Positions 1 to 44,904 of a stretch of 44,904 nt of DNA are shown one piece after another. The DNA lies in the NCBI GenBank assembly GCA_903907305.1, contig CAIVNT010000208.1, positions 1-44,904 on the forward strand. Reading direction: 5' to 3'. This DNA is from an uncultured Ignavibacteriota bacterium (GTDB lineage: Bacteria > Bacteroidota > Ignavibacteria > UBA10030 > UBA8401). Numbering within the stretch: position 1 is the first letter of the stretch; each line of letters begins with the position of its first letter. A program made the position numbers and the translations under genes. The notes beneath the pieces were generated by a model that was not told the origin of the DNA, did not search any database, and was given only the letters and a program-made list of their open reading frames with translations.

Positions 1-96
1 AACAAGATCAGAGTCATCCAGCGACGGGCTTATGGGTTGCGAGACGAAGAATATCTTCGTCTTAAAATCCTTGCCTGTATGCTGCCTGATTTTTAA
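1..96 (+). CDS. ISL3-family transposase, C-terminal fragment (5' part outside the window)
   Basis: Frame 1 reads NKIRVIQRRAYGLRDEEYLRLKILACMLPDF*. This NNKI.VI.R.AYG(F/L)RD.E(Y/F)..LKI tail is the conserved C-terminus of ISL3 (IS204/IS1001/IS1096/IS1165) DDE transposases. It is absent from the ORF track because there is no start codon in the window. Confidence 0.7.
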   Translation, partial: NKIRVIQRRAYGLRDEEYLRLKILACMLPDF

Positions 97-140
97 CCAA
101 AATAGCTCCTGATTTTACCCACTCGATCGGGAGAAGAGCC
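1..140 (+). mobile_element. Right end of an ISL3-family insertion sequence, truncated by the window edge
   Basis: The transposase stop at 94-96 is followed 44 nt later by ...CGGGAGAAGAGCC (ends at 140). Its reverse complement, GGCTCTTCTCCCG, matches the GGCTCTT-type terminal inverted repeat of ISL3 elements. The flanking AAAATTTA (141-148) is AT-rich, like ISL3 8-bp target duplications. Confidence 0.55.
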
Positions 141-246
141 AAAATTTATAGTCAGCAATAGATTCTTCCCTATGGGAACGTAGATCGTCCTGATACTTTA
201 AAACAAGAACTTTGCATTGAGACTCAGAATAATACCTTCCCTGGAG

Positions 247-1371
247 TTACTCTTTTTCCATCAAAAAAAGATACTCCACATACTTCCCGTCGCTGTTGAT
301 CCATTCGTTCGTCCAGCGCATATTTCCCATCACATTCTTCTTATAGTCGATCTCCACGGCGCGGATGAGTTTCCCTCCCGTATTGAGGATTTCGTGCAAT
401 GCTTCTTTTGTTGCCCGTCCGCCCGAACTGTACGAGAGTAAAATATATTTTGATCTCGTCTGTTCGATCAATGAACGGATCGCATTCATGGCAAGAAAAT
501 TTCCGTTCTCATCTTTTCTGAATTCTTCAAAAACAGAAGGCGAGGCAGTGTCCCGGGAATCTTCGCGGCGGTTCACTTTTCCGAAGAGCTGCGGCTTGTC
601 ATTTTGGATAACGGTCGTCCAGATATGATAATAGGAATTGTAGCGAACCCTGCTCGGAGGCATCTTCTCATTATTGGAGCCGTAGGGAGGATCGAAATAG
701 GCGAGATCGAATTCCGCTTCGTTGACGGTATCAAAGACATCTTTTCGAACGACGCGGTTCTTGCCTTTGCTGATGAATAGTTTCGGAAGCCGCAGTTTCA
801 TCTCGTTGTGTGAACGGGGGGACCAGTCCGCCAGATATGCAGCGAAGTGGCCCAGCGTGCTGTCCACAGAATCGAGCGCGAGGATAAGACTCGTCAATGC
901 CACGGCCTTTTCAATTTCATTAAGACCCATCCTGTCTATCTCATCGCGGACAGCATCGAGCTTCATGGTATTCTTTAATTGAAATGGACGCTTCTCACCG
1001 GTCGCTTCAGTTCCGCCGTAATGTCCGGAGAACCATCCTTCGTATCCATTAAGACTGTTCAGATGATCGATGATGCGCTGATACTCTTTCGGTTCGCGCT
1101 CATTCATGAGATAAGCTGTGGCCAAAGTTTCGGACCAGACGGAGATGTCGCTGGATGTAGTATTGAATCCGAGTTTTGCAAACAATTGACTCACACGCGT
1201 TGAGCCGGAGAATCCGTCCAGCACAGTCGTTATCGGTAACGGAGAAATGATGTCGATGATGGAGGGAAGGATCTTCCGTTTGGAACCGGCGTATTTTATC
1301 CCTTCCGTGTCGGGGACGGGATGGTGTACAGCGGTATTTATTGGGACTCCAATATTCATAGAATGATACAT
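247..1371 (-). CDS. N6-adenine DNA methyltransferase, D12/Dam-like class (alpha order: FxGxG ... DPPY)
   Basis: Motifs seen: IKYAGSKRKILP (the Y.GSK motif of Dam-type enzymes), VLDGFSGSTRV (SAM-binding motif I) and FDPPYGS (catalytic motif IV). The start is uncertain: TTG at 1398, ATG at 1371 or 1359. Confidence 0.85.
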   Translation of the reverse strand: MYHSMNIGVPINTAVHHPVPDTEGIKYAGSKRKILPSIIDIISPLPITTVLDGFSGSTRVSQLFAKLGFNTTSSDISVWSETLATAYLMNEREPKEYQRIIDHLNSLNGYEGWFSGHYGGTEATGEKRPFQLKNTMKLDAVRDEIDRMGLNEIEKAVALTSLILALDSVDSTLGHFAAYLADWSPRSHNEMKLRLPKLFISKGKNRVVRKDVFDTVNEAEFDLAYFDPPYGSNNEKMPPSRVRYNSYYHIWTTVIQNDKPQLFGKVNRREDSRDTASPSVFEEFRKDENGNFLAMNAIRSLIEQTRSKYILLSYSSGGRATKEALHEILNTGGKLIRAVEIDYKKNVMGNMRWTNEWINSDGKYVEYLFLMEKE

Positions 1372-1488
1372 TCTATTAAAATCGAGGAAGAGACGCAATA
1401 CGGAATCGGGTCAAAGCAGGGGTATAGGTGCGATGCTGGATATTGGATACTGAATTGCGTTTTTGTTGCGGGTGGGTAATGGGCAATC

Positions 1489-1522
1489 ACCGTAGGTCAT
1501 GACTTAAGTCATGTCCTACGGT
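1489..1522. repeat. 34-nt near-perfect palindrome ACCGTAGGTCATGACTTAAGTCATGTCCTACGGT (GTAGG...CCTAC)
   Basis: Read directly from the sequence. One internal mismatch (1497/1514). Lies between the methyltransferase start and the peroxidase stop. Confidence 0.8.
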
Positions 1523-1561
1523 AATCCATTTTCCAATTTGTGTTCATTCGTGGATTATACA

Positions 1562-2761
1562 TTATTTCATGAATGGATCAGACCACTTCACATCCGAATA
1601 GACATTCGTTCCGGCAAGCGTGCGGATGAATGCGATGAGTGCATCCTTCTCCTGCTGCGTAAGATTGAGATTCTGCGGATTGCCGGCGGGGCGAAGGCGC
1701 GGATCGAGATTTGTGTTTCCCGCAGGATTGATATTGTTGTAATGATTGATCACGGTGATCAATTGATTCGATAATCCGATATGCATGAACGGTCCGTTGC
1801 TGGAGCCATCCACCTTCACTGCGTCGCGCAGGCTTGGTGCGCGCGTTACCGTAGCATCCGTACCGCCGGCAAATGAACCGATGACGCCGTTATTCAATGT
1901 GCGCGGATCGATATCGAATTCCGGTCCCGCATGACACCCTGCGCATCCAGCGCCGCCGGCAACTCTTGTCCCGGTACCGTCAAACTGCGGAGGAGCGAAA
2001 AAGAGATTCTTTCCGTCATTCTCGAGCATGGAAAAATTTGTGAACGGTGCCTGATCGTTTCCCGCCGCCGCGCGTCCAGCATCGTATTTTGAATCGAAGG
2101 ACTGAATGCTGCGGATGAACTGCGCGAGGCACTCCTGCATCCTTGCCTCGGTGATCACTGCATCACCGAAGACGGTGGTGAACAATTCTTTATAATAGTC
2201 CAGCGCCTGCAGTTTTGCGATAAGATCGTTCAACGACGGATCGCCGTCCGCTCCGCTGAATCCCATCTCTTTATGGTCCTGCATCGGCCGTGTGGTCTGA
2301 TTCTCCAGCGACGATGCACGTTCATCCCAAAAGAATTTCACTTCGTTGGAGAACCGGGAGTTGACAAGACGCATCGCGTGCCGGCCGGTTGTTCCATTAA
2401 CACCGGTACTTGCTGTTGCCGTATCGCTGAAAGCGAATTGCTGTAGATGACACGATGCGCAGGCGATGGTATTGTTCGTAGAAAGATGTTTGTCGTAGAA
2501 CAACACTCTGCCGAGTGTTGCTTTTGCATTGGTGATCGTATTGCCGGCGGAATTATCCTTGGTGATATACGACGGGATCGGCTGCGCTGCGTAATTCGGC
2601 AGTGCGTTCATATTGATCGCCGAACCGAAAGTTTTTAACAGCGTTTCGGACGGGGGAAGTGCCGATGCCGATGTTGTTGTTTCATCTTTCGTGCAGGCGG
2701 TAATGAACATGAGTCCGGTGAACAAAACAGAGAGAAGAGCGGTGCGGATTGCGGTCATCAT
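1562..2761 (-). CDS. Di-haem cytochrome c peroxidase (CCP/MauG family), lipoprotein
   Basis: Two CxxCH haem motifs (CASCH, CAGCH), the LGRVLFYDK.LS signature, and a lipobox-like signal ...MFITAC. Confidence 0.9.
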   Translation of the reverse strand: MMTAIRTALLSVLFTGLMFITACTKDETTTSASALPPSETLLKTFGSAINMNALPNYAAQPIPSYITKDNSAGNTITNAKATLGRVLFYDKHLSTNNTIACASCHLQQFAFSDTATASTGVNGTTGRHAMRLVNSRFSNEVKFFWDERASSLENQTTRPMQDHKEMGFSGADGDPSLNDLIAKLQALDYYKELFTTVFGDAVITEARMQECLAQFIRSIQSFDSKYDAGRAAAGNDQAPFTNFSMLENDGKNLFFAPPQFDGTGTRVAGGAGCAGCHAGPEFDIDPRTLNNGVIGSFAGGTDATVTRAPSLRDAVKVDGSSNGPFMHIGLSNQLITVINHYNNINPAGNTNLDPRLRPAGNPQNLNLTQQEKDALIAFIRTLAGTNVYSDVKWSDPFMK

Positions 2762-2851
2762 AGAAATACCATGTTGTGAATAATGTGTGAATGTGCTTAT
2801 GATACTTTAAACGACAAAAAATCGGACTTCCTTCGCTGATTTAAAAACAAA

Positions 2852-2869
2852 TCGCCCCTGACGGGGCGA
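2852..2869 (-). terminator. Rho-independent terminator after the ECF sigma operon
   Basis: TCGCCCC-tgac-GGGGCGA stem. On the minus strand it is followed by TTTGTTTTT. Confidence 0.6.
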
Positions 2870-2897
2870 ATGATGAAAACTGTTAAAAAAAATGCGA

Positions 2898-3368
2898 TTA
2901 CTGAGGACGACGTTCTTTCGGCAAAAAAAGTTCGGCAAGTTCATGGGATAACGAATTGAAATCATTCATCTGATCGGGACGGCAGATCATTCGGATGCCC
3001 GAAAAATGATCGATGTGTGCATGTTCAACGCGACGCTGCACGGTGCCGATACGTTCAATAAGGGAATCCTCTTTCGCCGGATCCGGGGATGGGAGCAGTG
3101 AGAAGAGTTTGCGTTTCAACAGCATGATCTCTTCGTCTGCCGAACGAATTGTCTGCTGATGCTGTTCGATCAAAGAATCATATCGGTCGATCTGGGCTTT
3201 GTCAAAACGGAGACGTTCGATAATGATGTGTTTCGGTCCTTCTCCGTTTCGATCTCCGTCCGGACGGGGCGGTTTGTTAAGCAGCAGGAATGAGATGACG
3301 CCGACATTCATCAGAAAAAGGACAGCAACTGCGATGGTAAGAAGTTTGGTCTTATTCATAGAGATCAT
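2898..3368 (-). CDS. Membrane-anchored periplasmic Spy/CpxP-like (heavy-metal-sensor-like) helical protein
   Basis: N-terminal TM helix followed by a charged helical region (FDKAQIDRYDSLIEQHQQTIR...LKRKLFSLL). Third gene of the sigma/anti-sigma module. The family call is weak. Confidence 0.45.
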   Translation of the reverse strand: MISMNKTKLLTIAVAVLFLMNVGVISFLLLNKPPRPDGDRNGEGPKHIIIERLRFDKAQIDRYDSLIEQHQQTIRSADEEIMLLKRKLFSLLPSPDPAKEDSLIERIGTVQRRVEHAHIDHFSGIRMICRPDQMNDFNSLSHELAELFLPKERRPQ

Positions 3369-3639
3369 TGGATGATGAAAGATTCATCGATATAGCTAGA
3401 TGCTGGATACTTGATGAATGGGTTTTAATTCCAGCAAACGAAGAGACAACAATGATGTTGATAACCGCTAATGCAAGTAACGATGAAATGACAGCGAAGC
3501 GGAACTTCGTGCTTACCGAAGATTGTGAAACGGATGCGATCCGCTGTTCGATCCTGGTGAAGAGGAAGGGAGGCGCGTCCACCGGACGGATCTTCTCCAA
3601 TTTGTTCAGTTCAGTATCAATGTTCATCGTCGTCTTCAT
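3352..3639 (-). CDS. Putative anti-sigma factor (single-pass membrane protein)
   Basis: Lies 17 nt downstream of the ECF sigma gene, has one TM helix (FAVISSLLALAVINIIVVSSF) and overlaps the next ORF. Called from position only. Confidence 0.45.
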   Translation of the reverse strand: MKTTMNIDTELNKLEKIRPVDAPPFLFTRIEQRIASVSQSSVSTKFRFAVISSLLALAVINIIVVSSFAGIKTHSSSIQHLAISMNLSSSNDLYE

Positions 3640-3655
3640 AGTTATACGATTAATA

Positions 3656-4192
3656 TTATGATTTCCTTCGCTCCATCATGGAAGAAAGTGATTGTTTTGC
3701 CCGTTGGACCAATGATTCCAGCGCTTTTGGCGTGATATTCATGATCTCCGCCGCCTCTTTTTGCGAACGGTCCTCGATCTTCATCAGGATAATGGCGGTC
3801 CGCTGTTTTTCCGGAAGGTTGTCGATGAACGAGAAGAGCCGTTCCACTTCCTCTTTATCCTCCATCAGGACGCCGGGATGATCGAAATGTCCCGGGTCCA
3901 ACTCCCTACCCGAATCATCCGGACCGAACAGGGAGGTGATGAACGCAAAACGTTTTTGCGTCTTCTTCGCTTTGATGAAATCGAGATTGTGATTGATGGT
4001 GATGCGGTAGATCCAGGTCTTGAGGGAAGAGAGCGCTTCGTTATGCTCATGTAAATGATCGTGGATCTTCACGAACACTTCCTGAGTGATGTCCTGAGCA
4101 TCCTCTGCATTGTGAACGTACTGCAGCGAAAGATTGTAGACGAGATTTTTGTATTCTTCGTAGACGTCCCGGAACGAACGGCTGTCAGTCAT
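3656..4192 (-). CDS. ECF-type RNA polymerase sigma-70 factor
   Basis: Region 2 (YNLSLQYVHNAEDAQDITQEVFVK, WIYRITINHNLDF) and region 4 (LPEKQRTAIILMKIEDRSQKEAAEIMNITPKALESLVQRAK). Confidence 0.9.
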   Translation of the reverse strand: MTDSRSFRDVYEEYKNLVYNLSLQYVHNAEDAQDITQEVFVKIHDHLHEHNEALSSLKTWIYRITINHNLDFIKAKKTQKRFAFITSLFGPDDSGRELDPGHFDHPGVLMEDKEEVERLFSFIDNLPEKQRTAIILMKIEDRSQKEAAEIMNITPKALESLVQRAKQSLSSMMERRKS

Positions 4193-4228
4193 GAGTGGAT
4201 TCGCATGGATAGGAACATAAGGGAAGGT

Positions 4229-4708
4229 CTATTTTTTCCTCTGCTGAAGATTTTTTTCGTACCGGGCGATCCACTCTTTCACCGTCATCTTGCCTGCCAA
4301 TTTCCCGATGATTGCGAACGGTATCTGGTCCATTTTTTTGAAACGGACGCATCCTTTTCCCATATCGAGTTTTGCGGGAGCCGCTTTCGCATATTCCTGC
4401 GTGAACCATTCCAATAATTTTTTATCTGCATAGAGGCCGAGATGATGGAGGACGATGAAGTTCTTCTGTGAACCAAGGTTCATGAACGGCAGCATGTGCT
4501 GCGGATTCACGTGATATCCGGCAGGATAGATGGAATGCGGCACATAATATCCCAGCATGCCGTACGTGATCCCTTCTTTGAATCCTTTCGGCAGATGTTT
4601 CACGATCTGACGACGCAGTTCCTTCATAGCCGCTTTCCGGTCATCGGGAAGGGTGTCGAGATATTCCTTTGGAGTGGAGGCTTTGGACTTCATCATTGTA
4701 TCATTCAC
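4229..4708 (-). CDS. DUF1801 (YdhG-like) domain protein
   Basis: PKEYLDTLPDDRKAAMKELRRQI...GMLGYY pattern, typical of DUF1801 proteins. Confidence 0.65.
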   Translation of the reverse strand: MNDTMMKSKASTPKEYLDTLPDDRKAAMKELRRQIVKHLPKGFKEGITYGMLGYYVPHSIYPAGYHVNPQHMLPFMNLGSQKNFIVLHHLGLYADKKLLEWFTQEYAKAAPAKLDMGKGCVRFKKMDQIPFAIIGKLAGKMTVKEWIARYEKNLQQRKK

Positions 4709-4932
4709 ATATTTGTGGTGTTCTTTTTCCCGGCGTTTTAGTTCTCTTTACTTCTGTAAAATACCCGCACACCAACATGTTGTTCTGCTTAGCGCAAAGT
4801 AGTAAAGTTCCGAAAGAGGAGCAAGTTGTCGCAATAGATGAACCGGGACCGATATTACGTATTCACGTGATTGCTGAAATACTCCGGAATGCGTACGTTA
4901 ATACCAATAAGTTGTTCTTCAACCGGAGGATC

Positions 4933-6015
4933 ATGGGAAAATATATTATTGCAGCAGCATTACTTTTGACAGCGCTCTTTGAAGGATGTTTACTCAACGA
5001 AGATCCGTATCCGCCACCAGTAGAAAATACCGGTGTACAAGAGATCACAGCAGGAATGTATCCATCCGTCTCGCCGGACGGAAAGAAGCTTTCATTCTCT
5101 CGGAACGGCGCCATCTACATATGTGATACGAGCGGAATGAATACCGTGCAATTAACAAGCGGAGTCTTCAACGATATAATGCCGCAGTGGAAGCCAAACG
5201 GAGGTTCGGTTGGTTTCATCCGTCAGGGGAACGGCGCATACGGTCTATTGATGAACGTGGATACGGCCCAAAAATTTGTAATGACCGTTTCAATTCATGA
5301 TTCTGTTCTATGCCGGACCGGCACAAAATCTTTATCCGGATATATGAACAACAATACTGAACGAAATTCTGCACCGGTGTGGGGATGGTCCCCCTCTGGA
5401 GAGTATGCTGCATTCTACAAGGGAAACGATACGAGCACCCAGTTGGCTGTTATCCGGTCCGACGGAACCGGAAAGAGGATGGGAACATATCCGTTGTTTC
5501 GGTCTCAACGATATGACTATTTCGGAAATACTTCGGGATTCTGCTGGCTTCCGCCGGGGAACAACATTATCATTGCTTCTAGCGTGTTGACCGACACGAG
5601 TTTTCTCTATGTCGTTTCCGTGGGCTCGGATTCGATGGTCCGTATGACGGAAAAAAAACATATAGCGTATCCGACATGTTCTGCCGACGGAAGGTACATC
5701 GGTTTCAGGTCCTATTATTCTGTTTACGGGTATTATATCCTGGACCGGCAAACCGGCTTTTTTTCATCAACAGGCGGCGCATATTCTCCAAAACTCTCTC
5801 CCAACGGAAAATATGTCGTCTCGTATAGTTATTCCTACAGCGGGAACCCCGATGCATATCCTTCATCTGTCCTTGTCTGTGCAAATGTGTCAACAGGAAT
5901 GAGTTCAACAATAGCATTGTCGGATTGGGACTACAGTTTTGTGTTCGATCCTTCCTCCCGGTATGTGTATCTTTCACGCGGAACAATTATCCGAAGAGTT
6001 CCGCTCCCGCAATGA
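4933..6015 (+). CDS. TolB-like PD40/WD40 beta-propeller lipoprotein
   Basis: ATG at 4933 is preceded by GGAGGA, followed by signal plus lipobox (LLLTALFEGC). Repeated SPDGKKLSF / SPSGEY / SADGRY / SPNGKY PD40 motifs. The upstream part of the 4669 ORF is treated as a non-coding extension. Confidence 0.7.
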   Translation: MGKYIIAAALLLTALFEGCLLNEDPYPPPVENTGVQEITAGMYPSVSPDGKKLSFSRNGAIYICDTSGMNTVQLTSGVFNDIMPQWKPNGGSVGFIRQGNGAYGLLMNVDTAQKFVMTVSIHDSVLCRTGTKSLSGYMNNNTERNSAPVWGWSPSGEYAAFYKGNDTSTQLAVIRSDGTGKRMGTYPLFRSQRYDYFGNTSGFCWLPPGNNIIIASSVLTDTSFLYVVSVGSDSMVRMTEKKHIAYPTCSADGRYIGFRSYYSVYGYYILDRQTGFFSSTGGAYSPKLSPNGKYVVSYSYSYSGNPDAYPSSVLVCANVSTGMSSTIALSDWDYSFVFDPSSRYVYLSRGTIIRRVPLPQ

Positions 6016-6106
6016 TGCATTCGAAGGAATGCTATGACTCAAAACTACGTCATCACCTCGACTGCATTGTTGTAGGACAGCTCAAAGGTATTCAATAACT
6101 AATACG

Positions 6107-8395
6107 TTACAACTCATATTCGACGCCGAAGATCGGCAGAAGATTCCACTGGTAGATCGTATCCTGCTTCCCCTTTTTTTCATTCCAGAAATATACCGCG
6201 ACATTCTTTTGATTGTACGCATTCCATGCACTGAGGTAAACGACAAGATTGGAATGCTCGGAATGGAACCGCTTATCGAACCGGACATTCAGTGAATGAT
6301 AGGCGGGATACCGTTCTCCGTTGATGCGCGCCGGATCGAGAACGGCACGTTTTTCCGCCGCTGAACGTGTCAGATCAAGAGGCGTGAATGGAGTTCCGCC
6401 GGCGAATATCCACCGTGCGCTGAATTCCCATTCTGCGTTCGGCTTATAACCCCCCTCCACACTTACGATCATCTGATTGTCGAATACGCGCCTTCTCCAG
6501 AGACCATCTGCACCCTGATATTCTGTGCGGAAGAGTGTTACACTCGCGAGTCCGTAAAAATCCGCCGCCAGTTTCTTCTGCAATGTCAATTCAAGACCGC
6601 GGGAACGGGCCTTGCCGCTGTTCGATAACTGACCGTGACTGAAGTAGAGTCCTCCGCGGTAGAACATCTCGTCCACCAGAAAGAGTGACGGATCGGATGG
6701 ATCGACCGGAAAATCGTAGTATTCCTTTTGATAGATCTCGGCTGTGAATTTTGTCTCTTCATTCAGCAAATGGTCGACACCGGCGATGTAGTGGACAGCA
6801 TACGGATCGCGAAGTTCCTTATTCCGAGCATCCTGCGAAAGGAGAGAGAGCGGCATATTCTGATAGAACATTCCGGACGACATATTGAATGTTGTGACAT
6901 CGCTGAGTGCAAGGGAGAGTGATGCGCGCGGAGAGACCGTCATCCGGTCATTGTAGGAAAAATAATCCGCCCGTGTGCCGACGGTGAATGTCAGCAGTGA
7001 GAACGGATGGACGATGTATGTAATGAAAGCGCCGAGTTTTGACGCGTTGATCTTGTTGTTATTTGCTGACGCAGGGGAAGAGTCCCCGACAGCATTGGTG
7101 AAACTACCGAACGCGTTGTCATATTTTTCCATGAACTGTTTTGTTTCGATGCCGAATTCCAGCGAATGCACATCCGACAAACGGAGCCGATTGCTGTTGC
7201 GCAGTGAGACTGCTGTCTGCGTGGAATGATTCTTCACGATCGGCAGACCGGTATTCGTCTCAAAGAAATCCTCTTGTGCTTTTGTTGTCTGCACACCAAG
7301 CGAAGTGTTCGAGTAGAAGTCGCTGCTCCACAGCGCACGCCAGACGATTCCGCCCGCATTCTGGTAGATGTCCTGATTCCCGTAGAAGAGCATATCGTTC
7401 TCTTCTGCGACGGTGCGGTCGGGGTTATTGTGATCATCACCCCCCAAAAACACGAGACTCAATTTGTGATGCGGTGAGAGATCGTAGACGATCTTTCCTT
7501 GCACATCGCCGTATTGCGGAGCCGCCGTTGTGCCGATGTCGAACATCTTCACCAGATACTCGAGATAACTTCTCCGGACCGAAAGGAGGAATGAACCATG
7601 TTCGTCGAGCGGTCCTTCAACCACCCCGCCGAATCCCATCACATTCAGATCGAGCTGTCCTTCGAAATTCTCGCGATTGCCTTCGCGCATGGACATCTGC
7701 AGTACGGAGGAGAGTTTATCGCCGTGACTTGCCGAAAATCCGCCGGCAGCAAAATTCACTTCATCGATAAGATCGATATTCACCATGCCGATCGGTCCGC
7801 CGGTCGCCCCCTGCGTGGGAAAGTGATTGATGTTCTGTATCTCAATACCATCGAGAAAGAATGCGTTCTCGAGCGGACTTCCGCCGCGGACGATAAGACT
7901 GTTGGATTGGTCGTTCACTTTGGCGAGACTCGGCAGACCCATGACCACCCGGCTGATATCTCCGCCGGAACCCGGCGCACGGCGGATCTCCTCCGCGCTC
8001 AGCGCTGTGATGCTCACCGGCTGAACATCGTTCGTATGGAAATATCCTGCAGTAACGACTACCTGATCGCTTTCCACCGTCTGTTCGGAGAGTTCACCAG
8101 TGACCGTTGTTGTGCGTTGAGAACGGATGATGATATCAGTCTTCGTAATGGTCGCATACCCGAGCATGCGAAACTGTAAGGAATAATTTCCGATAGGAAT
8201 ATTCTTGATGACGAACTTTCCGTCCGGATCGGTCACCGCGCCGAGCGAAGTATTTATGACAATGATATTCGCGCCGACGAGTGGGGAGCGGGTGGCCTGG
8301 TCAAGTGCGGTCCCTTCGACTGAGCCGGTATATTGCGGCTGCGAAAGAAGAATTCCGGAGCAGAGGATGAGGAACAATGCAACAGTGCGTTTCAT
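6107..8395 (-). CDS. TonB-dependent receptor with N-terminal carboxypeptidase-regulatory-like domain
   Basis: GTALDQATRSPLVGANIIV...DPDGKFVIKNIPIGNYSL (CarboxypepD_reg), plug domain (IRRAPGSGGDISRVV, LIVRGGS) and a C-terminal aromatic barrel end ...VEYEL. Confidence 0.9.
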   Translation of the reverse strand: MKRTVALFLILCSGILLSQPQYTGSVEGTALDQATRSPLVGANIIVINTSLGAVTDPDGKFVIKNIPIGNYSLQFRMLGYATITKTDIIIRSQRTTTVTGELSEQTVESDQVVVTAGYFHTNDVQPVSITALSAEEIRRAPGSGGDISRVVMGLPSLAKVNDQSNSLIVRGGSPLENAFFLDGIEIQNINHFPTQGATGGPIGMVNIDLIDEVNFAAGGFSASHGDKLSSVLQMSMREGNRENFEGQLDLNVMGFGGVVEGPLDEHGSFLLSVRRSYLEYLVKMFDIGTTAAPQYGDVQGKIVYDLSPHHKLSLVFLGGDDHNNPDRTVAEENDMLFYGNQDIYQNAGGIVWRALWSSDFYSNTSLGVQTTKAQEDFFETNTGLPIVKNHSTQTAVSLRNSNRLRLSDVHSLEFGIETKQFMEKYDNAFGSFTNAVGDSSPASANNNKINASKLGAFITYIVHPFSLLTFTVGTRADYFSYNDRMTVSPRASLSLALSDVTTFNMSSGMFYQNMPLSLLSQDARNKELRDPYAVHYIAGVDHLLNEETKFTAEIYQKEYYDFPVDPSDPSLFLVDEMFYRGGLYFSHGQLSNSGKARSRGLELTLQKKLAADFYGLASVTLFRTEYQGADGLWRRRVFDNQMIVSVEGGYKPNAEWEFSARWIFAGGTPFTPLDLTRSAAEKRAVLDPARINGERYPAYHSLNVRFDKRFHSEHSNLVVYLSAWNAYNQKNVAVYFWNEKKGKQDTIYQWNLLPIFGVEYEL

Positions 8396-8587
8396 GGGAT
8401 AACCTTGTGAATGTTTGAAAAAGTCACAACATGAATAGTGTTGTGAAAAATTACACTACAAAGTTACATCACGGGAGGAAGGATTGCGCTTGAACCGATG
8501 GGTTTGAACGGGGGATTGAGGTCCAATCCCGTCGGGATGGACGGATGGTTTTTTTTGAGATAATTTCAATAAAACAAAGCCATTGTC

Positions 8588-8647
8588 TCTCGCAAAGGCG
8601 CAAAATAAATGTAAATTTTTCCTTGGCGACTTTGCGTCTTGGCGAGA
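8588..8647. repeat. Imperfect inverted repeat (arms TCTCGCAAAGGCGCAAA / TTTGCGTCTTGGCGAGA, 15/17) with a 26-nt spacer
   Basis: Read directly from the sequence. Same arm family as 15230-15314 (TTTGYGYCTTGGYG). Confidence 0.7.
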
Positions 8648-8695
8648 TGCTATAGTCAGTTCAAATTGCTTGGATAATGATATGGGGTATCATTA

Positions 8696-10186
8696 TTACA
8701 GGTCGCCGACGGCACTGACCAATCTCTGCCACAACTCGCTGCCGTTCTCCCCATTTGTCATGATCACAATTCCCGAGCCGTTCTCAGGATCGAACTGCGA
8801 ATAGCAACGGAATCCTGTCTGATTGGAACCGCTATGATAGACGATGTTCCCCGTGATAGTAGAATCGATCGCCCAGCCGAGTCCGCGGAATGAGAAGAGT
8901 CCCATCGCTTTGCCCGGTCTGTCGGTTACCTCGCGCACATCCGAGCGGACCTGATGAGTGAGCATTTCTTTTCTCATCGACGAAGAAAGAATCGGACCAG
9001 ATTTCATGATACCGATGATGATCTTTGCATATTCTTCGGGTGTAGTATAGAGCGTGTAGGCGGCGTTTCCGCGGAGATATCTACTTCGTTCATTGTTCTT
9101 TCCTGCGGCATCATGTCCGGTGGAAATGAACGGATTCAATTGTTCCGTCCAGACAAAGCTGGTGTGCGACAACGAAAGCTTATCGAACAGCATCCGTTTG
9201 GCAAGTGACGCGAGCGGCTCATTCATGATATGTTCTACAACTCTCTGAAGATAGAACATCCCTTCACCCGAATAACTGAACTTTGTTCCCGGTTTGAAAT
9301 AGAGCGGGATCGGCGCATTCCGTTCATCTCCCGCTTTGCGCCAGTTCGGCATGCCGCTGGTGTGCGTCAGGATCATCCGTGCGGTGATCTGTTTCGAATA
9401 CGATTCATCAACGGAAACGAATCGTTCCGGCAGATAATGATAGAGCGGTTTGTCCAGATCCAACTTTTTCTGATCAACAAGCTGCAGAACAACGAACGAA
9501 AAGACCGGTTTGCTCATGGAGCATGCTTCGAACATGGTCTCTGTCGTTACGGCCGTCTCCAGTGATTCGTCTGAAACGCCGAATGCTTTGGACCATTCGA
9601 CTGTGTTGTTCTTGATAATGCTGATAGATACTCCGGGAACATGCAGTTCTTTCATTACGTCCGGTGTTAGCCGTTCAAGCTGTAGTATGACATCGGAAAG
9701 TTCATGTGAAACGTTCAGTGAATTCTTATCAATTACCAGAAGGGAAGTGTACGCTCCCCAGCGCACACTCAGATCCTTGTCCGATAACAATCGGACCAAT
9801 TCAGCAGCAGCAGAAGCCGCATTCGTTTTGTATTTACCAAGTGCGATGGCGGAACACCAGCGCACATCACTTTTCTTATCCTTCAACGAGAGCGTGAGTG
9901 CTGGAATTGCCCGAATCCCTTTCGGCGCGATCTTTCCAAGAGCGATCGCGGAACAGATGCGCACGTCGGCGCTGCTGTCCGACAGAGAACGGATGAGCGG
10001 ATCGACTGCTTTTTCACCATAGCGGACGATCTGAGTGATGGCATCACCGTGGACGAACGGATCGGCGGAGGAGAATTGCGCGATGAGTGATGCGATATTT
10101 TTTTCATCCGATAGATTTGAATTCAGGGCATCAAGGTGAACGAACAACGTGAACAAAAAACTCAGAACAATGATCGGTGTTTTCAT
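8696..10186 (-). CDS. Secreted HEAT-repeat domain fused to a serine hydrolase (class C beta-lactamase / PBP-like family)
   Basis: Signal peptide; HEAT/PBS-lyase-like repeats (DVRICSAIALGKI, DVRWCSAIALGKY, SVRWGAYTSL); then the SxxK nucleophile motif (CSMSK) and the YSGEG region of the beta-lactamase fold. Confidence 0.8.
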   Translation of the reverse strand: MKTPIIVLSFLFTLFVHLDALNSNLSDEKNIASLIAQFSSADPFVHGDAITQIVRYGEKAVDPLIRSLSDSSADVRICSAIALGKIAPKGIRAIPALTLSLKDKKSDVRWCSAIALGKYKTNAASAAAELVRLLSDKDLSVRWGAYTSLLVIDKNSLNVSHELSDVILQLERLTPDVMKELHVPGVSISIIKNNTVEWSKAFGVSDESLETAVTTETMFEACSMSKPVFSFVVLQLVDQKKLDLDKPLYHYLPERFVSVDESYSKQITARMILTHTSGMPNWRKAGDERNAPIPLYFKPGTKFSYSGEGMFYLQRVVEHIMNEPLASLAKRMLFDKLSLSHTSFVWTEQLNPFISTGHDAAGKNNERSRYLRGNAAYTLYTTPEEYAKIIIGIMKSGPILSSSMRKEMLTHQVRSDVREVTDRPGKAMGLFSFRGLGWAIDSTITGNIVYHSGSNQTGFRCYSQFDPENGSGIVIMTNGENGSELWQRLVSAVGDL

Positions 10187-10372
10187 AATAGTGATCCGTG
10201 TTTAATGAAAAGCGGAAGGGGAAATATCCAAATATTGTCATTCCGAAACCCGCTCTCTATTTCACAACGCGGGGTGAGGAATCTGAATTATGTTTTTTGT
10301 GTAAGATTTCTCATCCCGATGTCCTATGCAAAATCCGTGAACATCGGGATTTGAAATGACAATCCAGTGTAT

Positions 10373-11374
10373 TTACTTATATATCTTTGTACAACGAGAG
10401 GAACTTCCCAGCTCTTTCTCAAATGAAAAGATGATCGGCAGTCCGCCGGTGTGGATGAAGATGACCGGAATGTTCCTGTCGATGATGTTCTTTTCCACCA
10501 GATCGATCAGAGCGGCCATGACCTTTCCAGTGTAGACGGGATCGAGCAGGATTCCTTCAAATTCCGCGCAGAGTCGGATCGCCTGTTCGCCTTCGTTTGT
10601 CATCACACCATATTCGGAATGATAGCGGTCATAACATTCGATCGGTATCTGTTCCGTGTTACTCTGAATGTTCAGCAGAGCAGCACTTTTTTTGAGCAGT
10701 TCTTTTGTTCTCTGTGTGATCCCTTCAATTGTCCGCGAAACGCTGATGCCGATGACCCGCGCCTGCGGAAGGTACAGCGAGCAGCCCAGGATGGTTCCCG
10801 CAAATGTTCCGCAGGAACCGATGCCGGTGATGATCTGAACGGGTCCATCCGGAAATTGTACTGATAATTCCTTCATCGCTTTCACATACCCGAGAGCGCC
10901 GGTGCCGGTACTTCCGCCGATGGGAAGAAGATACGGCTTTCGTCCCTGCGCCGTGAGTTCTGAACCCCAGCGTTTCATTTCATCCGTCAAACGGTCATTC
11001 GCATCATCATCCACAAGATAACGGATCTCCGCTCCGAACAGCGAATCGAGCAGGATGTTTCCTTGAAGGTCCGTGAAGTCCGGGCCGCCGAGGACGAGTT
11101 TCACGTCGAGTCCCAGTTTTCGCGCCGCCGCCGCGGTCATTCGTGCGTGATTGGATTGGATGCCGCCGGCAGTGACGACAACATCATAACCGCCGCTGAC
11201 GATCTCCGCGAAGATGTATTCGAGTTTTCGGGCCTTGTTCCCGCCACCTGCGAGTCCGGTCAGATCGTCGCGCTTCATCATCAGTTTCGACAGACCGAGT
11301 TTCTTTGCAAGGCGCGGCAGTTCATCGAGTGGCGTAGGGAGGTTGGCAAGGGGAGTGTATGGAATATAGTTCAT
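10373..11374 (-). CDS. PLP-dependent D-cysteine desulfhydrase / ACC deaminase family enzyme
   Basis: KRDDLTGLAGGGNKARKLEYIFAE (PLP lysine motif of this family) and GG.QSNHAR. Confidence 0.85.
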   Translation of the reverse strand: MNYIPYTPLANLPTPLDELPRLAKKLGLSKLMMKRDDLTGLAGGGNKARKLEYIFAEIVSGGYDVVVTAGGIQSNHARMTAAAARKLGLDVKLVLGGPDFTDLQGNILLDSLFGAEIRYLVDDDANDRLTDEMKRWGSELTAQGRKPYLLPIGGSTGTGALGYVKAMKELSVQFPDGPVQIITGIGSCGTFAGTILGCSLYLPQARVIGISVSRTIEGITQRTKELLKKSAALLNIQSNTEQIPIECYDRYHSEYGVMTNEGEQAIRLCAEFEGILLDPVYTGKVMAALIDLVEKNIIDRNIPVIFIHTGGLPIIFSFEKELGSSSRCTKIYK

Positions 11375-11726
11375 CTTTATCAGTGTTCGTTAAAGACCGG
11401 CAACCTTCGCCATGATGAAATTATTTTTTCGAATCTTTTCAGGATCTAATTCTCTGCCGCGAGGTTATTCATTTTTTGAAAAATCTTAAAGGTTGGTCTC
11501 AGTATGACCAAGTCATGCTGAGCGAAGCATCCAGAGCATCCTTGCTGAATGTAATATGCTCTGGATCTTTCGGTCGTCCTATAATAAATTTTTTGATGAC
11601 TCCCTCAAGATGACCAATGATTTCATAGCCGTGGTCATTCGATAGAATGATGCCTTCGAATCCCCGATCATCAGGTCTCAAAGCGATGGTTCCCCCATAG
11701 TGATCCCTTCGGGAACAAGTAAATAT

Positions 11727-12872
11727 TCAAACATTCTTGACTGTTTCGATGGTTTCATTATAGACAACCCCGCGCTCTTTCAAACCGTTGAGCATGAATT
11801 CTACGCATTCCGGCTGCTGTCCGATGAATTCCGGCGGTGAGATCCCTTTCCGTGTGAACAATCCTTTCGCGACCATCCGTAGGGCGGTGGTAGCGGTGTA
11901 TCCAGTCACGCGGGACATGGAGTGGACATTCGTCGCAGCATCGTGACGATCGAACAGATCGTACGTGTAACGGATTCTGTCGTTCCCCTTTTTCCCTTCG
12001 ACGATCACTTTCATCACCGTGAATTCTTCGTCATTCTCTTTCAGTTCCCACATCGGAAAGAGGAGTTTCGTCGCGACATCCAGCGGACGAACCTTGACCC
12101 CTTTTACATCGATCTCCTTTTCACTGAAGAATCCCGATTCGCGAAGGACCATGATCTTCTCGATATGTCCCGGATAACGCAATGTTTTTTCTTTCATGTT
12201 CGGCGCTTTCAGTGTGACCGCAAGTGAGCGAAGTCCATCACTGTTGAACGCTTCGAGCGTGCCGATATTCGGGAAGGAAAGGAATTCCGGATCGGAAAGA
12301 GCGGGACGAGTCACCAGGACGCCGTTCTCCACATAGCGGGCAGGACGCGTGTACTCTTCGATGACATCGATGGGAGAGAACGGAGCTTTATATTCGTACG
12401 GCCAAGTGCGGATAAAGGGGAGTCCTCCGACGTAGATCAGCACGGTCTCAGTGGAATCGAGCAAATGATCGACATGGCCGGCGAGAAGATTGCTCATACC
12501 GGGAGCAACGCCGCAGTCCGTCACCGCGATGACATTCTTTTCTTTAGCAAGCGCATCGAGCAGAAAGCAGTCCTCCGGAAAGAATGCGATATCCACCACG
12601 TTCTTACCGGCGGAGATAATCTGTTTCATCGTGTTGAATCCCATAAACCCGGGGACGGCATTCAGGACGATATCGGCCGGCGCTAATAATTTTTTCAGTT
12701 CTTCGCTGTTTGAAAGATCTGCCTGGATCTTTTTGATTGGCAGCGCAGAAGGAATTTTATTGAGGCTGTCCGCGCTGCGATCAGCAACGGTGACAGTGAA
12801 TGATGGATCGTGTGCAAGATCGGCCGCCATGGGGCGTCCGACAAGGCCTGAGCCGAGGACGAGGACGTTCAT
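11727..12872 (-). CDS. Saccharopine dehydrogenase family NAD(P)-binding oxidoreductase
   Basis: MNVLVLGSGLVGR Rossmann start at 12872 (ATG); family pattern ...NAVPGFMGF..., EKTLRYPGH. Confidence 0.8.
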   Translation of the reverse strand: MNVLVLGSGLVGRPMAADLAHDPSFTVTVADRSADSLNKIPSALPIKKIQADLSNSEELKKLLAPADIVLNAVPGFMGFNTMKQIISAGKNVVDIAFFPEDCFLLDALAKEKNVIAVTDCGVAPGMSNLLAGHVDHLLDSTETVLIYVGGLPFIRTWPYEYKAPFSPIDVIEEYTRPARYVENGVLVTRPALSDPEFLSFPNIGTLEAFNSDGLRSLAVTLKAPNMKEKTLRYPGHIEKIMVLRESGFFSEKEIDVKGVKVRPLDVATKLLFPMWELKENDEEFTVMKVIVEGKKGNDRIRYTYDLFDRHDAATNVHSMSRVTGYTATTALRMVAKGLFTRKGISPPEFIGQQPECVEFMLNGLKERGVVYNETIETVKNV

Positions 12873-12907
12873 TGATTCTCCAAGTAATAAAATAATTTTT
12901 ATGAACA

Positions 12908-12940
12908 CCTTCCAGGTTTTAAAAACCTGGAAGGTTTTTT
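12908..12940 (+). terminator. Terminator-like hairpin (11-bp stem CCTTCCAGGTT/AACCTGGAAGG plus T6) with no plus-strand gene upstream
   Basis: Read directly from the sequence. The T-run follows the stem only on the plus strand. Confidence 0.4.
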
Positions 12941-13281
12941 GCTATTCGTTTTGAAAATGTGTCGCACTTTGTCTGAATGCAGTGAAGAATCTGAGAGACG
13001 TATGATTAATATCAGATTCCCCGCTTGACCGACGTCAGTCGGGCAGGTTCGTCCCGCTGAGGAAAAAAATTTGAGCGGACTCGGAATGACAATGGTTAAA
13101 GAGTAACAAAGAGAAGCAGAATCATAGTCCGCTGAAACGATTCATGTAGCAGATCGTTGCACTCAGATTCTGTATATGGGAAGTGTGTGTGATTGATTGT
13201 CCTCGTTAAAGAGTTGAACGCTGTAACGCACTCAATGTATCGAAGCGCCGATACGAAATCAAGTATCGGCCAGTCATCTTT

Positions 13282-15210
13282 TTACTTTACCAAAAGTAGT
13301 TTTCTCGTCTGGAAGAACGTTCCCGACTCCAATCTGCAGAGATATATTCCCGCAGAAACATCCGCGTTCCATTGCACGCTGTGCGAACCGGCTTCGATCG
13401 TGCCGTTCACCAGTGTTGCCACATTCTGTCCCAGCACGTTGAATATCCGCAGTGTCACGTGCGATGATTGCGGAACGTCGAACTGAATGGTGGTGCTCGG
13501 GTTGAATGGATTGGGATAGTTCTGTTCCAGCCGGAACTCTTTCGGCAGAATAGCGAACGCATCGTTCACCGATGCCGGTGAAGAAACGATGCGGATATCA
13601 TCCAGCCATAATTCCTTTCCCGTAAGACTTGCCTGTTCCGCGACGATCTCAAAACGGTCAACTGCTTTCCAATCAAATAATCCGGAAGGATTGTACCACG
13701 TGCTGTCCCACGAGCCAGTCTCGGACATGTTTTTTAACTGAATGGAATAGGTATGCCAGTTCCCGTCCCACGCAATGTTGAGACCGGTAACGGTCGAGCT
13801 CATCCGCCAGGGATGGTCGGAAGGACCGCTCTTTGAGTCGATGAACCGTACATCGAACTTGAGTCCGGGCGAAGAACTCTTTACACGCATCTGAAGCCAG
13901 TATCCGTTGTTCTTCAGCAGCGAAAGGTCCTTGTCCGGAACAAAATCAAAACCGACACGGTCGTATTGCGCGCCGTTCTTCCAGTTGATGCAGTATTTTC
14001 CACTGAATGGTGCAGGTGCATAGAGATCGATGCCCGCTCCGTTGTTGGACTGGACAACATTCTGTCCGAAATAATCTCCGTACAATTCCACTGCGGACGA
14101 ATCCGGCTTGATCGAAAAGATACTTTGAGGAGGAACGTTGAATCCCAATGCCGAAATGAGCGGAACATTCAGATCATAGTCGAACATCGCCGCGGAGCCT
14201 TTTTTGAAGATGCCGAAACCTCCCTGATAATCCCACGATGTCCATGCGATCCCCTTCTCTTCAAGATAGGAACGGACAGTCTGGTAATATCGAACCCGGT
14301 CCTCGTTGATGCTGTTCCTGTCGAACGCACCGAACTCACCGCAGAAGAGTTTTACATTTTTGTTCTTTTGAAAATTCACCGCAATGTCGAGGATTTTCTT
14401 GACATTCGCCGCCGTCCCGATCGTGCTGTAGTTATTGTAATCATTTTGGTAATATGTGCCGTTCAGCGCTGCAGGGAACACCGGCATGCGTGCAGCATCG
14501 TAGGGAAAAGGAATTCCCGCAAGCGGCTCCATGGAGGGAGAGGCCCAACTTGCTCCCTGATGCGAGAAGATGAACGGGTCGTAAAAATGGAATGTATAGA
14601 TGAGATTGGTATCCGGATACCAGGGCATCGCATTGAGATTGTTGTAACTGTTCCAGCCCGCAGGACCGATGACGATGGTATGTTTCGTATCCACGGAACG
14701 GATAGTATCGATCACCATCTGCTGAATGATGTTCCAAACGATATCATTGATGCCGTGCGGTTCGTTCAGCACCTCATAATAGACCAGCGGCGACCGATCC
14801 TTAAAATGCGCGGCCATCTGCTTCCATACCGGCGCGAGAATGATGCCGACATTCGGCTGCGTATTCACCGCAGGGTCGAAACTATGGTTGTCCAATATAA
14901 TATGCAGCCCGAGCTCTTCCGCCCAGTTCACCGCTTCATCAAGAAAATCGAACAATAGTGGATCGATGGTATAATCCGGTGCACCCGATGTCATATTGTG
15001 CATGGCGATGGGAAGACGGATCACGTCACAGCCGAGCGATTTGATGTTCTGAAAATCCTTTTTCGTATATTTCGTGAATTGGATCTGCCGGGCACTCGGC
15101 TGCTCCATCCATGTGCTCAGGTTGACGCCGCGTTTGAACGGTACCTCTCCGGCCGGAAGGGATGTTACAAACGGGAAAATTAACAGTGCTGAAAAAATAA
15201 ATTGTCTCAT
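13282..15210 (-). CDS. GH5 glycoside hydrolase (cellulase/mannanase-type) with a beta-sandwich domain and a T9SS C-terminal sorting domain
   Basis: VLNEPHG (acid/base Glu) and CGEFGA (nucleophile Glu). C-terminal EQNYPNPFNPSTTIQF...GIYLCRL...KLLLVK tail. The real start is probably MRQFIF at 15210, since the upstream extension is built from a repeat arm. Confidence 0.85.
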   Translation of the reverse strand: MRQFIFSALLIFPFVTSLPAGEVPFKRGVNLSTWMEQPSARQIQFTKYTKKDFQNIKSLGCDVIRLPIAMHNMTSGAPDYTIDPLLFDFLDEAVNWAEELGLHIILDNHSFDPAVNTQPNVGIILAPVWKQMAAHFKDRSPLVYYEVLNEPHGINDIVWNIIQQMVIDTIRSVDTKHTIVIGPAGWNSYNNLNAMPWYPDTNLIYTFHFYDPFIFSHQGASWASPSMEPLAGIPFPYDAARMPVFPAALNGTYYQNDYNNYSTIGTAANVKKILDIAVNFQKNKNVKLFCGEFGAFDRNSINEDRVRYYQTVRSYLEEKGIAWTSWDYQGGFGIFKKGSAAMFDYDLNVPLISALGFNVPPQSIFSIKPDSSAVELYGDYFGQNVVQSNNGAGIDLYAPAPFSGKYCINWKNGAQYDRVGFDFVPDKDLSLLKNNGYWLQMRVKSSSPGLKFDVRFIDSKSGPSDHPWRMSSTVTGLNIAWDGNWHTYSIQLKNMSETGSWDSTWYNPSGLFDWKAVDRFEIVAEQASLTGKELWLDDIRIVSSPASVNDAFAILPKEFRLEQNYPNPFNPSTTIQFDVPQSSHVTLRIFNVLGQNVATLVNGTIEAGSHSVQWNADVSAGIYLCRLESGTFFQTRKLLLVK

Positions 15211-15229
15211 TAGTATCCTTAAAGAGTTT

Positions 15230-15314
15230 GCCACGAAAGCACGAAGACACAAATGATGGAAAAGAATATTCCACTAAATATTTGTGGGATTTTGTGCCTT
15301 GGTGCTTTTGTGGC
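15230..15314. repeat. 24-nt imperfect inverted repeat (GCCACGAAAGCACGAAGACACAAA / TTTGTGCCTTGGTGCTTTTGTGGC, 21/24) with a 37-nt spacer
   Basis: Read directly from the sequence. Lies between the AraC stop (15328) and the GH5 start (15210). Confidence 0.75.
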
Positions 15315-15327
15315 GAATATGTAAACG

Positions 15328-16485
15328 CTATTCCGTTATTGTCTTCAAATACTGCTTTCGATATTCAGACGGAGTTTGCCCACACTGCTCTTTGAAGAGT
15401 GTGTTGAACGTTGCCTTCGAATTGAAACCCGCATCGAACGCGATGGAAATAATCTTCAGATGCTGTTTTGTGGGATCCGCAAGGTCCTTCTTCACTTCGT
15501 CAAGCCGGTATCCGTTCACAAAATCGTAGAAATTCTTTTTCAGTCTTGTGTTGATCACTTCGGAAAGATTGTGCGCCGAAACAGAGAGTGCTTCCGAAAG
15601 TTCGGTAAGCGTCAACTGACTGTTCCGGTAGAACTTCTTCTCTTCCATCAAACGAAGAAGGGATACGTGCAGCAGATCTGCCGTCTCTTCGGTCAGTCCG
15701 GACCGTTCATATTTGACCGCTGCCGTCTGTTCGATCTCCTCCACCACATGCATCGCTTTTTCTACGACAGGATCGGCAAGCACTTCGGTCTTTACGAGTC
15801 CTCCGTACCCCATTCCATAGACATACATCGCGAATCCAATGGAGGAGAGGATAAAATTGGAGATGTTGATGCCGCGAAGCATCAGCAGGTCTTCAATCAC
15901 AAAAAGGGAAACAGCAGCGAGTCCGGCAATAGTGATATTCCGCAGCCAGGTCAGTCGGATCGTTTCGACGGATGAAGCGACATCTTTCACATGAAGATCG
16001 TACCGATTGATCGAACGGATGCTGAGTCCAAGATATGTAAGTCCTTGAAGCATGACCATGATGTTGAACAGCCTCAACAGCACAGGAGTAGCCGCAGCAT
16101 CTGCAATCCCTTCCTGCGAAAGGTCGATCGTGGAGGCCGAAATGGAAACGATCAGGATGATCTCGTACACGGCAAACAGAATGAAATGCAGAAGTTCCTT
16201 TGACGTGAACCGCTGCGAACGTGCGATGAGATGTTTTGTATAGAGCCAGTGAAGCGGAAGTGCGATGAGCGGGAATCCGCTGATCAGAAAGATGTACGGG
16301 AGTTGGACGTAGATCCCGGTATCCTGCAGCAGCAGGTGAACGAGTACGAGCGTGTAGCTGAACATGAGCATCGCAAGATAGCGGTTTGCGAATACTGCGT
16401 GGTGCTTCTGCACGATCAGCACGGAGAGCAGGAATCCCTGCGCGGCAGCGATGATGACCAGGATATTCGGAAGATTCAATTCCAT
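15328..16485 (-). CDS. AraC-family transcription regulator with a multi-pass N-terminal membrane domain
   Basis: About six hydrophobic helices followed by a C-terminal HTH_AraC (LTLTELSEALSVSAHNLSEVIN..., IAFDAGFNSKATFNTLFKEQCGQTPSEYR). Confidence 0.85.
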   Translation of the reverse strand: MELNLPNILVIIAAAQGFLLSVLIVQKHHAVFANRYLAMLMFSYTLVLVHLLLQDTGIYVQLPYIFLISGFPLIALPLHWLYTKHLIARSQRFTSKELLHFILFAVYEIILIVSISASTIDLSQEGIADAAATPVLLRLFNIMVMLQGLTYLGLSIRSINRYDLHVKDVASSVETIRLTWLRNITIAGLAAVSLFVIEDLLMLRGINISNFILSSIGFAMYVYGMGYGGLVKTEVLADPVVEKAMHVVEEIEQTAAVKYERSGLTEETADLLHVSLLRLMEEKKFYRNSQLTLTELSEALSVSAHNLSEVINTRLKKNFYDFVNGYRLDEVKKDLADPTKQHLKIISIAFDAGFNSKATFNTLFKEQCGQTPSEYRKQYLKTITE

Positions 16486-16590
16486 GATGAAAGATAGCGG
16501 TAAATGAGATGAACAACAACGGACAAAAACCGGCAGTCCATTTCTGGACGAATTGTATGAACACCAACTAAATGCTACATTGGTCAGTCA

Positions 16591-17298
16591 TTGCCCATAA
16601 AATTCATTGGAGTTCATTTGTACAAACTTATTTTAGCAGATGCAGACGATACGCTCTTTGATTTCAGTGCGACCGAACATTTCGCCGTTGAACGAACCTT
16701 TACCGGAATGGATGCCGGCATCCCGCAGGAAGAACTTATTGCCGAATATCACCGCATTAACAAGATCCTTTGGAAAGAAGTGGAGATCGGAACGATGGAC
16801 ACGAAGCGGATCCGTTCGGAACGCTTCCGGAGGCTGTTTGTTAAATTGAATCTCCGGCATTCAGCAATAGAATACGGTGAACGGTATATCGGTTATCTGA
16901 GTGAAGGAACGACACTGCTGGATGGTGCGGAGGAGCTGTGCCGGATGTGGAGTGCGCGTTGTCCGTTGGTGATCGTCACAAACGGAATCGCCGATGTGCA
17001 GCGGACAAGGATCGAACATTCTACAATCCGTAATTTTATCAGCGGCATCATTATTTCAGAAGAGGTGGGGAAAAGCAAGCCAGACGCACGCATGTTCGAA
17101 GCGGCATTGAAGTGCGTGAATCATACGGATAAACAGAGCGTTCTGATGGTTGGAGATTCTCTTACGTCGGATATTCTGGGAGGCATAAATTTCGGCATCG
17201 ATACATGCTGGTACAATCCGAAAAGCCTGCCGAATACGCTGAATGCAAAGCCGACGTATCAGGTGAAAACACTCAGCGAACTGTTGGGTATCATTTAA
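16591..17298 (+). CDS. HAD-superfamily hydrolase, YjjG-like (noncanonical pyrimidine nucleotidase family)
   Basis: DADDTLFDF (DxDxT motif I), VTNG (motif II), GKSKPD and VGDSLTSDILGG (motifs III/IV). Only TTG starts are available (16591 or 16618). Confidence 0.8.
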   Translation: MPIKFIGVHLYKLILADADDTLFDFSATEHFAVERTFTGMDAGIPQEELIAEYHRINKILWKEVEIGTMDTKRIRSERFRRLFVKLNLRHSAIEYGERYIGYLSEGTTLLDGAEELCRMWSARCPLVIVTNGIADVQRTRIEHSTIRNFISGIIISEEVGKSKPDARMFEAALKCVNHTDKQSVLMVGDSLTSDILGGINFGIDTCWYNPKSLPNTLNAKPTYQVKTLSELLGII

Positions 17299-17618
17299 TT
17301 TCACCGCAGAGTTCGCAGAGCACGCGGAGAAATAATGCAGCCCCTGACAGCATTCAAGTTGTATCCACCACGGAGAATAAATGTAGGAACGGACGTTTAC
17401 CCGCCAGTCATGGTGAGCGAGCACCAAATCCTTCTTAAGAGCGAGTCGAACCATGGCGGGCAAGTCTGTTCTGAAGCAATAGAACACGGATCACACGGAA
17501 AGAACGGATCCGCACGGGTAAATATTTTACACCGCGTCATTCCCGCGTGATCCTGGCGGGAATCCACGTAAATGAGATGTAGGACACATATTGTAATAGA
17601 AAGTATTTAAAACAAAAA

Positions 17619-17637
17619 ATCCCGCACGAGGCGGGAT
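17619..17637. terminator. Bidirectional rho-independent terminator (ATCCCGC-acgag-GCGGGAT flanked by A6/T6)
   Basis: Read directly from the sequence. Lies 19 nt downstream of the typA stop. Confidence 0.75.
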
Positions 17638-17655
17638 TTTTTGTTTTGCGGTCGA

Positions 17656-19503
17656 TTATTCTTCGATCACATTTTTCTTCTTTGACGCGCGGTTCCGTTC
17701 ATTCTGATCGAGGATCTTTTTTCGGATGCGGATGAAATTCGGAGTGACTTCAACGTATTCATCATCGCCGATCCATTCGATTGCCTGCTCCAGCGTCATC
17801 AACAGCGGCGGTTCAAGACGGACAGACTCGTCGGTTCCCGATGCACGCATATTCGTCAGCTGTTTTGCTTTGCAGACGTTCACCGTCATATCGCCTTCGC
17901 GCGAGTTCTCGCCGACGATCATTCCGGAATAGACTTTCGTCTGCGGATTAATGAAGAATGTCGAGCGGTCCTGCAGTTTGAACATTCCGTATGCAACCGA
18001 TTCGCCGGTCTCGAGAGAGACCAATGCTCCGCGGGTGCGGTGAGAAAGTTCCCCTTTGAACGGTTCATATCCCTGGAAGTTGTGATGCAGAATTCCCGTT
18101 CCTTTTGTCTGTGTCATGAATTCGTTACGGAAGCCGATCAGTCCGCGTGCCGGTACGAAGAATTCCAGACGGGTGTTTCCGTTGGCAGAGATCATATTCT
18201 TCATCTCCCCTTTACGCTTGCCGAGATTCTCGATCACGGTTCCGGTGAATTCATCCGGTACGTCGATGATCACATGTTCGATCGGCTCGCAGAGCACATC
18301 GTCGATCCGTTTATAGATCACCTGAGGACGGGAGACCTGAAGTTCGAATCCTTCGCGGCGCATATTTTCGATCAGCACGCCGAGATGCAGTTCGCCCCGC
18401 CCGCTCACTTTGAACGCATCCGGTGTATCGGTGAGTTCAACCTGGAGAGAGACGTTCGAACGAAGTTCTTTCATCAGACGTTCTTGAAGATTTCTCGTCG
18501 TGACATATTTTCCATCCAGACCGGCGAACGGTGAATTGTTCACGACAAAATTCATTGTCAGCGTCGGTTCTTCGATGGCCACGAACGGCAGCGGTGTCGG
18601 GTCTGCAGCATCAACGATCGTCTCGCCGATGTCGACATCTTCCATTCCGGAAATTGCAATGATATCGCCCACGCTTGATTCTTCGATCTCAATGCGCTTC
18701 AATCCTTCGAATGTGTACATTTTTGCTACGCGTGCATCTTCCGTAACACCGTTACGGTGAATGATCTTCATCTGGTTCTTGATATGGATCGCACCGCGGT
18801 GCACTTTACCGATACCAAGGCGGCCGAGATAATCGTTGTAGTCGATGGTGGTGACAAGCATCTGGAACGGAGCATTGATATCGCCTGTCGGAGGCGGGAT
18901 CTTGGAAACGATCGCATCGAACAGCGGTTCAAGCGAAGTTCCTTTGTCCTCCAATTCCAGCTGTGCAATACCCTGTTTGGAGATCGCATAGATGGTGGGG
19001 AAATCCAGCTGCTGATCGTTCGCGCCGAGGGATAAGAACAATTCAAACACTTCATCCAGAACTTCATGAGCACGGGCATCTTTACGGTCGATCTTGTTGA
19101 TGACAACGATCGGCTGCAGATTCAGATCCAGCGATTTTTTCAGAACGAATTTTGTTCCCGGGAGCGGTCCTTCGGATGCGTCCACGAGCAGGAGCACGCC
19201 GTCTACCATCTTCAGTGTGCGTTCCACTTCGCCGGCAAAGTCCGAGTGACCAGGAGTGTCGACGATGTTGATCTTATATTTTTCTTTTGTGGTCTTGTCT
19301 GTATAGAAAACCGAAGTGTTCTTTGCGAGGATCGTGATACCGCGTTCTTTTTCCTGCGCATTGGAGTCCATGACGCGCGTTTCCATATGCTGGTTCTCGC
19401 GGAATGTTCCGGTCTGTCTCAATAATTGGTCCACCAGTGTGGTTTTGCCATGGTCAACGTGTGCGATGATGGCGATATTACGGATATTGCTTTGTTTGAA
19501 CAT
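17656..19503 (-). CDS. typA: Translational GTPase TypA/BipA
   Basis: IRNIAIIAHVDHGKTTLVD (G1), DTPGHSDF (G3), NKIDR (G4), and length and domain order as in BipA. The start is set at MFKQSNIRNIAI (ATG 19503) because a terminator hairpin sits inside the longer track ORF. Confidence 0.95.
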   Translation of the reverse strand: MFKQSNIRNIAIIAHVDHGKTTLVDQLLRQTGTFRENQHMETRVMDSNAQEKERGITILAKNTSVFYTDKTTKEKYKINIVDTPGHSDFAGEVERTLKMVDGVLLLVDASEGPLPGTKFVLKKSLDLNLQPIVVINKIDRKDARAHEVLDEVFELFLSLGANDQQLDFPTIYAISKQGIAQLELEDKGTSLEPLFDAIVSKIPPPTGDINAPFQMLVTTIDYNDYLGRLGIGKVHRGAIHIKNQMKIIHRNGVTEDARVAKMYTFEGLKRIEIEESSVGDIIAISGMEDVDIGETIVDAADPTPLPFVAIEEPTLTMNFVVNNSPFAGLDGKYVTTRNLQERLMKELRSNVSLQVELTDTPDAFKVSGRGELHLGVLIENMRREGFELQVSRPQVIYKRIDDVLCEPIEHVIIDVPDEFTGTVIENLGKRKGEMKNMISANGNTRLEFFVPARGLIGFRNEFMTQTKGTGILHHNFQGYEPFKGELSHRTRGALVSLETGESVAYGMFKLQDRSTFFINPQTKVYSGMIVGENSREGDMTVNVCKAKQLTNMRASGTDESVRLEPPLLMTLEQAIEWIGDDEYVEVTPNFIRIRKKILDQNERNRASKKKNVIEE

Positions 19504-19593
19504 TGTTTTTCCTGAAAATGACCCAAACTTACAAAGAATGATTACGACAGGACTTTGTGGCTTTGGGTGAGAATTGAACTCTATTAATAAAAA

Positions 19594-19618
19594 ACGTCCC
19601 GAATTGCGTGCGGGACGT
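19594..19618 (-). terminator. Rho-independent terminator of the small upstream gene
   Basis: ACGTCCCG-9 nt-CGGGACGT stem. On the minus strand it is followed by TTTTTAT. Confidence 0.65.
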
Positions 19619-19715
19619 TCAATTGACTGCATTAATATACAAAATTTTCTTTAAAAAACCTCTGGTGCCTTGTTATCCTGTCATTAAATTACAGTAATGT
19701 ACAGCGTAAGGTGAT

Positions 19716-19931
19716 TTATGCGCGAAAATCAATCGATTTGTATGTTTTCGGCAGATTGCCGTCCTCTTTTTTTTCAGTCTTTTTGACCGTAGAGACTGTT
19801 TTTGCAATGTCTTTTGCTTCGGTATTGATCTTATCGCTCAACGCCTTTTTGGCAACCTGGTGCTTCAGCTGATTCTCCGCCAGTTGCGTCGTGATGACAA
19901 CTGGGGAAAGGGAAACGGATCCGGTGATCAT
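19716..19931 (-). CDS. Small (71 aa) hypothetical protein, possibly YjfB-like 'putative motility protein' family
   Basis: GGAGG lies 7 nt upstream of the ATG and the gene has its own terminator at 19594-19618. The helical QLAENQLKHQVAKKALSD segment resembles the YjfB core. The family call is weak. Confidence 0.5.
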   Translation of the reverse strand: MITGSVSLSPVVITTQLAENQLKHQVAKKALSDKINTEAKDIAKTVSTVKKTEKKEDGNLPKTYKSIDFRA

Positions 19932-20070
19932 AATAGTACCTCCATTTACTATACATCAAAATGATACTAATGCTGTGCCAGTAAACATCTGCCGAAATCC
20001 GTCGGATTTCGGGAAAACAATTCAGGAGCGTTGAATCTGAATATGTAAATTGAACAAATTATATAAAAAA

Positions 20071-20106
20071 TTCGGTAGAGACGGATAATTATCCGTCTCT
20101 ACCGAA
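20071..20106. repeat. REP: perfect 36-nt palindrome TTCGGTAGAGACGGATAA|TTATCCGTCTCTACCGAA
   Basis: Read directly from the sequence. Lies 10 nt downstream of the RAYT stop. The core GTAGAGACGGATAATTATCCGTCTCTAC is identical to that at 20668-20703. Confidence 0.9.
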
Positions 20107-20116
20107 TACGGTAAGG

Positions 20117-20659
20117 TCAATCACCGGACAAAAATGATTCATTCGAACCATTTTTATTTTTTAACCAATTCATTGGATTATTTGTGATGTATTGCCGAAT
20201 CACCTGTAGTTCATTTTCGTTTCGGACGATTCGGTCATAGTATCGAGATTGCCAGGCAAAAGTAATATCATTCATTGTAGCATATTTTTTTACCGATGCT
20301 TTATAACCGCGGATAATGGAAGGAAGATTCTTTGATTGCGGTCCAAACCGGTTTGGTTTCCACAAATGATGCTCCGGATTGTTTATCAACAATACTCCAT
20401 GCACGTGATCGGGCATGATTACAAATTCATCCAATTCAACGAAAGGAAAATGCTGCGGGATTTCGTACCAATATTTTTGAGCAAGAGATCCAATTTCTGT
20501 CGTCTGCAGAGCGGTGACGTCATTTGCCGAAGCTATTTTTCCAAAATAGTGCTGTTTGTCTTTTGTGCAGATGGTTACAAAATATAGTCCTGCAGAGCCG
20601 TAGTCCCATCCCTTTAACCGATTGGAAGGGATTCGATATTTGTTTTTATATTCTTCCAA
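20117..20659 (-). CDS. rayT: REP-associated tyrosine transposase (RAYT; IS200/IS605-like Y1 HUH enzyme)
   Basis: HUH motif in MPDHVHGVLLI, catalytic-Tyr helix SRYYDRIVRNENELQVIRQYITNNPMNW, and N-terminal YRIPSNRLKGWDY. TTG start, with no nearby in-frame ATG. The gene is visibly more AT-rich than its neighbours. Confidence 0.85.
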   Translation of the reverse strand: MEEYKNKYRIPSNRLKGWDYGSAGLYFVTICTKDKQHYFGKIASANDVTALQTTEIGSLAQKYWYEIPQHFPFVELDEFVIMPDHVHGVLLINNPEHHLWKPNRFGPQSKNLPSIIRGYKASVKKYATMNDITFAWQSRYYDRIVRNENELQVIRQYITNNPMNWLKNKNGSNESFLSGD

Positions 20660-20667
20660 AATATATT

Positions 20668-20703
20668 ATTTGTAGAGACGGATAATTATCCGTCTCTACA
20701 AAT
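20668..20703. repeat. REP: perfect 36-nt palindrome ATTTGTAGAGACGGATAA|TTATCCGTCTCTACAAAT
   Basis: Read directly from the sequence. Lies 9 nt upstream of the RAYT start and overlaps the stop codon (20696-20698) of the amidase gene. Confidence 0.9.
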
Positions 20704-21313
20704 TTGGTTTTATATTAATTTGGACATGATTTTTGAAATATCCGTTTTCGATGTACCGATACAGATTTTTTCCCGGACAGACCGTTTTCGATGAATAATC
20801 CTTATGCGCGCGGATGGAATCAACCGGTACAGAATATTTTACAGAAAGATATGTCATCATCCTCACGACAGCATCGAGCTGTTCCTGGCTCGGTTCCACT
20901 TCCTCAAAATTACCGACGACCTCGATCAGTGCATGTCCGGTCGGATCGTATTCGGTGTTTGTGTCGCCGGCGTAATCGATCTTACGTCCTTCGTAGATCG
21001 TTCCGTTCAGATCGATGATGTAATGATACGGGATGTCGATCCACTTCTTCTCGTTGCGGGACCATTTCTGAAGATTGCGGAGGTATTGGACCGGGTCCTT
21101 TCCTTTGGGGAATGGTTCGCCCTGATGATGGAGGGTGATGTGTGTGATGGTATGTTTCCGTGCGAGAGAATCGACGGCCGGTGTGCCGCCCCAGTCATTC
21201 ATGGTGATGATGGAGTGTTCAACTTCGGCGGCGGAGAATTGTTTTGATGAAGCGCATCCTTCAATGAGAAGGAAAGCAATGAACGCGGAAGAAAAGAACA
21301 GAAGATGTTTCAT
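20696..21313 (-). CDS. N-acetylmuramoyl-L-alanine amidase (Amidase_2 / PGRP fold), lipoprotein
   Basis: Lipobox LLIEGC; ITHITLHHQG..., YHYIIDLNGTIYEGR and AHKDY...TVCPG are zinc amidase_2 motifs. Confidence 0.85.
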   Translation of the reverse strand: MKHLLFFSSAFIAFLLIEGCASSKQFSAAEVEHSIITMNDWGGTPAVDSLARKHTITHITLHHQGEPFPKGKDPVQYLRNLQKWSRNEKKWIDIPYHYIIDLNGTIYEGRKIDYAGDTNTEYDPTGHALIEVVGNFEEVEPSQEQLDAVVRMMTYLSVKYSVPVDSIRAHKDYSSKTVCPGKNLYRYIENGYFKNHVQINIKPNL

Positions 21314-21340
21314 ACAGGTTTTTTATGAAATGTACTCCGC

Positions 21341-22390
21341 TTATGCCGGAACCGCAAAGTATTTCTTCTTCATCCATAATGCCGCATTCACGAGTGCGAG
21401 AAGTACCGGCACTTCTACCAGCGGACCGATCACCGCGGCAAAGGCTGCGCCGGAATGGATGCCGAAAACAGCGATGGCAACGGCGATAGCAAGTTCAAAA
21501 TTATTACTGGCGGCAGTGAAAGAGAGAGTGGTCGTTTTTTCATAACCCGCTCCGCTTCTTTTGCCAAGATAGAATGAAACGGAGAACATGATCACAAAAT
21601 AAATAACAAGTGGTATTGCAATGCGGACGACATCCATCGGGATCGCAACGATGTATTCACCTTTGAGCGAGAACATCACCATAATGGTGAAGAGCAGAGC
21701 AATGAGCGTCAACGGGGAGATCTTGGGAATGAATCTCTGCAAATACCATTCTTTCGATTTGAATTTCAGCAGAGTGTAACGGGTGAGCATTCCGGCAATA
21801 AATGGGATTCCGAGATAAATGAAGACGCTTTCTGCTATCTGTCCAATGGTGATATCAACGACAAACGTCATCAAACCGAACCAGGCCGGGAAAACGGTAA
21901 GAAAAAGATATGCATAGACAGGAAAGAAGAGCACCTGAAAGATGGAATTGAATGCGACAAGTCCGGCAGCGTATTCCGTGTCACCTTGCGCAAGTTCGTT
22001 CCAGACGATGACCATGGCAATGCACCGTGCCAGTCCGATCATAATCAATCCCGCCATATACTCGGGATAATCGCGCAGAAAAATAATTGCAAGAACGAAC
22101 ATCAGTACCGGACCGATGAGCCAGTTCTGCACGAGGGACAACAGAAGGATTTTTTTATTCTTAAAGACATCGGAGAGTTCTTCGTATTTCACTTTTGCGA
22201 GGGGCGGATACATCATTAAAATGAGTCCGATGGCAATGGGAATATTCGTCGTACCGCTACTCAAAGAACTCCAGAACGGCACGATGCCCGGAAAGAAATA
22301 GCCGGAGAAGACACCGATGAGCATTGCAGAGATGATCCAAACGGTGAGATATCGGTCGAGGAAAGAGAGTTTTTTCGTGAGCGAATTCAT
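21341..22390 (-). CDS. acr3: ACR3-family arsenite efflux transporter
   Basis: [13 protein letters not shown] start, about 10 TM helices, and the ARCIAMV motif containing the conserved ACR3 Cys. The start is set at MNSLTKK (ATG 22390). Confidence 0.9.
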
Positions 22391-22525
22391 GTGTTCCCTA
22401 AAAGTTGTATCGCAAGAAAGTACGTTTGTCACACTGAGCGGAGTCCCCCGTCTTAACAAATTCAACGAACGGGGTGCCGCTCACTATAAAAATAGGGCGG
22501 CAGAAGTGTGACAGATCATAAAGAA

Positions 22526-22569
22526 TCATGCCTCCCTACGGGATCGTAGATCGGCTCCGCTCGGCATGA
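22526..22569. repeat. Hairpin element (TCATGCC ... GGCATGA) enclosing motif TCCCTACGGGATCGTAGATCGGCT
   Basis: Read directly from the sequence. The inner motif matches 167-190 at 20/24 positions. Lies in the arsC-acr3 spacer. Confidence 0.7.
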
Positions 22570-22571
22570 CA

Positions 22572-23000
22572 TTAGTATTTTATTTTTAAGATGACTTCCA
22601 GATAAAAATCATGGAACCCTGTTTTGATCTCGTCGCGGATACGTCTGAATTCTGCGAGGATTTCTCCGTCTGTTCCTTTTGCTTCAGCCGGGTCATCGAA
22701 ACCGATATGGATACGGTGTTTTACGTTGCCGATGAACACAGGACAAGTCTCTTTCGCGTTCCCACAGACAGTGATGACATAATCGAAAGATTGAGATATT
22801 AGTGAATCGACCGTTTTTGGATAATTCTTCGATAGATCAATGCCGATCTCGTTCATCACCGTTACTGCAAGAGGGTGAACGCGTGACGCGGCTTTCGTTC
22901 CGGCAGATAATACTTCCCACGACGGATCAAACGATTTTAAAAAACCTTCCGCCATTTGCGAGCGGCAGGAGTTTCCGGTGCAGAGGATGAGGATACGCAT
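22572..23000 (-). CDS. arsC: Arsenate reductase, LMW-PTP (thioredoxin-coupled) type
   Basis: ILILCTGNSCRSQMAEG P-loop (CX5R) and downstream Cys residues (VCGNAKETCP). Start at MRILIL (ATG 23000). Confidence 0.9.
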   Translation of the reverse strand: MRILILCTGNSCRSQMAEGFLKSFDPSWEVLSAGTKAASRVHPLAVTVMNEIGIDLSKNYPKTVDSLISQSFDYVITVCGNAKETCPVFIGNVKHRIHIGFDDPAEAKGTDGEILAEFRRIRDEIKTGFHDFYLEVILKIKY

Positions 23001-23093
23001 ACAGAGTAATGGATAGTTGATAATGGAGAATTGAAAACGGAAAACGGACAATTATCAATTATCCATTTCAATAGCTTTTACAAAATAATTGAT

Positions 23094-23906
23094 CTACGGT
23101 TTTTCAGCATACACCGTAATACTGAAGATCCCCGCACCGCTCTTGCGGTATTCGAGCGCCTCTTCAAGCGAGATATATTTCACAAGCAGTTCGTTCGGAA
23201 TGTTGATCTCGCGGTCTTTCTGTACAGTGATGTTGATGAAGCCGGCACCTCTGATCGTCTGAAGATATTCTTCCTTCTGCTGTGCGCCCGAAACGCATCC
23301 GGCGTACATTGTAGCGGCGGAACGAATATTGTCCGGCAATTCGCCTTTCAGAACGATATCCGAAATAGAGAAGTGTCCGCCCGATTTCATAATTCGGAAA
23401 GTTTCGGAGAATGCTTTGTGTTTGTTGGGAACGAGATTCATTACGCAGTTACTGACGACGACATCGGCAGTGTTGTCTTCTACCGGCATATTCTCGATAT
23501 CGCCGAGACGGAACTCCACATTCGTGTATCCGAGGAGCTTCACATTTCTGTTCGCTTTTTCGAGCATCGGCACCGTCATGTCGATGCCGATCACATGTCC
23601 GCTCTCGCCGACGATGGAGCGCGCGACGAACGCATCATTGCCGGCGCCGGAGCCGAGGTCCACAACAATATTTCCCGGTTTGATCTGCGCGAATTCCGTG
23701 GGGAGTCCGCAGCCGAGTCCGAGATCAGCAGTTGCAACATAGCCGGGGAGATGAGAATAATCCTCGGACATGACGGTAAAGTCAGAATTTGTTGTGCAGC
23801 ATCCACCGCTGCCGCAGCATGATGTTTCGTTTTCTTCCTTCGATTGGAGAGCGATCTCGCCGTATTTTTCTTTCACAAGGTCTTTCAGTTCCTGATTGGT
23901 AGACAT
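23094..23906 (-). CDS. arsM: Arsenite S-adenosylmethionine methyltransferase
   Basis: Cys-rich N-terminus (SCCGSGGCC), SAM motif VVDLGSGAGND, conserved later Cys residues (SNCVMNL, YAGCVSG), and operon context with arsR/arsC/acr3. Confidence 0.85.
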   Translation of the reverse strand: MSTNQELKDLVKEKYGEIALQSKEENETSCCGSGGCCTTNSDFTVMSEDYSHLPGYVATADLGLGCGLPTEFAQIKPGNIVVDLGSGAGNDAFVARSIVGESGHVIGIDMTVPMLEKANRNVKLLGYTNVEFRLGDIENMPVEDNTADVVVSNCVMNLVPNKHKAFSETFRIMKSGGHFSISDIVLKGELPDNIRSAATMYAGCVSGAQQKEEYLQTIRGAGFINITVQKDREINIPNELLVKYISLEEALEYRKSGAGIFSITVYAEKP

Positions 23907-23964
23907 AATACATACCTCTATATTTTGTAGTAGGGACGGGATAATCCAGTCCCTGCAGTGGTTG

Positions 23965-24285
23965 TTAACAGCACTTCTTCATTGTTACCAGGAACTCTCC
24001 AAGCATGGACTGCATCTCGTTCCATCCTTTTTCATCCAGGCAGTAGCAGACCGATGTTCCGTCGATGGAACCTTTGATGAGTCCGGCATTCTTCAATTCA
24101 CGCAGATGCTGCGATACAGTGGATTGTGAGAGCGGGAGTACTTCGACGATATCGCCGCACATACAGGAATTCGATTTGGAGAGATATTCCACGATCGCCA
24201 CGCGGGCAGGATGCGCGAGTGCTTTGGCGTAGCCGGCGAGCCGGTTCTGTTTGAGAGTGAATTCTTTTGTTTTTGAGAGTCCCAT
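23965..24285 (-). CDS. arsR: ArsR/SmtB-family metalloregulator
   Basis: Winged HTH with a CMCGD metal/As(III) site immediately before [21 protein letters not shown]. Confidence 0.9.
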
Positions 24286-24297
24286 AGGTGTCTTTAT

Positions 24298-24334
24298 CTA
24301 TCGTAATATTACGATAGAAGTTTCATGAAAGCAA
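24298..24334 (-). promoter_or_regulatory. Putative ars promoter with an overlapping ArsR operator
   Basis: Perfect 20-nt palindrome CTATCGTAAT|ATTACGATAG (24298-24317) lies 13 nt upstream of the arsR ATG. On the minus strand the layout is TTGCTT (24329-24334), 17 nt, then TAATAT (24306-24311), so the -10 box sits inside the palindrome. Confidence 0.5.
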
Positions 24335-24449
24335 GACAAATTATTAAATAGAACACGGAAAGAACGGATTTTCGCAGATAATTTGTTGGATTGAACCGTT
24401 TGCTTAAAGCGAACGGTTCAATGACGGACACCTATCCGTGGTCTATTTG

Positions 24450-25139
24450 CTAGACAGAAAGTAGCTGTTCGAAGAAACCGCCGAAGGTCCGTTCTTTGTT
24501 GACGAAGTGAACTTCCAGGATCCAATCGCGGGGATTCCCCTGAATGTCGAGTTCGGAGAGTTTGATGGGATTGTCGGGATGAAGATAGTTGTGCACTTCG
24601 TCGCCGAGGATCCGCTCATGCGGAAAATTTCCAATGAGATGGCCGCAATGGATGTTACCGAATTCCCATCCGTATTTCGGTGCGAGTGATGAGATGAATT
24701 GATAATACTGTGCGCCGGTCAATTCGTCTTTGTGTTCGTCGTAATATTTCTTTCCGTCATTCCAGGCGGACTCAATATCATTCTTCAATTTGATCTTCTG
24801 CGGATCTTTTCCCAAGACATACGTCCTTCCGAAATCCGCTTCCCAATCTTCAAATACGGGACCAAAATCGAAAAAGAGAATGTCATCGGATCGGATGGTC
24901 AGGTCCGGCGGATTCTCTCGGTAGGGAAGCAGCGTATTTTTTCCCGTGCGGACGATCCGTTTGTGCCAGTATTTTCGAATGCCGAACATTTCGAATGCGA
25001 GTTCATACACTTCGTCATTCAACACCTGCTCGGATTTCTCAGATACGATGAGTCCGCGCGATTCTATTTCGCGGAACAAATGTTCTGCTTTTTGTTGTGC
25101 TTCGAGTAATTGTTGTTTCCGTGGAGAGAGTTCACTCAT
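24450..25139 (-). CDS. M24-family metallopeptidase-like protein (stand-alone pita-bread domain)
   Basis: Metal-ligand pattern DFG...DFGRT...CGHLIG...E...ILEVH. No N-terminal creatinase-like domain. Confidence 0.7.
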   Translation of the reverse strand: MSELSPRKQQLLEAQQKAEHLFREIESRGLIVSEKSEQVLNDEVYELAFEMFGIRKYWHKRIVRTGKNTLLPYRENPPDLTIRSDDILFFDFGPVFEDWEADFGRTYVLGKDPQKIKLKNDIESAWNDGKKYYDEHKDELTGAQYYQFISSLAPKYGWEFGNIHCGHLIGNFPHERILGDEVHNYLHPDNPIKLSELDIQGNPRDWILEVHFVNKERTFGGFFEQLLSV

Positions 25140-26338
25140 TGTCTGCCCCCGAAAAAATAAAGCATCATATCGGGGAAACGTTCACGCCAGCTCGCCCACT
25201 CATGTCCGTCATTCACTTCCTTATAATAGTGCGGTATGCGGAACGAGGTGAGGAGTGAATCATAACGGCGGTGTATTGTCAGAAAATCGAGATGATCAAA
25301 ATCGCTGCCGGTCATCGGAATATCATACCGACCGCAATCCATATAGATTCTCAATCCTGCGGGAAATTTTCCTGCGGCAGCGGCAACCCGTGTTCGTTCA
25401 GAGAGTACCGTTGTAATTGAACCGGATTGGATCCCGGCATTCCCGAAGAGCTCAGGATACGTAAGAGCCGTTGTAAGGGTGATCGAACCGCCGTCGGAGA
25501 TTCCGGTCATTGCCCGATACGAAGGAGTGCGGCTGGTTCGATACATTGCATCAATAAGCGGTACTAATTCCTTAGCCAGATAAGCGGCGAAGCGGTCCAT
25601 TGCATTTCCCACATACTCATTTTCCCTGTTCACCGGAGGAATGAACACAGCGATGACTGGCGGAATTTTTCCTTCGGCTATAAGATTGTCCAAAATTGTC
25701 GGAACGAGTGCATAGTCGATCGCTTCGAATCCGTCGTGCACGTACACGGAAGGAAGAGCGGCGAGTGTGTCATATCCCGCAGGTCTGTAGACCTTAATGG
25801 GACGGCGAGCGATAAAATAATGATTCAGCGGTGCGGGGATGTTCACCAGCGGTGCAATCGAATCGATCACACCATGCCAGATATCACTTCTATAATAGAT
25901 GTAGGGTGTCCGAATGAATTTCGGCATCTGCACTTCGGAGTGCAGTCCGAATCCGCTCGGAGTGATGCGCGGATTCTGCGGATCGGTCCTGAATTTGCCG
26001 TTGATAATCAGCTGATAATCCAAACGGGCATCGGATGGGACAATGAATGTTGAATGAAAGAATGAGAACTCACCACATGATATTTTTTGGAGCGGAACGG
26101 CGTTCTGCCATTGCTGAATATTTCCAATCACTGCAACGGACTCCGCGGCACCGTACAGAACAAAGTGCAGAATTGAATCCTGTTCGATGATCGGCGAGGT
26201 CTTCTTGGTGTTCAGATACTGCTCGATGATCTTCCTGCGCTGTTCGACCGGGGATTGTTCCAGTTTCTGGATGACCGATTCGAATGTTTGCGCGGAGAGA
26301 AACGATGCGAAAATGAAAATACGTAAGACATGTCTCAT
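25136..26338 (-). CDS. Secreted esterase (putative esterase / enterochelin-esterase-like alpha/beta hydrolase with N-terminal Ig-like domain)
   Basis: Signal peptide from MRHVLRIFIFASFLSAQ, IAVFIPPVNRENEY, and nucleophile elbow GISDGG. Has a 4-nt overlap with the M24 gene. Confidence 0.7.
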   Translation of the reverse strand: MRHVLRIFIFASFLSAQTFESVIQKLEQSPVEQRRKIIEQYLNTKKTSPIIEQDSILHFVLYGAAESVAVIGNIQQWQNAVPLQKISCGEFSFFHSTFIVPSDARLDYQLIINGKFRTDPQNPRITPSGFGLHSEVQMPKFIRTPYIYYRSDIWHGVIDSIAPLVNIPAPLNHYFIARRPIKVYRPAGYDTLAALPSVYVHDGFEAIDYALVPTILDNLIAEGKIPPVIAVFIPPVNRENEYVGNAMDRFAAYLAKELVPLIDAMYRTSRTPSYRAMTGISDGGSITLTTALTYPELFGNAGIQSGSITTVLSERTRVAAAAGKFPAGLRIYMDCGRYDIPMTGSDFDHLDFLTIHRRYDSLLTSFRIPHYYKEVNDGHEWASWRERFPDMMLYFFGGRQ

Positions 26339-26425
26339 AGTAGTCTCTGATTCATACAACGATGTGTCTAACGATTGCAAGGCAAACTGTTACACTTCGG
26401 CTTCGCTCAGCGTAACTGTATTTCG

Positions 26426-27355
26426 CTATTGAGAATGGATGTTGCTTGGTACGATAAAAGTTTTTCCGGGGATGTTGTTCGTGAATCGTTCAATAATCTT
26501 CCGGTCCTGCATTGTCACGAATACATCTGTTCCGGAGGGGCCGCCGAAGACGAGATTACTGCAGTTCTTTCCCTGCAACATGATCTCGCGAACAAGTTTC
26601 CCCTCTGGTGAAAGGACGGCGATGGTCCCTTTGCCGTACCGTGTAACATAGAGGTTACCGTTCTTATCGCATTTCATTCCGTCCATGCCGAAATCGTTGA
26701 ATTGATGGAAGAGAGTCTTCCCGGAAATATTTCCTGCTTCATCAACCGAATATTTCCAGACGCAGCGCTGTATACTTTCGTTCACATACAATGTCTGTTC
26801 GTCAGGACTCAGTTCGATGCCGTTTGTTGTTCCCATCGAATCTTCGAGCAGATGCGATGAACCGTCCGGATCGATGCGCCACAGTTTTCCGGTATTCGTC
26901 TTCCAGTGCGGATCGGATGCAAAGAGCTGATCGCGCTTATCGATGCAGAGATCGTTCGGCTGATTGAACGAATCGTTGTGGGAGAATGCGGTCACCTGTT
27001 TTGTGGTCATATCCACTTTCAGCACATTATGCATCGGATAATCCGCCAGGAACATATCTCCATTCGAATTGAATTTGATGCTGTTCGCAACGCTTCCCGT
27101 GGGAAGTTCAACGAACAGCGACGCATTCCCGTTGTTATCGACGGTTCCGATGGTTCCGTTATGATTGAAGTTTACCACATACAGCATTCCGTTCTTGTCG
27201 AATGCCGGTCCTTCGATACTTCCGGTGAACAGATTCTCCGCGATGAAATCCGTTGACAGTGTCCCAACCGATGATTGAAAGATCGAACAGGAGGAAACGA
27301 CGATCGTGAAAAGAAAAAATCCAATGATTCTCATGTGTCCTGCGGGTTTATACAT
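26426..27355 (-). CDS. SMP-30/gluconolactonase/LRE-like beta-propeller lipoprotein
   Basis: Lipobox VVSSC; repeated EGPAFD, NGI, PNDL and GG...LFVT motifs of the six-bladed propeller. An alternative start at 27334 would remove the overlap with the NUDIX gene. Confidence 0.8.
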   Translation of the reverse strand: MYKPAGHMRIIGFFLFTIVVSSCSIFQSSVGTLSTDFIAENLFTGSIEGPAFDKNGMLYVVNFNHNGTIGTVDNNGNASLFVELPTGSVANSIKFNSNGDMFLADYPMHNVLKVDMTTKQVTAFSHNDSFNQPNDLCIDKRDQLFASDPHWKTNTGKLWRIDPDGSSHLLEDSMGTTNGIELSPDEQTLYVNESIQRCVWKYSVDEAGNISGKTLFHQFNDFGMDGMKCDKNGNLYVTRYGKGTIAVLSPEGKLVREIMLQGKNCSNLVFGGPSGTDVFVTMQDRKIIERFTNNIPGKTFIVPSNIHSQ

Positions 27356-27884
27356 GGAAGAGTGAGAGGGCTACAGCGGTAGACCACGAAAGGACCTTGA
27401 ACTCGCCGTCCAGCAGCAGCTGCATCATTTCGGCGCGGGAGAGGATGACGATCTCCTGTTCTTCAAGATCATCCGCGATGATCTCGCCGACCTGATGTGC
27501 TTCGCAGGCGAGGTAGAGATGGGCGAATCCGTTTCCGTGGTTTCCGTCGCACGGGAATTTCCCGAGAGAGATCCACTGGCGCGCTTCGTACCCGAGTTCT
27601 TCGCGGAGTTCGCGCTTTGCGCAGGCGAGCGGATCCTCGTTCGGTTCAAGATAGCCTCCAATGGGAGCAAAGGAGGTCCCTTCTGCAGCATACTTCGTTT
27701 GACGGAAGCAGACGAAATTCTCATCTTCATCCTGCACCACCACGTTTACATAGTCCGGAGATACGAGCCAGCTCCAGTTCTCAAGGATCTTGCCGTCCGG
27801 CAGTTCGATGGTATGGTCTTCCACTTTAAGCCATTTGCTGTGATCGAGGATGGTCGTCCGTGCAAGAGTCTTCCAGGGCTTCAT
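27348..27884 (-). CDS. NUDIX hydrolase
   Basis: Nudix box GGYLEPNEDPLACAKRELREELG. Confidence 0.85.
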   Translation of the reverse strand: MKPWKTLARTTILDHSKWLKVEDHTIELPDGKILENWSWLVSPDYVNVVVQDEDENFVCFRQTKYAAEGTSFAPIGGYLEPNEDPLACAKRELREELGYEARQWISLGKFPCDGNHGNGFAHLYLACEAHQVGEIIADDLEEQEIVILSRAEMMQLLLDGEFKVLSWSTAVALSLFHV

Positions 27885-27968
27885 GATGATTTATTGTCGG
27901 TGAAAAAAATGAATTCAGTATCAGTGGGATAAGATATGCGAAGAGAGTGAAAAATCAAACGAAGAATT

Positions 27969-28481
27969 TTATGGAACGTTCGCATACAACAGCGCGTCGG
28001 TGATCATTCCGTCTTTCACCACCGCACGTTTCAGACGCGCTTCGAGCACGTAGCCGTTCTTCTCCAGCACGCGGGCCGATGCAAGATTCCGGTCGAACAC
28101 ATCGGCATAGATCCGGACGATATCGAATCGGTCGAATCCGTATGCCGTGACCGCACCGACCGCTTCGGAGACGATACCGCGTCCCCAGAATTCTTCTCCG
28201 AGCCAGTAGCCGATCTCCATGGACTTTCGGTAGACATCATCCTTCGCGACAAGACCGATGCTTCCCACAGCGACACCGTCCACGGTGATGGCAAAAACGG
28301 TCTCATGAAGGTAAAGTGAAGCGTGCTGCACCCATCGCATCGCATCGCCGCGAGTGTAGGGATGAGGAAAATGGTCGCGGACGTTGATCCAGATCTTCCG
28401 GTTGTTCGCGTGTTTTTCCAGTGAGGGTTCGTCGCCGAGTTTCCACGGCCGAAGCACGGAATTTTTGAGCCGGAGCTCCAT
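27969..28481 (-). CDS. GNAT N-acetyltransferase (RimJ/RimL-like)
   Basis: IGYWLGEEFWGRGIVSEAV acetyl-CoA motif A, with GNAT length and topology. Confidence 0.85.
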   Translation of the reverse strand: MELRLKNSVLRPWKLGDEPSLEKHANNRKIWINVRDHFPHPYTRGDAMRWVQHASLYLHETVFAITVDGVAVGSIGLVAKDDVYRKSMEIGYWLGEEFWGRGIVSEAVGAVTAYGFDRFDIVRIYADVFDRNLASARVLEKNGYVLEARLKRAVVKDGMITDALLYANVP

Positions 28482-28484
28482 CCG

Positions 28485-28928
28485 TCAGACCGCTACTTTC
28501 ACGATTGCTTTTTTTACGGCCGTCATCGGCGGCTGAGGAGCGTGTGCATCTTCGGGAAAGAGGACTGCAAACATATCCGCGGCGAGGTGAACAGTAAAGA
28601 GAGGTGGATCATTATAGAACGACACATCGTCGCTCCCGTTATATTCCATCGCAACATTCTTACAGGAATCAATGTCGTGCCATTCCAGAGGAAAAGAACC
28701 TTCGATAGCGAGCTGAATGTCGATATATTTTCTGTGTGTCTCGAGCTTCCGGCGTTCATTTCCTGTGTTGTCACTGGCGATGATCAGATAGATGTCATCT
28801 CCTTCAATGTCATGGCGTCCTTCAGCAAGTAAACGGAGATCTGTTGTTCTGAGATAATCAAACGCATGCTTGAAGCTGGAGTGCATATTAAAATATTTTT
28901 CTGCCCGTGAGAGGTGATCGAGTATCAT
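28485..28928 (-). CDS. YhcH/YjgK/YiaL (DUF386) family cupin-like protein
   Basis: ETHRKYIDIQLAIEG...FAVLFPEDAHAP signature of the family. Confidence 0.8.
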   Translation of the reverse strand: MILDHLSRAEKYFNMHSSFKHAFDYLRTTDLRLLAEGRHDIEGDDIYLIIASDNTGNERRKLETHRKYIDIQLAIEGSFPLEWHDIDSCKNVAMEYNGSDDVSFYNDPPLFTVHLAADMFAVLFPEDAHAPQPPMTAVKKAIVKVAV

Positions 28929-29161
28929 TGAGGAGTTCCTTTCCTGTTTAGAGGAATGAAAATGGAGTGTCGGATTGGCTTTAGCGTTGCGAAGAAAGGT
29001 AGAAGTTTATGGGAAAAACCACAAGCGAATGTTATGGAGAAATTTTCTGTGCCGGCGCAGATAGGCGGATCAAAAAAGGGCCCAGAAACGGTCATGGAAA
29101 AATTCGTCCGGAGGGGGCGGAAGGAATGGTTCAGTTTTCAGCATAATAGGGCCGCCAATCA

Positions 29162-29791
29162 TTATTTCTGAAGCAGCTTGAAAGCGATCTTTGGTCCGAT
29201 TCCCTGACTGTAGGCGAGAGTGATCCATAATTTCGCAAGGGACTCGAGCATCTCTGCGCTCCGTAATCCTCCCACATCCACTGCATCGAAGCCGATCTCT
29301 TTTGCAAGTTCAGACACGATCTGCTTCGCTTCCGCGTCATCGCCGCAGATGAATGCATCGGCATGAACGGCGCCGAACATCACGTCCGAAAGATTCCCGG
29401 CACCGAGTGTGTTGAACGCTTTCACCACGCGGAATCCGCTGAGCCGTTTGGCAATCTCTTCCGCAGCGGAACTTCCCTGCGCCAGAGGCCATTCAGGATT
29501 CGGTTTGACGGGATTGGTGCAGTCGATGAGGATCTTTCCGGTGATGTCGACGATCTGGAATGCCACTTCTCCAATAGCTTCCCATGGTGTAGCAAGGACA
29601 AGGACGTCCGATTTCATCGCTGCTTCTTTCACCGATGCAGCTGTTGCCTTATGCTCCGACTCCTCAAGGACGGTCTGTACGCGGGGCGCGAGAGGATTTC
29701 TCACACCGTAGATGATGGAATGACCTTTTGCGGACCAGATTCTGCCGAGAGTTCCGCCGATGTTTCCTGCGCCAATAATACCGATCTTCAT
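29162..29791 (-). CDS. NADPH-dependent F420 reductase-like / NADP oxidoreductase (coenzyme F420-dependent family)
   Basis: MKIGIIGAGNIGGTLG Rossmann start, about 209 aa, and ...AFNTLGA... as in NpdG-like proteins. Confidence 0.7.
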   Translation of the reverse strand: MKIGIIGAGNIGGTLGRIWSAKGHSIIYGVRNPLAPRVQTVLEESEHKATAASVKEAAMKSDVLVLATPWEAIGEVAFQIVDITGKILIDCTNPVKPNPEWPLAQGSSAAEEIAKRLSGFRVVKAFNTLGAGNLSDVMFGAVHADAFICGDDAEAKQIVSELAKEIGFDAVDVGGLRSAEMLESLAKLWITLAYSQGIGPKIAFKLLQK

Positions 29792-29941
29792 AGTGTGCTC
29801 CCCGAATGTTTATAATGGCTTCGATGAAAGGTAAAGAATATTTTCATAGAAGGGTGATTAAAATTCTGTTAATCTTCTAACGAAATAATGTGTAGATTTG
29901 TTCAGTTCACCGTGTGTGAAAGAAAACCAACCGCCGACCTC

Positions 29942-31162
29942 ATGAATACTCTCGTCCGATATTTGATCTTCATCGTTATAGCCGTTCCTGCTGTATTTGC
30001 GCAAGAGGCACAACAGCCCGATCCGTGCGGTTTTCCCGATACCACTTCCATGGAATTCAAACTCGCCGCACTGGGGAATTGGGGATACGGTTATGACACG
30101 CTGAAATATGACCTGAGCCAATGGAAAATGAGTCCGTTCGCCGTTGTGGATTCCGTCGGTGCGACGGTGCAGAACAGAGCAATGTATGTCATCACCATTC
30201 AGGATACGTCTGCCGATCCGCTGAACAAACGGCAGCGCGTGTGGATGCATGCGCGAACGCATCCGGGAGAAGTGCAGGGTACGTGGGTGGTGAACGAGAT
30301 GATCAAGATGCTGCTTTCGAATACCGAGCTTGCAAAGACTTTGCGTCAGCGATACGTATTTAATATCATGCCGATGTACAATCCGGACGGTGTTGAAATC
30401 GGCAATGCCCGTGAGAATGCGAACATGATCGACATAGAAAGCAATTGGAATAATGTTTCTCCGCAAAAAGAAGTTCTCGTTTTAAGATCGCAGTTCCAGA
30501 AATATACGTCGAAACCGAATCCGATGAAGATCATGCTGAACATCCATTCGGCATATGACTGCACGCGGTACTTCGTTTATCACATGCCGGCAGGAACTAC
30601 GCCGACATTTGCCGCGCTCGAACGGCGGTTCATTGATGATGTAAGAATGAATTTTCCTAACGCCATTAAACCGTACAATTATTTCGTCAGTTGGACGAGT
30701 GTGCCCGCGACCCAATATCCGGAGAGCTGGTGCTGGAGCAATTTCAAAGATAAGATCATGGCATTGACGTATGAGGATGGGAACTGTGCTTCAGCCGAAA
30801 AGTTCGACAGCACGGCCAATGCGATACTGAAAGGGATCGACCTCTTCCTACAGGATACGACGGCAGTGACGTCGGTATCGTTAGCGTCGAATCTTCCGGA
30901 ACGGTATCTTCTCGAACAGAATTATCCAAACCCGTTCAACCCAACCACGACTATTGCGTACGAACTGCCGAACGCCGGAATTGTCTCTCTGAAAGTGTAT
31001 GATGTTCTGGGAAGAGAAGCGGCAATACTTGCGGAAGGCGAACAGTCATCCGGGCGGCACACAGCGCAATTTAACGGCGCTTCATTCAGCAGCGGGATCT
31101 ATTTCTATCAATTACGGTTTGGCGGACGGATCGAAACGAAGAGCATGCAGTTTATTAAATAG
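29942..31162 (+). CDS. M14 zinc carboxypeptidase with T9SS C-terminal sorting domain
   Basis: HARTHPGE (HxxE zinc motif), NPDG, and LNIHS. C-terminal EQNYPNPFNPTTTIAYELP...GIYFYQL tail. Start is set at MNTLVRYLIF (ATG 29942) with a signal peptide. Confidence 0.85.
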   Translation: MNTLVRYLIFIVIAVPAVFAQEAQQPDPCGFPDTTSMEFKLAALGNWGYGYDTLKYDLSQWKMSPFAVVDSVGATVQNRAMYVITIQDTSADPLNKRQRVWMHARTHPGEVQGTWVVNEMIKMLLSNTELAKTLRQRYVFNIMPMYNPDGVEIGNARENANMIDIESNWNNVSPQKEVLVLRSQFQKYTSKPNPMKIMLNIHSAYDCTRYFVYHMPAGTTPTFAALERRFIDDVRMNFPNAIKPYNYFVSWTSVPATQYPESWCWSNFKDKIMALTYEDGNCASAEKFDSTANAILKGIDLFLQDTTAVTSVSLASNLPERYLLEQNYPNPFNPTTTIAYELPNAGIVSLKVYDVLGREAAILAEGEQSSGRHTAQFNGASFSSGIYFYQLRFGGRIETKSMQFIK

Positions 31163-31166
31163 TTCT

Positions 31167-31193
31167 GTAGGACGAAGCGTCGCTTCGTCCTAC
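31167..31193 (+). terminator. Palindrome GTAGGACGAAGCG-T-CGCTTCGTCCTAC followed by GGTTTTATAATTT; probable terminator of the M14 gene and a REP-like unit
   Basis: Read directly from the sequence. 13-bp arms, 5 nt after the stop codon. Confidence 0.65.
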
Positions 31194-31233
31194 GGTTTTA
31201 TAATTTCCGTTTTTAGGAGCAGTACAAAGGCAA

Positions 31234-31258
31234 GGGACGAAGCGTCGCTTCGTCCTAC
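31234..31258. repeat. Second copy of the GGACGAAGCGTCGCTTCGTCCTAC palindrome
   Basis: The 24-nt core is identical to 31170-31193. Lies 21 nt upstream of the dCMP deaminase start. Confidence 0.8.
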
Positions 31259-31278
31259 AATATTACATCGGAGAGTGT

Positions 31279-31719
31279 ATGAGTGACAAACGTGTATCGT
31301 GGCACAAATATTTTATGAACATCGCAGAGCAGGTGGCCACACGCAGCACCTGCAGCCGGAAGAATGTCGGCGCGGTGATCGTCCGCGATAAGACGATCCT
31401 CTCCACCGGATACAACGGCAGTCTCCGCGGCGCTCCTCACTGCGATGATGCGGGACATGATATGGAGAACGATCATTGCGTACGGACGGTGCATGCCGAA
31501 GCGAACGCGGTCGCACAGGCGGCGAAACACGGCGTGCGCATTGACGAAGCGGAGATCTATGTAACGGCATCTCCTTGTTTGACCTGCTTCAAACTGATCG
31601 CCAATTCCGGAATCCGAAAAGTATATTTTATGGAATTCTACCGCGATGAACGGATCACCGAATACGCGCGTCAATGCGGAGTGACATTGGTGTTCATGGG
31701 GGAGAAGAAAACTCTATGA
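31279..31719 (+). CDS. dCMP (deoxycytidylate) deaminase, ComEB-type
   Basis: WHKYFM...A..S.RSTCSR..VGAVIV, HAEANA (zinc His/Glu) and PCLTC (zinc Cys pair). Confidence 0.9.
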   Translation: MSDKRVSWHKYFMNIAEQVATRSTCSRKNVGAVIVRDKTILSTGYNGSLRGAPHCDDAGHDMENDHCVRTVHAEANAVAQAAKHGVRIDEAEIYVTASPCLTCFKLIANSGIRKVYFMEFYRDERITEYARQCGVTLVFMGEKKTL

Positions 31720-31753
31720 TCGGTCAGTAGTATCGGTGACTCCGCAGGATGAT

Positions 31754-32473
31754 CTATTCCGCTAATCTTTTTTTCATATCGCCTATGCGGACCTGATCGC
31801 TGGCGAGAGTCTGCGGTAGGAGGAGGGTCTCAGTAAATATTTTTTTCCCTTTTTCTTTCTGACCTGTATCAAAATAGACCAGACCGAGTTCGTAGCGGTG
31901 CCGGATGATATTCGGTGCAAGACGGATCGCGGTCAAGAGCATTTGTTCCGCTTCGGCATATCCACCTCGAGGCAGACTGCCCAGCAGCATACCGGCCAAT
32001 TTTCTTTCGATCCAATTGATGTTTCCGAGTGCGCGGTAGAATGTTCCGTAGATGGAGTACGCAACATCATTGTTCGGATCGAGTTCGATCGCTTTGTCCA
32101 ACGACCGTTTAATGGAATTACAGAGTTCCACCTTCCTCCTGCTCCCCTCCGTGATTGCCTGATATCCCATCGAGACGGCATACCAGCACTGAACATTGGA
32201 ATTCATTGAATCAGCCTTCAATGCTTTCAGGGATAGATCGTATGCAGCATGGTAGTATTGTTGTTGAGATTCTCCGCTGATATCGCCCAGGCAGATATAT
32301 GCACGGACGGAGCGCCAGTATGCTTCGCCGCTGTTCGGATCCTGTTCAATCGATCGGGAGTACGATTGGATCGCTTCGTGGTACCGCTGTTCACGGAACA
32401 ATTGATCACCCGCAGAGATGAGAAGCGGATCTGGAACGGACATCAGGAACATGAGCGGGAAAAGCAAGTTCAT
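31754..32473 (-). CDS. TPR-repeat protein, last gene of the operon
   Basis: TPR-like repeats (YHEAIQSYSRSIEQDPNSGEAYW, ...AIELDPNNDVAYSIYG...). The ATG at 32473 overlaps the upstream stop as ATGA. Confidence 0.65.
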   Translation of the reverse strand: MNLLFPLMFLMSVPDPLLISAGDQLFREQRYHEAIQSYSRSIEQDPNSGEAYWRSVRAYICLGDISGESQQQYYHAAYDLSLKALKADSMNSNVQCWYAVSMGYQAITEGSRRKVELCNSIKRSLDKAIELDPNNDVAYSIYGTFYRALGNINWIERKLAGMLLGSLPRGGYAEAEQMLLTAIRLAPNIIRHRYELGLVYFDTGQKEKGKKIFTETLLLPQTLASDQVRIGDMKKRLAE

Positions 32474-33261
32474 TCCTCCGTCCGTTCCACTCTTTTTTTG
32501 GAGAATGGTCGGAACGCGAACCAATGCTGCGAGAAATATCCTTGCGGGAAGTTCGATGTCGAGAGTCCGTACGCTGCGGGTTTTTCAGGACGGGGAAGAT
32601 ACGCGGTGCCGAACAGCCAGTCCCACACGGCGAACTTTGTGGAGAAATTGATGCTGTTCCCAATCACTTTTGAATGATGCCAGCGGTGCATTTCGGGACC
32701 GTTGATGACGTACTGCAATGCGCCGGAGCGGACATCGATATTCGAATGGATATACATTCCCCACACCGTATCGACGATTCCTTTGATCAGCACCATTTCC
32801 GGAGCGGCGCCGAGAAGGATGATCGGCAGGAACTCGATCGTTTGATTGACCACGATCTCGAGAGAATGGGAACGTGCGCCGGCGAGCCAATCCACATCGC
32901 CGACAGAATGATGCGCTTCGTGGATGCGGTAGAGATATTTGTTGCGGTGCTGCCATCGGTGGAAGAGGTAAATATAGAGGTCGTGCGTGATGAGAAAGAG
33001 CAGGAACTGCAGCCACACAGGCCATGAAGTGATGATCTGAAAGCGGGAGATACCGGTCTGTCCGTCCAGCCAGTGAATGAAACCGAAGATCACCCAGCTG
33101 AGAAGATAACTCTGGAAGATGGTGTACATGCCGAGATCGGTCCAGAATCCTTTCCGGAACAACGGCTGACCGTCGGTGTACGGAATGAGCCGTTCACAGA
33201 CGATCATGATGACCGCGGACGAAACGATGATCACCGGCGAGAGGACTTCGAGACTCATCAT
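32470..33261 (-). CDS. Fatty-acid hydroxylase / sterol desaturase superfamily membrane di-iron enzyme
   Basis: His boxes HDLYIYLFHRWQH, HEAHHS and HRWHH, with 3-4 TM helices. Confidence 0.85.
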   Translation of the reverse strand: MMSLEVLSPVIIVSSAVIMIVCERLIPYTDGQPLFRKGFWTDLGMYTIFQSYLLSWVIFGFIHWLDGQTGISRFQIITSWPVWLQFLLFLITHDLYIYLFHRWQHRNKYLYRIHEAHHSVGDVDWLAGARSHSLEIVVNQTIEFLPIILLGAAPEMVLIKGIVDTVWGMYIHSNIDVRSGALQYVINGPEMHRWHHSKVIGNSINFSTKFAVWDWLFGTAYLPRPEKPAAYGLSTSNFPQGYFSQHWFAFRPFSKKRVERTEE

Positions 33262-34148
33262 GCAGCGATGGACTCCCGTACTCTTCGGAGTTTCTTGCGG
33301 GGACCGAGTTCGCTCTCGTACACTTTTTTTACACCATCGCCGACCGCTTTTTCAATATCGCGGATATTGGAGACAAGACGGATCAATCCGCCGATCTCCA
33401 CAGAAGCCGCCTGATCGCTTCCCCACATCGCACGGTCCAGCGTGATATGCCGTTCCACGAATGTTGCGCCGAGTGCAACGGCCGCCCAGGTCGTGGATAA
33501 TCCTGTTTCATGTCCTGAATAGCCGATGGGACAATCCGGGTATTTTGCTTTCAGTGTATTGATCATCTTCAGATTCAATTCCTCGGGCGGACACGGATAT
33601 GTTGATGTAGCGTGCGCGATCAAAATATTTTCCGTTCCGAGTTCGTTCACGGCATTCTCGATCTCAACCTGATCGGACATTCCGGTGGAAAGTATGAGAG
33701 GTTTCCCGGTGGCTTGTTTCTTTTTCAGCAGAGGAATGTCAGTCAGTGCAGCGGATGCCGCTTTGTAGCAGATGGGGTTGAACTGTTCGATGAAATCAAC
33801 GGATTCTTCGTCCCAGCACGAAGCGAACCAGAGGATCTTCCGGTCCCTGCAGTACCGATCGATCTCCGCATACTGCTCTACACCGAATTCCACCAAGTAC
33901 CGGTATTCCAGATAGGTCATCTTTCCCCAGGGAGTTTCTCGGATGATGTCGCGCTGTTCCTTCGGAACGCACAATTCCGGCGTCCGTTTCTGGAATTTCA
34001 CCGCATCACATCCGGCAAGAGCAGCGCCGTCGATCAGCTTCTTCGCGATCTCCATCGAACCGTTGTGATTGATGCCGATCTCGCCGATGATGAATACACG
34101 TTCACCGTCACCGACAGTACGGTCACCGATTTGAACTTTGTTACTCAT
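33258..34148 (-). CDS. NeuB/SpsE-family PEP-condensing (ulosonic acid) synthase, short form apparently lacking the SAF/AFP-like C-terminal domain
   Basis: FIIGEIGINHNGS, DAVKFQ, ILSTGMS, HATSTYP, IGYSGHE and VERHITLDR are NeuB TIM-barrel motifs. The protein ends at about 296 aa. Confidence 0.85.
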   Translation of the reverse strand: MSNKVQIGDRTVGDGERVFIIGEIGINHNGSMEIAKKLIDGAALAGCDAVKFQKRTPELCVPKEQRDIIRETPWGKMTYLEYRYLVEFGVEQYAEIDRYCRDRKILWFASCWDEESVDFIEQFNPICYKAASAALTDIPLLKKKQATGKPLILSTGMSDQVEIENAVNELGTENILIAHATSTYPCPPEELNLKMINTLKAKYPDCPIGYSGHETGLSTTWAAVALGATFVERHITLDRAMWGSDQAASVEIGGLIRLVSNIRDIEKAVGDGVKKVYESELGPRKKLRRVRESIAA

Positions 34149-34198
34149 ATGAACTCTCCGTTGATTTGATGATGGTTGATATTGATGTCCATGAAAAA

Positions 34199-35020
34199 TT
34201 ACCAGGCGGTCCAGCCGCCGTCCACAACTAGATTTGCTCCGGTCATATAATTTGATGCATCACTCGCGAGAAAGACCAGCGCTCCTTTATAATCCGACGG
34301 TTCAGCCATCCGTCCCAGCGGAGTCCGCTTGGAATAATTCTTCACAAAATATTCTTCCTGTCCTGCGCATACTCCGCCGGGACACAGAGCATTCACACGG
34401 ACTCCTTTGTTTCCCCAATACGCTGCAAGATATTTTGTAAAGGAGATCACCGCACCTTTTGTGGCGGGATATGAAGGCGATTTGAAGAACGGCTGCGTTC
34501 CATCCGGACGAAGATACAATGATTGATCAGGAGCGACGAGTCCGTATGTGGAAGCGACATTGATGATGCTTCCGGTGCCGCGCTCCGCCATGACGGAACC
34601 GAGCACCTGAGAACAGAGGAACATTCCGGTGACATTCACATCGAATGAGCGCTGCCACAGTTCGAGCGGATAGGATTCGAATTTTGATTGCTCGGCGGCG
34701 GATTCCGGTGATTCGAATTTGTCGTTGATGGCAGCGTTGTTCACGATGATATCGATGTAATCGAAGAAACCGAGAACACTCGAACGTAATTGTTCAACGG
34801 AAGAGCGCTGAGTGATATCCGCACCGATGCCGAGTGTTTTTGCTCCGGTGTTCAGGTTCAATTCATGCGCGAATTCAACACAAGCTTCGGCGTTCACATC
34901 CGTTACGACCACGTGTGCACCTGCTTCGGCGAGTGCATAACAATGCTGTCTGCCGATCAGGCCGAGGGCACCGGTGATAATGGCAACTTTTTCATTCAGC
35001 GAAAACATCTCCATCGTCAT
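34199..35020 (-). CDS. Short-chain dehydrogenase/reductase (PtmA-like SDR)
   Basis: TGALGLIG cofactor motif, NNAA, and the S...YxxxK triad (YPATK). Confidence 0.9.
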   Translation of the reverse strand: MTMEMFSLNEKVAIITGALGLIGRQHCYALAEAGAHVVVTDVNAEACVEFAHELNLNTGAKTLGIGADITQRSSVEQLRSSVLGFFDYIDIIVNNAAINDKFESPESAAEQSKFESYPLELWQRSFDVNVTGMFLCSQVLGSVMAERGTGSIINVASTYGLVAPDQSLYLRPDGTQPFFKSPSYPATKGAVISFTKYLAAYWGNKGVRVNALCPGGVCAGQEEYFVKNYSKRTPLGRMAEPSDYKGALVFLASDASNYMTGANLVVDGGWTAW

Positions 35021-36351
35021 ACCGCCTTCTTCGGTTTCATGTTGAAGTTGCTCGTCTTCCGAAAGACCGGTTCCACCGGCTCGCCGCGGAGCATCGAACG
35101 GACATTCTTTCCGTCGACCGCCGACTTCAGCATCGGCAGGATCTCACGGTAGGCCGATAATGTGTATTCGATATCGGCATCGGTATGGGAGAGGCTCATA
35201 TTGTGGAATCCGGTCCACAGGATGCCGCGTTTGATCAGTTCCTGTTGGACGAATGACTTCATTTCGAGAGGATTACCGAATGACGCATCGAATGTGACGA
35301 TGGTTCGACAGCCGAATCCGGAACAGCGTGCGAACGATACACCGTGGTCATCCGCGATCTGATTGAACGCATGCTTCAGTTTGGTCCCCTGTGCAGCGAG
35401 ATATTCAGGGACGCGCCGGTCCAGCAATTCATGGATCGTCGTCTGCGCTGCGGCAAGGGAGAGCGCTTCACCGCCGAATGTGGTAAAGAAAAATACTTCC
35501 TTTTCCAACAACTGCATCACATCGGCTCTGCCGGTAAGGATAGAAAGGGGCATACCGTTCGCCACCGCTTTGGAGAAGCACGCCAGATCGGCTTTCACGC
35601 CGAAATATTCCTGCGCTCCGCCGACGGCCAGCCGGAATCCCGTCCACATCTCGTCGAAGATGAGCAGTGTGCCGTTTTGTGTGCAGACCTCTTTCAGTTT
35701 GTGGAGAAAATTATCTTTCGGTGCTTCGAAGACAATTGGTTCAAGGATGATACATGCCGTATCACTGTCGATGGAATCGATCACTGATTGAATGTCGTTG
35801 TAATTAAAAGTGTATGTCAGATCCTGCGTCTGCTGAGGAATGCCTTTGTTCCGGTCTGTGACGCCGATATACCAGTCATGCCATCCGTGATATCCACAGC
35901 AGAGCACTTTATTCCTTCCGGTGAATGCGCGAGCCAGGCGGACGGCCGCTGTTGTCACATCGCATCCTGTTTTACTGAAGCGGATGCTTTCGGCATTGGG
36001 AACGACCGTGCGGACGAGTTCAGCCACTTCCACTTCCAGCGGATGCATCAAAGAAAATGTGATACCGTCCTCAAGCTGACGTTTGATGGCATCATTTACG
36101 GGTCCATAGGAATATCCCAGCGACAGAGGACCGACACCCATAGTAAAATCAAGGAATTCATTTCCGTCCACATCCCATACATGCGAACCTTTGCCGCGGG
36201 AAAGATATTTCGGTGCGACCCCTTTCACATATTGGCCGGGACCTTTCGCGAGCGTCTGTGTGACTGCGGGAATGAGTCCGAGAGCACGGATGTAGAGTTC
36301 ATCGGACTGTTCTATGACGGGATACTCTTTATTGAATGCGACAATATTCAT
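35017..36351 (-). CDS. Class-III (HemL / glutamate-1-semialdehyde-aminomutase-like) PLP aminotransferase
   Basis: GSHVWDVDGNEFLDF, FDEMWTGFR, and the PLP lysine in FSKAVANGMP. Confidence 0.9.
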   Translation of the reverse strand: MNIVAFNKEYPVIEQSDELYIRALGLIPAVTQTLAKGPGQYVKGVAPKYLSRGKGSHVWDVDGNEFLDFTMGVGPLSLGYSYGPVNDAIKRQLEDGITFSLMHPLEVEVAELVRTVVPNAESIRFSKTGCDVTTAAVRLARAFTGRNKVLCCGYHGWHDWYIGVTDRNKGIPQQTQDLTYTFNYNDIQSVIDSIDSDTACIILEPIVFEAPKDNFLHKLKEVCTQNGTLLIFDEMWTGFRLAVGGAQEYFGVKADLACFSKAVANGMPLSILTGRADVMQLLEKEVFFFTTFGGEALSLAAAQTTIHELLDRRVPEYLAAQGTKLKHAFNQIADDHGVSFARCSGFGCRTIVTFDASFGNPLEMKSFVQQELIKRGILWTGFHNMSLSHTDADIEYTLSAYREILPMLKSAVDGKNVRSMLRGEPVEPVFRKTSNFNMKPKKAV

Positions 36352-36362
36352 AGTACTCCTGA

Positions 36363-37325
36363 TTAGATGATCGGCTCGACTTGAGTTTCAAAAACATGGA
36401 AGTCGATTCCTTGTTCCAATTGATTGAGATGAACGATCACTCTTGCGGCGATCTGTTCACCGGTGAAACCTTCATACGTGAGTACATCGTGCAGGAGCGC
36501 AGGTTTGAACCACTGATGTTCTAGTGCGATGGGGAGAACATACGCCGTAACAGAATGCTTCAGGAATAATTCTCCAATGATGGAGAATAATCCTCCCGAT
36601 ACGAAATGATCTTCAACCGTAACGATCAATGCGCATTCTTTCGCTGCAGACAGGATCACTTTTTCATCGATCGGTTTCACCGTCCGCAGATTGATGAAGC
36701 GGACAGAGAAACCTTTCTTTTCTAGAATCTTCTTTGCGAACCACGTTTCGCGGTTCATGAATCCATACGTGATGAATGCGATATCCATTCCGTCGCCGAG
36801 CACTTCCGCTTTCCCGATTGCGAACGGTTCGTAATGTTTTTCCACCGGCTGCTGAGTGGTGTAGCGGATATACCACGGGGAAGGATCGTCCACGATCGAA
36901 GGAAGTCCTGAAATAAGTTCTTCGTGATCTGCAGGACAGAAGACCTTCATGTTCGGGATACCGCGCATCAGGGAAACATCCTCGATCGCCTGATGGGTCG
37001 GACCGTTTGCTTCGGAGAGGAATCCGGGAACTCCACCGACAATCTTCACCGGAAGGTTTCCTATTCCGACATCCGTGCGGATAAATTCGAATGCTCTCAG
37101 CGTAAGAAAGGTTGCCAGTGCATGCACGATCGGCACTCGACCCCGAAGTGCCAACCCTGCGGCTGCACCGATCATCGTCTGTTCGGTGATACCGACATCG
37201 ATGAAGCGATTCCCTAAAATTTTCGGCAGATTGCGGATGGCAGCGCGGTTTTCGGCTGTCATCACGACCAGACGTTCATCCCGCGCAGCGATCTCCTGCA
37301 GTTTCTCTTCATAGTTCATCTTCAT
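36363..37325 (-). CDS. Transketolase, C-terminal (pyrimidine-binding plus C-terminal domain) subunit
   Basis: FIDVGITEQTMIGAAAGLAL, GPTHQAIEDVSLMR and RTVKPID. Confidence 0.9.
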   Translation of the reverse strand: MKMNYEEKLQEIAARDERLVVMTAENRAAIRNLPKILGNRFIDVGITEQTMIGAAAGLALRGRVPIVHALATFLTLRAFEFIRTDVGIGNLPVKIVGGVPGFLSEANGPTHQAIEDVSLMRGIPNMKVFCPADHEELISGLPSIVDDPSPWYIRYTTQQPVEKHYEPFAIGKAEVLGDGMDIAFITYGFMNRETWFAKKILEKKGFSVRFINLRTVKPIDEKVILSAAKECALIVTVEDHFVSGGLFSIIGELFLKHSVTAYVLPIALEHQWFKPALLHDVLTYEGFTGEQIAARVIVHLNQLEQGIDFHVFETQVEPII

Positions 37326-38179
37326 CTCACCATAAGTGTTTCGGATGTTAGGATGCTTTCCTTCTCTCCGTGCAATTCATCAAGGAGCATTTCTACTTCT
37401 TCCGCCGTGAAGTTGACGAACCAACGGTCCGCCCGCCGCTCGATGCTCGGCAGTCCTTTTCCACGGACAGTATCTGCGATCACCACGCTCGGCTGATCGG
37501 TGCTGAACGGAAGCCGAGAAAAGGTCTGCTCCATCTGATCAAAATCATGTCCGTTGATCCTCTTTACCCAGCAGCCGAAAGCCTTGAATTTTTTGTCGAT
37601 GGATTCCAGAGGAATGAGTTCTTCCGTTCGGATGTTCGCCTGGAATTCATTCCTGTCGACGATGATCACCAGATTGTCCAGCTTGTACGCACTGGCAACA
37701 AGCAGACCTTCCCATATCGTCCCTTCGTTCAGCTCACCGTCACCCACAATCACAAAGACCTTCCCTTCACCCTGTTTCATTTTAATATCGAGCGCGATAC
37801 CGATACCGACGGAAAGCAGATGACCGAGCGAACCGGAGTGGAATTCAACACCGGGCACGGCACGGTTCGGGTGCCAGTAGATGGAATCATTCGTTTTCAA
37901 ATGATTGGCAAGCCGTTCTTTTTCGATGAAACCGAGTTCAGCGAATGTTCCATACAGCGCCGGAACATCGTGTCCTTTGGACAGCAGCAGATAATCCCTT
38001 GACGGATCGTTGAGATTCTCCGGAGAGATATTCAGCGTCTCGGAGTACAGATAGACCAGCAGGTCGGCGCAGGAGAGTGAGGCACCGATGAAGCATCCTC
38101 CGTTGGTCGCCATACCGATGATATGTTCGCGTACGCGGAGCGCCAGCAGTTCAAGTTCGATCGTGCGTTGTTCGTTCAT
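37322..38179 (-). CDS. Transketolase, N-terminal (TPP-binding) subunit
   Basis: LSKGH, SGSLGHLLSVGIG, and the GDGELNEG TPP/Mg motif. Has a 4-nt overlap with the C-terminal subunit gene. Confidence 0.9.
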   Translation of the reverse strand: MNEQRTIELELLALRVREHIIGMATNGGCFIGASLSCADLLVYLYSETLNISPENLNDPSRDYLLLSKGHDVPALYGTFAELGFIEKERLANHLKTNDSIYWHPNRAVPGVEFHSGSLGHLLSVGIGIALDIKMKQGEGKVFVIVGDGELNEGTIWEGLLVASAYKLDNLVIIVDRNEFQANIRTEELIPLESIDKKFKAFGCWVKRINGHDFDQMEQTFSRLPFSTDQPSVVIADTVRGKGLPSIERRADRWFVNFTAEEVEMLLDELHGEKESILTSETLMVR

Positions 38180-38185
38180 AATCCT

Positions 38186-38989
38186 CTAGGTAAGTTGTTT
38201 CGTCTCGGCAGCGGAGACGGTTCGCAGTTCACCGATATGGTGGCGGTACCAATTCACTCCGGCGTACCGCGCATTGATCTCGTGGATCTCCGGTTTCAGT
38301 TTCAATAAGGTCAGGATCTCGTGCATGGAGAAGTTCGGACGAAGTCTGTCCCACAGTTCATCATATACCGTTTTGATGAATTCGTAATCCTCTTGAAAAT
38401 CGATCGTCCACCGGTGCGTCATAGAATAATTCAGATCGAGTTCCCATTCCACATTCCCGAGTTTGAACAGTTCGGGATGCTCCCAGATGTACGGGGTCGT
38501 ATGTTCGCGTTCGTAATTCTTTTTAGCGACACGCCAGGCGGTCTCGAGTGTTTCAAATGTCATCAATTCCACATCGTTGCCGTCGGGATAGGTTGCGGGA
38601 TGCAGGTTGCTGACGAAATCAAATCGGCGCATGGAATTCCTCTGGAACCGAAGTATACAGTCGATCACCGCGGGATCGATCAGGGGACAGTCCGACGGGA
38701 TCTTCACCACAATGTCCGCCTGTTCCAGTTTTGCCGCCTGATAGTGTCTGTCCAGAAGATCGGTCGGATGGCCGCTGAAACATTTCACGCCGAGTTTGCG
38801 GCACAGTTTTCTGATCGGTTCGTCGGACCGGTCCGTGGTCGTGGCAACGATGATCTCTGCGGTACCCGAGATGCACCTTACACGTTCGATCATCCTTTGC
38901 AGCAGCGGGGCGCGGGCAAGCGGCAGCAACACCTTGTTGGGAAGGCGTGTCGATCCGGTCCGTGCCTGTATAATAATGAGTGTCTTCAT
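38186..38989 (-). CDS. SpsF-type cytidylyltransferase (CTP_transf_3 family)
   Basis: IIIQARTGSTRLPNKVLLPL N-terminal nucleotide-binding motif; length about 267 aa, as for SpsF-like proteins. Confidence 0.85.
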   Translation of the reverse strand: MKTLIIIQARTGSTRLPNKVLLPLARAPLLQRMIERVRCISGTAEIIVATTTDRSDEPIRKLCRKLGVKCFSGHPTDLLDRHYQAAKLEQADIVVKIPSDCPLIDPAVIDCILRFQRNSMRRFDFVSNLHPATYPDGNDVELMTFETLETAWRVAKKNYEREHTTPYIWEHPELFKLGNVEWELDLNYSMTHRWTIDFQEDYEFIKTVYDELWDRLRPNFSMHEILTLLKLKPEIHEINARYAGVNWYRHHIGELRTVSAAETKQLT

Positions 38990-40050
38990 GATCTCTGCGG
39001 GAACAAGCGTAAGAATTTCGACGGATAGTTCGTCCGGAAGAATCCTTTGAAAAGCCGGTTCTTCGGCTGTTTGAAGTGAAGGATGTTGGTGTGCGGAAGA
39101 TCGAGCACCTGTCTGCAGACATCGGCAATATTCAGTGCTGCACAGTTGTTTTGGATCGGCGTCAGCCGTTTCAGCATCTCCACCGGGAAATTTGAATACA
39201 CTTCTTTACCGAGAGCGAGACCAACGTAGACCGTTGAAGAGAATTGCGTGATGAGCACATCGCAGTTCGCGATCATTTCTTCAGCACTGCCGGAGGAGAA
39301 GACGAGCGCTTCCGGCGCATATTTATTGATCTCGGCTGTTGCGCGTTTCTCGTTCTCGTTCGGATGCAGTTTGAAGATGAGGATCCGTCCGATCGCTTTT
39401 TCCAACGCATCGAGGATGACCGCTTTCCGATTCTCAAATTTCACCGTCTCACGGGAATCGGAAGTACAGACGAGTACAAAATTCTTGTGTGGAAATGAGT
39501 TGTTCAAATATTTGGCGCAGTTGTCAAAATTCGGTATGCCGGTCACGGTCAATTTATCAGAGGCAACCCCTTTGCGGATGAAGAGATCCTTGTATCCTTC
39601 GCTGGCTACACAGAATTTTATATAGGCATCGCTGAGTCCCATCGCCGACGTGCTCGCGGACCATCGCGGCATCAAATGAAGCTTTACCAGATAATACGCC
39701 CAATTCTCGGGATCGGTCATCCCTTCCTGAACGAGAACGATCTTTTTCTTCCTGATATTCTTCGGAACAACGAGATCCGCACACGTCACCACGAGGTCAT
39801 AATGATGCTTCTCTCCACGGAAATCCGCAGCAAGGTCATGCTCTTCAAGATACTCCAGACAGCGTTCAGTGAACCTTCTGCTCATGATCGTCATTTCCGT
39901 CAACCCGATTCTGCGCATAAACTCCACATGACCGCTCGCATAGTATGGCGTGAAGTAACACTCGAATTCTTCCGAGAGATGTTCCGATATTTGATGCATC
40001 TGGGTCGTTTGATTTCGCGAACCGCAGATGAAAAGAATTTTCTTCTTCAT
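38986..40050 (-). CDS. GT-B-fold transferase, TagF-like (CDP-glycerol glycerophosphotransferase family-like)
   Basis: FVLVCTSDSRE (compare LYAPTwR), IFKLHPNE (the K.HP motif) and CDVLITQFSSTVYVG (compare DvLITDYSS). Called from motif resemblance only. Confidence 0.5.
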   Translation of the reverse strand: MKKKILFICGSRNQTTQMHQISEHLSEEFECYFTPYYASGHVEFMRRIGLTEMTIMSRRFTERCLEYLEEHDLAADFRGEKHHYDLVVTCADLVVPKNIRKKKIVLVQEGMTDPENWAYYLVKLHLMPRWSASTSAMGLSDAYIKFCVASEGYKDLFIRKGVASDKLTVTGIPNFDNCAKYLNNSFPHKNFVLVCTSDSRETVKFENRKAVILDALEKAIGRILIFKLHPNENEKRATAEINKYAPEALVFSSGSAEEMIANCDVLITQFSSTVYVGLALGKEVYSNFPVEMLKRLTPIQNNCAALNIADVCRQVLDLPHTNILHFKQPKNRLFKGFFRTNYPSKFLRLFPQRS

Positions 40051-41147
40051 ATGGATGATGGTAATGATGATCGTTCTGTGATCGACACCGGTTCGACCGG
40101 AAGGGTGGAATGACCGTTCTGGGCGCGAGATTCCTCAAGCGCTCCCTGTGTCGCCGCAAGAATCACTCCGACGATCACCCAAAAAAGTTCTTTCATGCGT
40201 TTGATTACAATAAATGCAGCGATGAATGTCCCGGCAGACACGGCATCAATTCCCTGAAAGGCTGCGGAGTAACCTGCATCCATCACCCCGATTCCTGCCG
40301 GAATAAAGAAGGCAACAGAGCGTAACAATGACACGACCGGCTCAAAGACCATAATGGAACCGAGTGCCACAGGTGCATGTACGGCAAAGAGGATCGTCCA
40401 TGTTTCGAGCATTTCCGTTGTCCAGCCGCAGAAGAAGAATATGCATGCGCTCAATCCTTCCTTCTTCCGGTGTGCGATAGAGTCCTTGATGACCCGGTCT
40501 GTTTCAATCAACAAATTTTTATGAGTGCCGAGGAATTGGACCAGAGCCGGTATTGGAATCCTTTGCAGCATACTGAACAAGAAGGAACCCAATCTTCCCA
40601 TTGACAAAAAATATCCCGTGATGCCAAAGAGAAGAAGCAGCGATACACTCAACACAACACCGACAGCTGTCATCATACCGGTCATGGTGCTGCCGAACAG
40701 GATGATCCCCGCCAGCACAGCAAGACCGATATAGAGTGCTTGTGCGATTCCCATGAACATTTTCCTCAAGAGAAGACTGGAGATGATCTCGGGGGTGCCG
40801 AGTGATGAGTACCGTTTCACCAATATCACTTTCACGGATTCACCGATGACCACGCCCGCGGGAATGAAACGGTAGAATGATTCTCCTGCGATATGGATCA
40901 TCAGTAGGCGGAGGAACGGAATGGTATTGATTGAACTATGAAGGATGATACGCCACGCAAGAGTATCGCACAGTGCGCCGATGAGGTAAAAAGAAAGAAG
41001 CAGGGGAGCGATTGCGCCGACATCGGAGATAAGTCCGGCGGTTTCTGTTAGATTAATATTCCGGAAGACGAACAACAGCAGGAGCGATCCCGTAAGGAGC
41101 GGCGCTGTGCGTAGAATGAATGTCGTTACAGTCGATCGATTGTTCAC
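40047..41147 (-). CDS. UPF0104 / lysyl-phosphatidylglycerol-synthase-TM-like ('flippase-like') integral membrane protein
   Basis: About 8 TM helices; AWRIIL...IAGESFYRFIPAGVVIGESVKV pattern of the family. GTG start. Confidence 0.6.
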   Translation of the reverse strand: MNNRSTVTTFILRTAPLLTGSLLLLFVFRNINLTETAGLISDVGAIAPLLLSFYLIGALCDTLAWRIILHSSINTIPFLRLLMIHIAGESFYRFIPAGVVIGESVKVILVKRYSSLGTPEIISSLLLRKMFMGIAQALYIGLAVLAGIILFGSTMTGMMTAVGVVLSVSLLLLFGITGYFLSMGRLGSFLFSMLQRIPIPALVQFLGTHKNLLIETDRVIKDSIAHRKKEGLSACIFFFCGWTTEMLETWTILFAVHAPVALGSIMVFEPVVSLLRSVAFFIPAGIGVMDAGYSAAFQGIDAVSAGTFIAAFIVIKRMKELFWVIVGVILAATQGALEESRAQNGHSTLPVEPVSITERSSLPSSI

Positions 41148-41265
41148 GGAAACAAATCTACACAGAACGTATTACCTGTGAATGACCGCGGAGTGAATAA
41201 ACCGTAAATGCAGCGTTAAGGTTCTGTGTCGGTACAGTAAAGAAAGTTTTGCCGACGGAACGCCG

Positions 41266-41802
41266 CTATTGATTCTTATACAAACGGAAGATATCCTTAT
41301 CAAGGTGTTGGGCCTCGAGGATCATATCGCATACTTCGCGGACACAGCCTTCGCCCCCCTTGCGTTCGGTGACATAACGTGCGATTCGTTTATTCCATCG
41401 GCTTCCGTCCGCGGGTGTTGCGGAAAATCCGGCGGAGGCCATCACCTCAAGGTCGTTAATGTCATCGCCGATATATGCGATCTCATTCCATTCCAGCGAA
41501 TATTTTATCTTCATCTTTTCCACAATCTTGATCTTATTCCGCACCCCTTGATATAAATTGTGGATTTTCAGTTTCTTTGCACGAAGACGGACGATCTCCG
41601 TCTCTTCGCTGGTGACAATGGCGGTAATCAATCCCGCATACCGCAGCAGGGTCAGACCCATTCCGTCCCGCGTGGAGAATTTCTTTTGTTCTATACCATT
41701 CTCACTGTAATACATGCCGGCATCGGTAAGCACGCCGTCCACATCGGTCACGAGAAGCCGTATCTGTTTCAATCGTTTGCTGAGTGATGGAGTGAGAGCC
41801 AT
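41266..41802 (-). CDS. KdsC/YrbI-family HAD-IIIA sugar-acid-phosphate phosphatase
   Basis: LLVTDVDGVLTD (DxDGV), TSE, and YIGDDINDLEVM...G. The ATG at 41802 is preferred over the 41847 track start. Confidence 0.85.
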   Translation of the reverse strand: MALTPSLSKRLKQIRLLVTDVDGVLTDAGMYYSENGIEQKKFSTRDGMGLTLLRYAGLITAIVTSEETEIVRLRAKKLKIHNLYQGVRNKIKIVEKMKIKYSLEWNEIAYIGDDINDLEVMASAGFSATPADGSRWNKRIARYVTERKGGEGCVREVCDMILEAQHLDKDIFRLYKNQ

Positions 41803-41827
41803 GGATCGTTCCTTTGGGAATGAGCTA

Positions 41828-42736
41828 TTATTGTCGTTTGGCAACATGGTATTTCCGTTGTTGCGGTGCGTTCACGCTGACAGCGGTATGTTCAATCTCT
41901 TTCGTTCCGATATGCAAAAGATTGAATTTGCGTTCGGACAGGTCATTCGGAAACATTGTCCCGCCCGCATTCAGGAAGGAGATCTTCTTCCGGTGATAAT
42001 GATGATGATGGTGTAAATGTCCGTGCAGCACCCGGGCGACGGACGATGCATGGAACAATTTAAATAAACGCTTCTTATTCCACAGTTTCATCGTGCTCGA
42101 CTCGATGGCGTGCCATAGCCGTTCAAGATTTCCCGCCGCCTTCTTGGCTTCCATCTTGTTGAAGTGGTGATGGATCAACACGAGTACCGTTTTCCCTTTC
42201 AGCATCTCCCCCGAGAAGATCTCATCGAGTTTCTTCAGCTGCTGTTTTCCCACATCGCCGTTGGAGCCGAGAGGATTTGTCAGTGAGTTCCATTGTGCAA
42301 CGGAATTAATCCCGACCAAAGCGACATCCTTTACCATCTTTACGAATGGAAAGATTGATCCGTTCGAGACATACTTACATCCTTCAAAGGTCTCGTGGAA
42401 TGCGGTGGTAAATTCTTTCACCTTCGATTCATAATCGGTCTTCCTGCAGAATCCCGGGAATGTCAGCACATCTTCGGCATAATACGGCCCGCCGAAAATA
42501 TCGTGGTTGCCGATGGTGACGGTCAGCTTTGCAGGATCAAGATATCCGCATTCACGCAGGATGGAACGTGCGTGGGCGAATTCTTTCGGCTTTGCCTGAT
42601 TGGTGATGTCGCCGGTGATGACGATGTGATCGACCGCGAGGGTCTTGCAGGTGTTGAGGATCTCATAGAATATCTCGGTCCGTTCCGGAAAATGGTCGGG
42701 ACTGAGATGGAGATCGGAAAGATGGGCAATTCGCAT
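41828..42736 (-). CDS. Calcineurin-like metallophosphoesterase
   Basis: MRIAHLSDLH, ITGDITN, GNHD, and the C-terminal LHGHLHHHHH His cluster. Confidence 0.8.
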   Translation of the reverse strand: MRIAHLSDLHLSPDHFPERTEIFYEILNTCKTLAVDHIVITGDITNQAKPKEFAHARSILRECGYLDPAKLTVTIGNHDIFGGPYYAEDVLTFPGFCRKTDYESKVKEFTTAFHETFEGCKYVSNGSIFPFVKMVKDVALVGINSVAQWNSLTNPLGSNGDVGKQQLKKLDEIFSGEMLKGKTVLVLIHHHFNKMEAKKAAGNLERLWHAIESSTMKLWNKKRLFKLFHASSVARVLHGHLHHHHHYHRKKISFLNAGGTMFPNDLSERKFNLLHIGTKEIEHTAVSVNAPQQRKYHVAKRQ

Positions 42737-42840
42737 TTCGGAGTTCTCTGTCAATGACGGGGATAAGATACATCCTGTTTGTCATGAACAGATTATCCAA
42801 ATATTATTATACGATGAAGTAACCGGATCGCGTAACGGTG

Positions 42841-44412
42841 TTATTTTTTGCGGACTTGACTGAAGACGGTGGTAACACGGAATATTTCTTCAAATAATTC
42901 TTTCTTGCGGTCTGCTCCCCAGAATTCTATTTCGAGATCCTTCTTCTTTGCTGCGATAATCTTCATCAGGATTCTTTTTCCCACGATCCTCACGCGGACA
43001 TCGGAGATCTTTCCTCCGTGTGTTCTGTCGAGGCCGTCCGCGATGCGAAGGATGGCGGAGATCTTCGTCACCATCTGCTGATCTTCCGGAGATAACAGTC
43101 GGAATCCTTCATGCTTCATTTTCGGATGGCTCTTGCGGTGATACCGGGCAACGTTGGCGATGATCTCTTTCTCATTCTCCGTGAATCCGAGCATTTCACC
43201 GTTCTTGATAATATAGTATGAGTGCCGATGATGAAGCGCGTGCGAGACAGCGAGTCCGATCTCGTGCAGCAGCGCGGCTGCCTCAAGATACTCTCTCTCA
43301 ACAACGGAAAGCTTGTGCAGTTTTTTGGTCTGATCAAAGATCCGCAATGCAAGATCCGCAACCTTTCTGCCGTGATTGATCTCATTGTGAAACTGCAGAG
43401 AAAGATGAAGAACACTGTTGTAGCGGATATCCGACAGATGATGGAACGAAGGACGCTCGATCGATTTCTCCATCGTGTCCAGTATGATCCCTTCCCGTAA
43501 TGCATACTCCGAGCAGGTAAGGGTTTTGATCCCGAATTCTTTGAATGTCTGTTCGAGAATAATTGCGCCGGCAGGAATGATATCGGCGCGTGATTGGTCC
43601 AGTCCTTCTATCCGCACACGGTCTTCAGAATATTCCTTTGACAATACCTTTTCAACTGCCGCAGTCAATTCTTTTGCGGAAAAGCGGACGTTGTTCAGCG
43701 ATTGCTCATTCCGTTCCTCACGCGCAGCGAGGATGATCTTTGCAAGATTCAGGATCGTTCCCGAACTGCCGATCACCTGCTGATAATCGAATTTTCCAAC
43801 TTCACGCACGATGGGGGATAACATTCCACGCACATATTTGCGGCATTCTTTGACTCCTTTTTCCGTGATCCTTCCCGAAGGGAAGAACCGTTCCGTCAGA
43901 CGGACGGCACCAAGTTTGATGCTGTTGCCGGAGAGGATCTTTTTTTTATGGCCGATCACATATTCTGTGCTGCCGCCGCCAATGTCGATGCAAAGGACTT
44001 TTTTGCTGAACACGGGAAGCGCCTGCACCACGCCAAGATAGATCAGCCGCGCTTCTTCCGCTCCGGAGGCGACCTCCAGTTTGATCCCCGCTTCGGTCTT
44101 CGCACGGCGGATGAATTCATCCTGATTCAATGCTTCACGGACGGCGCTTGTTGCGATCGCACGGATCGGTGCATTGAATGCACCGGCGATCTTTTTGAAC
44201 AGCCGCAGTGCCTGGATGCCGCGTGCCATCGCCTGCTCGGAAAGATATTTCATATCCGTGGAACCGGAACCAAGTCTCACTAATTCTTTTTCACGCGCAA
44301 GCGTTCTGAACTGTCCGGTGGATGCAGAATATTCCACCACGATCAAGTGGAACGAATTCGTCCCGACGTCGATCGCAGCCATTGTTCTTTTTGTAAGAGA
44401 GGTACTTTTCAT
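42841..44412 (-). CDS. ppx: Ppx/GppA-family exopolyphosphatase / pppGpp phosphohydrolase with C-terminal HD domain
   Basis: AAIDVGTNSFHLIV, IDIGGGSTE (ASKHA fold), and later LLHEIG...H HD motifs. The start is 44412 or 44382. Confidence 0.9.
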   Translation of the reverse strand: MKSTSLTKRTMAAIDVGTNSFHLIVVEYSASTGQFRTLAREKELVRLGSGSTDMKYLSEQAMARGIQALRLFKKIAGAFNAPIRAIATSAVREALNQDEFIRRAKTEAGIKLEVASGAEEARLIYLGVVQALPVFSKKVLCIDIGGGSTEYVIGHKKKILSGNSIKLGAVRLTERFFPSGRITEKGVKECRKYVRGMLSPIVREVGKFDYQQVIGSSGTILNLAKIILAAREERNEQSLNNVRFSAKELTAAVEKVLSKEYSEDRVRIEGLDQSRADIIPAGAIILEQTFKEFGIKTLTCSEYALREGIILDTMEKSIERPSFHHLSDIRYNSVLHLSLQFHNEINHGRKVADLALRIFDQTKKLHKLSVVEREYLEAAALLHEIGLAVSHALHHRHSYYIIKNGEMLGFTENEKEIIANVARYHRKSHPKMKHEGFRLLSPEDQQMVTKISAILRIADGLDRTHGGKISDVRVRIVGKRILMKIIAAKKKDLEIEFWGADRKKELFEEIFRVTTVFSQVRKK

Positions 44413-44463
44413 GAGGGAATATACTGAAGTACGCCGTGCAATAAAACAGATTGTCACCGAAGA

Positions 44464-44904
44464 TTATTTCTTTTTCACGCGGATCATCCGCAGGATCTTT
44501 GGAGGGATGCTGAACAGGAGCGTTGAGCTGTTCGGCTGTTCGGTATTGTAATCGATACAAATGATGGATCCTTTTTTCACGAGAATCGATCCGTTCTTTT
44601 GCTGCAGGATGAACGCAAGGAATTTTCCAAGACCCGGTTCATGTCCCACCAGAACGACCGTAGGATGATTCTCATATTTTTTCAGCATCTGTATAATATC
44701 ATTCGCTTTATCATCGGGAAGCAGACCGTCATCCGGTGTGACGGCGATACCGGAGGAATTCTGCGATGCGATGATCTCGGCGGTGGCAAATGCCCGTTTG
44801 AGCGGACTGGTCACGATGGTGAAGGAGGAGGGGAGGAATGTGCTCATTCCTTTCACGTTCGATTTCATCTTTTTGATCCCGTCCTTGGTGAGGGGGCGGT
44901 CGTC
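44464..44904 (-). CDS. sixA: SixA-like phosphohistidine phosphatase (histidine phosphatase superfamily), N-terminus outside the window
   Basis: The frame stays open to the window edge (…DDRPLTKDGIKKMKSN…). IVTSPLKRAFATAEI and VVLVGHEPGLG are SixA motifs. The RHG catalytic start must lie beyond 44904. Confidence 0.75.
   Translation of the reverse strand, partial: DDRPLTKDGIKKMKSNVKGMSTFLPSSFTIVTSPLKRAFATAEIIASQNSSGIAVTPDDGLLPDDKANDIIQMLKKYENHPTVVLVGHEPGLGKFLAFILQQKNGSILVKKGSIICIDYNTEQPNSSTLLFSIPPKILRMIRVKKK

Follow-up and report, generated by a model that had tools for sequence, protein, structure and literature searches.

The Pse, Leg and Neu5Ac gene clusters of pathogens make nonulosonic acids for surface glycans. 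A CMP-nonulosonic acid is also produced by SpsE/SpsF-type enzymes in Bacillus subtilis (PMC7439481), and Kdo8N, a sugar of the LPS inner core, is formed from free Kdo ahead of activation (PMC4402001). The window examined here (the whole stretch of 44,904 nucleotides that was analysed, from an uncultured Ignavibacteriota bacterium) contains a gene cluster that is judged to be a new variant among CMP-ulosonic-acid pathways. With slightly better than even confidence, the cluster is read as a pathway to a lipid whose headgroup is a 3-deoxy-2-ulosonic acid (Kdo-, Kdn- or neuraminic-acid-like) bearing an amino group. Although widespread in bacterial phyla, it is apparently without prior study, and no literature on it was found.

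Organization of the gene cluster

The ORF run descends from 41147 to 31754 on the minus strand and comprises ten genes with nine junctions, each of which was checked in sequence. Six junctions are 4-nt ATGA overlaps (LPG_synthase_TM/GT-B, GT-B/cytidylyltransferase, transketolase N/C subunits, aminotransferase/SDR, NeuB/FA_hydroxylase and FA_hydroxylase/TPR), and the other three are gaps of 6, 11 and 50 nt. A sequence-only reading of this DNA had given the coordinates, overlaps and gaps exactly but counted eleven genes; its own list of families has ten entries. Profile searches of Pfam and NCBIfam bore out its ten family calls, with the fold of an AlphaFold model confirming GT-B, which is below every Pfam cutoff. 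The ten genes and three upstream neighbours are as follows.

40047..41147, minus strand: LPG_synthase_TM (UPF0104/MprF-flippase-type) membrane protein, partner of GT-B (PF03706)
38986..40050, minus strand: GT-B-fold transferase of a family without a name (AF2 model, motifs)
38186..38989, minus strand: SpsF-type cytidylyltransferase, CTP_transf_3 (PF02348)
37322..38179, minus strand: split transketolase, N-terminal (ThDP-binding) subunit (Transketolase_N, NF004559)
36363..37325, minus strand: split transketolase, C-terminal subunit with pyrimidine-binding and C-terminal domains (Transket_pyr, Transketolase_C)
35017..36351, minus strand: class-III (GSA-aminomutase-like) PLP aminotransferase (Aminotran_3)
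34199..35020, minus strand: classical SDR, sugar-acid-dehydrogenase-like (adh_short_C2)
33258..34148, minus strand: NeuB-family PEP-condensing ulosonate synthase without SAF domain (Pfam NeuB)
32470..33261, minus strand: FA_hydroxylase-family membrane di-iron enzyme (PF04116)
31754..32473, minus strand: TPR protein (RMD1-3-like) with a hydrophobic N-terminus (TPR families, PF21033)
41266..41847, minus strand: KdsC/YrbI-family C0 HAD phosphatase (TIGR01670)
41828..42754, minus strand: calcineurin-like metallophosphoesterase, an accessory neighbour (Metallophos, 48 bits)
42841..44457, minus strand: Ppx/GppA exopolyphosphatase (Ppx-GppA, 246 bits)

A single transcription unit may be inferred for the run, solely from the gene overlaps; a scan for sigma-70 promoters and terminators gave no signal above shuffled background.

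Conservation across phyla

Co-occurrence was calculated over the 53 GT-B loci with complete flanks. GT-B is accompanied there by the cytidylyltransferase (83%), the SDR (83%), the aminotransferase (81%), NeuB (79%), the KdsC-type HAD phosphatase (64%), the split transketolase (62%) and FA_hydroxylase (57%). The genes recur in the fixed order GT-B, CTP_transf_3, (transketolase N and C), class-III aminotransferase, SDR, KdsC-type HAD, NeuB, FA_hydroxylase, and the same gene order is found in dozens of species of several phyla. Hosts of the block are Chlorobia, Ignavibacteria, Kapaibacteria, Acidobacteriota, Thermoanaerobaculia, Nitrospirota, Dissulfurispiraceae and Polyangiaceae, across which the proteins are 55-80% identical. 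Because synteny extends over dozens of species, the ORF run represents more than chance, and co-conservation, by which the sequence-only reading proposed to check its operon, is borne out by an ordered block that recurs across phyla among the complete loci. No gene-for-gene match to a known route was seen for Pse, Leg, Neu5Ac, Kdn or Kdo8N.

The ulosonic acid module

The NeuB-like protein of 296 aa matches Pfam NeuB over residues 38-274 (253 bits), scores below the NeuB and PseI equivalog cutoffs, and has no SAF domain according to Pfam. It is 75% identical to its counterparts in Chlorobaculum tepidum and Chloroherpeton. Counterparts of the catalytic residues E25, K53, Q55, K129, S132, Y186, S213, H215, E234, H236 and D247 of NmNeuB are conserved, whereas three NmNeuB positions are altered in the orthologues (E134 to A/S, N184 to S and D214 to G).

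The HAD protein exceeds the TIGR01670 cutoff (157.8 bits; cutoff 107), and its best match is the Kdn-9-P phosphatase model NF058599 (166.8 bits, under the cutoff of 180); it is proposed to be the ulosonate-phosphate phosphatase. Its gene lies between those of the SDR and NeuB in most related loci, stays paired with NeuB in C. tepidum, and is fused to the cytidylyltransferase gene (CTP::KdsC) in Poribacteria. The sequence-only reading had noted a KdsC-type phosphatase just upstream of its operon, at 41266-41802; the gene is indeed present, but spans 41266-41847 and, though outside the coordinates given for the operon, belongs to the system. The cytidylyltransferase (PF02348, 110.7 bits) is below all KdsB and PseF equivalog cutoffs and has as its best PDB match 6oew, a 'Cytidylyltransferase' (E 2e-40); it is proposed to make a CMP-activated sugar acid. 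Where the sequence-only reading allowed for a sugar acid or an alditol phosphate, the combination of NeuB, KdsC and SpsF-type CTP_transf_3 proteins, the CTP::KdsC fusions and the GT-B motifs described below favours a sugar acid as the predicted product, and the alditol phosphate is disfavoured.

Precursor supply, oxidation and amination

The transketolase N subunit (Transketolase_N, 91.9 bits; NF004559, 208 bits) has the GDG...NEG motif, and the C subunit (Transket_pyr, 101.6 bits; Transketolase_C, 69.6 bits) is best matched in the PDB by 6yaj (E 1e-41), the C-terminal chain of a split transketolase from Carboxydothermus hydrogenoformans. The transketolase is dispensable within the cluster, being absent from Ignavibacterium-type loci; that it supplies the aldose phosphate is a guess.

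The aminotransferase (Aminotran_3, 157 bits; NF004856/PRK06209, 384 bits, below the cutoff of 486) has GSAMs as its best PDB matches (E 4e-58), is 76-77% identical to its counterparts in Ignavibacterium album and Chloroherpeton thalassium, and is proposed to catalyse an amination step. The SDR (adh_short, 148-167 bits; adh_short_C2, 166.9 bits) contains the TGxxxGxG and YxxxK motifs, and its best NCBIfam matches, all sub-cutoff, are gluconate 5-dehydrogenase, PRK09186, mannonate oxidoreductase and KduD; an oxidation step feeding the aminotransferase is proposed for it.

Chlorobiaceae loci contain LPG_synthase_TM and GT-B genes followed by a gene for a PseF/KdsB-like CTP_transf_3 protein; where the SDR and the class-III aminotransferase would be expected, these loci encode an Fe-alcohol dehydrogenase and an enzyme of the DegT family. 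The DegT enzyme is best matched in the PDB by the Kdo8N transaminase KdnA (E 5e-81; next DegT protein, 2e-44), but KdnB was not the closest match of the Fe-alcohol dehydrogenase. The exchange follows the logic of the Kdo8N route (KdnB/KdnA) and by this analogy points to a hydroxyl-to-amine conversion on the ulosonic acid; an amino group on the predicted product is thus supported by the replacement, at these loci, of the aminotransferase and SDR by a KdnA-like transaminase and Fe-alcohol dehydrogenase.

Proposed pathway and membrane acceptor

In the proposed pathway, the SAF-less NeuB-type synthase would condense PEP with an aldose phosphate, supplied where the split transketolase is present out of the pentose-phosphate pool, and the KdsC-type phosphatase would remove the phosphate. 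One hydroxyl would then be oxidised by the SDR and the carbonyl converted to an amine by the class-III aminotransferase, as KdnB and KdnA do for Kdo8N; amination of a sugar phosphate ahead of condensation is an alternative order. The SpsF-type cytidylyltransferase would form the CMP-sugar acid, from which GT-B, with its sialyltransferase-type QEG and HP motifs, would transfer the sugar acid to a membrane lipid at the cytoplasmic face. The LPG_synthase_TM partner would translocate or present the lipid in the manner of the MprF transmembrane domain, and FA_hydroxylase would modify the lipid, possibly making or decorating the acceptor. The protein families, the synteny, the Chlorobiaceae exchange and the fusion proteins are observations, and the order of the steps, carbon number, amine position, role of the transketolase and acceptor lipid are what we infer; candidates for the acceptor are ceramide, diacylglycerol, an aminolipid and lipid A.

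The LPG_synthase_TM protein matches PF03706 (68.2 bits; cutoff 33.4), is below the HpnL cutoff (68 bits against 196), and finds no counterpart among PDB sequences. Its gene begins with GTG and shares 4 nt at its stop with the start of GT-B; it lies directly upstream of GT-B in Chlorobia, Acidobacteriota, Thermoanaerobaculia and Polyangiaceae loci; the 4-nt overlap is also present in Chlorobiaceae and is thus kept in distant lineages. Natural LPG_synthase_TM::GT-B fusions of 690-713 aa (P0363, P0365, P0366 and P0367) span three 50%-identity clusters, one of which has members from three samples. These fusions have an MprF-like architecture, and by analogy the proposal of a lipid acceptor is supported. 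Some GT-B proteins bear N-terminal TM anchors, one GT-B protein is a fusion with a desaturase-like domain, and lipid-related neighbours of GT-B loci include genes for FA_hydroxylase, PAP2, OlsF-like, acyl-CoA-ligase-like and PKS proteins. Weighing against the lipid reading, LPG_synthase_TM is detectable beside GT-B in just 26% of the 53 complete loci. The product proposed in the sequence-only reading, an undescribed (amino)sugar acid that is activated with a cytidylyl group and attached to a lipid or to a polymer of the envelope, gains support from co-conservation, the KdnA-like/Fe-alcohol dehydrogenase exchange and the fusions. On the lipid reading, GT-B would be a new glycosyltransferase acting together with a lipid flippase of MprF type, the two being joined in a single protein in some organisms.

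The same CMP-amino-ulosonic pathway might instead serve lipid A or the LPS inner core, with a Kdo8N-like residue added by GT-B as an extra, non-WaaA ulosonate transferase; this is rather unlikely, but it is the strongest of the alternatives. The KdnA-like transaminase of the Chlorobiaceae variant fits it, as do three GT9 heptosyltransferase genes just upstream in Ignavibacterium, a GT9 gene adjoining GT-B at one Poribacteria locus, PAP2 phosphatases (the family of lipid A phosphatases) adjoining GT-B in Poribacteria, and the invariance of the cluster within lineages, which resembles that of core genes, unlike O-antigen genes. However, GT9 adjacency is confined to some lineages (10 of 85 loci), and no lpx, kds or waaA genes were found within the window. 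LPS is flipped by MsbA and is not known to have an MprF-type flippase, so bulk membrane lipids are the better fit to the LPG_synthase_TM fusions.

Supplying a surface glycan (capsule, O-antigen, or S-layer or protein O-glycan) with a sugar of nonulosonic-acid type is an improbable role for the cluster, even though NeuB, KdsC-type and SpsF-type proteins form the generic ulosonic acid module. The weak NCBIfam matches of GT-B are all to families of nonulosonic-acid glycan loci (TIGR04396, the BFO_1060 family and the LIC12162 family), which include the Tannerella forsythia Pse/Leg transferase that acts on a protein glycan (PMC5420450), and a Legionella O-antigen locus has a class-III aminotransferase beside a PseG-like gene and a cytidylyltransferase. 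Against this, no Wzx/Wzy, ABC exporter, initiating transferase or further glycosyltransferases were found in or near the cluster, its gene content and sequences vary unusually little from phylum to phylum (identities as given above), unlike those of strain-variable glycan loci, and GT-B is fused or coupled to a membrane domain of lipid-flippase type.

The GT-B transferase

GT-B, annotated everywhere as 'hypothetical protein', reaches no Pfam or NCBIfam cutoff (Epimerase_2, 18.4 bits; Glyphos_transf, 17 bits). Orthologues from other phyla are 54-65% identical, and the N-terminal sequence MKKKILFICGS is conserved, from which it follows that database entry P0241, with 337 aa, begins too late. The AlphaFold (AF2) model has a GT-B fold (pLDDT 86.8), and its Foldseek matches are headed by 8a0c, a TagF-like capsule polymerase domain crystallised with CMP, with UDP-GlcNAc 2-epimerases, TagF and Bcs3 also among the top ones. 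Q108-E109-G110 and H229-P230 are invariant among 76 orthologues, and their spacing of 120 aa compares with that of E153-G154 and H278-P279 of the NmB polysialyltransferase, motifs for catalysis and CMP-Neu5Ac binding (PMC2169525). The motifs are thus spaced as in bacterial sialyltransferases; counting against this reading, Q occupies the first position of the 'D/E-D/E-G' motif in GT-B. The sialyltransferase-type motifs, the CMP-bound TagF-like match to the model and the nonulosonic-locus matches favour a CMP-sugar acid as the putative donor, and GT-B is proposed to be a CMP-ulosonate:lipid transferase.

Alternatively, GT-B could act as a nucleotide-sugar hydrolase or 2-epimerase of NeuC/PseG type, providing the NeuB-like synthase with its aldose, and the true transferase would be encoded elsewhere. 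Epimerase_2 is its best, sub-cutoff Pfam match, a precomputed PF02350 match is carried by many homologues, Foldseek TM-scores are highest for UDP-GlcNAc 2-epimerases (0.56-0.58, above the TagF-like matches), and an H-P-N motif is also found in the UDP-GlcNAc 2-epimerase family. Such a role is nonetheless doubtful, to about the same degree as a surface glycan: the only significant match of the GT-B family profile among PDB sequences was a TagF-like capsule polymerase (E 4.5e-4), with no epimerase found, the KdsC-type phosphatase implies that the route runs through a phosphorylated aldose, with no need of NeuC, and fusion or coupling to a flippase domain, TM anchors and a PKS neighbourhood would be odd for a soluble precursor enzyme. 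A CDP-activated alditol or amino-alditol phosphate, polymerised or attached by phosphodiester in teichoic-acid-like fashion by a TagF-like enzyme, would agree with that same profile match, with TagF and Bcs3 among the Foldseek matches, and with a transketolase, SDR and aminotransferase that could in principle yield an amino-alditol phosphate, but is very improbable, as the activating enzyme is a CTP_transf_3 protein (KdsB/NeuA/SpsF type) and not a TagD/TarI/IspD-type CDP-alcohol synthase, Glyphos_transf is sub-cutoff in Pfam, and the core NeuB-family synthase and KdsC-family phosphatase would be left without a role.

FA_hydroxylase and flanking genes

The FA_hydroxylase protein (PF04116, 100 bits; OlsE model, 111 bits against a cutoff of 475) has the His boxes HRWQH, HEAHH and HRWHH, and its gene is directly 3' of NeuB in 57% of the complete loci. 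Modification of the lipid is proposed for it; the enzyme requires O2, and many hosts are anaerobic, which counts against a lipid-modifying role in the pathway. It may serve ornithine lipids instead, as in Ignavibacterium an OlsF-like gene (591 bits; cutoff 620) then follows.

The TPR gene (PF21033, 54 bits), a member of the operon in the sequence-only reading, is present in only 2 of the 53 complete related loci (4%; L021 and L022), and is not core despite its 4-nt coupling to the FA_hydroxylase gene here. The metallophosphoesterase gene, whose 3' end overlaps the start of the HAD gene by 20 nt, adjoins the cluster in 25% of the complete loci, mostly in Ignavibacteria, and is placed either divergently from GT-B or downstream of FA_hydroxylase. 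Among the related loci, only that of the closest relative (L006) has Ppx/GppA beside the cluster, and the gene is probably outside the system.

Organization and transcription of the gene cluster

An uninterrupted run of ORFs occupies the minus strand from 41147 to 31754. The sequence-only reading counted eleven genes in this run, but ten are present, with nine junctions; the six 4-nt overlaps that it described (ATGA start/stop) and the gaps of 6, 11 and 50 nt were recovered unchanged at sequence level. The genes that bear on function are as follows:

41266-41847 (-): KdsC-like HAD phosphatase, 118 nt upstream of the first gene of the run
40047-41147 (-): LPG_synthase_TM membrane protein
38986-40050 (-): GT-B transferase
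38186-38989 (-): SpsF-type cytidylyltransferase (CTP_transf_3)
37322-38179 (-): transketolase, N subunit (TK-N)
36363-37325 (-): transketolase, C subunit (TK-C)
35017-36351 (-): class-III aminotransferase
34199-35020 (-): short-chain dehydrogenase (SDR)
33258-34148 (-): NeuB-like synthase without a SAF domain
32470-33261 (-): FA_hydroxylase protein

The gene overlaps suggest that the run is a single transcription unit; a scan for sigma-70 promoters and terminators returned counts not above a shuffled background and says nothing about the limits of the operon. The sequence TAGATTTG at 41152-41159 (-) matches TAnnTTTG, the Bacteroidetes-type -7 promoter element. It lies directly upstream of the GTG start at 41147, within the 118 nt that separate the HAD gene from the LPG_synthase_TM gene, a position that allows for an internal promoter or for another start codon. 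Upstream of the HAD gene and on the same strand, a metallophosphoesterase gene shares the last 20 nt of its 3' end with the start of the HAD gene and could encode a PlcP-type phospholipase C that supplies diacylglycerol; a Ppx/GppA gene lies farther upstream, also on the strand of the cluster. Downstream, a strong 14-bp GC-rich hairpin with a T run (31165-31195 (+)) follows an M14 peptidase gene, and its reverse-strand counterpart (31235-31255 (-)) lies at the 3' end of a 139-aa ORF (31255-31674); the pair resembles a bidirectional terminator that bounds the stretch downstream of the cluster.

Predicted enzymes of sugar-acid biosynthesis

All family assignments that had been made from motifs were upheld by Pfam and NCBIfam, including the lack of a SAF domain in the 296-aa NeuB-like synthase (Pfam). 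Membership of a family was assigned to scores above the Pfam or NCBIfam cutoff, and identity with a named pathway to scores above the equivalog cutoff. The NeuB-like synthase scores 253 bits against Pfam NeuB with its metal and PEP site intact: residues equivalent to E25, K53, Q55, K129, S132, Y186, S213, H215, E234, H236 and D247 of NmNeuB are kept in 50 orthologues, and three sugar-side positions deviate. Its top PDB match is SpsE (1vli, E 2e-43), and its scores against TIGR03569 (244 bits, cutoff 400) and TIGR03586 (203 bits, cutoff 340) are well below threshold. The HAD phosphatase has the motif DVDGVLTD and exceeds the cutoff of TIGR01670 (KdsC/YrbI; 157.8 bits, cutoff 107). Its best score is against the Kdn-9-P phosphatase model NF058599 (166.8 bits), just under the cutoff of 180, and it was on that ground rejected as a Kdn-9-P phosphatase equivalog. 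The cytidylyltransferase is of the SpsF type (PF02348, 110.7 bits, cutoff 22.6) and scores 21 bits against the PseF model (cutoff 206). Thus, the generic module for CMP-ulosonic acids (NeuB-family synthase, KdsC/YrbI HAD phosphatase and CTP_transf_3 enzyme) is complete, each member being above its family cutoff.

The aminotransferase is a class III enzyme resembling GSA aminomutase, and the classical SDR resembles sugar-acid dehydrogenases. The transketolase is split into separate N (ThDP) and C (Pyr + C) subunits with Pfam domains above cutoff; the nearest solved structure to TK-C is the split transketolase of Carboxydothermus (6yaj, E 1e-41). The FA_hydroxylase superfamily protein (100 bits, cutoff 31) is a di-iron enzyme with intact His boxes, and was rejected as OlsE (111 bits against the NF052566 cutoff of 475). 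No cluster enzyme reaches the equivalog cutoffs of the NeuB, PseI, KdsB, PseF, HemL and OlsE models. Precursor enzymes of the Pse, Leg and Neu routes are absent: no 4,6-dehydratase, DegT-type aminotransferase, N-acetyltransferase or NeuC/PseG/LegG hydrolase was found among the ten genes or their neighbours.

A putative CMP-sugar-acid transferase

The GT-B protein reaches no Pfam or NCBIfam family cutoff, and every source that names a member of its family calls it a hypothetical protein. Its AlphaFold (AF2) model (pLDDT 86.8) has the GT-B fold; Foldseek found 194 PDB matches at E<=0.001, and GT-B-type enzymes account for 50 of the 50 listed. The top matches are a TagF-like capsule polymerase crystallised with CMP, UDP-GlcNAc 2-epimerases and TagF, and the sole match of the family profile to PDB sequences is a TagF-like polymerase.

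Two short motifs show no variation among 76 orthologues: Q108-E109-G110 and H229-P230. Sialyltransferases from bacterial families that are otherwise unrelated have D/E-D/E-G and HP motifs in common, and in the meningococcal polysialyltransferase E153-G154 and H278-P279 serve catalysis and binding of CMP-Neu5Ac (PMC2169525). These motifs have also been described for the Pse/Leg transferases with a TagB domain from Tannerella forsythia (PMC5420450). The spacing of the motifs is 120 aa in the GT-B protein, against 125 aa in NmB polyST, and is like that of GT38 and GT52. Three weak NCBIfam matches were obtained, all to families from nonulosonic-acid loci, one of them the Tannerella transferase family BFO_1060. 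The motifs, the fold and these weak matches fit a CMP-sugar-acid transferase. The likeness to the sialyltransferases (GT38, GT52, GT80) and the T. forsythia enzymes extends to the GT-B fold and the cytidylyl-donor context; the GT-B protein differs in that its motif is QEG rather than (D/E)-E-G, in its flippase-type partner, in its presumed acceptor, a lipid and not a glycan, and in sequence, with no significant match to the sialyltransferase families (GT38/GT52/GT80, Pfam) in Pfam, NCBIfam or PDB sequences. By sequence, then, it falls in no named transferase family.

A minority reading makes the GT-B protein a NeuC/PseG-like hydrolase. It is retained as a rival because the motifs are short and the first begins with Q instead of D/E; membership of NeuC itself was rejected, Epimerase_2 giving 18 bits against a cutoff of 30.6. 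A TagF/TagB glycerophosphotransferase was rejected since PF04464 gives 17 bits (cutoff 22.1) and the sole cytidylyltransferase of the locus is the CTP_transf_3 enzyme; a remote resemblance to TagF-like polymerases is present. The deposited GT-B protein (P0241, 337 aa) lacks the first 17 residues encoded from the ATG at 40050; since orthologues keep the N-terminus MKKKILFICGS-NQTTQMH almost unchanged, the deposited start is probably wrong.

Conservation across phyla

An exact-match search of the contig index with the NeuB-like protein of the window gave no hit, and the context of the cluster was therefore drawn from homologues. One genome per species was scanned with a GT-B alignment, which gave at least 288 relatives, and 80 loci were analysed; gene order was determined by tblastn with the window proteins, and frequencies were taken from the 53 loci with complete flanks. 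The canonical order is (LPG_synthase_TM), GT-B, cytidylyltransferase, (TK-N, TK-C), aminotransferase, SDR, (HAD), NeuB, FA_hydroxylase, and is found in Chlorobia, Ignavibacteria, Kapaibacteria, Acidobacteriota, Thermoanaerobaculia, Nitrospirota, Dissulfurispiraceae and Polyangiaceae. Recurrence of the block of transketolase subunits, aminotransferase, SDR, NeuB and SpsF genes, which had been raised as a check on the cluster, was thus borne out in one order across several phyla.

Genes found beside the GT-B gene (percentage of 53 loci with complete flanks)
Cytidylyltransferase: 83%
SDR: 83%
Class-III aminotransferase: 81%
NeuB-like synthase: 79%
HAD phosphatase: 64%
Transketolase: 62%
FA_hydroxylase: 57%
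LPG_synthase_TM: 26%
Metallophosphoesterase: 25%
TPR protein: 4%

The TPR gene of the window was dropped as a member of the system for its poor conservation, as was the Ppx/GppA gene. The enzymes have median identities of 58-71% to the window proteins; such values are exceptional among envelope-glycan genes and suggest a fixed core product and not a strain-variable antigen. Identity of the NeuB-like protein to its counterparts in Chlorobaculum tepidum and Chloroherpeton thalassium is 75%, and that of the aminotransferase to its counterparts in Ignavibacterium album and Chloroherpeton is 76-77%. Ignavibacterium has the GT-B, cytidylyltransferase, aminotransferase, SDR, HAD, NeuB and FA_hydroxylase genes in one row, without transketolase; Chloroherpeton has the set at two sites (LPG_synthase_TM to aminotransferase, including both transketolase genes, and SDR-HAD-NeuB-FA_hydroxylase), and C. 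tepidum has HAD and NeuB together at one site. The cluster is widespread, highly conserved and unannotated. At two loci (L019 and L041), some 2.1-2.2 kb are inserted between the TK-N and TK-C genes, which elsewhere are adjacent or overlapping.

Variant loci and the proposed origin of the amine

In Chlorobiaceae, the LPG_synthase_TM and GT-B genes, again with a 4-nt overlap, are followed by genes for a PseF/KdsB-like CTP_transf_3 enzyme, an Fe-alcohol dehydrogenase and a DegT aminotransferase. The top PDB match of the aminotransferase is KdnA (5k8b, E 5e-81; next DegT 2e-44). The dehydrogenase had been expected to be closest to KdnB, which was not borne out: its resemblance is modest (5k8c, E 4e-17, rank 23rd), and likeness to the KdnA/KdnB pair is clear for the transaminase alone. 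The KdnA-like enzyme and the Fe-alcohol dehydrogenase were seen only in these Chlorobiaceae loci, where the activating, oxidising and transaminating trio occupies the place that the cytidylyltransferase, transketolase and aminotransferase (plus the SDR, at the other site) have elsewhere. This position is the best available evidence that the SDR and class-III aminotransferase would convert a hydroxyl of an ulosonic acid to an amine.

The rifamycin AHBA branch offers a different order of events, in which amination would precede condensation. In that branch, the split transketolase Rif15A/B feeds an amino-aldose phosphate to aminoDAHP synthase, and the cluster combines the split transketolase with an oxidoreductase, an aminotransferase, a phosphatase and a PEP-condensing synthase to make an amino-ulosonate phosphate, the same type of gene set as in the window. 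The rifamycin branch differs in its class II DAHP synthase, its DegT-type aminotransferase and its product, which is cyclised to an aromatic acid and not activated with CMP. The comparison is only an analogy for what is a possible order.

In Poribacteria, the cytidylyltransferase is fused to a KdsC-type phosphatase, and the cluster includes a GFO/IDH oxidoreductase, SDR, NeuB, PAP2 phosphatases, polysaccharide deacetylase and GT-B, without an aminotransferase; a free amine might arise there by de-N-acetylation instead. The deacetylase of this variant (L037 and L055) belongs to Polysacc_deac_1, and its PAP2 phosphatases number one or two. In Desulfosarcina and Syntrophobacterales MAGs (L063, 13295-20951; L065, 3707-11391), the GT-B gene adjoins a gene for a 2,552-aa PKS. 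The PKS of these Desulfobacterota loci has NMO/ER-KS-AT-ACP-KR domains, and the GT-B gene there also adjoins those for an HpnA/OleD-like reductase and an uncharacterised 373-aa protein; no sugar-acid genes were found within 10 kb at either locus.

Membrane partner and probable acceptor

The LPG_synthase_TM protein (366 aa; PF03706, 68.2 bits, cutoff 33.4) consists of the transmembrane domain alone. It was rejected as HpnL (68 bits against the TIGR03476 cutoff of 196, with no hopanoid genes nearby) and as a full MprF, the C-terminal aminoacyl-phosphatidylglycerol synthase domain being absent, and a PDB search gave no sequence match to MprF structures. MprF joins a flippase-type membrane domain to a cytosolic enzyme that modifies lipid headgroups. 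A search with the GT-B profile over 1.84 billion representative proteins gave 813 relatives, among which are natural fusions of an N-terminal LPG_synthase_TM domain (56-76 bits, cutoff 33.4) to GT-B, the latter in the place of the MprF synthase domain:

P0363: fusion, 690 aa; full-length members of its cluster come from three samples
P0365: fusion, 713 aa
P0367: fusion, 709 aa
P0366: fourth fusion, truncated

The linkers of these proteins are unlike, so that a single assembly artefact is not the explanation. Apparent fusions of 620-730 aa at three high-GC loci (L072, L078 and L083) were rejected, BLAST having shown that they are upstream read-through artefacts of crude ORF calling.

The likeness to MprF thus lies in an N-terminal LPG_synthase_TM domain and a cytosolic headgroup-modifying enzyme, translationally coupled in the window and in a single polypeptide in P0363, P0365 and P0367; the difference is GT-B in place of the aminoacyl-tRNA-dependent GNAT-type synthase domain, and the flippase role of the window protein is putative. 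By analogy with MprF, the architecture of the fusions indicates that the acceptor is most probably a membrane lipid, with the co-conserved FA_hydroxylase and lipid-gene neighbours as further support. These neighbours vary by lineage and include an acyl-CoA-ligase-like gene (Chlorobia), PAP2 genes and the PKS. A near-equivalog of OlsF follows the FA_hydroxylase gene at one locus (L004, 14506-16017; 591 bits, cutoff 620), and OlsF-like proteins (family 26) are encoded at 8 Ignavibacteria loci; the FA_hydroxylase may therefore act on aminolipids, or the acceptor itself may be an aminolipid. Other GT-B relatives have N-terminal transmembrane anchors, and one (P0371, 551 aa) has a C-terminal membrane desaturase-like domain with HRYFSH and HRRHH boxes, just below the Pfam cutoff. 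In Thermochlorobacter (L013), a separate FA_desaturase gene lies two genes downstream of the GT-B and cytidylyltransferase pair.

Proposed pathway and related systems

In the pathway that we propose, the NeuB-like synthase would condense PEP with an aldose phosphate supplied by the split transketolase, which is dispensable in the cluster and so probably supplies precursor only. The KdsC-type enzyme would dephosphorylate the product, the SDR and aminotransferase would install the amine, and the cytidylyltransferase would activate the sugar acid. The GT-B protein is predicted to transfer it to a lipid at the inner membrane face, the LPG_synthase_TM protein to flip or present that lipid, and the FA_hydroxylase to modify it. 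The encoded proteins suggest a system that functions like the Kdo8N, Kdn and Leg routes, yet it falls outside each of them by membership.

KdnB and KdnA of Shewanella act on free Kdo and yield 8-amino-Kdo ahead of activation and transfer (PMC4402001). The Kdo8N route of Shewanella oneidensis (KdsA, KdsC, the Fe-alcohol dehydrogenase KdnB, KdnA, KdsB and WaaA) follows a logic that the window system appears to share, namely PEP condensation, a KdsC-family phosphatase, oxidation of the free ulosonic acid, transamination, CMP activation and lipid transfer (PMC4402001). The window has a NeuB-type synthase for KdsA, an SDR for the Fe-alcohol dehydrogenase, a class-III for a DegT-type aminotransferase, an SpsF-type enzyme for KdsB and a new GT-B for WaaA (GT30), and adds the split transketolase, LPG_synthase_TM protein and FA_hydroxylase. 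With the SDR and class-III aminotransferase in place of KdnB and KdnA, identity with the KdnB and KdnA pathway was rejected.

The Kdn-9-phosphate route of Bacteroides thetaiotaomicron consists of a Kdn-9-P synthase and the Kdn-9-P phosphatase BT1713, the type that the model NF058599 represents. It resembles the window system in pairing a NeuB-family synthase with a C0 HAD phosphatase; to our knowledge, it has no oxidation and amination pair, transketolase, flippase-type protein or hydroxylase, all of which the window system has. The legionaminic acid pathway of Bacillus subtilis spores includes the synthase SpsE and the cytidylyltransferase SpsF (PMC7439481). SpsE is the best PDB match of the window synthase, and the window cytidylyltransferase is of the SpsF type; the differences are that the window has no UDP-sugar steps and that SpsE has a SAF domain, which the window synthase does not. 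Identity with the Neu5Ac, Pse and Leg pathways was rejected on missed equivalog cutoffs, the absent SAF domain and absent enzymes for UDP/GDP-sugar steps.

The aminoglycosphingolipid of Chlorobium reportedly contains neuraminic acid. Ceramide bearing a free-amine C9 ulosonic acid would fit well with the proposed pathway. The lipid itself was reported by Jensen et al. 1991, as cited in PMC11762602. A more specific reading, which we consider rather unlikely as it stands, is that the cluster makes bacterial ganglioside-like lipids, with a free-amine sugar of the neuraminic-acid type on ceramide or another lipid: the sugar would be formed by a new type of route, through a Kdn-type synthase and phosphatase, then oxidation and transamination, without N-acetylated intermediates, and the lipid would be exported by an MprF-like flippase. 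The genes would be those for the Chlorobium lipid, which has long lacked assigned genes, and the class would extend to Ignavibacteria, Kapaibacteria, Acidobacteriota, Nitrospirota, Poribacteria and Myxococcota. No publication on this gene cluster was found in a full-text literature search.

If the proposed pathway is correct, a conserved zwitterionic sugar-acid lipid of unstudied genes and chemistry, a candidate biomarker for anoxic environments, would be present in many bacteria of ecological importance, among them green sulfur bacteria, Ignavibacteria, Kapaibacteria, Acidobacteriota, Nitrospirota and sponge-associated Poribacteria. The GT-B protein would found a new family of glycosyltransferases with CMP-sugar acids as donors, MprF-type flippase domains would have a second type of cargo (glycolipid as against aminoacyl-phospholipid), and the SDR and aminotransferase would be a non-orthologous version of the oxidise-then-transaminate chemistry of the Kdo8N type. 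The Chlorobium amino-sugar-acid sphingolipid, reported three decades ago, would gain a testable genetic explanation.

Other features of the window

The remainder of the window consists of unrelated housekeeping genes, and the nearest relatives are Bacteroidota MAGs, Chloroherpetonaceae and Ignavibacteria. A GH5 cellulase (13282-15252 (-)) and an M14 carboxypeptidase (29888-31162 (+)) both end in a Por_Secre_tail sorting domain, which indicates type IX secretion in this organism and fits Bacteroidota. An arsenic-resistance-like trio (21341-23906 (-)) comprises an ACR3-type SBF transporter, a low-molecular-weight phosphatase (ArsC-like) and a SAM methyltransferase (ArsM-like). The GC content dips to 0.40 at 20001-21000, against about 0.49 elsewhere, over a 180-aa ORF (20117-20659) that has no Pfam match and adjoins an Amidase_2 gene; this stretch could be foreign DNA.

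Follow-up and report, generated by a model that had tools for sequence, protein, structure and literature searches.

A split transketolase-like enzyme, a class-III aminotransferase, an SDR oxidoreductase and a NeuB-type synthase are encoded side by side in the window studied here, the 44,904-nucleotide stretch of DNA from an uncultured Ignavibacteriota bacterium, and the question is what these enzymes make together. The preliminary description had read the five genes as a parallel to the aminoDAHP branch of AHBA biosynthesis, with late oxidation and transamination of a ulosonic acid, as for Kdo8N, as the alternative. Its genes, positions, overlaps, gaps and GDGELNEG motif were all reproduced and its families are backed by Pfam. 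The five genes belong to an 11-gene operon that lies entirely on the minus strand (Table 1). The ATG of TK-C and the stop codon of TK-N share ATGA (a 4-nt overlap), 11 nt lie between the TK-C stop and the start of the aminotransferase gene, which overlaps the SDR gene by 4 nt, and 50 nt separate the SDR gene from the NeuB-type gene. In addition the LPG_synthase_TM gene is translationally coupled to the GT-B gene, and the hydroxylase gene overlaps the NeuB stop codon.

Table 1. Genes of the locus, with positions in the window.
Product	Position	Strand	Family or structural evidence
Metallophosphoesterase, calcineurin-type	41828..42754	-	Pfam Metallophos
HAD phosphatase, YrbI/KdsC/Kdn-9-P type (ulosonate-phosphate phosphatase)	41266..41847	-	TIGR01670
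Polytopic membrane protein, LPG_synthase_TM (MprF-flippase-like)	40047..41147	-	Pfam PF03706
GT-B-fold protein	38986..40050	-	AlphaFold/structure matches; without Pfam family
Cytidylyltransferase, CMP-ulosonate synthetase-type	38186..38989	-	Pfam CTP_transf_3, 110.7 bits
TK-N, transketolase-like ThDP PP-domain subunit, family A, 285 aa	37322..38179	-	Pfam Transketolase_N
TK-C, Pyr and C-terminal subunit, family A, 320 aa	36363..37325	-	Pfam Transket_pyr and Transketolase_C
Class-III PLP aminotransferase, 444 aa	35017..36351	-	Pfam Aminotran_3
SDR oxidoreductase, classical	34199..35020	-	Pfam adh_short_C2
NeuB-family PEP-condensing synthase, SAF-less, 296 aa	33258..34148	-	Pfam NeuB, 253 bits
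Membrane di-iron hydroxylase, FA_hydroxylase family, OlsE-like	32470..33261	-	Pfam PF04116
TPR protein, final gene of the local operon	31754..32524	-	Pfam TPR families

The core of the operon is syntenic in 80 loci, with protein identities of 50-79%. The order runs GT-B protein, CMP-transferase, TK-like N and C subunits, class-III aminotransferase, SDR, KdsC-type phosphatase and NeuB-type synthase, and it is conserved in Bacteroidota, Ignavibacteriota, Chlorobiota, Nitrospirota, Acidobacteriota, Myxococcota, Chloroflexota and Pseudomonadota. Since the same genes recur in the same order in 80 fetched loci from about eight phyla, the arrangement goes far beyond chance, and the earlier view of these genes as one unit with a PEP-condensing enzyme was borne out. 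The phosphatase gene, which lies between the SDR and NeuB genes in most other loci, is found here upstream of the membrane protein. The membrane hydroxylase usually comes after NeuB (47 loci), and some loci add a membrane protein of flippase-like or SMR-like type. The cytidylyltransferase is syntenic across related loci; the LPG_synthase_TM protein has homologues at about eight of them, in most directly upstream of the GT-B gene. Homologues of the metallophosphoesterase, at 37-43% identity, lie beside the cassette in 9 loci, as well as in L095/L096, and recur near it in Ignavibacteria. The TPR protein accompanies the cassette in only 2 other loci and is therefore probably not a core member. 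Within the genus the cassette is accessory and patchily distributed: among 21 genomes (G000 and 20 relatives) six have the NeuB orthologue, and the split TK is present in exactly those six. We found no paper describing the cassette in the literature.

The split TK was aligned with the genome's own housekeeping transketolase and with PDB 6YAK/6YAJ. Of the solved structures the latter, the split transketolase of Carboxydothermus hydrogenoformans (PMC7661550), comes closest to both subunits (6YAK for TK-N and 6YAJ for TK-C; 178.6 and 146.2 bits) and is likewise divided into two genes with the same ThDP motifs. TK-N keeps GDGELNEG, DRN, His66 and His100, and TK-C keeps the cofactor Glu and His473. 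His26, however, is replaced by Cys/Phe and His261 by Phe in TK-N, and TK-C lacks Arg358, Ser385, His461 and Arg520 and carries Asn for Asp469, so that GHPG, WHG, THAG and GEDG of the C. hydrogenoformans enzyme read GCF, RWF, VPG and EANG in the cassette. The GCF, RWF and Asn replacements are common to at least 90% of 39 orthologues. Exactly these residues are the phosphate and hydroxyl binders that set the acceptor specificity of transketolases (PMC11387542, PMC5073344). As judged from the alignment, the split enzyme has kept its ThDP chemistry and lost the canonical sugar-phosphate pocket, which marks it as a rebuilt thiamine enzyme of neither the pentose-phosphate nor the rifamycin type. It could instead be a dispensable extra pentose-phosphate transketolase that boosts the supply of sugar-phosphate precursors, as its absence from about 20 cassettes and its breakage in two genomes might suggest. 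We hold this to be very improbable: at seven canonical substrate positions it carries other residues, which are themselves conserved, the best TK equivalog yields 208 bits against a cut-off of 488, a full-length housekeeping transketolase is already present on contig C614, making the split enzyme accessory, and a second TK-like family, also non-canonical, is found where the split TK is missing.

This second family (family B, the split enzyme being family A) is a fused transketolase-like paralogue of about 660 aa. It occupies the TK position in L060 and L072, both from Bacteroidota, and in the genomes of the "TK-less" cassettes it is encoded elsewhere, unlinked; the in-cassette and unlinked proteins are 54-59% identical. 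Family B did not turn up in the 5 TK-plus genomes searched, nor in the draw of 21 genomes that includes G000. Co-occurrence was counted in 61 genomes of one family, 30 with the cassette aminotransferase and 31 without. Among the 30 carriers 17 had family B, 10 an intact and 2 a broken family A, and 1 neither, with A and B together in none, whereas the 31 genomes lacking the aminotransferase had family B once and family A three times, counts that overstate independence because they come from related genomes without a species tree. Family B thus replaces the split TK where this is absent, and a TK-like function appears to be required by the cassette, although two genomes (G033 and G041) in which the cassette is present but family A is broken and family B missing, together with three genomes that hold an intact family A and no cassette, make the link strong and not absolute. 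The pockets of the two families are not identical, family B keeping His26, His261 and His461. The presence of a TK behind the "TK-less" cassettes is a new finding of the present analysis.

By sequence the aminotransferase is related to glutamate-1-semialdehyde aminomutase (GSAM), yet it is not HemL. The preliminary description had named a genuine HemL as grounds for giving up its reading, and this protein would then be the organism's HemL, placed beside sugar genes by coincidence. It is indeed the best hemL-model match in the present genome, whose 83%-complete assembly holds no hemL above the cut-off. Its score, however, is 239.5 bits against a cut-off of 527, the GSAM gating loop carries a 10-residue deletion and SPVR has become TLAK; hemA was likewise not found in the present genome. 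One relative (G005) has a true hemL (635 bits) besides the cassette aminotransferase, another (G009, 100% complete) has the cassette aminotransferase and no hemL, and the gene is constant in the cassette across the 80 loci, with cross-phylum orthologues 61-78% identical. We therefore give the HemL explanation virtually no credence.

The remaining proteins suggest what surrounds these steps. The HAD phosphatase scores 157.8 bits with TIGR01670 (YrbI; cut-off 106.95) and 166.8 with the Kdn-9-P phosphatase model, below its cut-off of 180. The match above the YrbI cut-off places a phosphate on the NeuB product, and the KdsC/Kdn-9-P type of phosphatase works once PEP has been condensed and not before. 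The synthase has NeuB as its only Pfam domain, with no SAF domain, and stays below the cut-off for the NeuB_NnaB and PseI equivalogs; a SAF-less 290-aa relative has been solved (6NCS). Sugar-acid dehydrogenases (gluconate 5-DH, KduD) are the best NCBIfam matches of the SDR, all below cut-off, and the ornithine-lipid hydroxylase OlsE is the only one of the hydroxylase (111 bits, below cut-off). The AlphaFold model of the GT-B protein (pLDDT 89), whose QEG and HP motifs are invariant, gave a Z of 17.6 to UDP-GlcNAc 2-epimerases including NeuC and of 15.1 to polysialyltransferase and TagF (VIA-align); its best Foldseek match was a capsule polymerase with bound CMP, and Glyphos_transf and polysialyltransferase (polyST) domains are found in its ESM Atlas neighbours. 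The modelled fold would fit a transferase that depends on cytidine nucleotides or else an epimerase like NeuC, and because its score against NDP-sugar 2-epimerases slightly exceeds that against transferases, a membrane-lipid transfer step may be wrong.

From these assignments we infer a joint scheme that we consider quite probable. NeuB would join an aldose phosphate to PEP, the KdsC-type phosphatase would strip the terminal phosphate, the SDR and aminotransferase would put an amino group on the sugar acid, and the amino sugar acid would be CMP-activated and passed to a membrane component. Our best reading overall, with about an even chance of being right, is a phosphate route of the Kdn/Kdo type that leads to a CMP-ulosonic acid and is tailored by the SDR, a ThDP carboligase and the aminotransferase. 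As to order, we lean tentatively to tailoring after condensation: the hydroxyl exposed by dephosphorylation would be oxidised by the SDR, the TK-like carboligase would attach a two-carbon ketol to this non-phosphorylated carbonyl and the aminotransferase would aminate the new ketone, giving a chain-extended amino-ulosonic acid. Chain length, amino position and step order are in this scheme deduced from the genes. Gattis et al. 2013 are said to have described for Kdo8N in Shewanella that KdnB oxidises and KdnA transaminates Kdo before CMP activation. The preferred order resembles this in oxidising a free hydroxyl of the ulosonic acid, transaminating and then CMP-activating. To our knowledge the Kdo8N enzymes are not homologous to the SDR and class-III aminotransferase of the cassette, and we know of no ThDP enzyme in Kdo8N formation, which uses KdsA in place of NeuB. 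The phosphate route itself is established for CMP-Kdn in Bacteroides thetaiotaomicron (BT1714 Kdn-9-P synthase, BT1713 Kdn-9-P phosphatase and CMP-Kdn synthetase) and occurs also in Prymnesium parvum (PMC6200933). The cassette shares its families and logic: NeuB would use a sugar phosphate, the phosphatase is of the KdsC/YrbI type and the cytidylyltransferase belongs to CTP_transf_3. Its NeuB lacks the SAF domain, however, and it adds the class-III aminotransferase, SDR, TK-like ThDP enzyme, GT-B protein and membrane proteins. Anisomycin biosynthesis offers a natural triad in which a phosphate-independent TK-like enzyme is combined with an aminotransferase and an SDR (AniP, AniQ and AniN; PMC11387542), and where, as in the cassette, a TK-like enzyme without phosphate-binding residues always stands alongside the other two. 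There carboligation precedes amination of the new ketone, a likeness by role; the AniP donor is an arylpyruvate, the product a pyrrolidine antibiotic, and the cluster has no NeuB or CMP-activation module.

The main proposal of the preliminary description was tailoring before condensation. On this reading the SDR, aminotransferase and TK-like enzyme would make an amino-aldose (phosphate) from central metabolites, and NeuB would join it with PEP to a 4-/5-amino-deoxy-ulosonic acid; such a route would parallel iminoE4P/aminoDAHP in AHBA or the AniP, AniQ, AniN order. Sialic-acid-like sugars usually carry their amino group at position 5, as a 5-amino product would. In the cassette the genes follow one another as TK, aminotransferase, SDR, phosphatase and NeuB, a layout that is collinear with this route and, against late tailoring, would read more naturally as tailoring before condensation; the anisomycin triad has the sequence TK-like, aminotransferase, SDR, and a TK-like function is apparently required. 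The AHBA branch (RifL, RifK, RifM, RifN, orf15A/B and RifH; PMC8788734) also has a similar list of roles, namely oxidoreductase, aminotransferase, phosphatase, split transketolase and PEP-condensing enzyme. Yet no AHBA enzyme family is found at the steps compared and no kinase among the conserved cassette genes: the counterpart of RifL is an SDR, the aminotransferase is class III and not of the RifK type, the synthase is NeuB-type and not a RifH aminoDAHP synthase, and the phosphatase is of the post-condensation type. The TK-like enzyme moreover lacks all four phosphate-binding residues, whereas a KdsC-type phosphatase implies a phosphorylated NeuB substrate, and family A has also lost the histidine pair for ketose donor cleavage, which makes cleavage of an amino-ketose phosphate, as thought for the orf15 transketolase (PMC8788734), unlikely. 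We judge tailoring before condensation unlikely as well. An accessory TK, a non-HemL aminotransferase and a conserved unit survive from the original interpretation, while the specific AHBA parallel persists as no more than loose logic; the Kdo8N-like alternative fits better, both with the type of phosphatase and with a TK pocket that has no phosphate site.

Less probable again, we think, is that the TK-like enzyme is a decarboxylative carboligase that takes a 2-oxo acid donor (hydroxypyruvate, pyruvate or the NeuB product) and with the aminotransferase and SDR yields an amino-polyol or iminosugar, a second building block and not a modification of the CMP-sugar. AniP accepts 3-substituted pyruvates and a non-phosphorylated aldehyde and misses the same phosphate-binding residues, and in family A His26 and His261 are gone, on which ketol cleavage depends but, by inference, decarboxylation does not. 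Both histidines are kept in family B, however, and with a single nucleotidyltransferase in the cassette no separate activation step is apparent for the second product.

Taken together, our results point to a mobile and widely conserved cassette that has the five genes as its biosynthetic core; its probable product is a CMP-activated sugar of sialic-acid/Kdo-like type that bears an amine and is meant for a membrane component.

The split transketolase (TK), class-III aminotransferase, SDR and NeuB-type genes lie exactly where the preliminary description had placed them, and Pfam confirms the family of each.

Genes of the TK-like, aminotransferase and NeuB-type segment in the window
Gene	Position	Strand	Junction	Assignment
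TK-N, bearing GDGELNEG	37322-38179	minus		Pfam-confirmed family
TK-C	36363-37325	minus	ATGA overlap with TK-N	Pfam-confirmed family
Class-III aminotransferase	35017-36351	minus	11-nt gap before	Pfam-confirmed family
SDR	34199-35020	minus	4-nt overlap	Pfam-confirmed family
NeuB-type	33258-34148	minus	50-nt gap before	Pfam-confirmed family

These five genes belong to an 11-gene co-directional run whose junctions are mostly 4-nt overlaps. The upstream part of the operon encodes a metallophosphoesterase and a HAD phosphatase, then an LPG_synthase_TM membrane protein, a 354-aa protein without a Pfam family and a CTP_transf_3 cytidylyltransferase. The downstream part encodes a membrane FA_hydroxylase, for which the sole NCBIfam match is OlsE, under cut-off, and a TPR protein. 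A scan for promoters and terminators gave counts no higher than in shuffled sequence. One G+C-rich palindrome is present in two copies on opposite strands (31165-31195 and 31235-31255) between an M14 peptidase gene and a small ORF (31255-31674), and its first copy carries a T-rich, terminator-like tail. Genes for a YhcH/DUF386 protein, a GNAT acetyltransferase, a NUDIX hydrolase and an SMP-30-type lactonase lie at 26426-28928, within a few kb of the sugar-acid operon; relatives of YhcH are tied to sialic-acid operons in E. coli. The DNA of the window was detected only in lake-water metagenomes, from three studies.

Among solved structures, the TK-like subunits are closest to the two chains of the split transketolase from Carboxydothermus, and we aligned the pocket of the cassette enzyme with this protein and with the housekeeping TK of the same genome. 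GDGELNEG, DRN and GItEQ are conserved among the orthologues, that is, the ThDP/metal motif and the cofactor Glu are retained, and so are His66, His100 and His473 (E. coli numbering). Seven substrate residues are altered: His26 is replaced by Cys/Phe (GCF), His261 by Phe (RWF), His461 by Val and Asp469 by Asn, while Arg358 and Ser385 are absent and Arg520 is not conserved. In transketolase the residues that hold the substrate phosphate are R358, S385, H461 and R520, and the set that contacts the sugar hydroxyls comprises H26, H100, H261, D469 and H473 (PMC11387542). None of the four phosphate binders is retained, either in the window's protein or in its orthologues, and within the hydroxyl-binding set His100 and His473 are present and His26, His261 and Asp469 changed. 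At least 90% of 39 orthologues share the replacements GCF, RWF and Asn. S385, D469 and R520 are also the positions that have been mutated so that E. coli TK takes non-phosphorylated in place of phosphorylated aldehydes (PMC5073344). The best NCBIfam TK equivalog, NF004559, gives 208 bits for the N subunit and 163 bits for the C subunit against a cut-off of 488. The residue changes point to a predicted ThDP carboligase with a rebuilt, phosphate-free pocket; judged by its sequence, the enzyme is not a pentose-phosphate TK, nor is it a plausible amino-F6P-cleaving TK. A separate full-length transketolase (contig C614, 510 bits) and a DXS are encoded in the same genome, and the split enzyme is therefore not the sole TK of the cell, which had been one of two doubts raised in the preliminary description.

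The other doubt, that the aminotransferase might be a bona fide HemL, is removed as well. The protein scores 239.5 bits with the hemL model TIGR00713 (cut-off 527.3), and an alignment with the true HemL proteins of two relatives shows that it has a 10-residue deletion in the GSAM gating loop and TLAK in place of SPVR. Of 72 orthologues, 95% share the deletion and TLAK. Among the relatives a true hemL (611-647 bits) is distributed independently of the cassette enzyme: one (G005) has both and another (G009, 100% complete) the cassette enzyme only. The sub-cut-off score, the loop deletion, the TLAK motif and this distribution together rule out HemL. No hemA was found in the window's genome (83% complete). 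Of 13 genomes of the genus, a set that includes the window's own, just 3 have hemL above its cut-off; C5-route haem synthesis may be patchy in this group, and several genomes without it are 96-100% complete.

The NeuB-type protein (296 aa) contains NeuB as its sole domain (PF03102, 253 bits, residues 38-274), without a SAF domain, and its PDB relatives are SpsE, PseI and NeuB. It scores 243.8 with TIGR03569 (cut-off 399.65) and 203.1 with TIGR03586 (cut-off 340.25). We rejected it as an N-acetylneuraminate or pseudaminate synthase proper, because both equivalog cut-offs are missed and the C-terminal SAF domain is absent. The HAD protein passes the YrbI/KdsC subfamily model TIGR01670 (157.8 bits against 106.95) and falls narrowly under the cut-off of the Kdn-9-P phosphatase equivalog (166.8 against 180). 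The cytidylyltransferase, with a full-length domain (PF02348, CTP_transf_3; 110.7 bits, residues 5-208), is a predicted member of the CMP-ulosonate synthetases.

The model of the 354-aa protein has a GT-B fold (pLDDT 89). VIA-align gave Z 17.6 for UDP-GlcNAc 2-epimerases, including NeuC, and Z 15.1 for polysialyltransferase and TagF; the best Foldseek match is a capsule polymerase with bound CMP, and the ESM Atlas neighbours have Glyphos_transf or polysialyltransferase domains. Pfam matches of the protein to transferases and to epimerases were both insignificant. Its QEG and HP motifs are invariant, and we take them to resemble two motifs of bacterial sialyltransferases. We lean towards a cytidine-nucleotide-dependent transferase, a reading that is favoured by the fact that the gene is translationally coupled to that of the flippase-like membrane protein; a NeuC-like enzyme is possible with somewhat less confidence.

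This set of genes forms a cassette with a wide distribution. Proteins of Ignavibacterium album and Chloroherpeton thalassium share 76-77% identity with the aminotransferase. A scan with one genome per species gave at least 599 relatives, which were reduced to the best 80 loci, and across these the gene order is repeated at protein identities of 50-79%: GT-B protein, cytidylyltransferase, TK-N, TK-C, aminotransferase, SDR, optionally HAD, NeuB and optionally hydroxylase. Represented among the best 80 loci are Bacteroidota, Ignavibacteriota, Chlorobiota, Nitrospirota, Acidobacteriota, Myxococcota, Chloroflexota and Pseudomonadota. The cassette is accessory, since a NeuB orthologue is present in just 6 of 21 genomes (the window's own and 20 relatives). 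In 20 loci, mostly of Bacteroidota, the hydroxylase or NeuB gene is followed by that of an SMR-like four-helix protein (about 121 aa, with a conserved membrane Glu; for example 14078-14443 of locus L035), a candidate exporter of a cationic product or, by analogy to ArnE/F, flippase for a lipid-linked amino sugar. The LPG_synthase_TM protein is present in about eight loci. We also considered an OlsF-like aminolipid synthase as a universal partner and rejected it: it is adjacent in Ignavibacteria only and no orthologue was found in the window's genome. Full-text searches found no paper on the cassette, and no description of its product was found in the literature searched.

About 20 of the best 80 loci have no TK-like gene. 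A FastTree phylogeny of concatenated aminotransferase, NeuB and SDR sequences places these in at least two clades, Melioribacteraceae and Ignavibacteriaceae, nested among TK-bearing cassettes. Two loci (L060, L072) carry in the TK slot a fused TK-like paralogue of about 660 aa, here family B, which shares about 30% identity with the split family A. Genomes with TK-less cassettes have an unlinked family B gene (54-59% identity), found in both Melioribacter genomes and in 4 of 5 Ignavibacteriaceae genomes. The unlinked gene stands alone, flanked by opposite-strand genes, a context that is uninformative. Family B was not found in five TK-bearing genomes or in the 21 genomes of the relatives draw, the window's included. 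It retains His26, His261 and His461 and, like family A, is without Arg358 and Asp469. We then counted both families in 61 genomes of one family, which are mutually related and were counted without a species tree: the 30 with the cassette aminotransferase comprise 17 with family B, 10 with intact family A, 2 with broken family A, 1 with neither and 0 with both, and the corresponding numbers for the 31 without it are 1, 3, 0, 27 and 0. This pattern argues that the TK-like activity is a component of the pathway that either paralogue can supply.

NeuB and the GT-B gene are likewise missing from the three genomes in which family A occurs without the cassette aminotransferase. In two of them (L095, 8560-16124; L096, 8790-13510) intact TK-N and TK-C genes are directly followed by those of an OlsF-like bifunctional acyltransferase and a metallophosphoesterase, and the Ignavibacterium album cassette ends with the same two genes (L008, 14506-17247). 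The TK genes in L095 and L096 look like deletion remnants, because their neighbours form the end of the cassette in other Ignavibacteria. Some caution on a TK requirement comes from two cassettes with broken TK genes and no replacement gene. In these Ignavibacteriaceae loci (L097 of genome G033, 6732-8321; L098 of genome G041, 6798-8627) TK-N and TK-C of family A are fragmented, and the aminotransferase, SDR, HAD, NeuB and hydroxylase genes are intact. The remaining cassette genes are intact too in L098; those for the cytidylyltransferase (203 aa) and the GT-B protein (307 aa) appear shortened in L097. Family B was found in neither genome, and the breaks may reflect TK loss in progress or assembly frameshifts. 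A further genome (G068) holds a relic of the cassette aminotransferase (contig C1, 84246-85577; 51% identity, 21 in-frame stops), and its family B gene is open in two blocks with no stops reported.

How these enzymes might work together can be approached from known pathways. The cassette shares three families with the CMP-Kdn route, namely NeuB-type synthase, KdsC-type phosphatase and CTP_transf_3 (PMC6200933). For the TK-like enzyme, aminotransferase and SDR, anisomycin biosynthesis offers a natural precedent with AniP, AniQ and AniN: the hydroxyketone formed by a TK-like enzyme that is independent of phosphate undergoes transamination (PMC11387542). A TK-like enzyme of this type always occurs together with an aminotransferase and an SDR. 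Compared by the literature description, the cassette enzymes match in composition and in the loss of phosphate-binding residues, and may form a triad of this type. The AHBA module, to which the preliminary description had likened the cassette, has a RifK-type aminotransferase, the RifL oxidoreductase, the RifN kinase and the RifH aminoDAHP synthase; as judged by family, the domains found in their place in the cassette are Aminotran_3, adh_short and NeuB. The RifK family presumably differs from Pfam Aminotran_3. Membership in the iminoE4P/aminoDAHP module (PMC8788734) fails at the steps that can be compared by family, and the likeness is therefore just a loose similarity of roles.

The main idea of the preliminary description, tailoring before the condensation, fits the gene order and is nonetheless unlikely in our view, as it clashes with the phosphate-free TK pocket and the cassette offers no kinase, none of the families conserved in the best 80 loci being a kinase family. 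We tentatively prefer tailoring after condensation. The KdsC type of the phosphatase implies a phosphate on the NeuB product, which this enzyme would remove, and the free sugar acid would be oxidized, extended by two carbons and transaminated to a chain-extended amino-ulosonic acid. The intermediates after the phosphatase would be non-phosphorylated and would thus match the phosphate-free pocket. At its fullest, our proposal is a higher-carbon amino-ulosonic acid, extended by a ThDP carboligase of a new kind that is drawn from two interchangeable TK-like families, and serving as a zwitterionic head group of membrane lipids in about eight phyla; taken as a whole we consider it doubtful, if conceivable.

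An aminoglycosphingolipid of Chlorobium limicola reportedly contains neuraminic acid. Carriers of the cassette include cultured Hymenobacter, Mucilaginibacter, Ignavibacterium and relatives of green sulfur bacteria and, with several carriers in culture, the question is directly testable. The Chlorobium lipid (Jensen 1991, as cited in PMC11762602) may be a lead. In both TK-like families the pocket is naturally altered at positions that protein engineers mutate for non-phosphorylated aldehydes, and both are therefore ready-made candidates for biocatalysis. If our proposal were correct, many environmental bacteria, spanning Bacteroidota, Ignavibacteriota, Chlorobiota, Acidobacteriota, Nitrospirota, Chloroflexota, Myxococcota and Proteobacteria, would make a surface or membrane sugar similar to sialic acid or Kdo by way of an unprecedented ThDP-dependent step.
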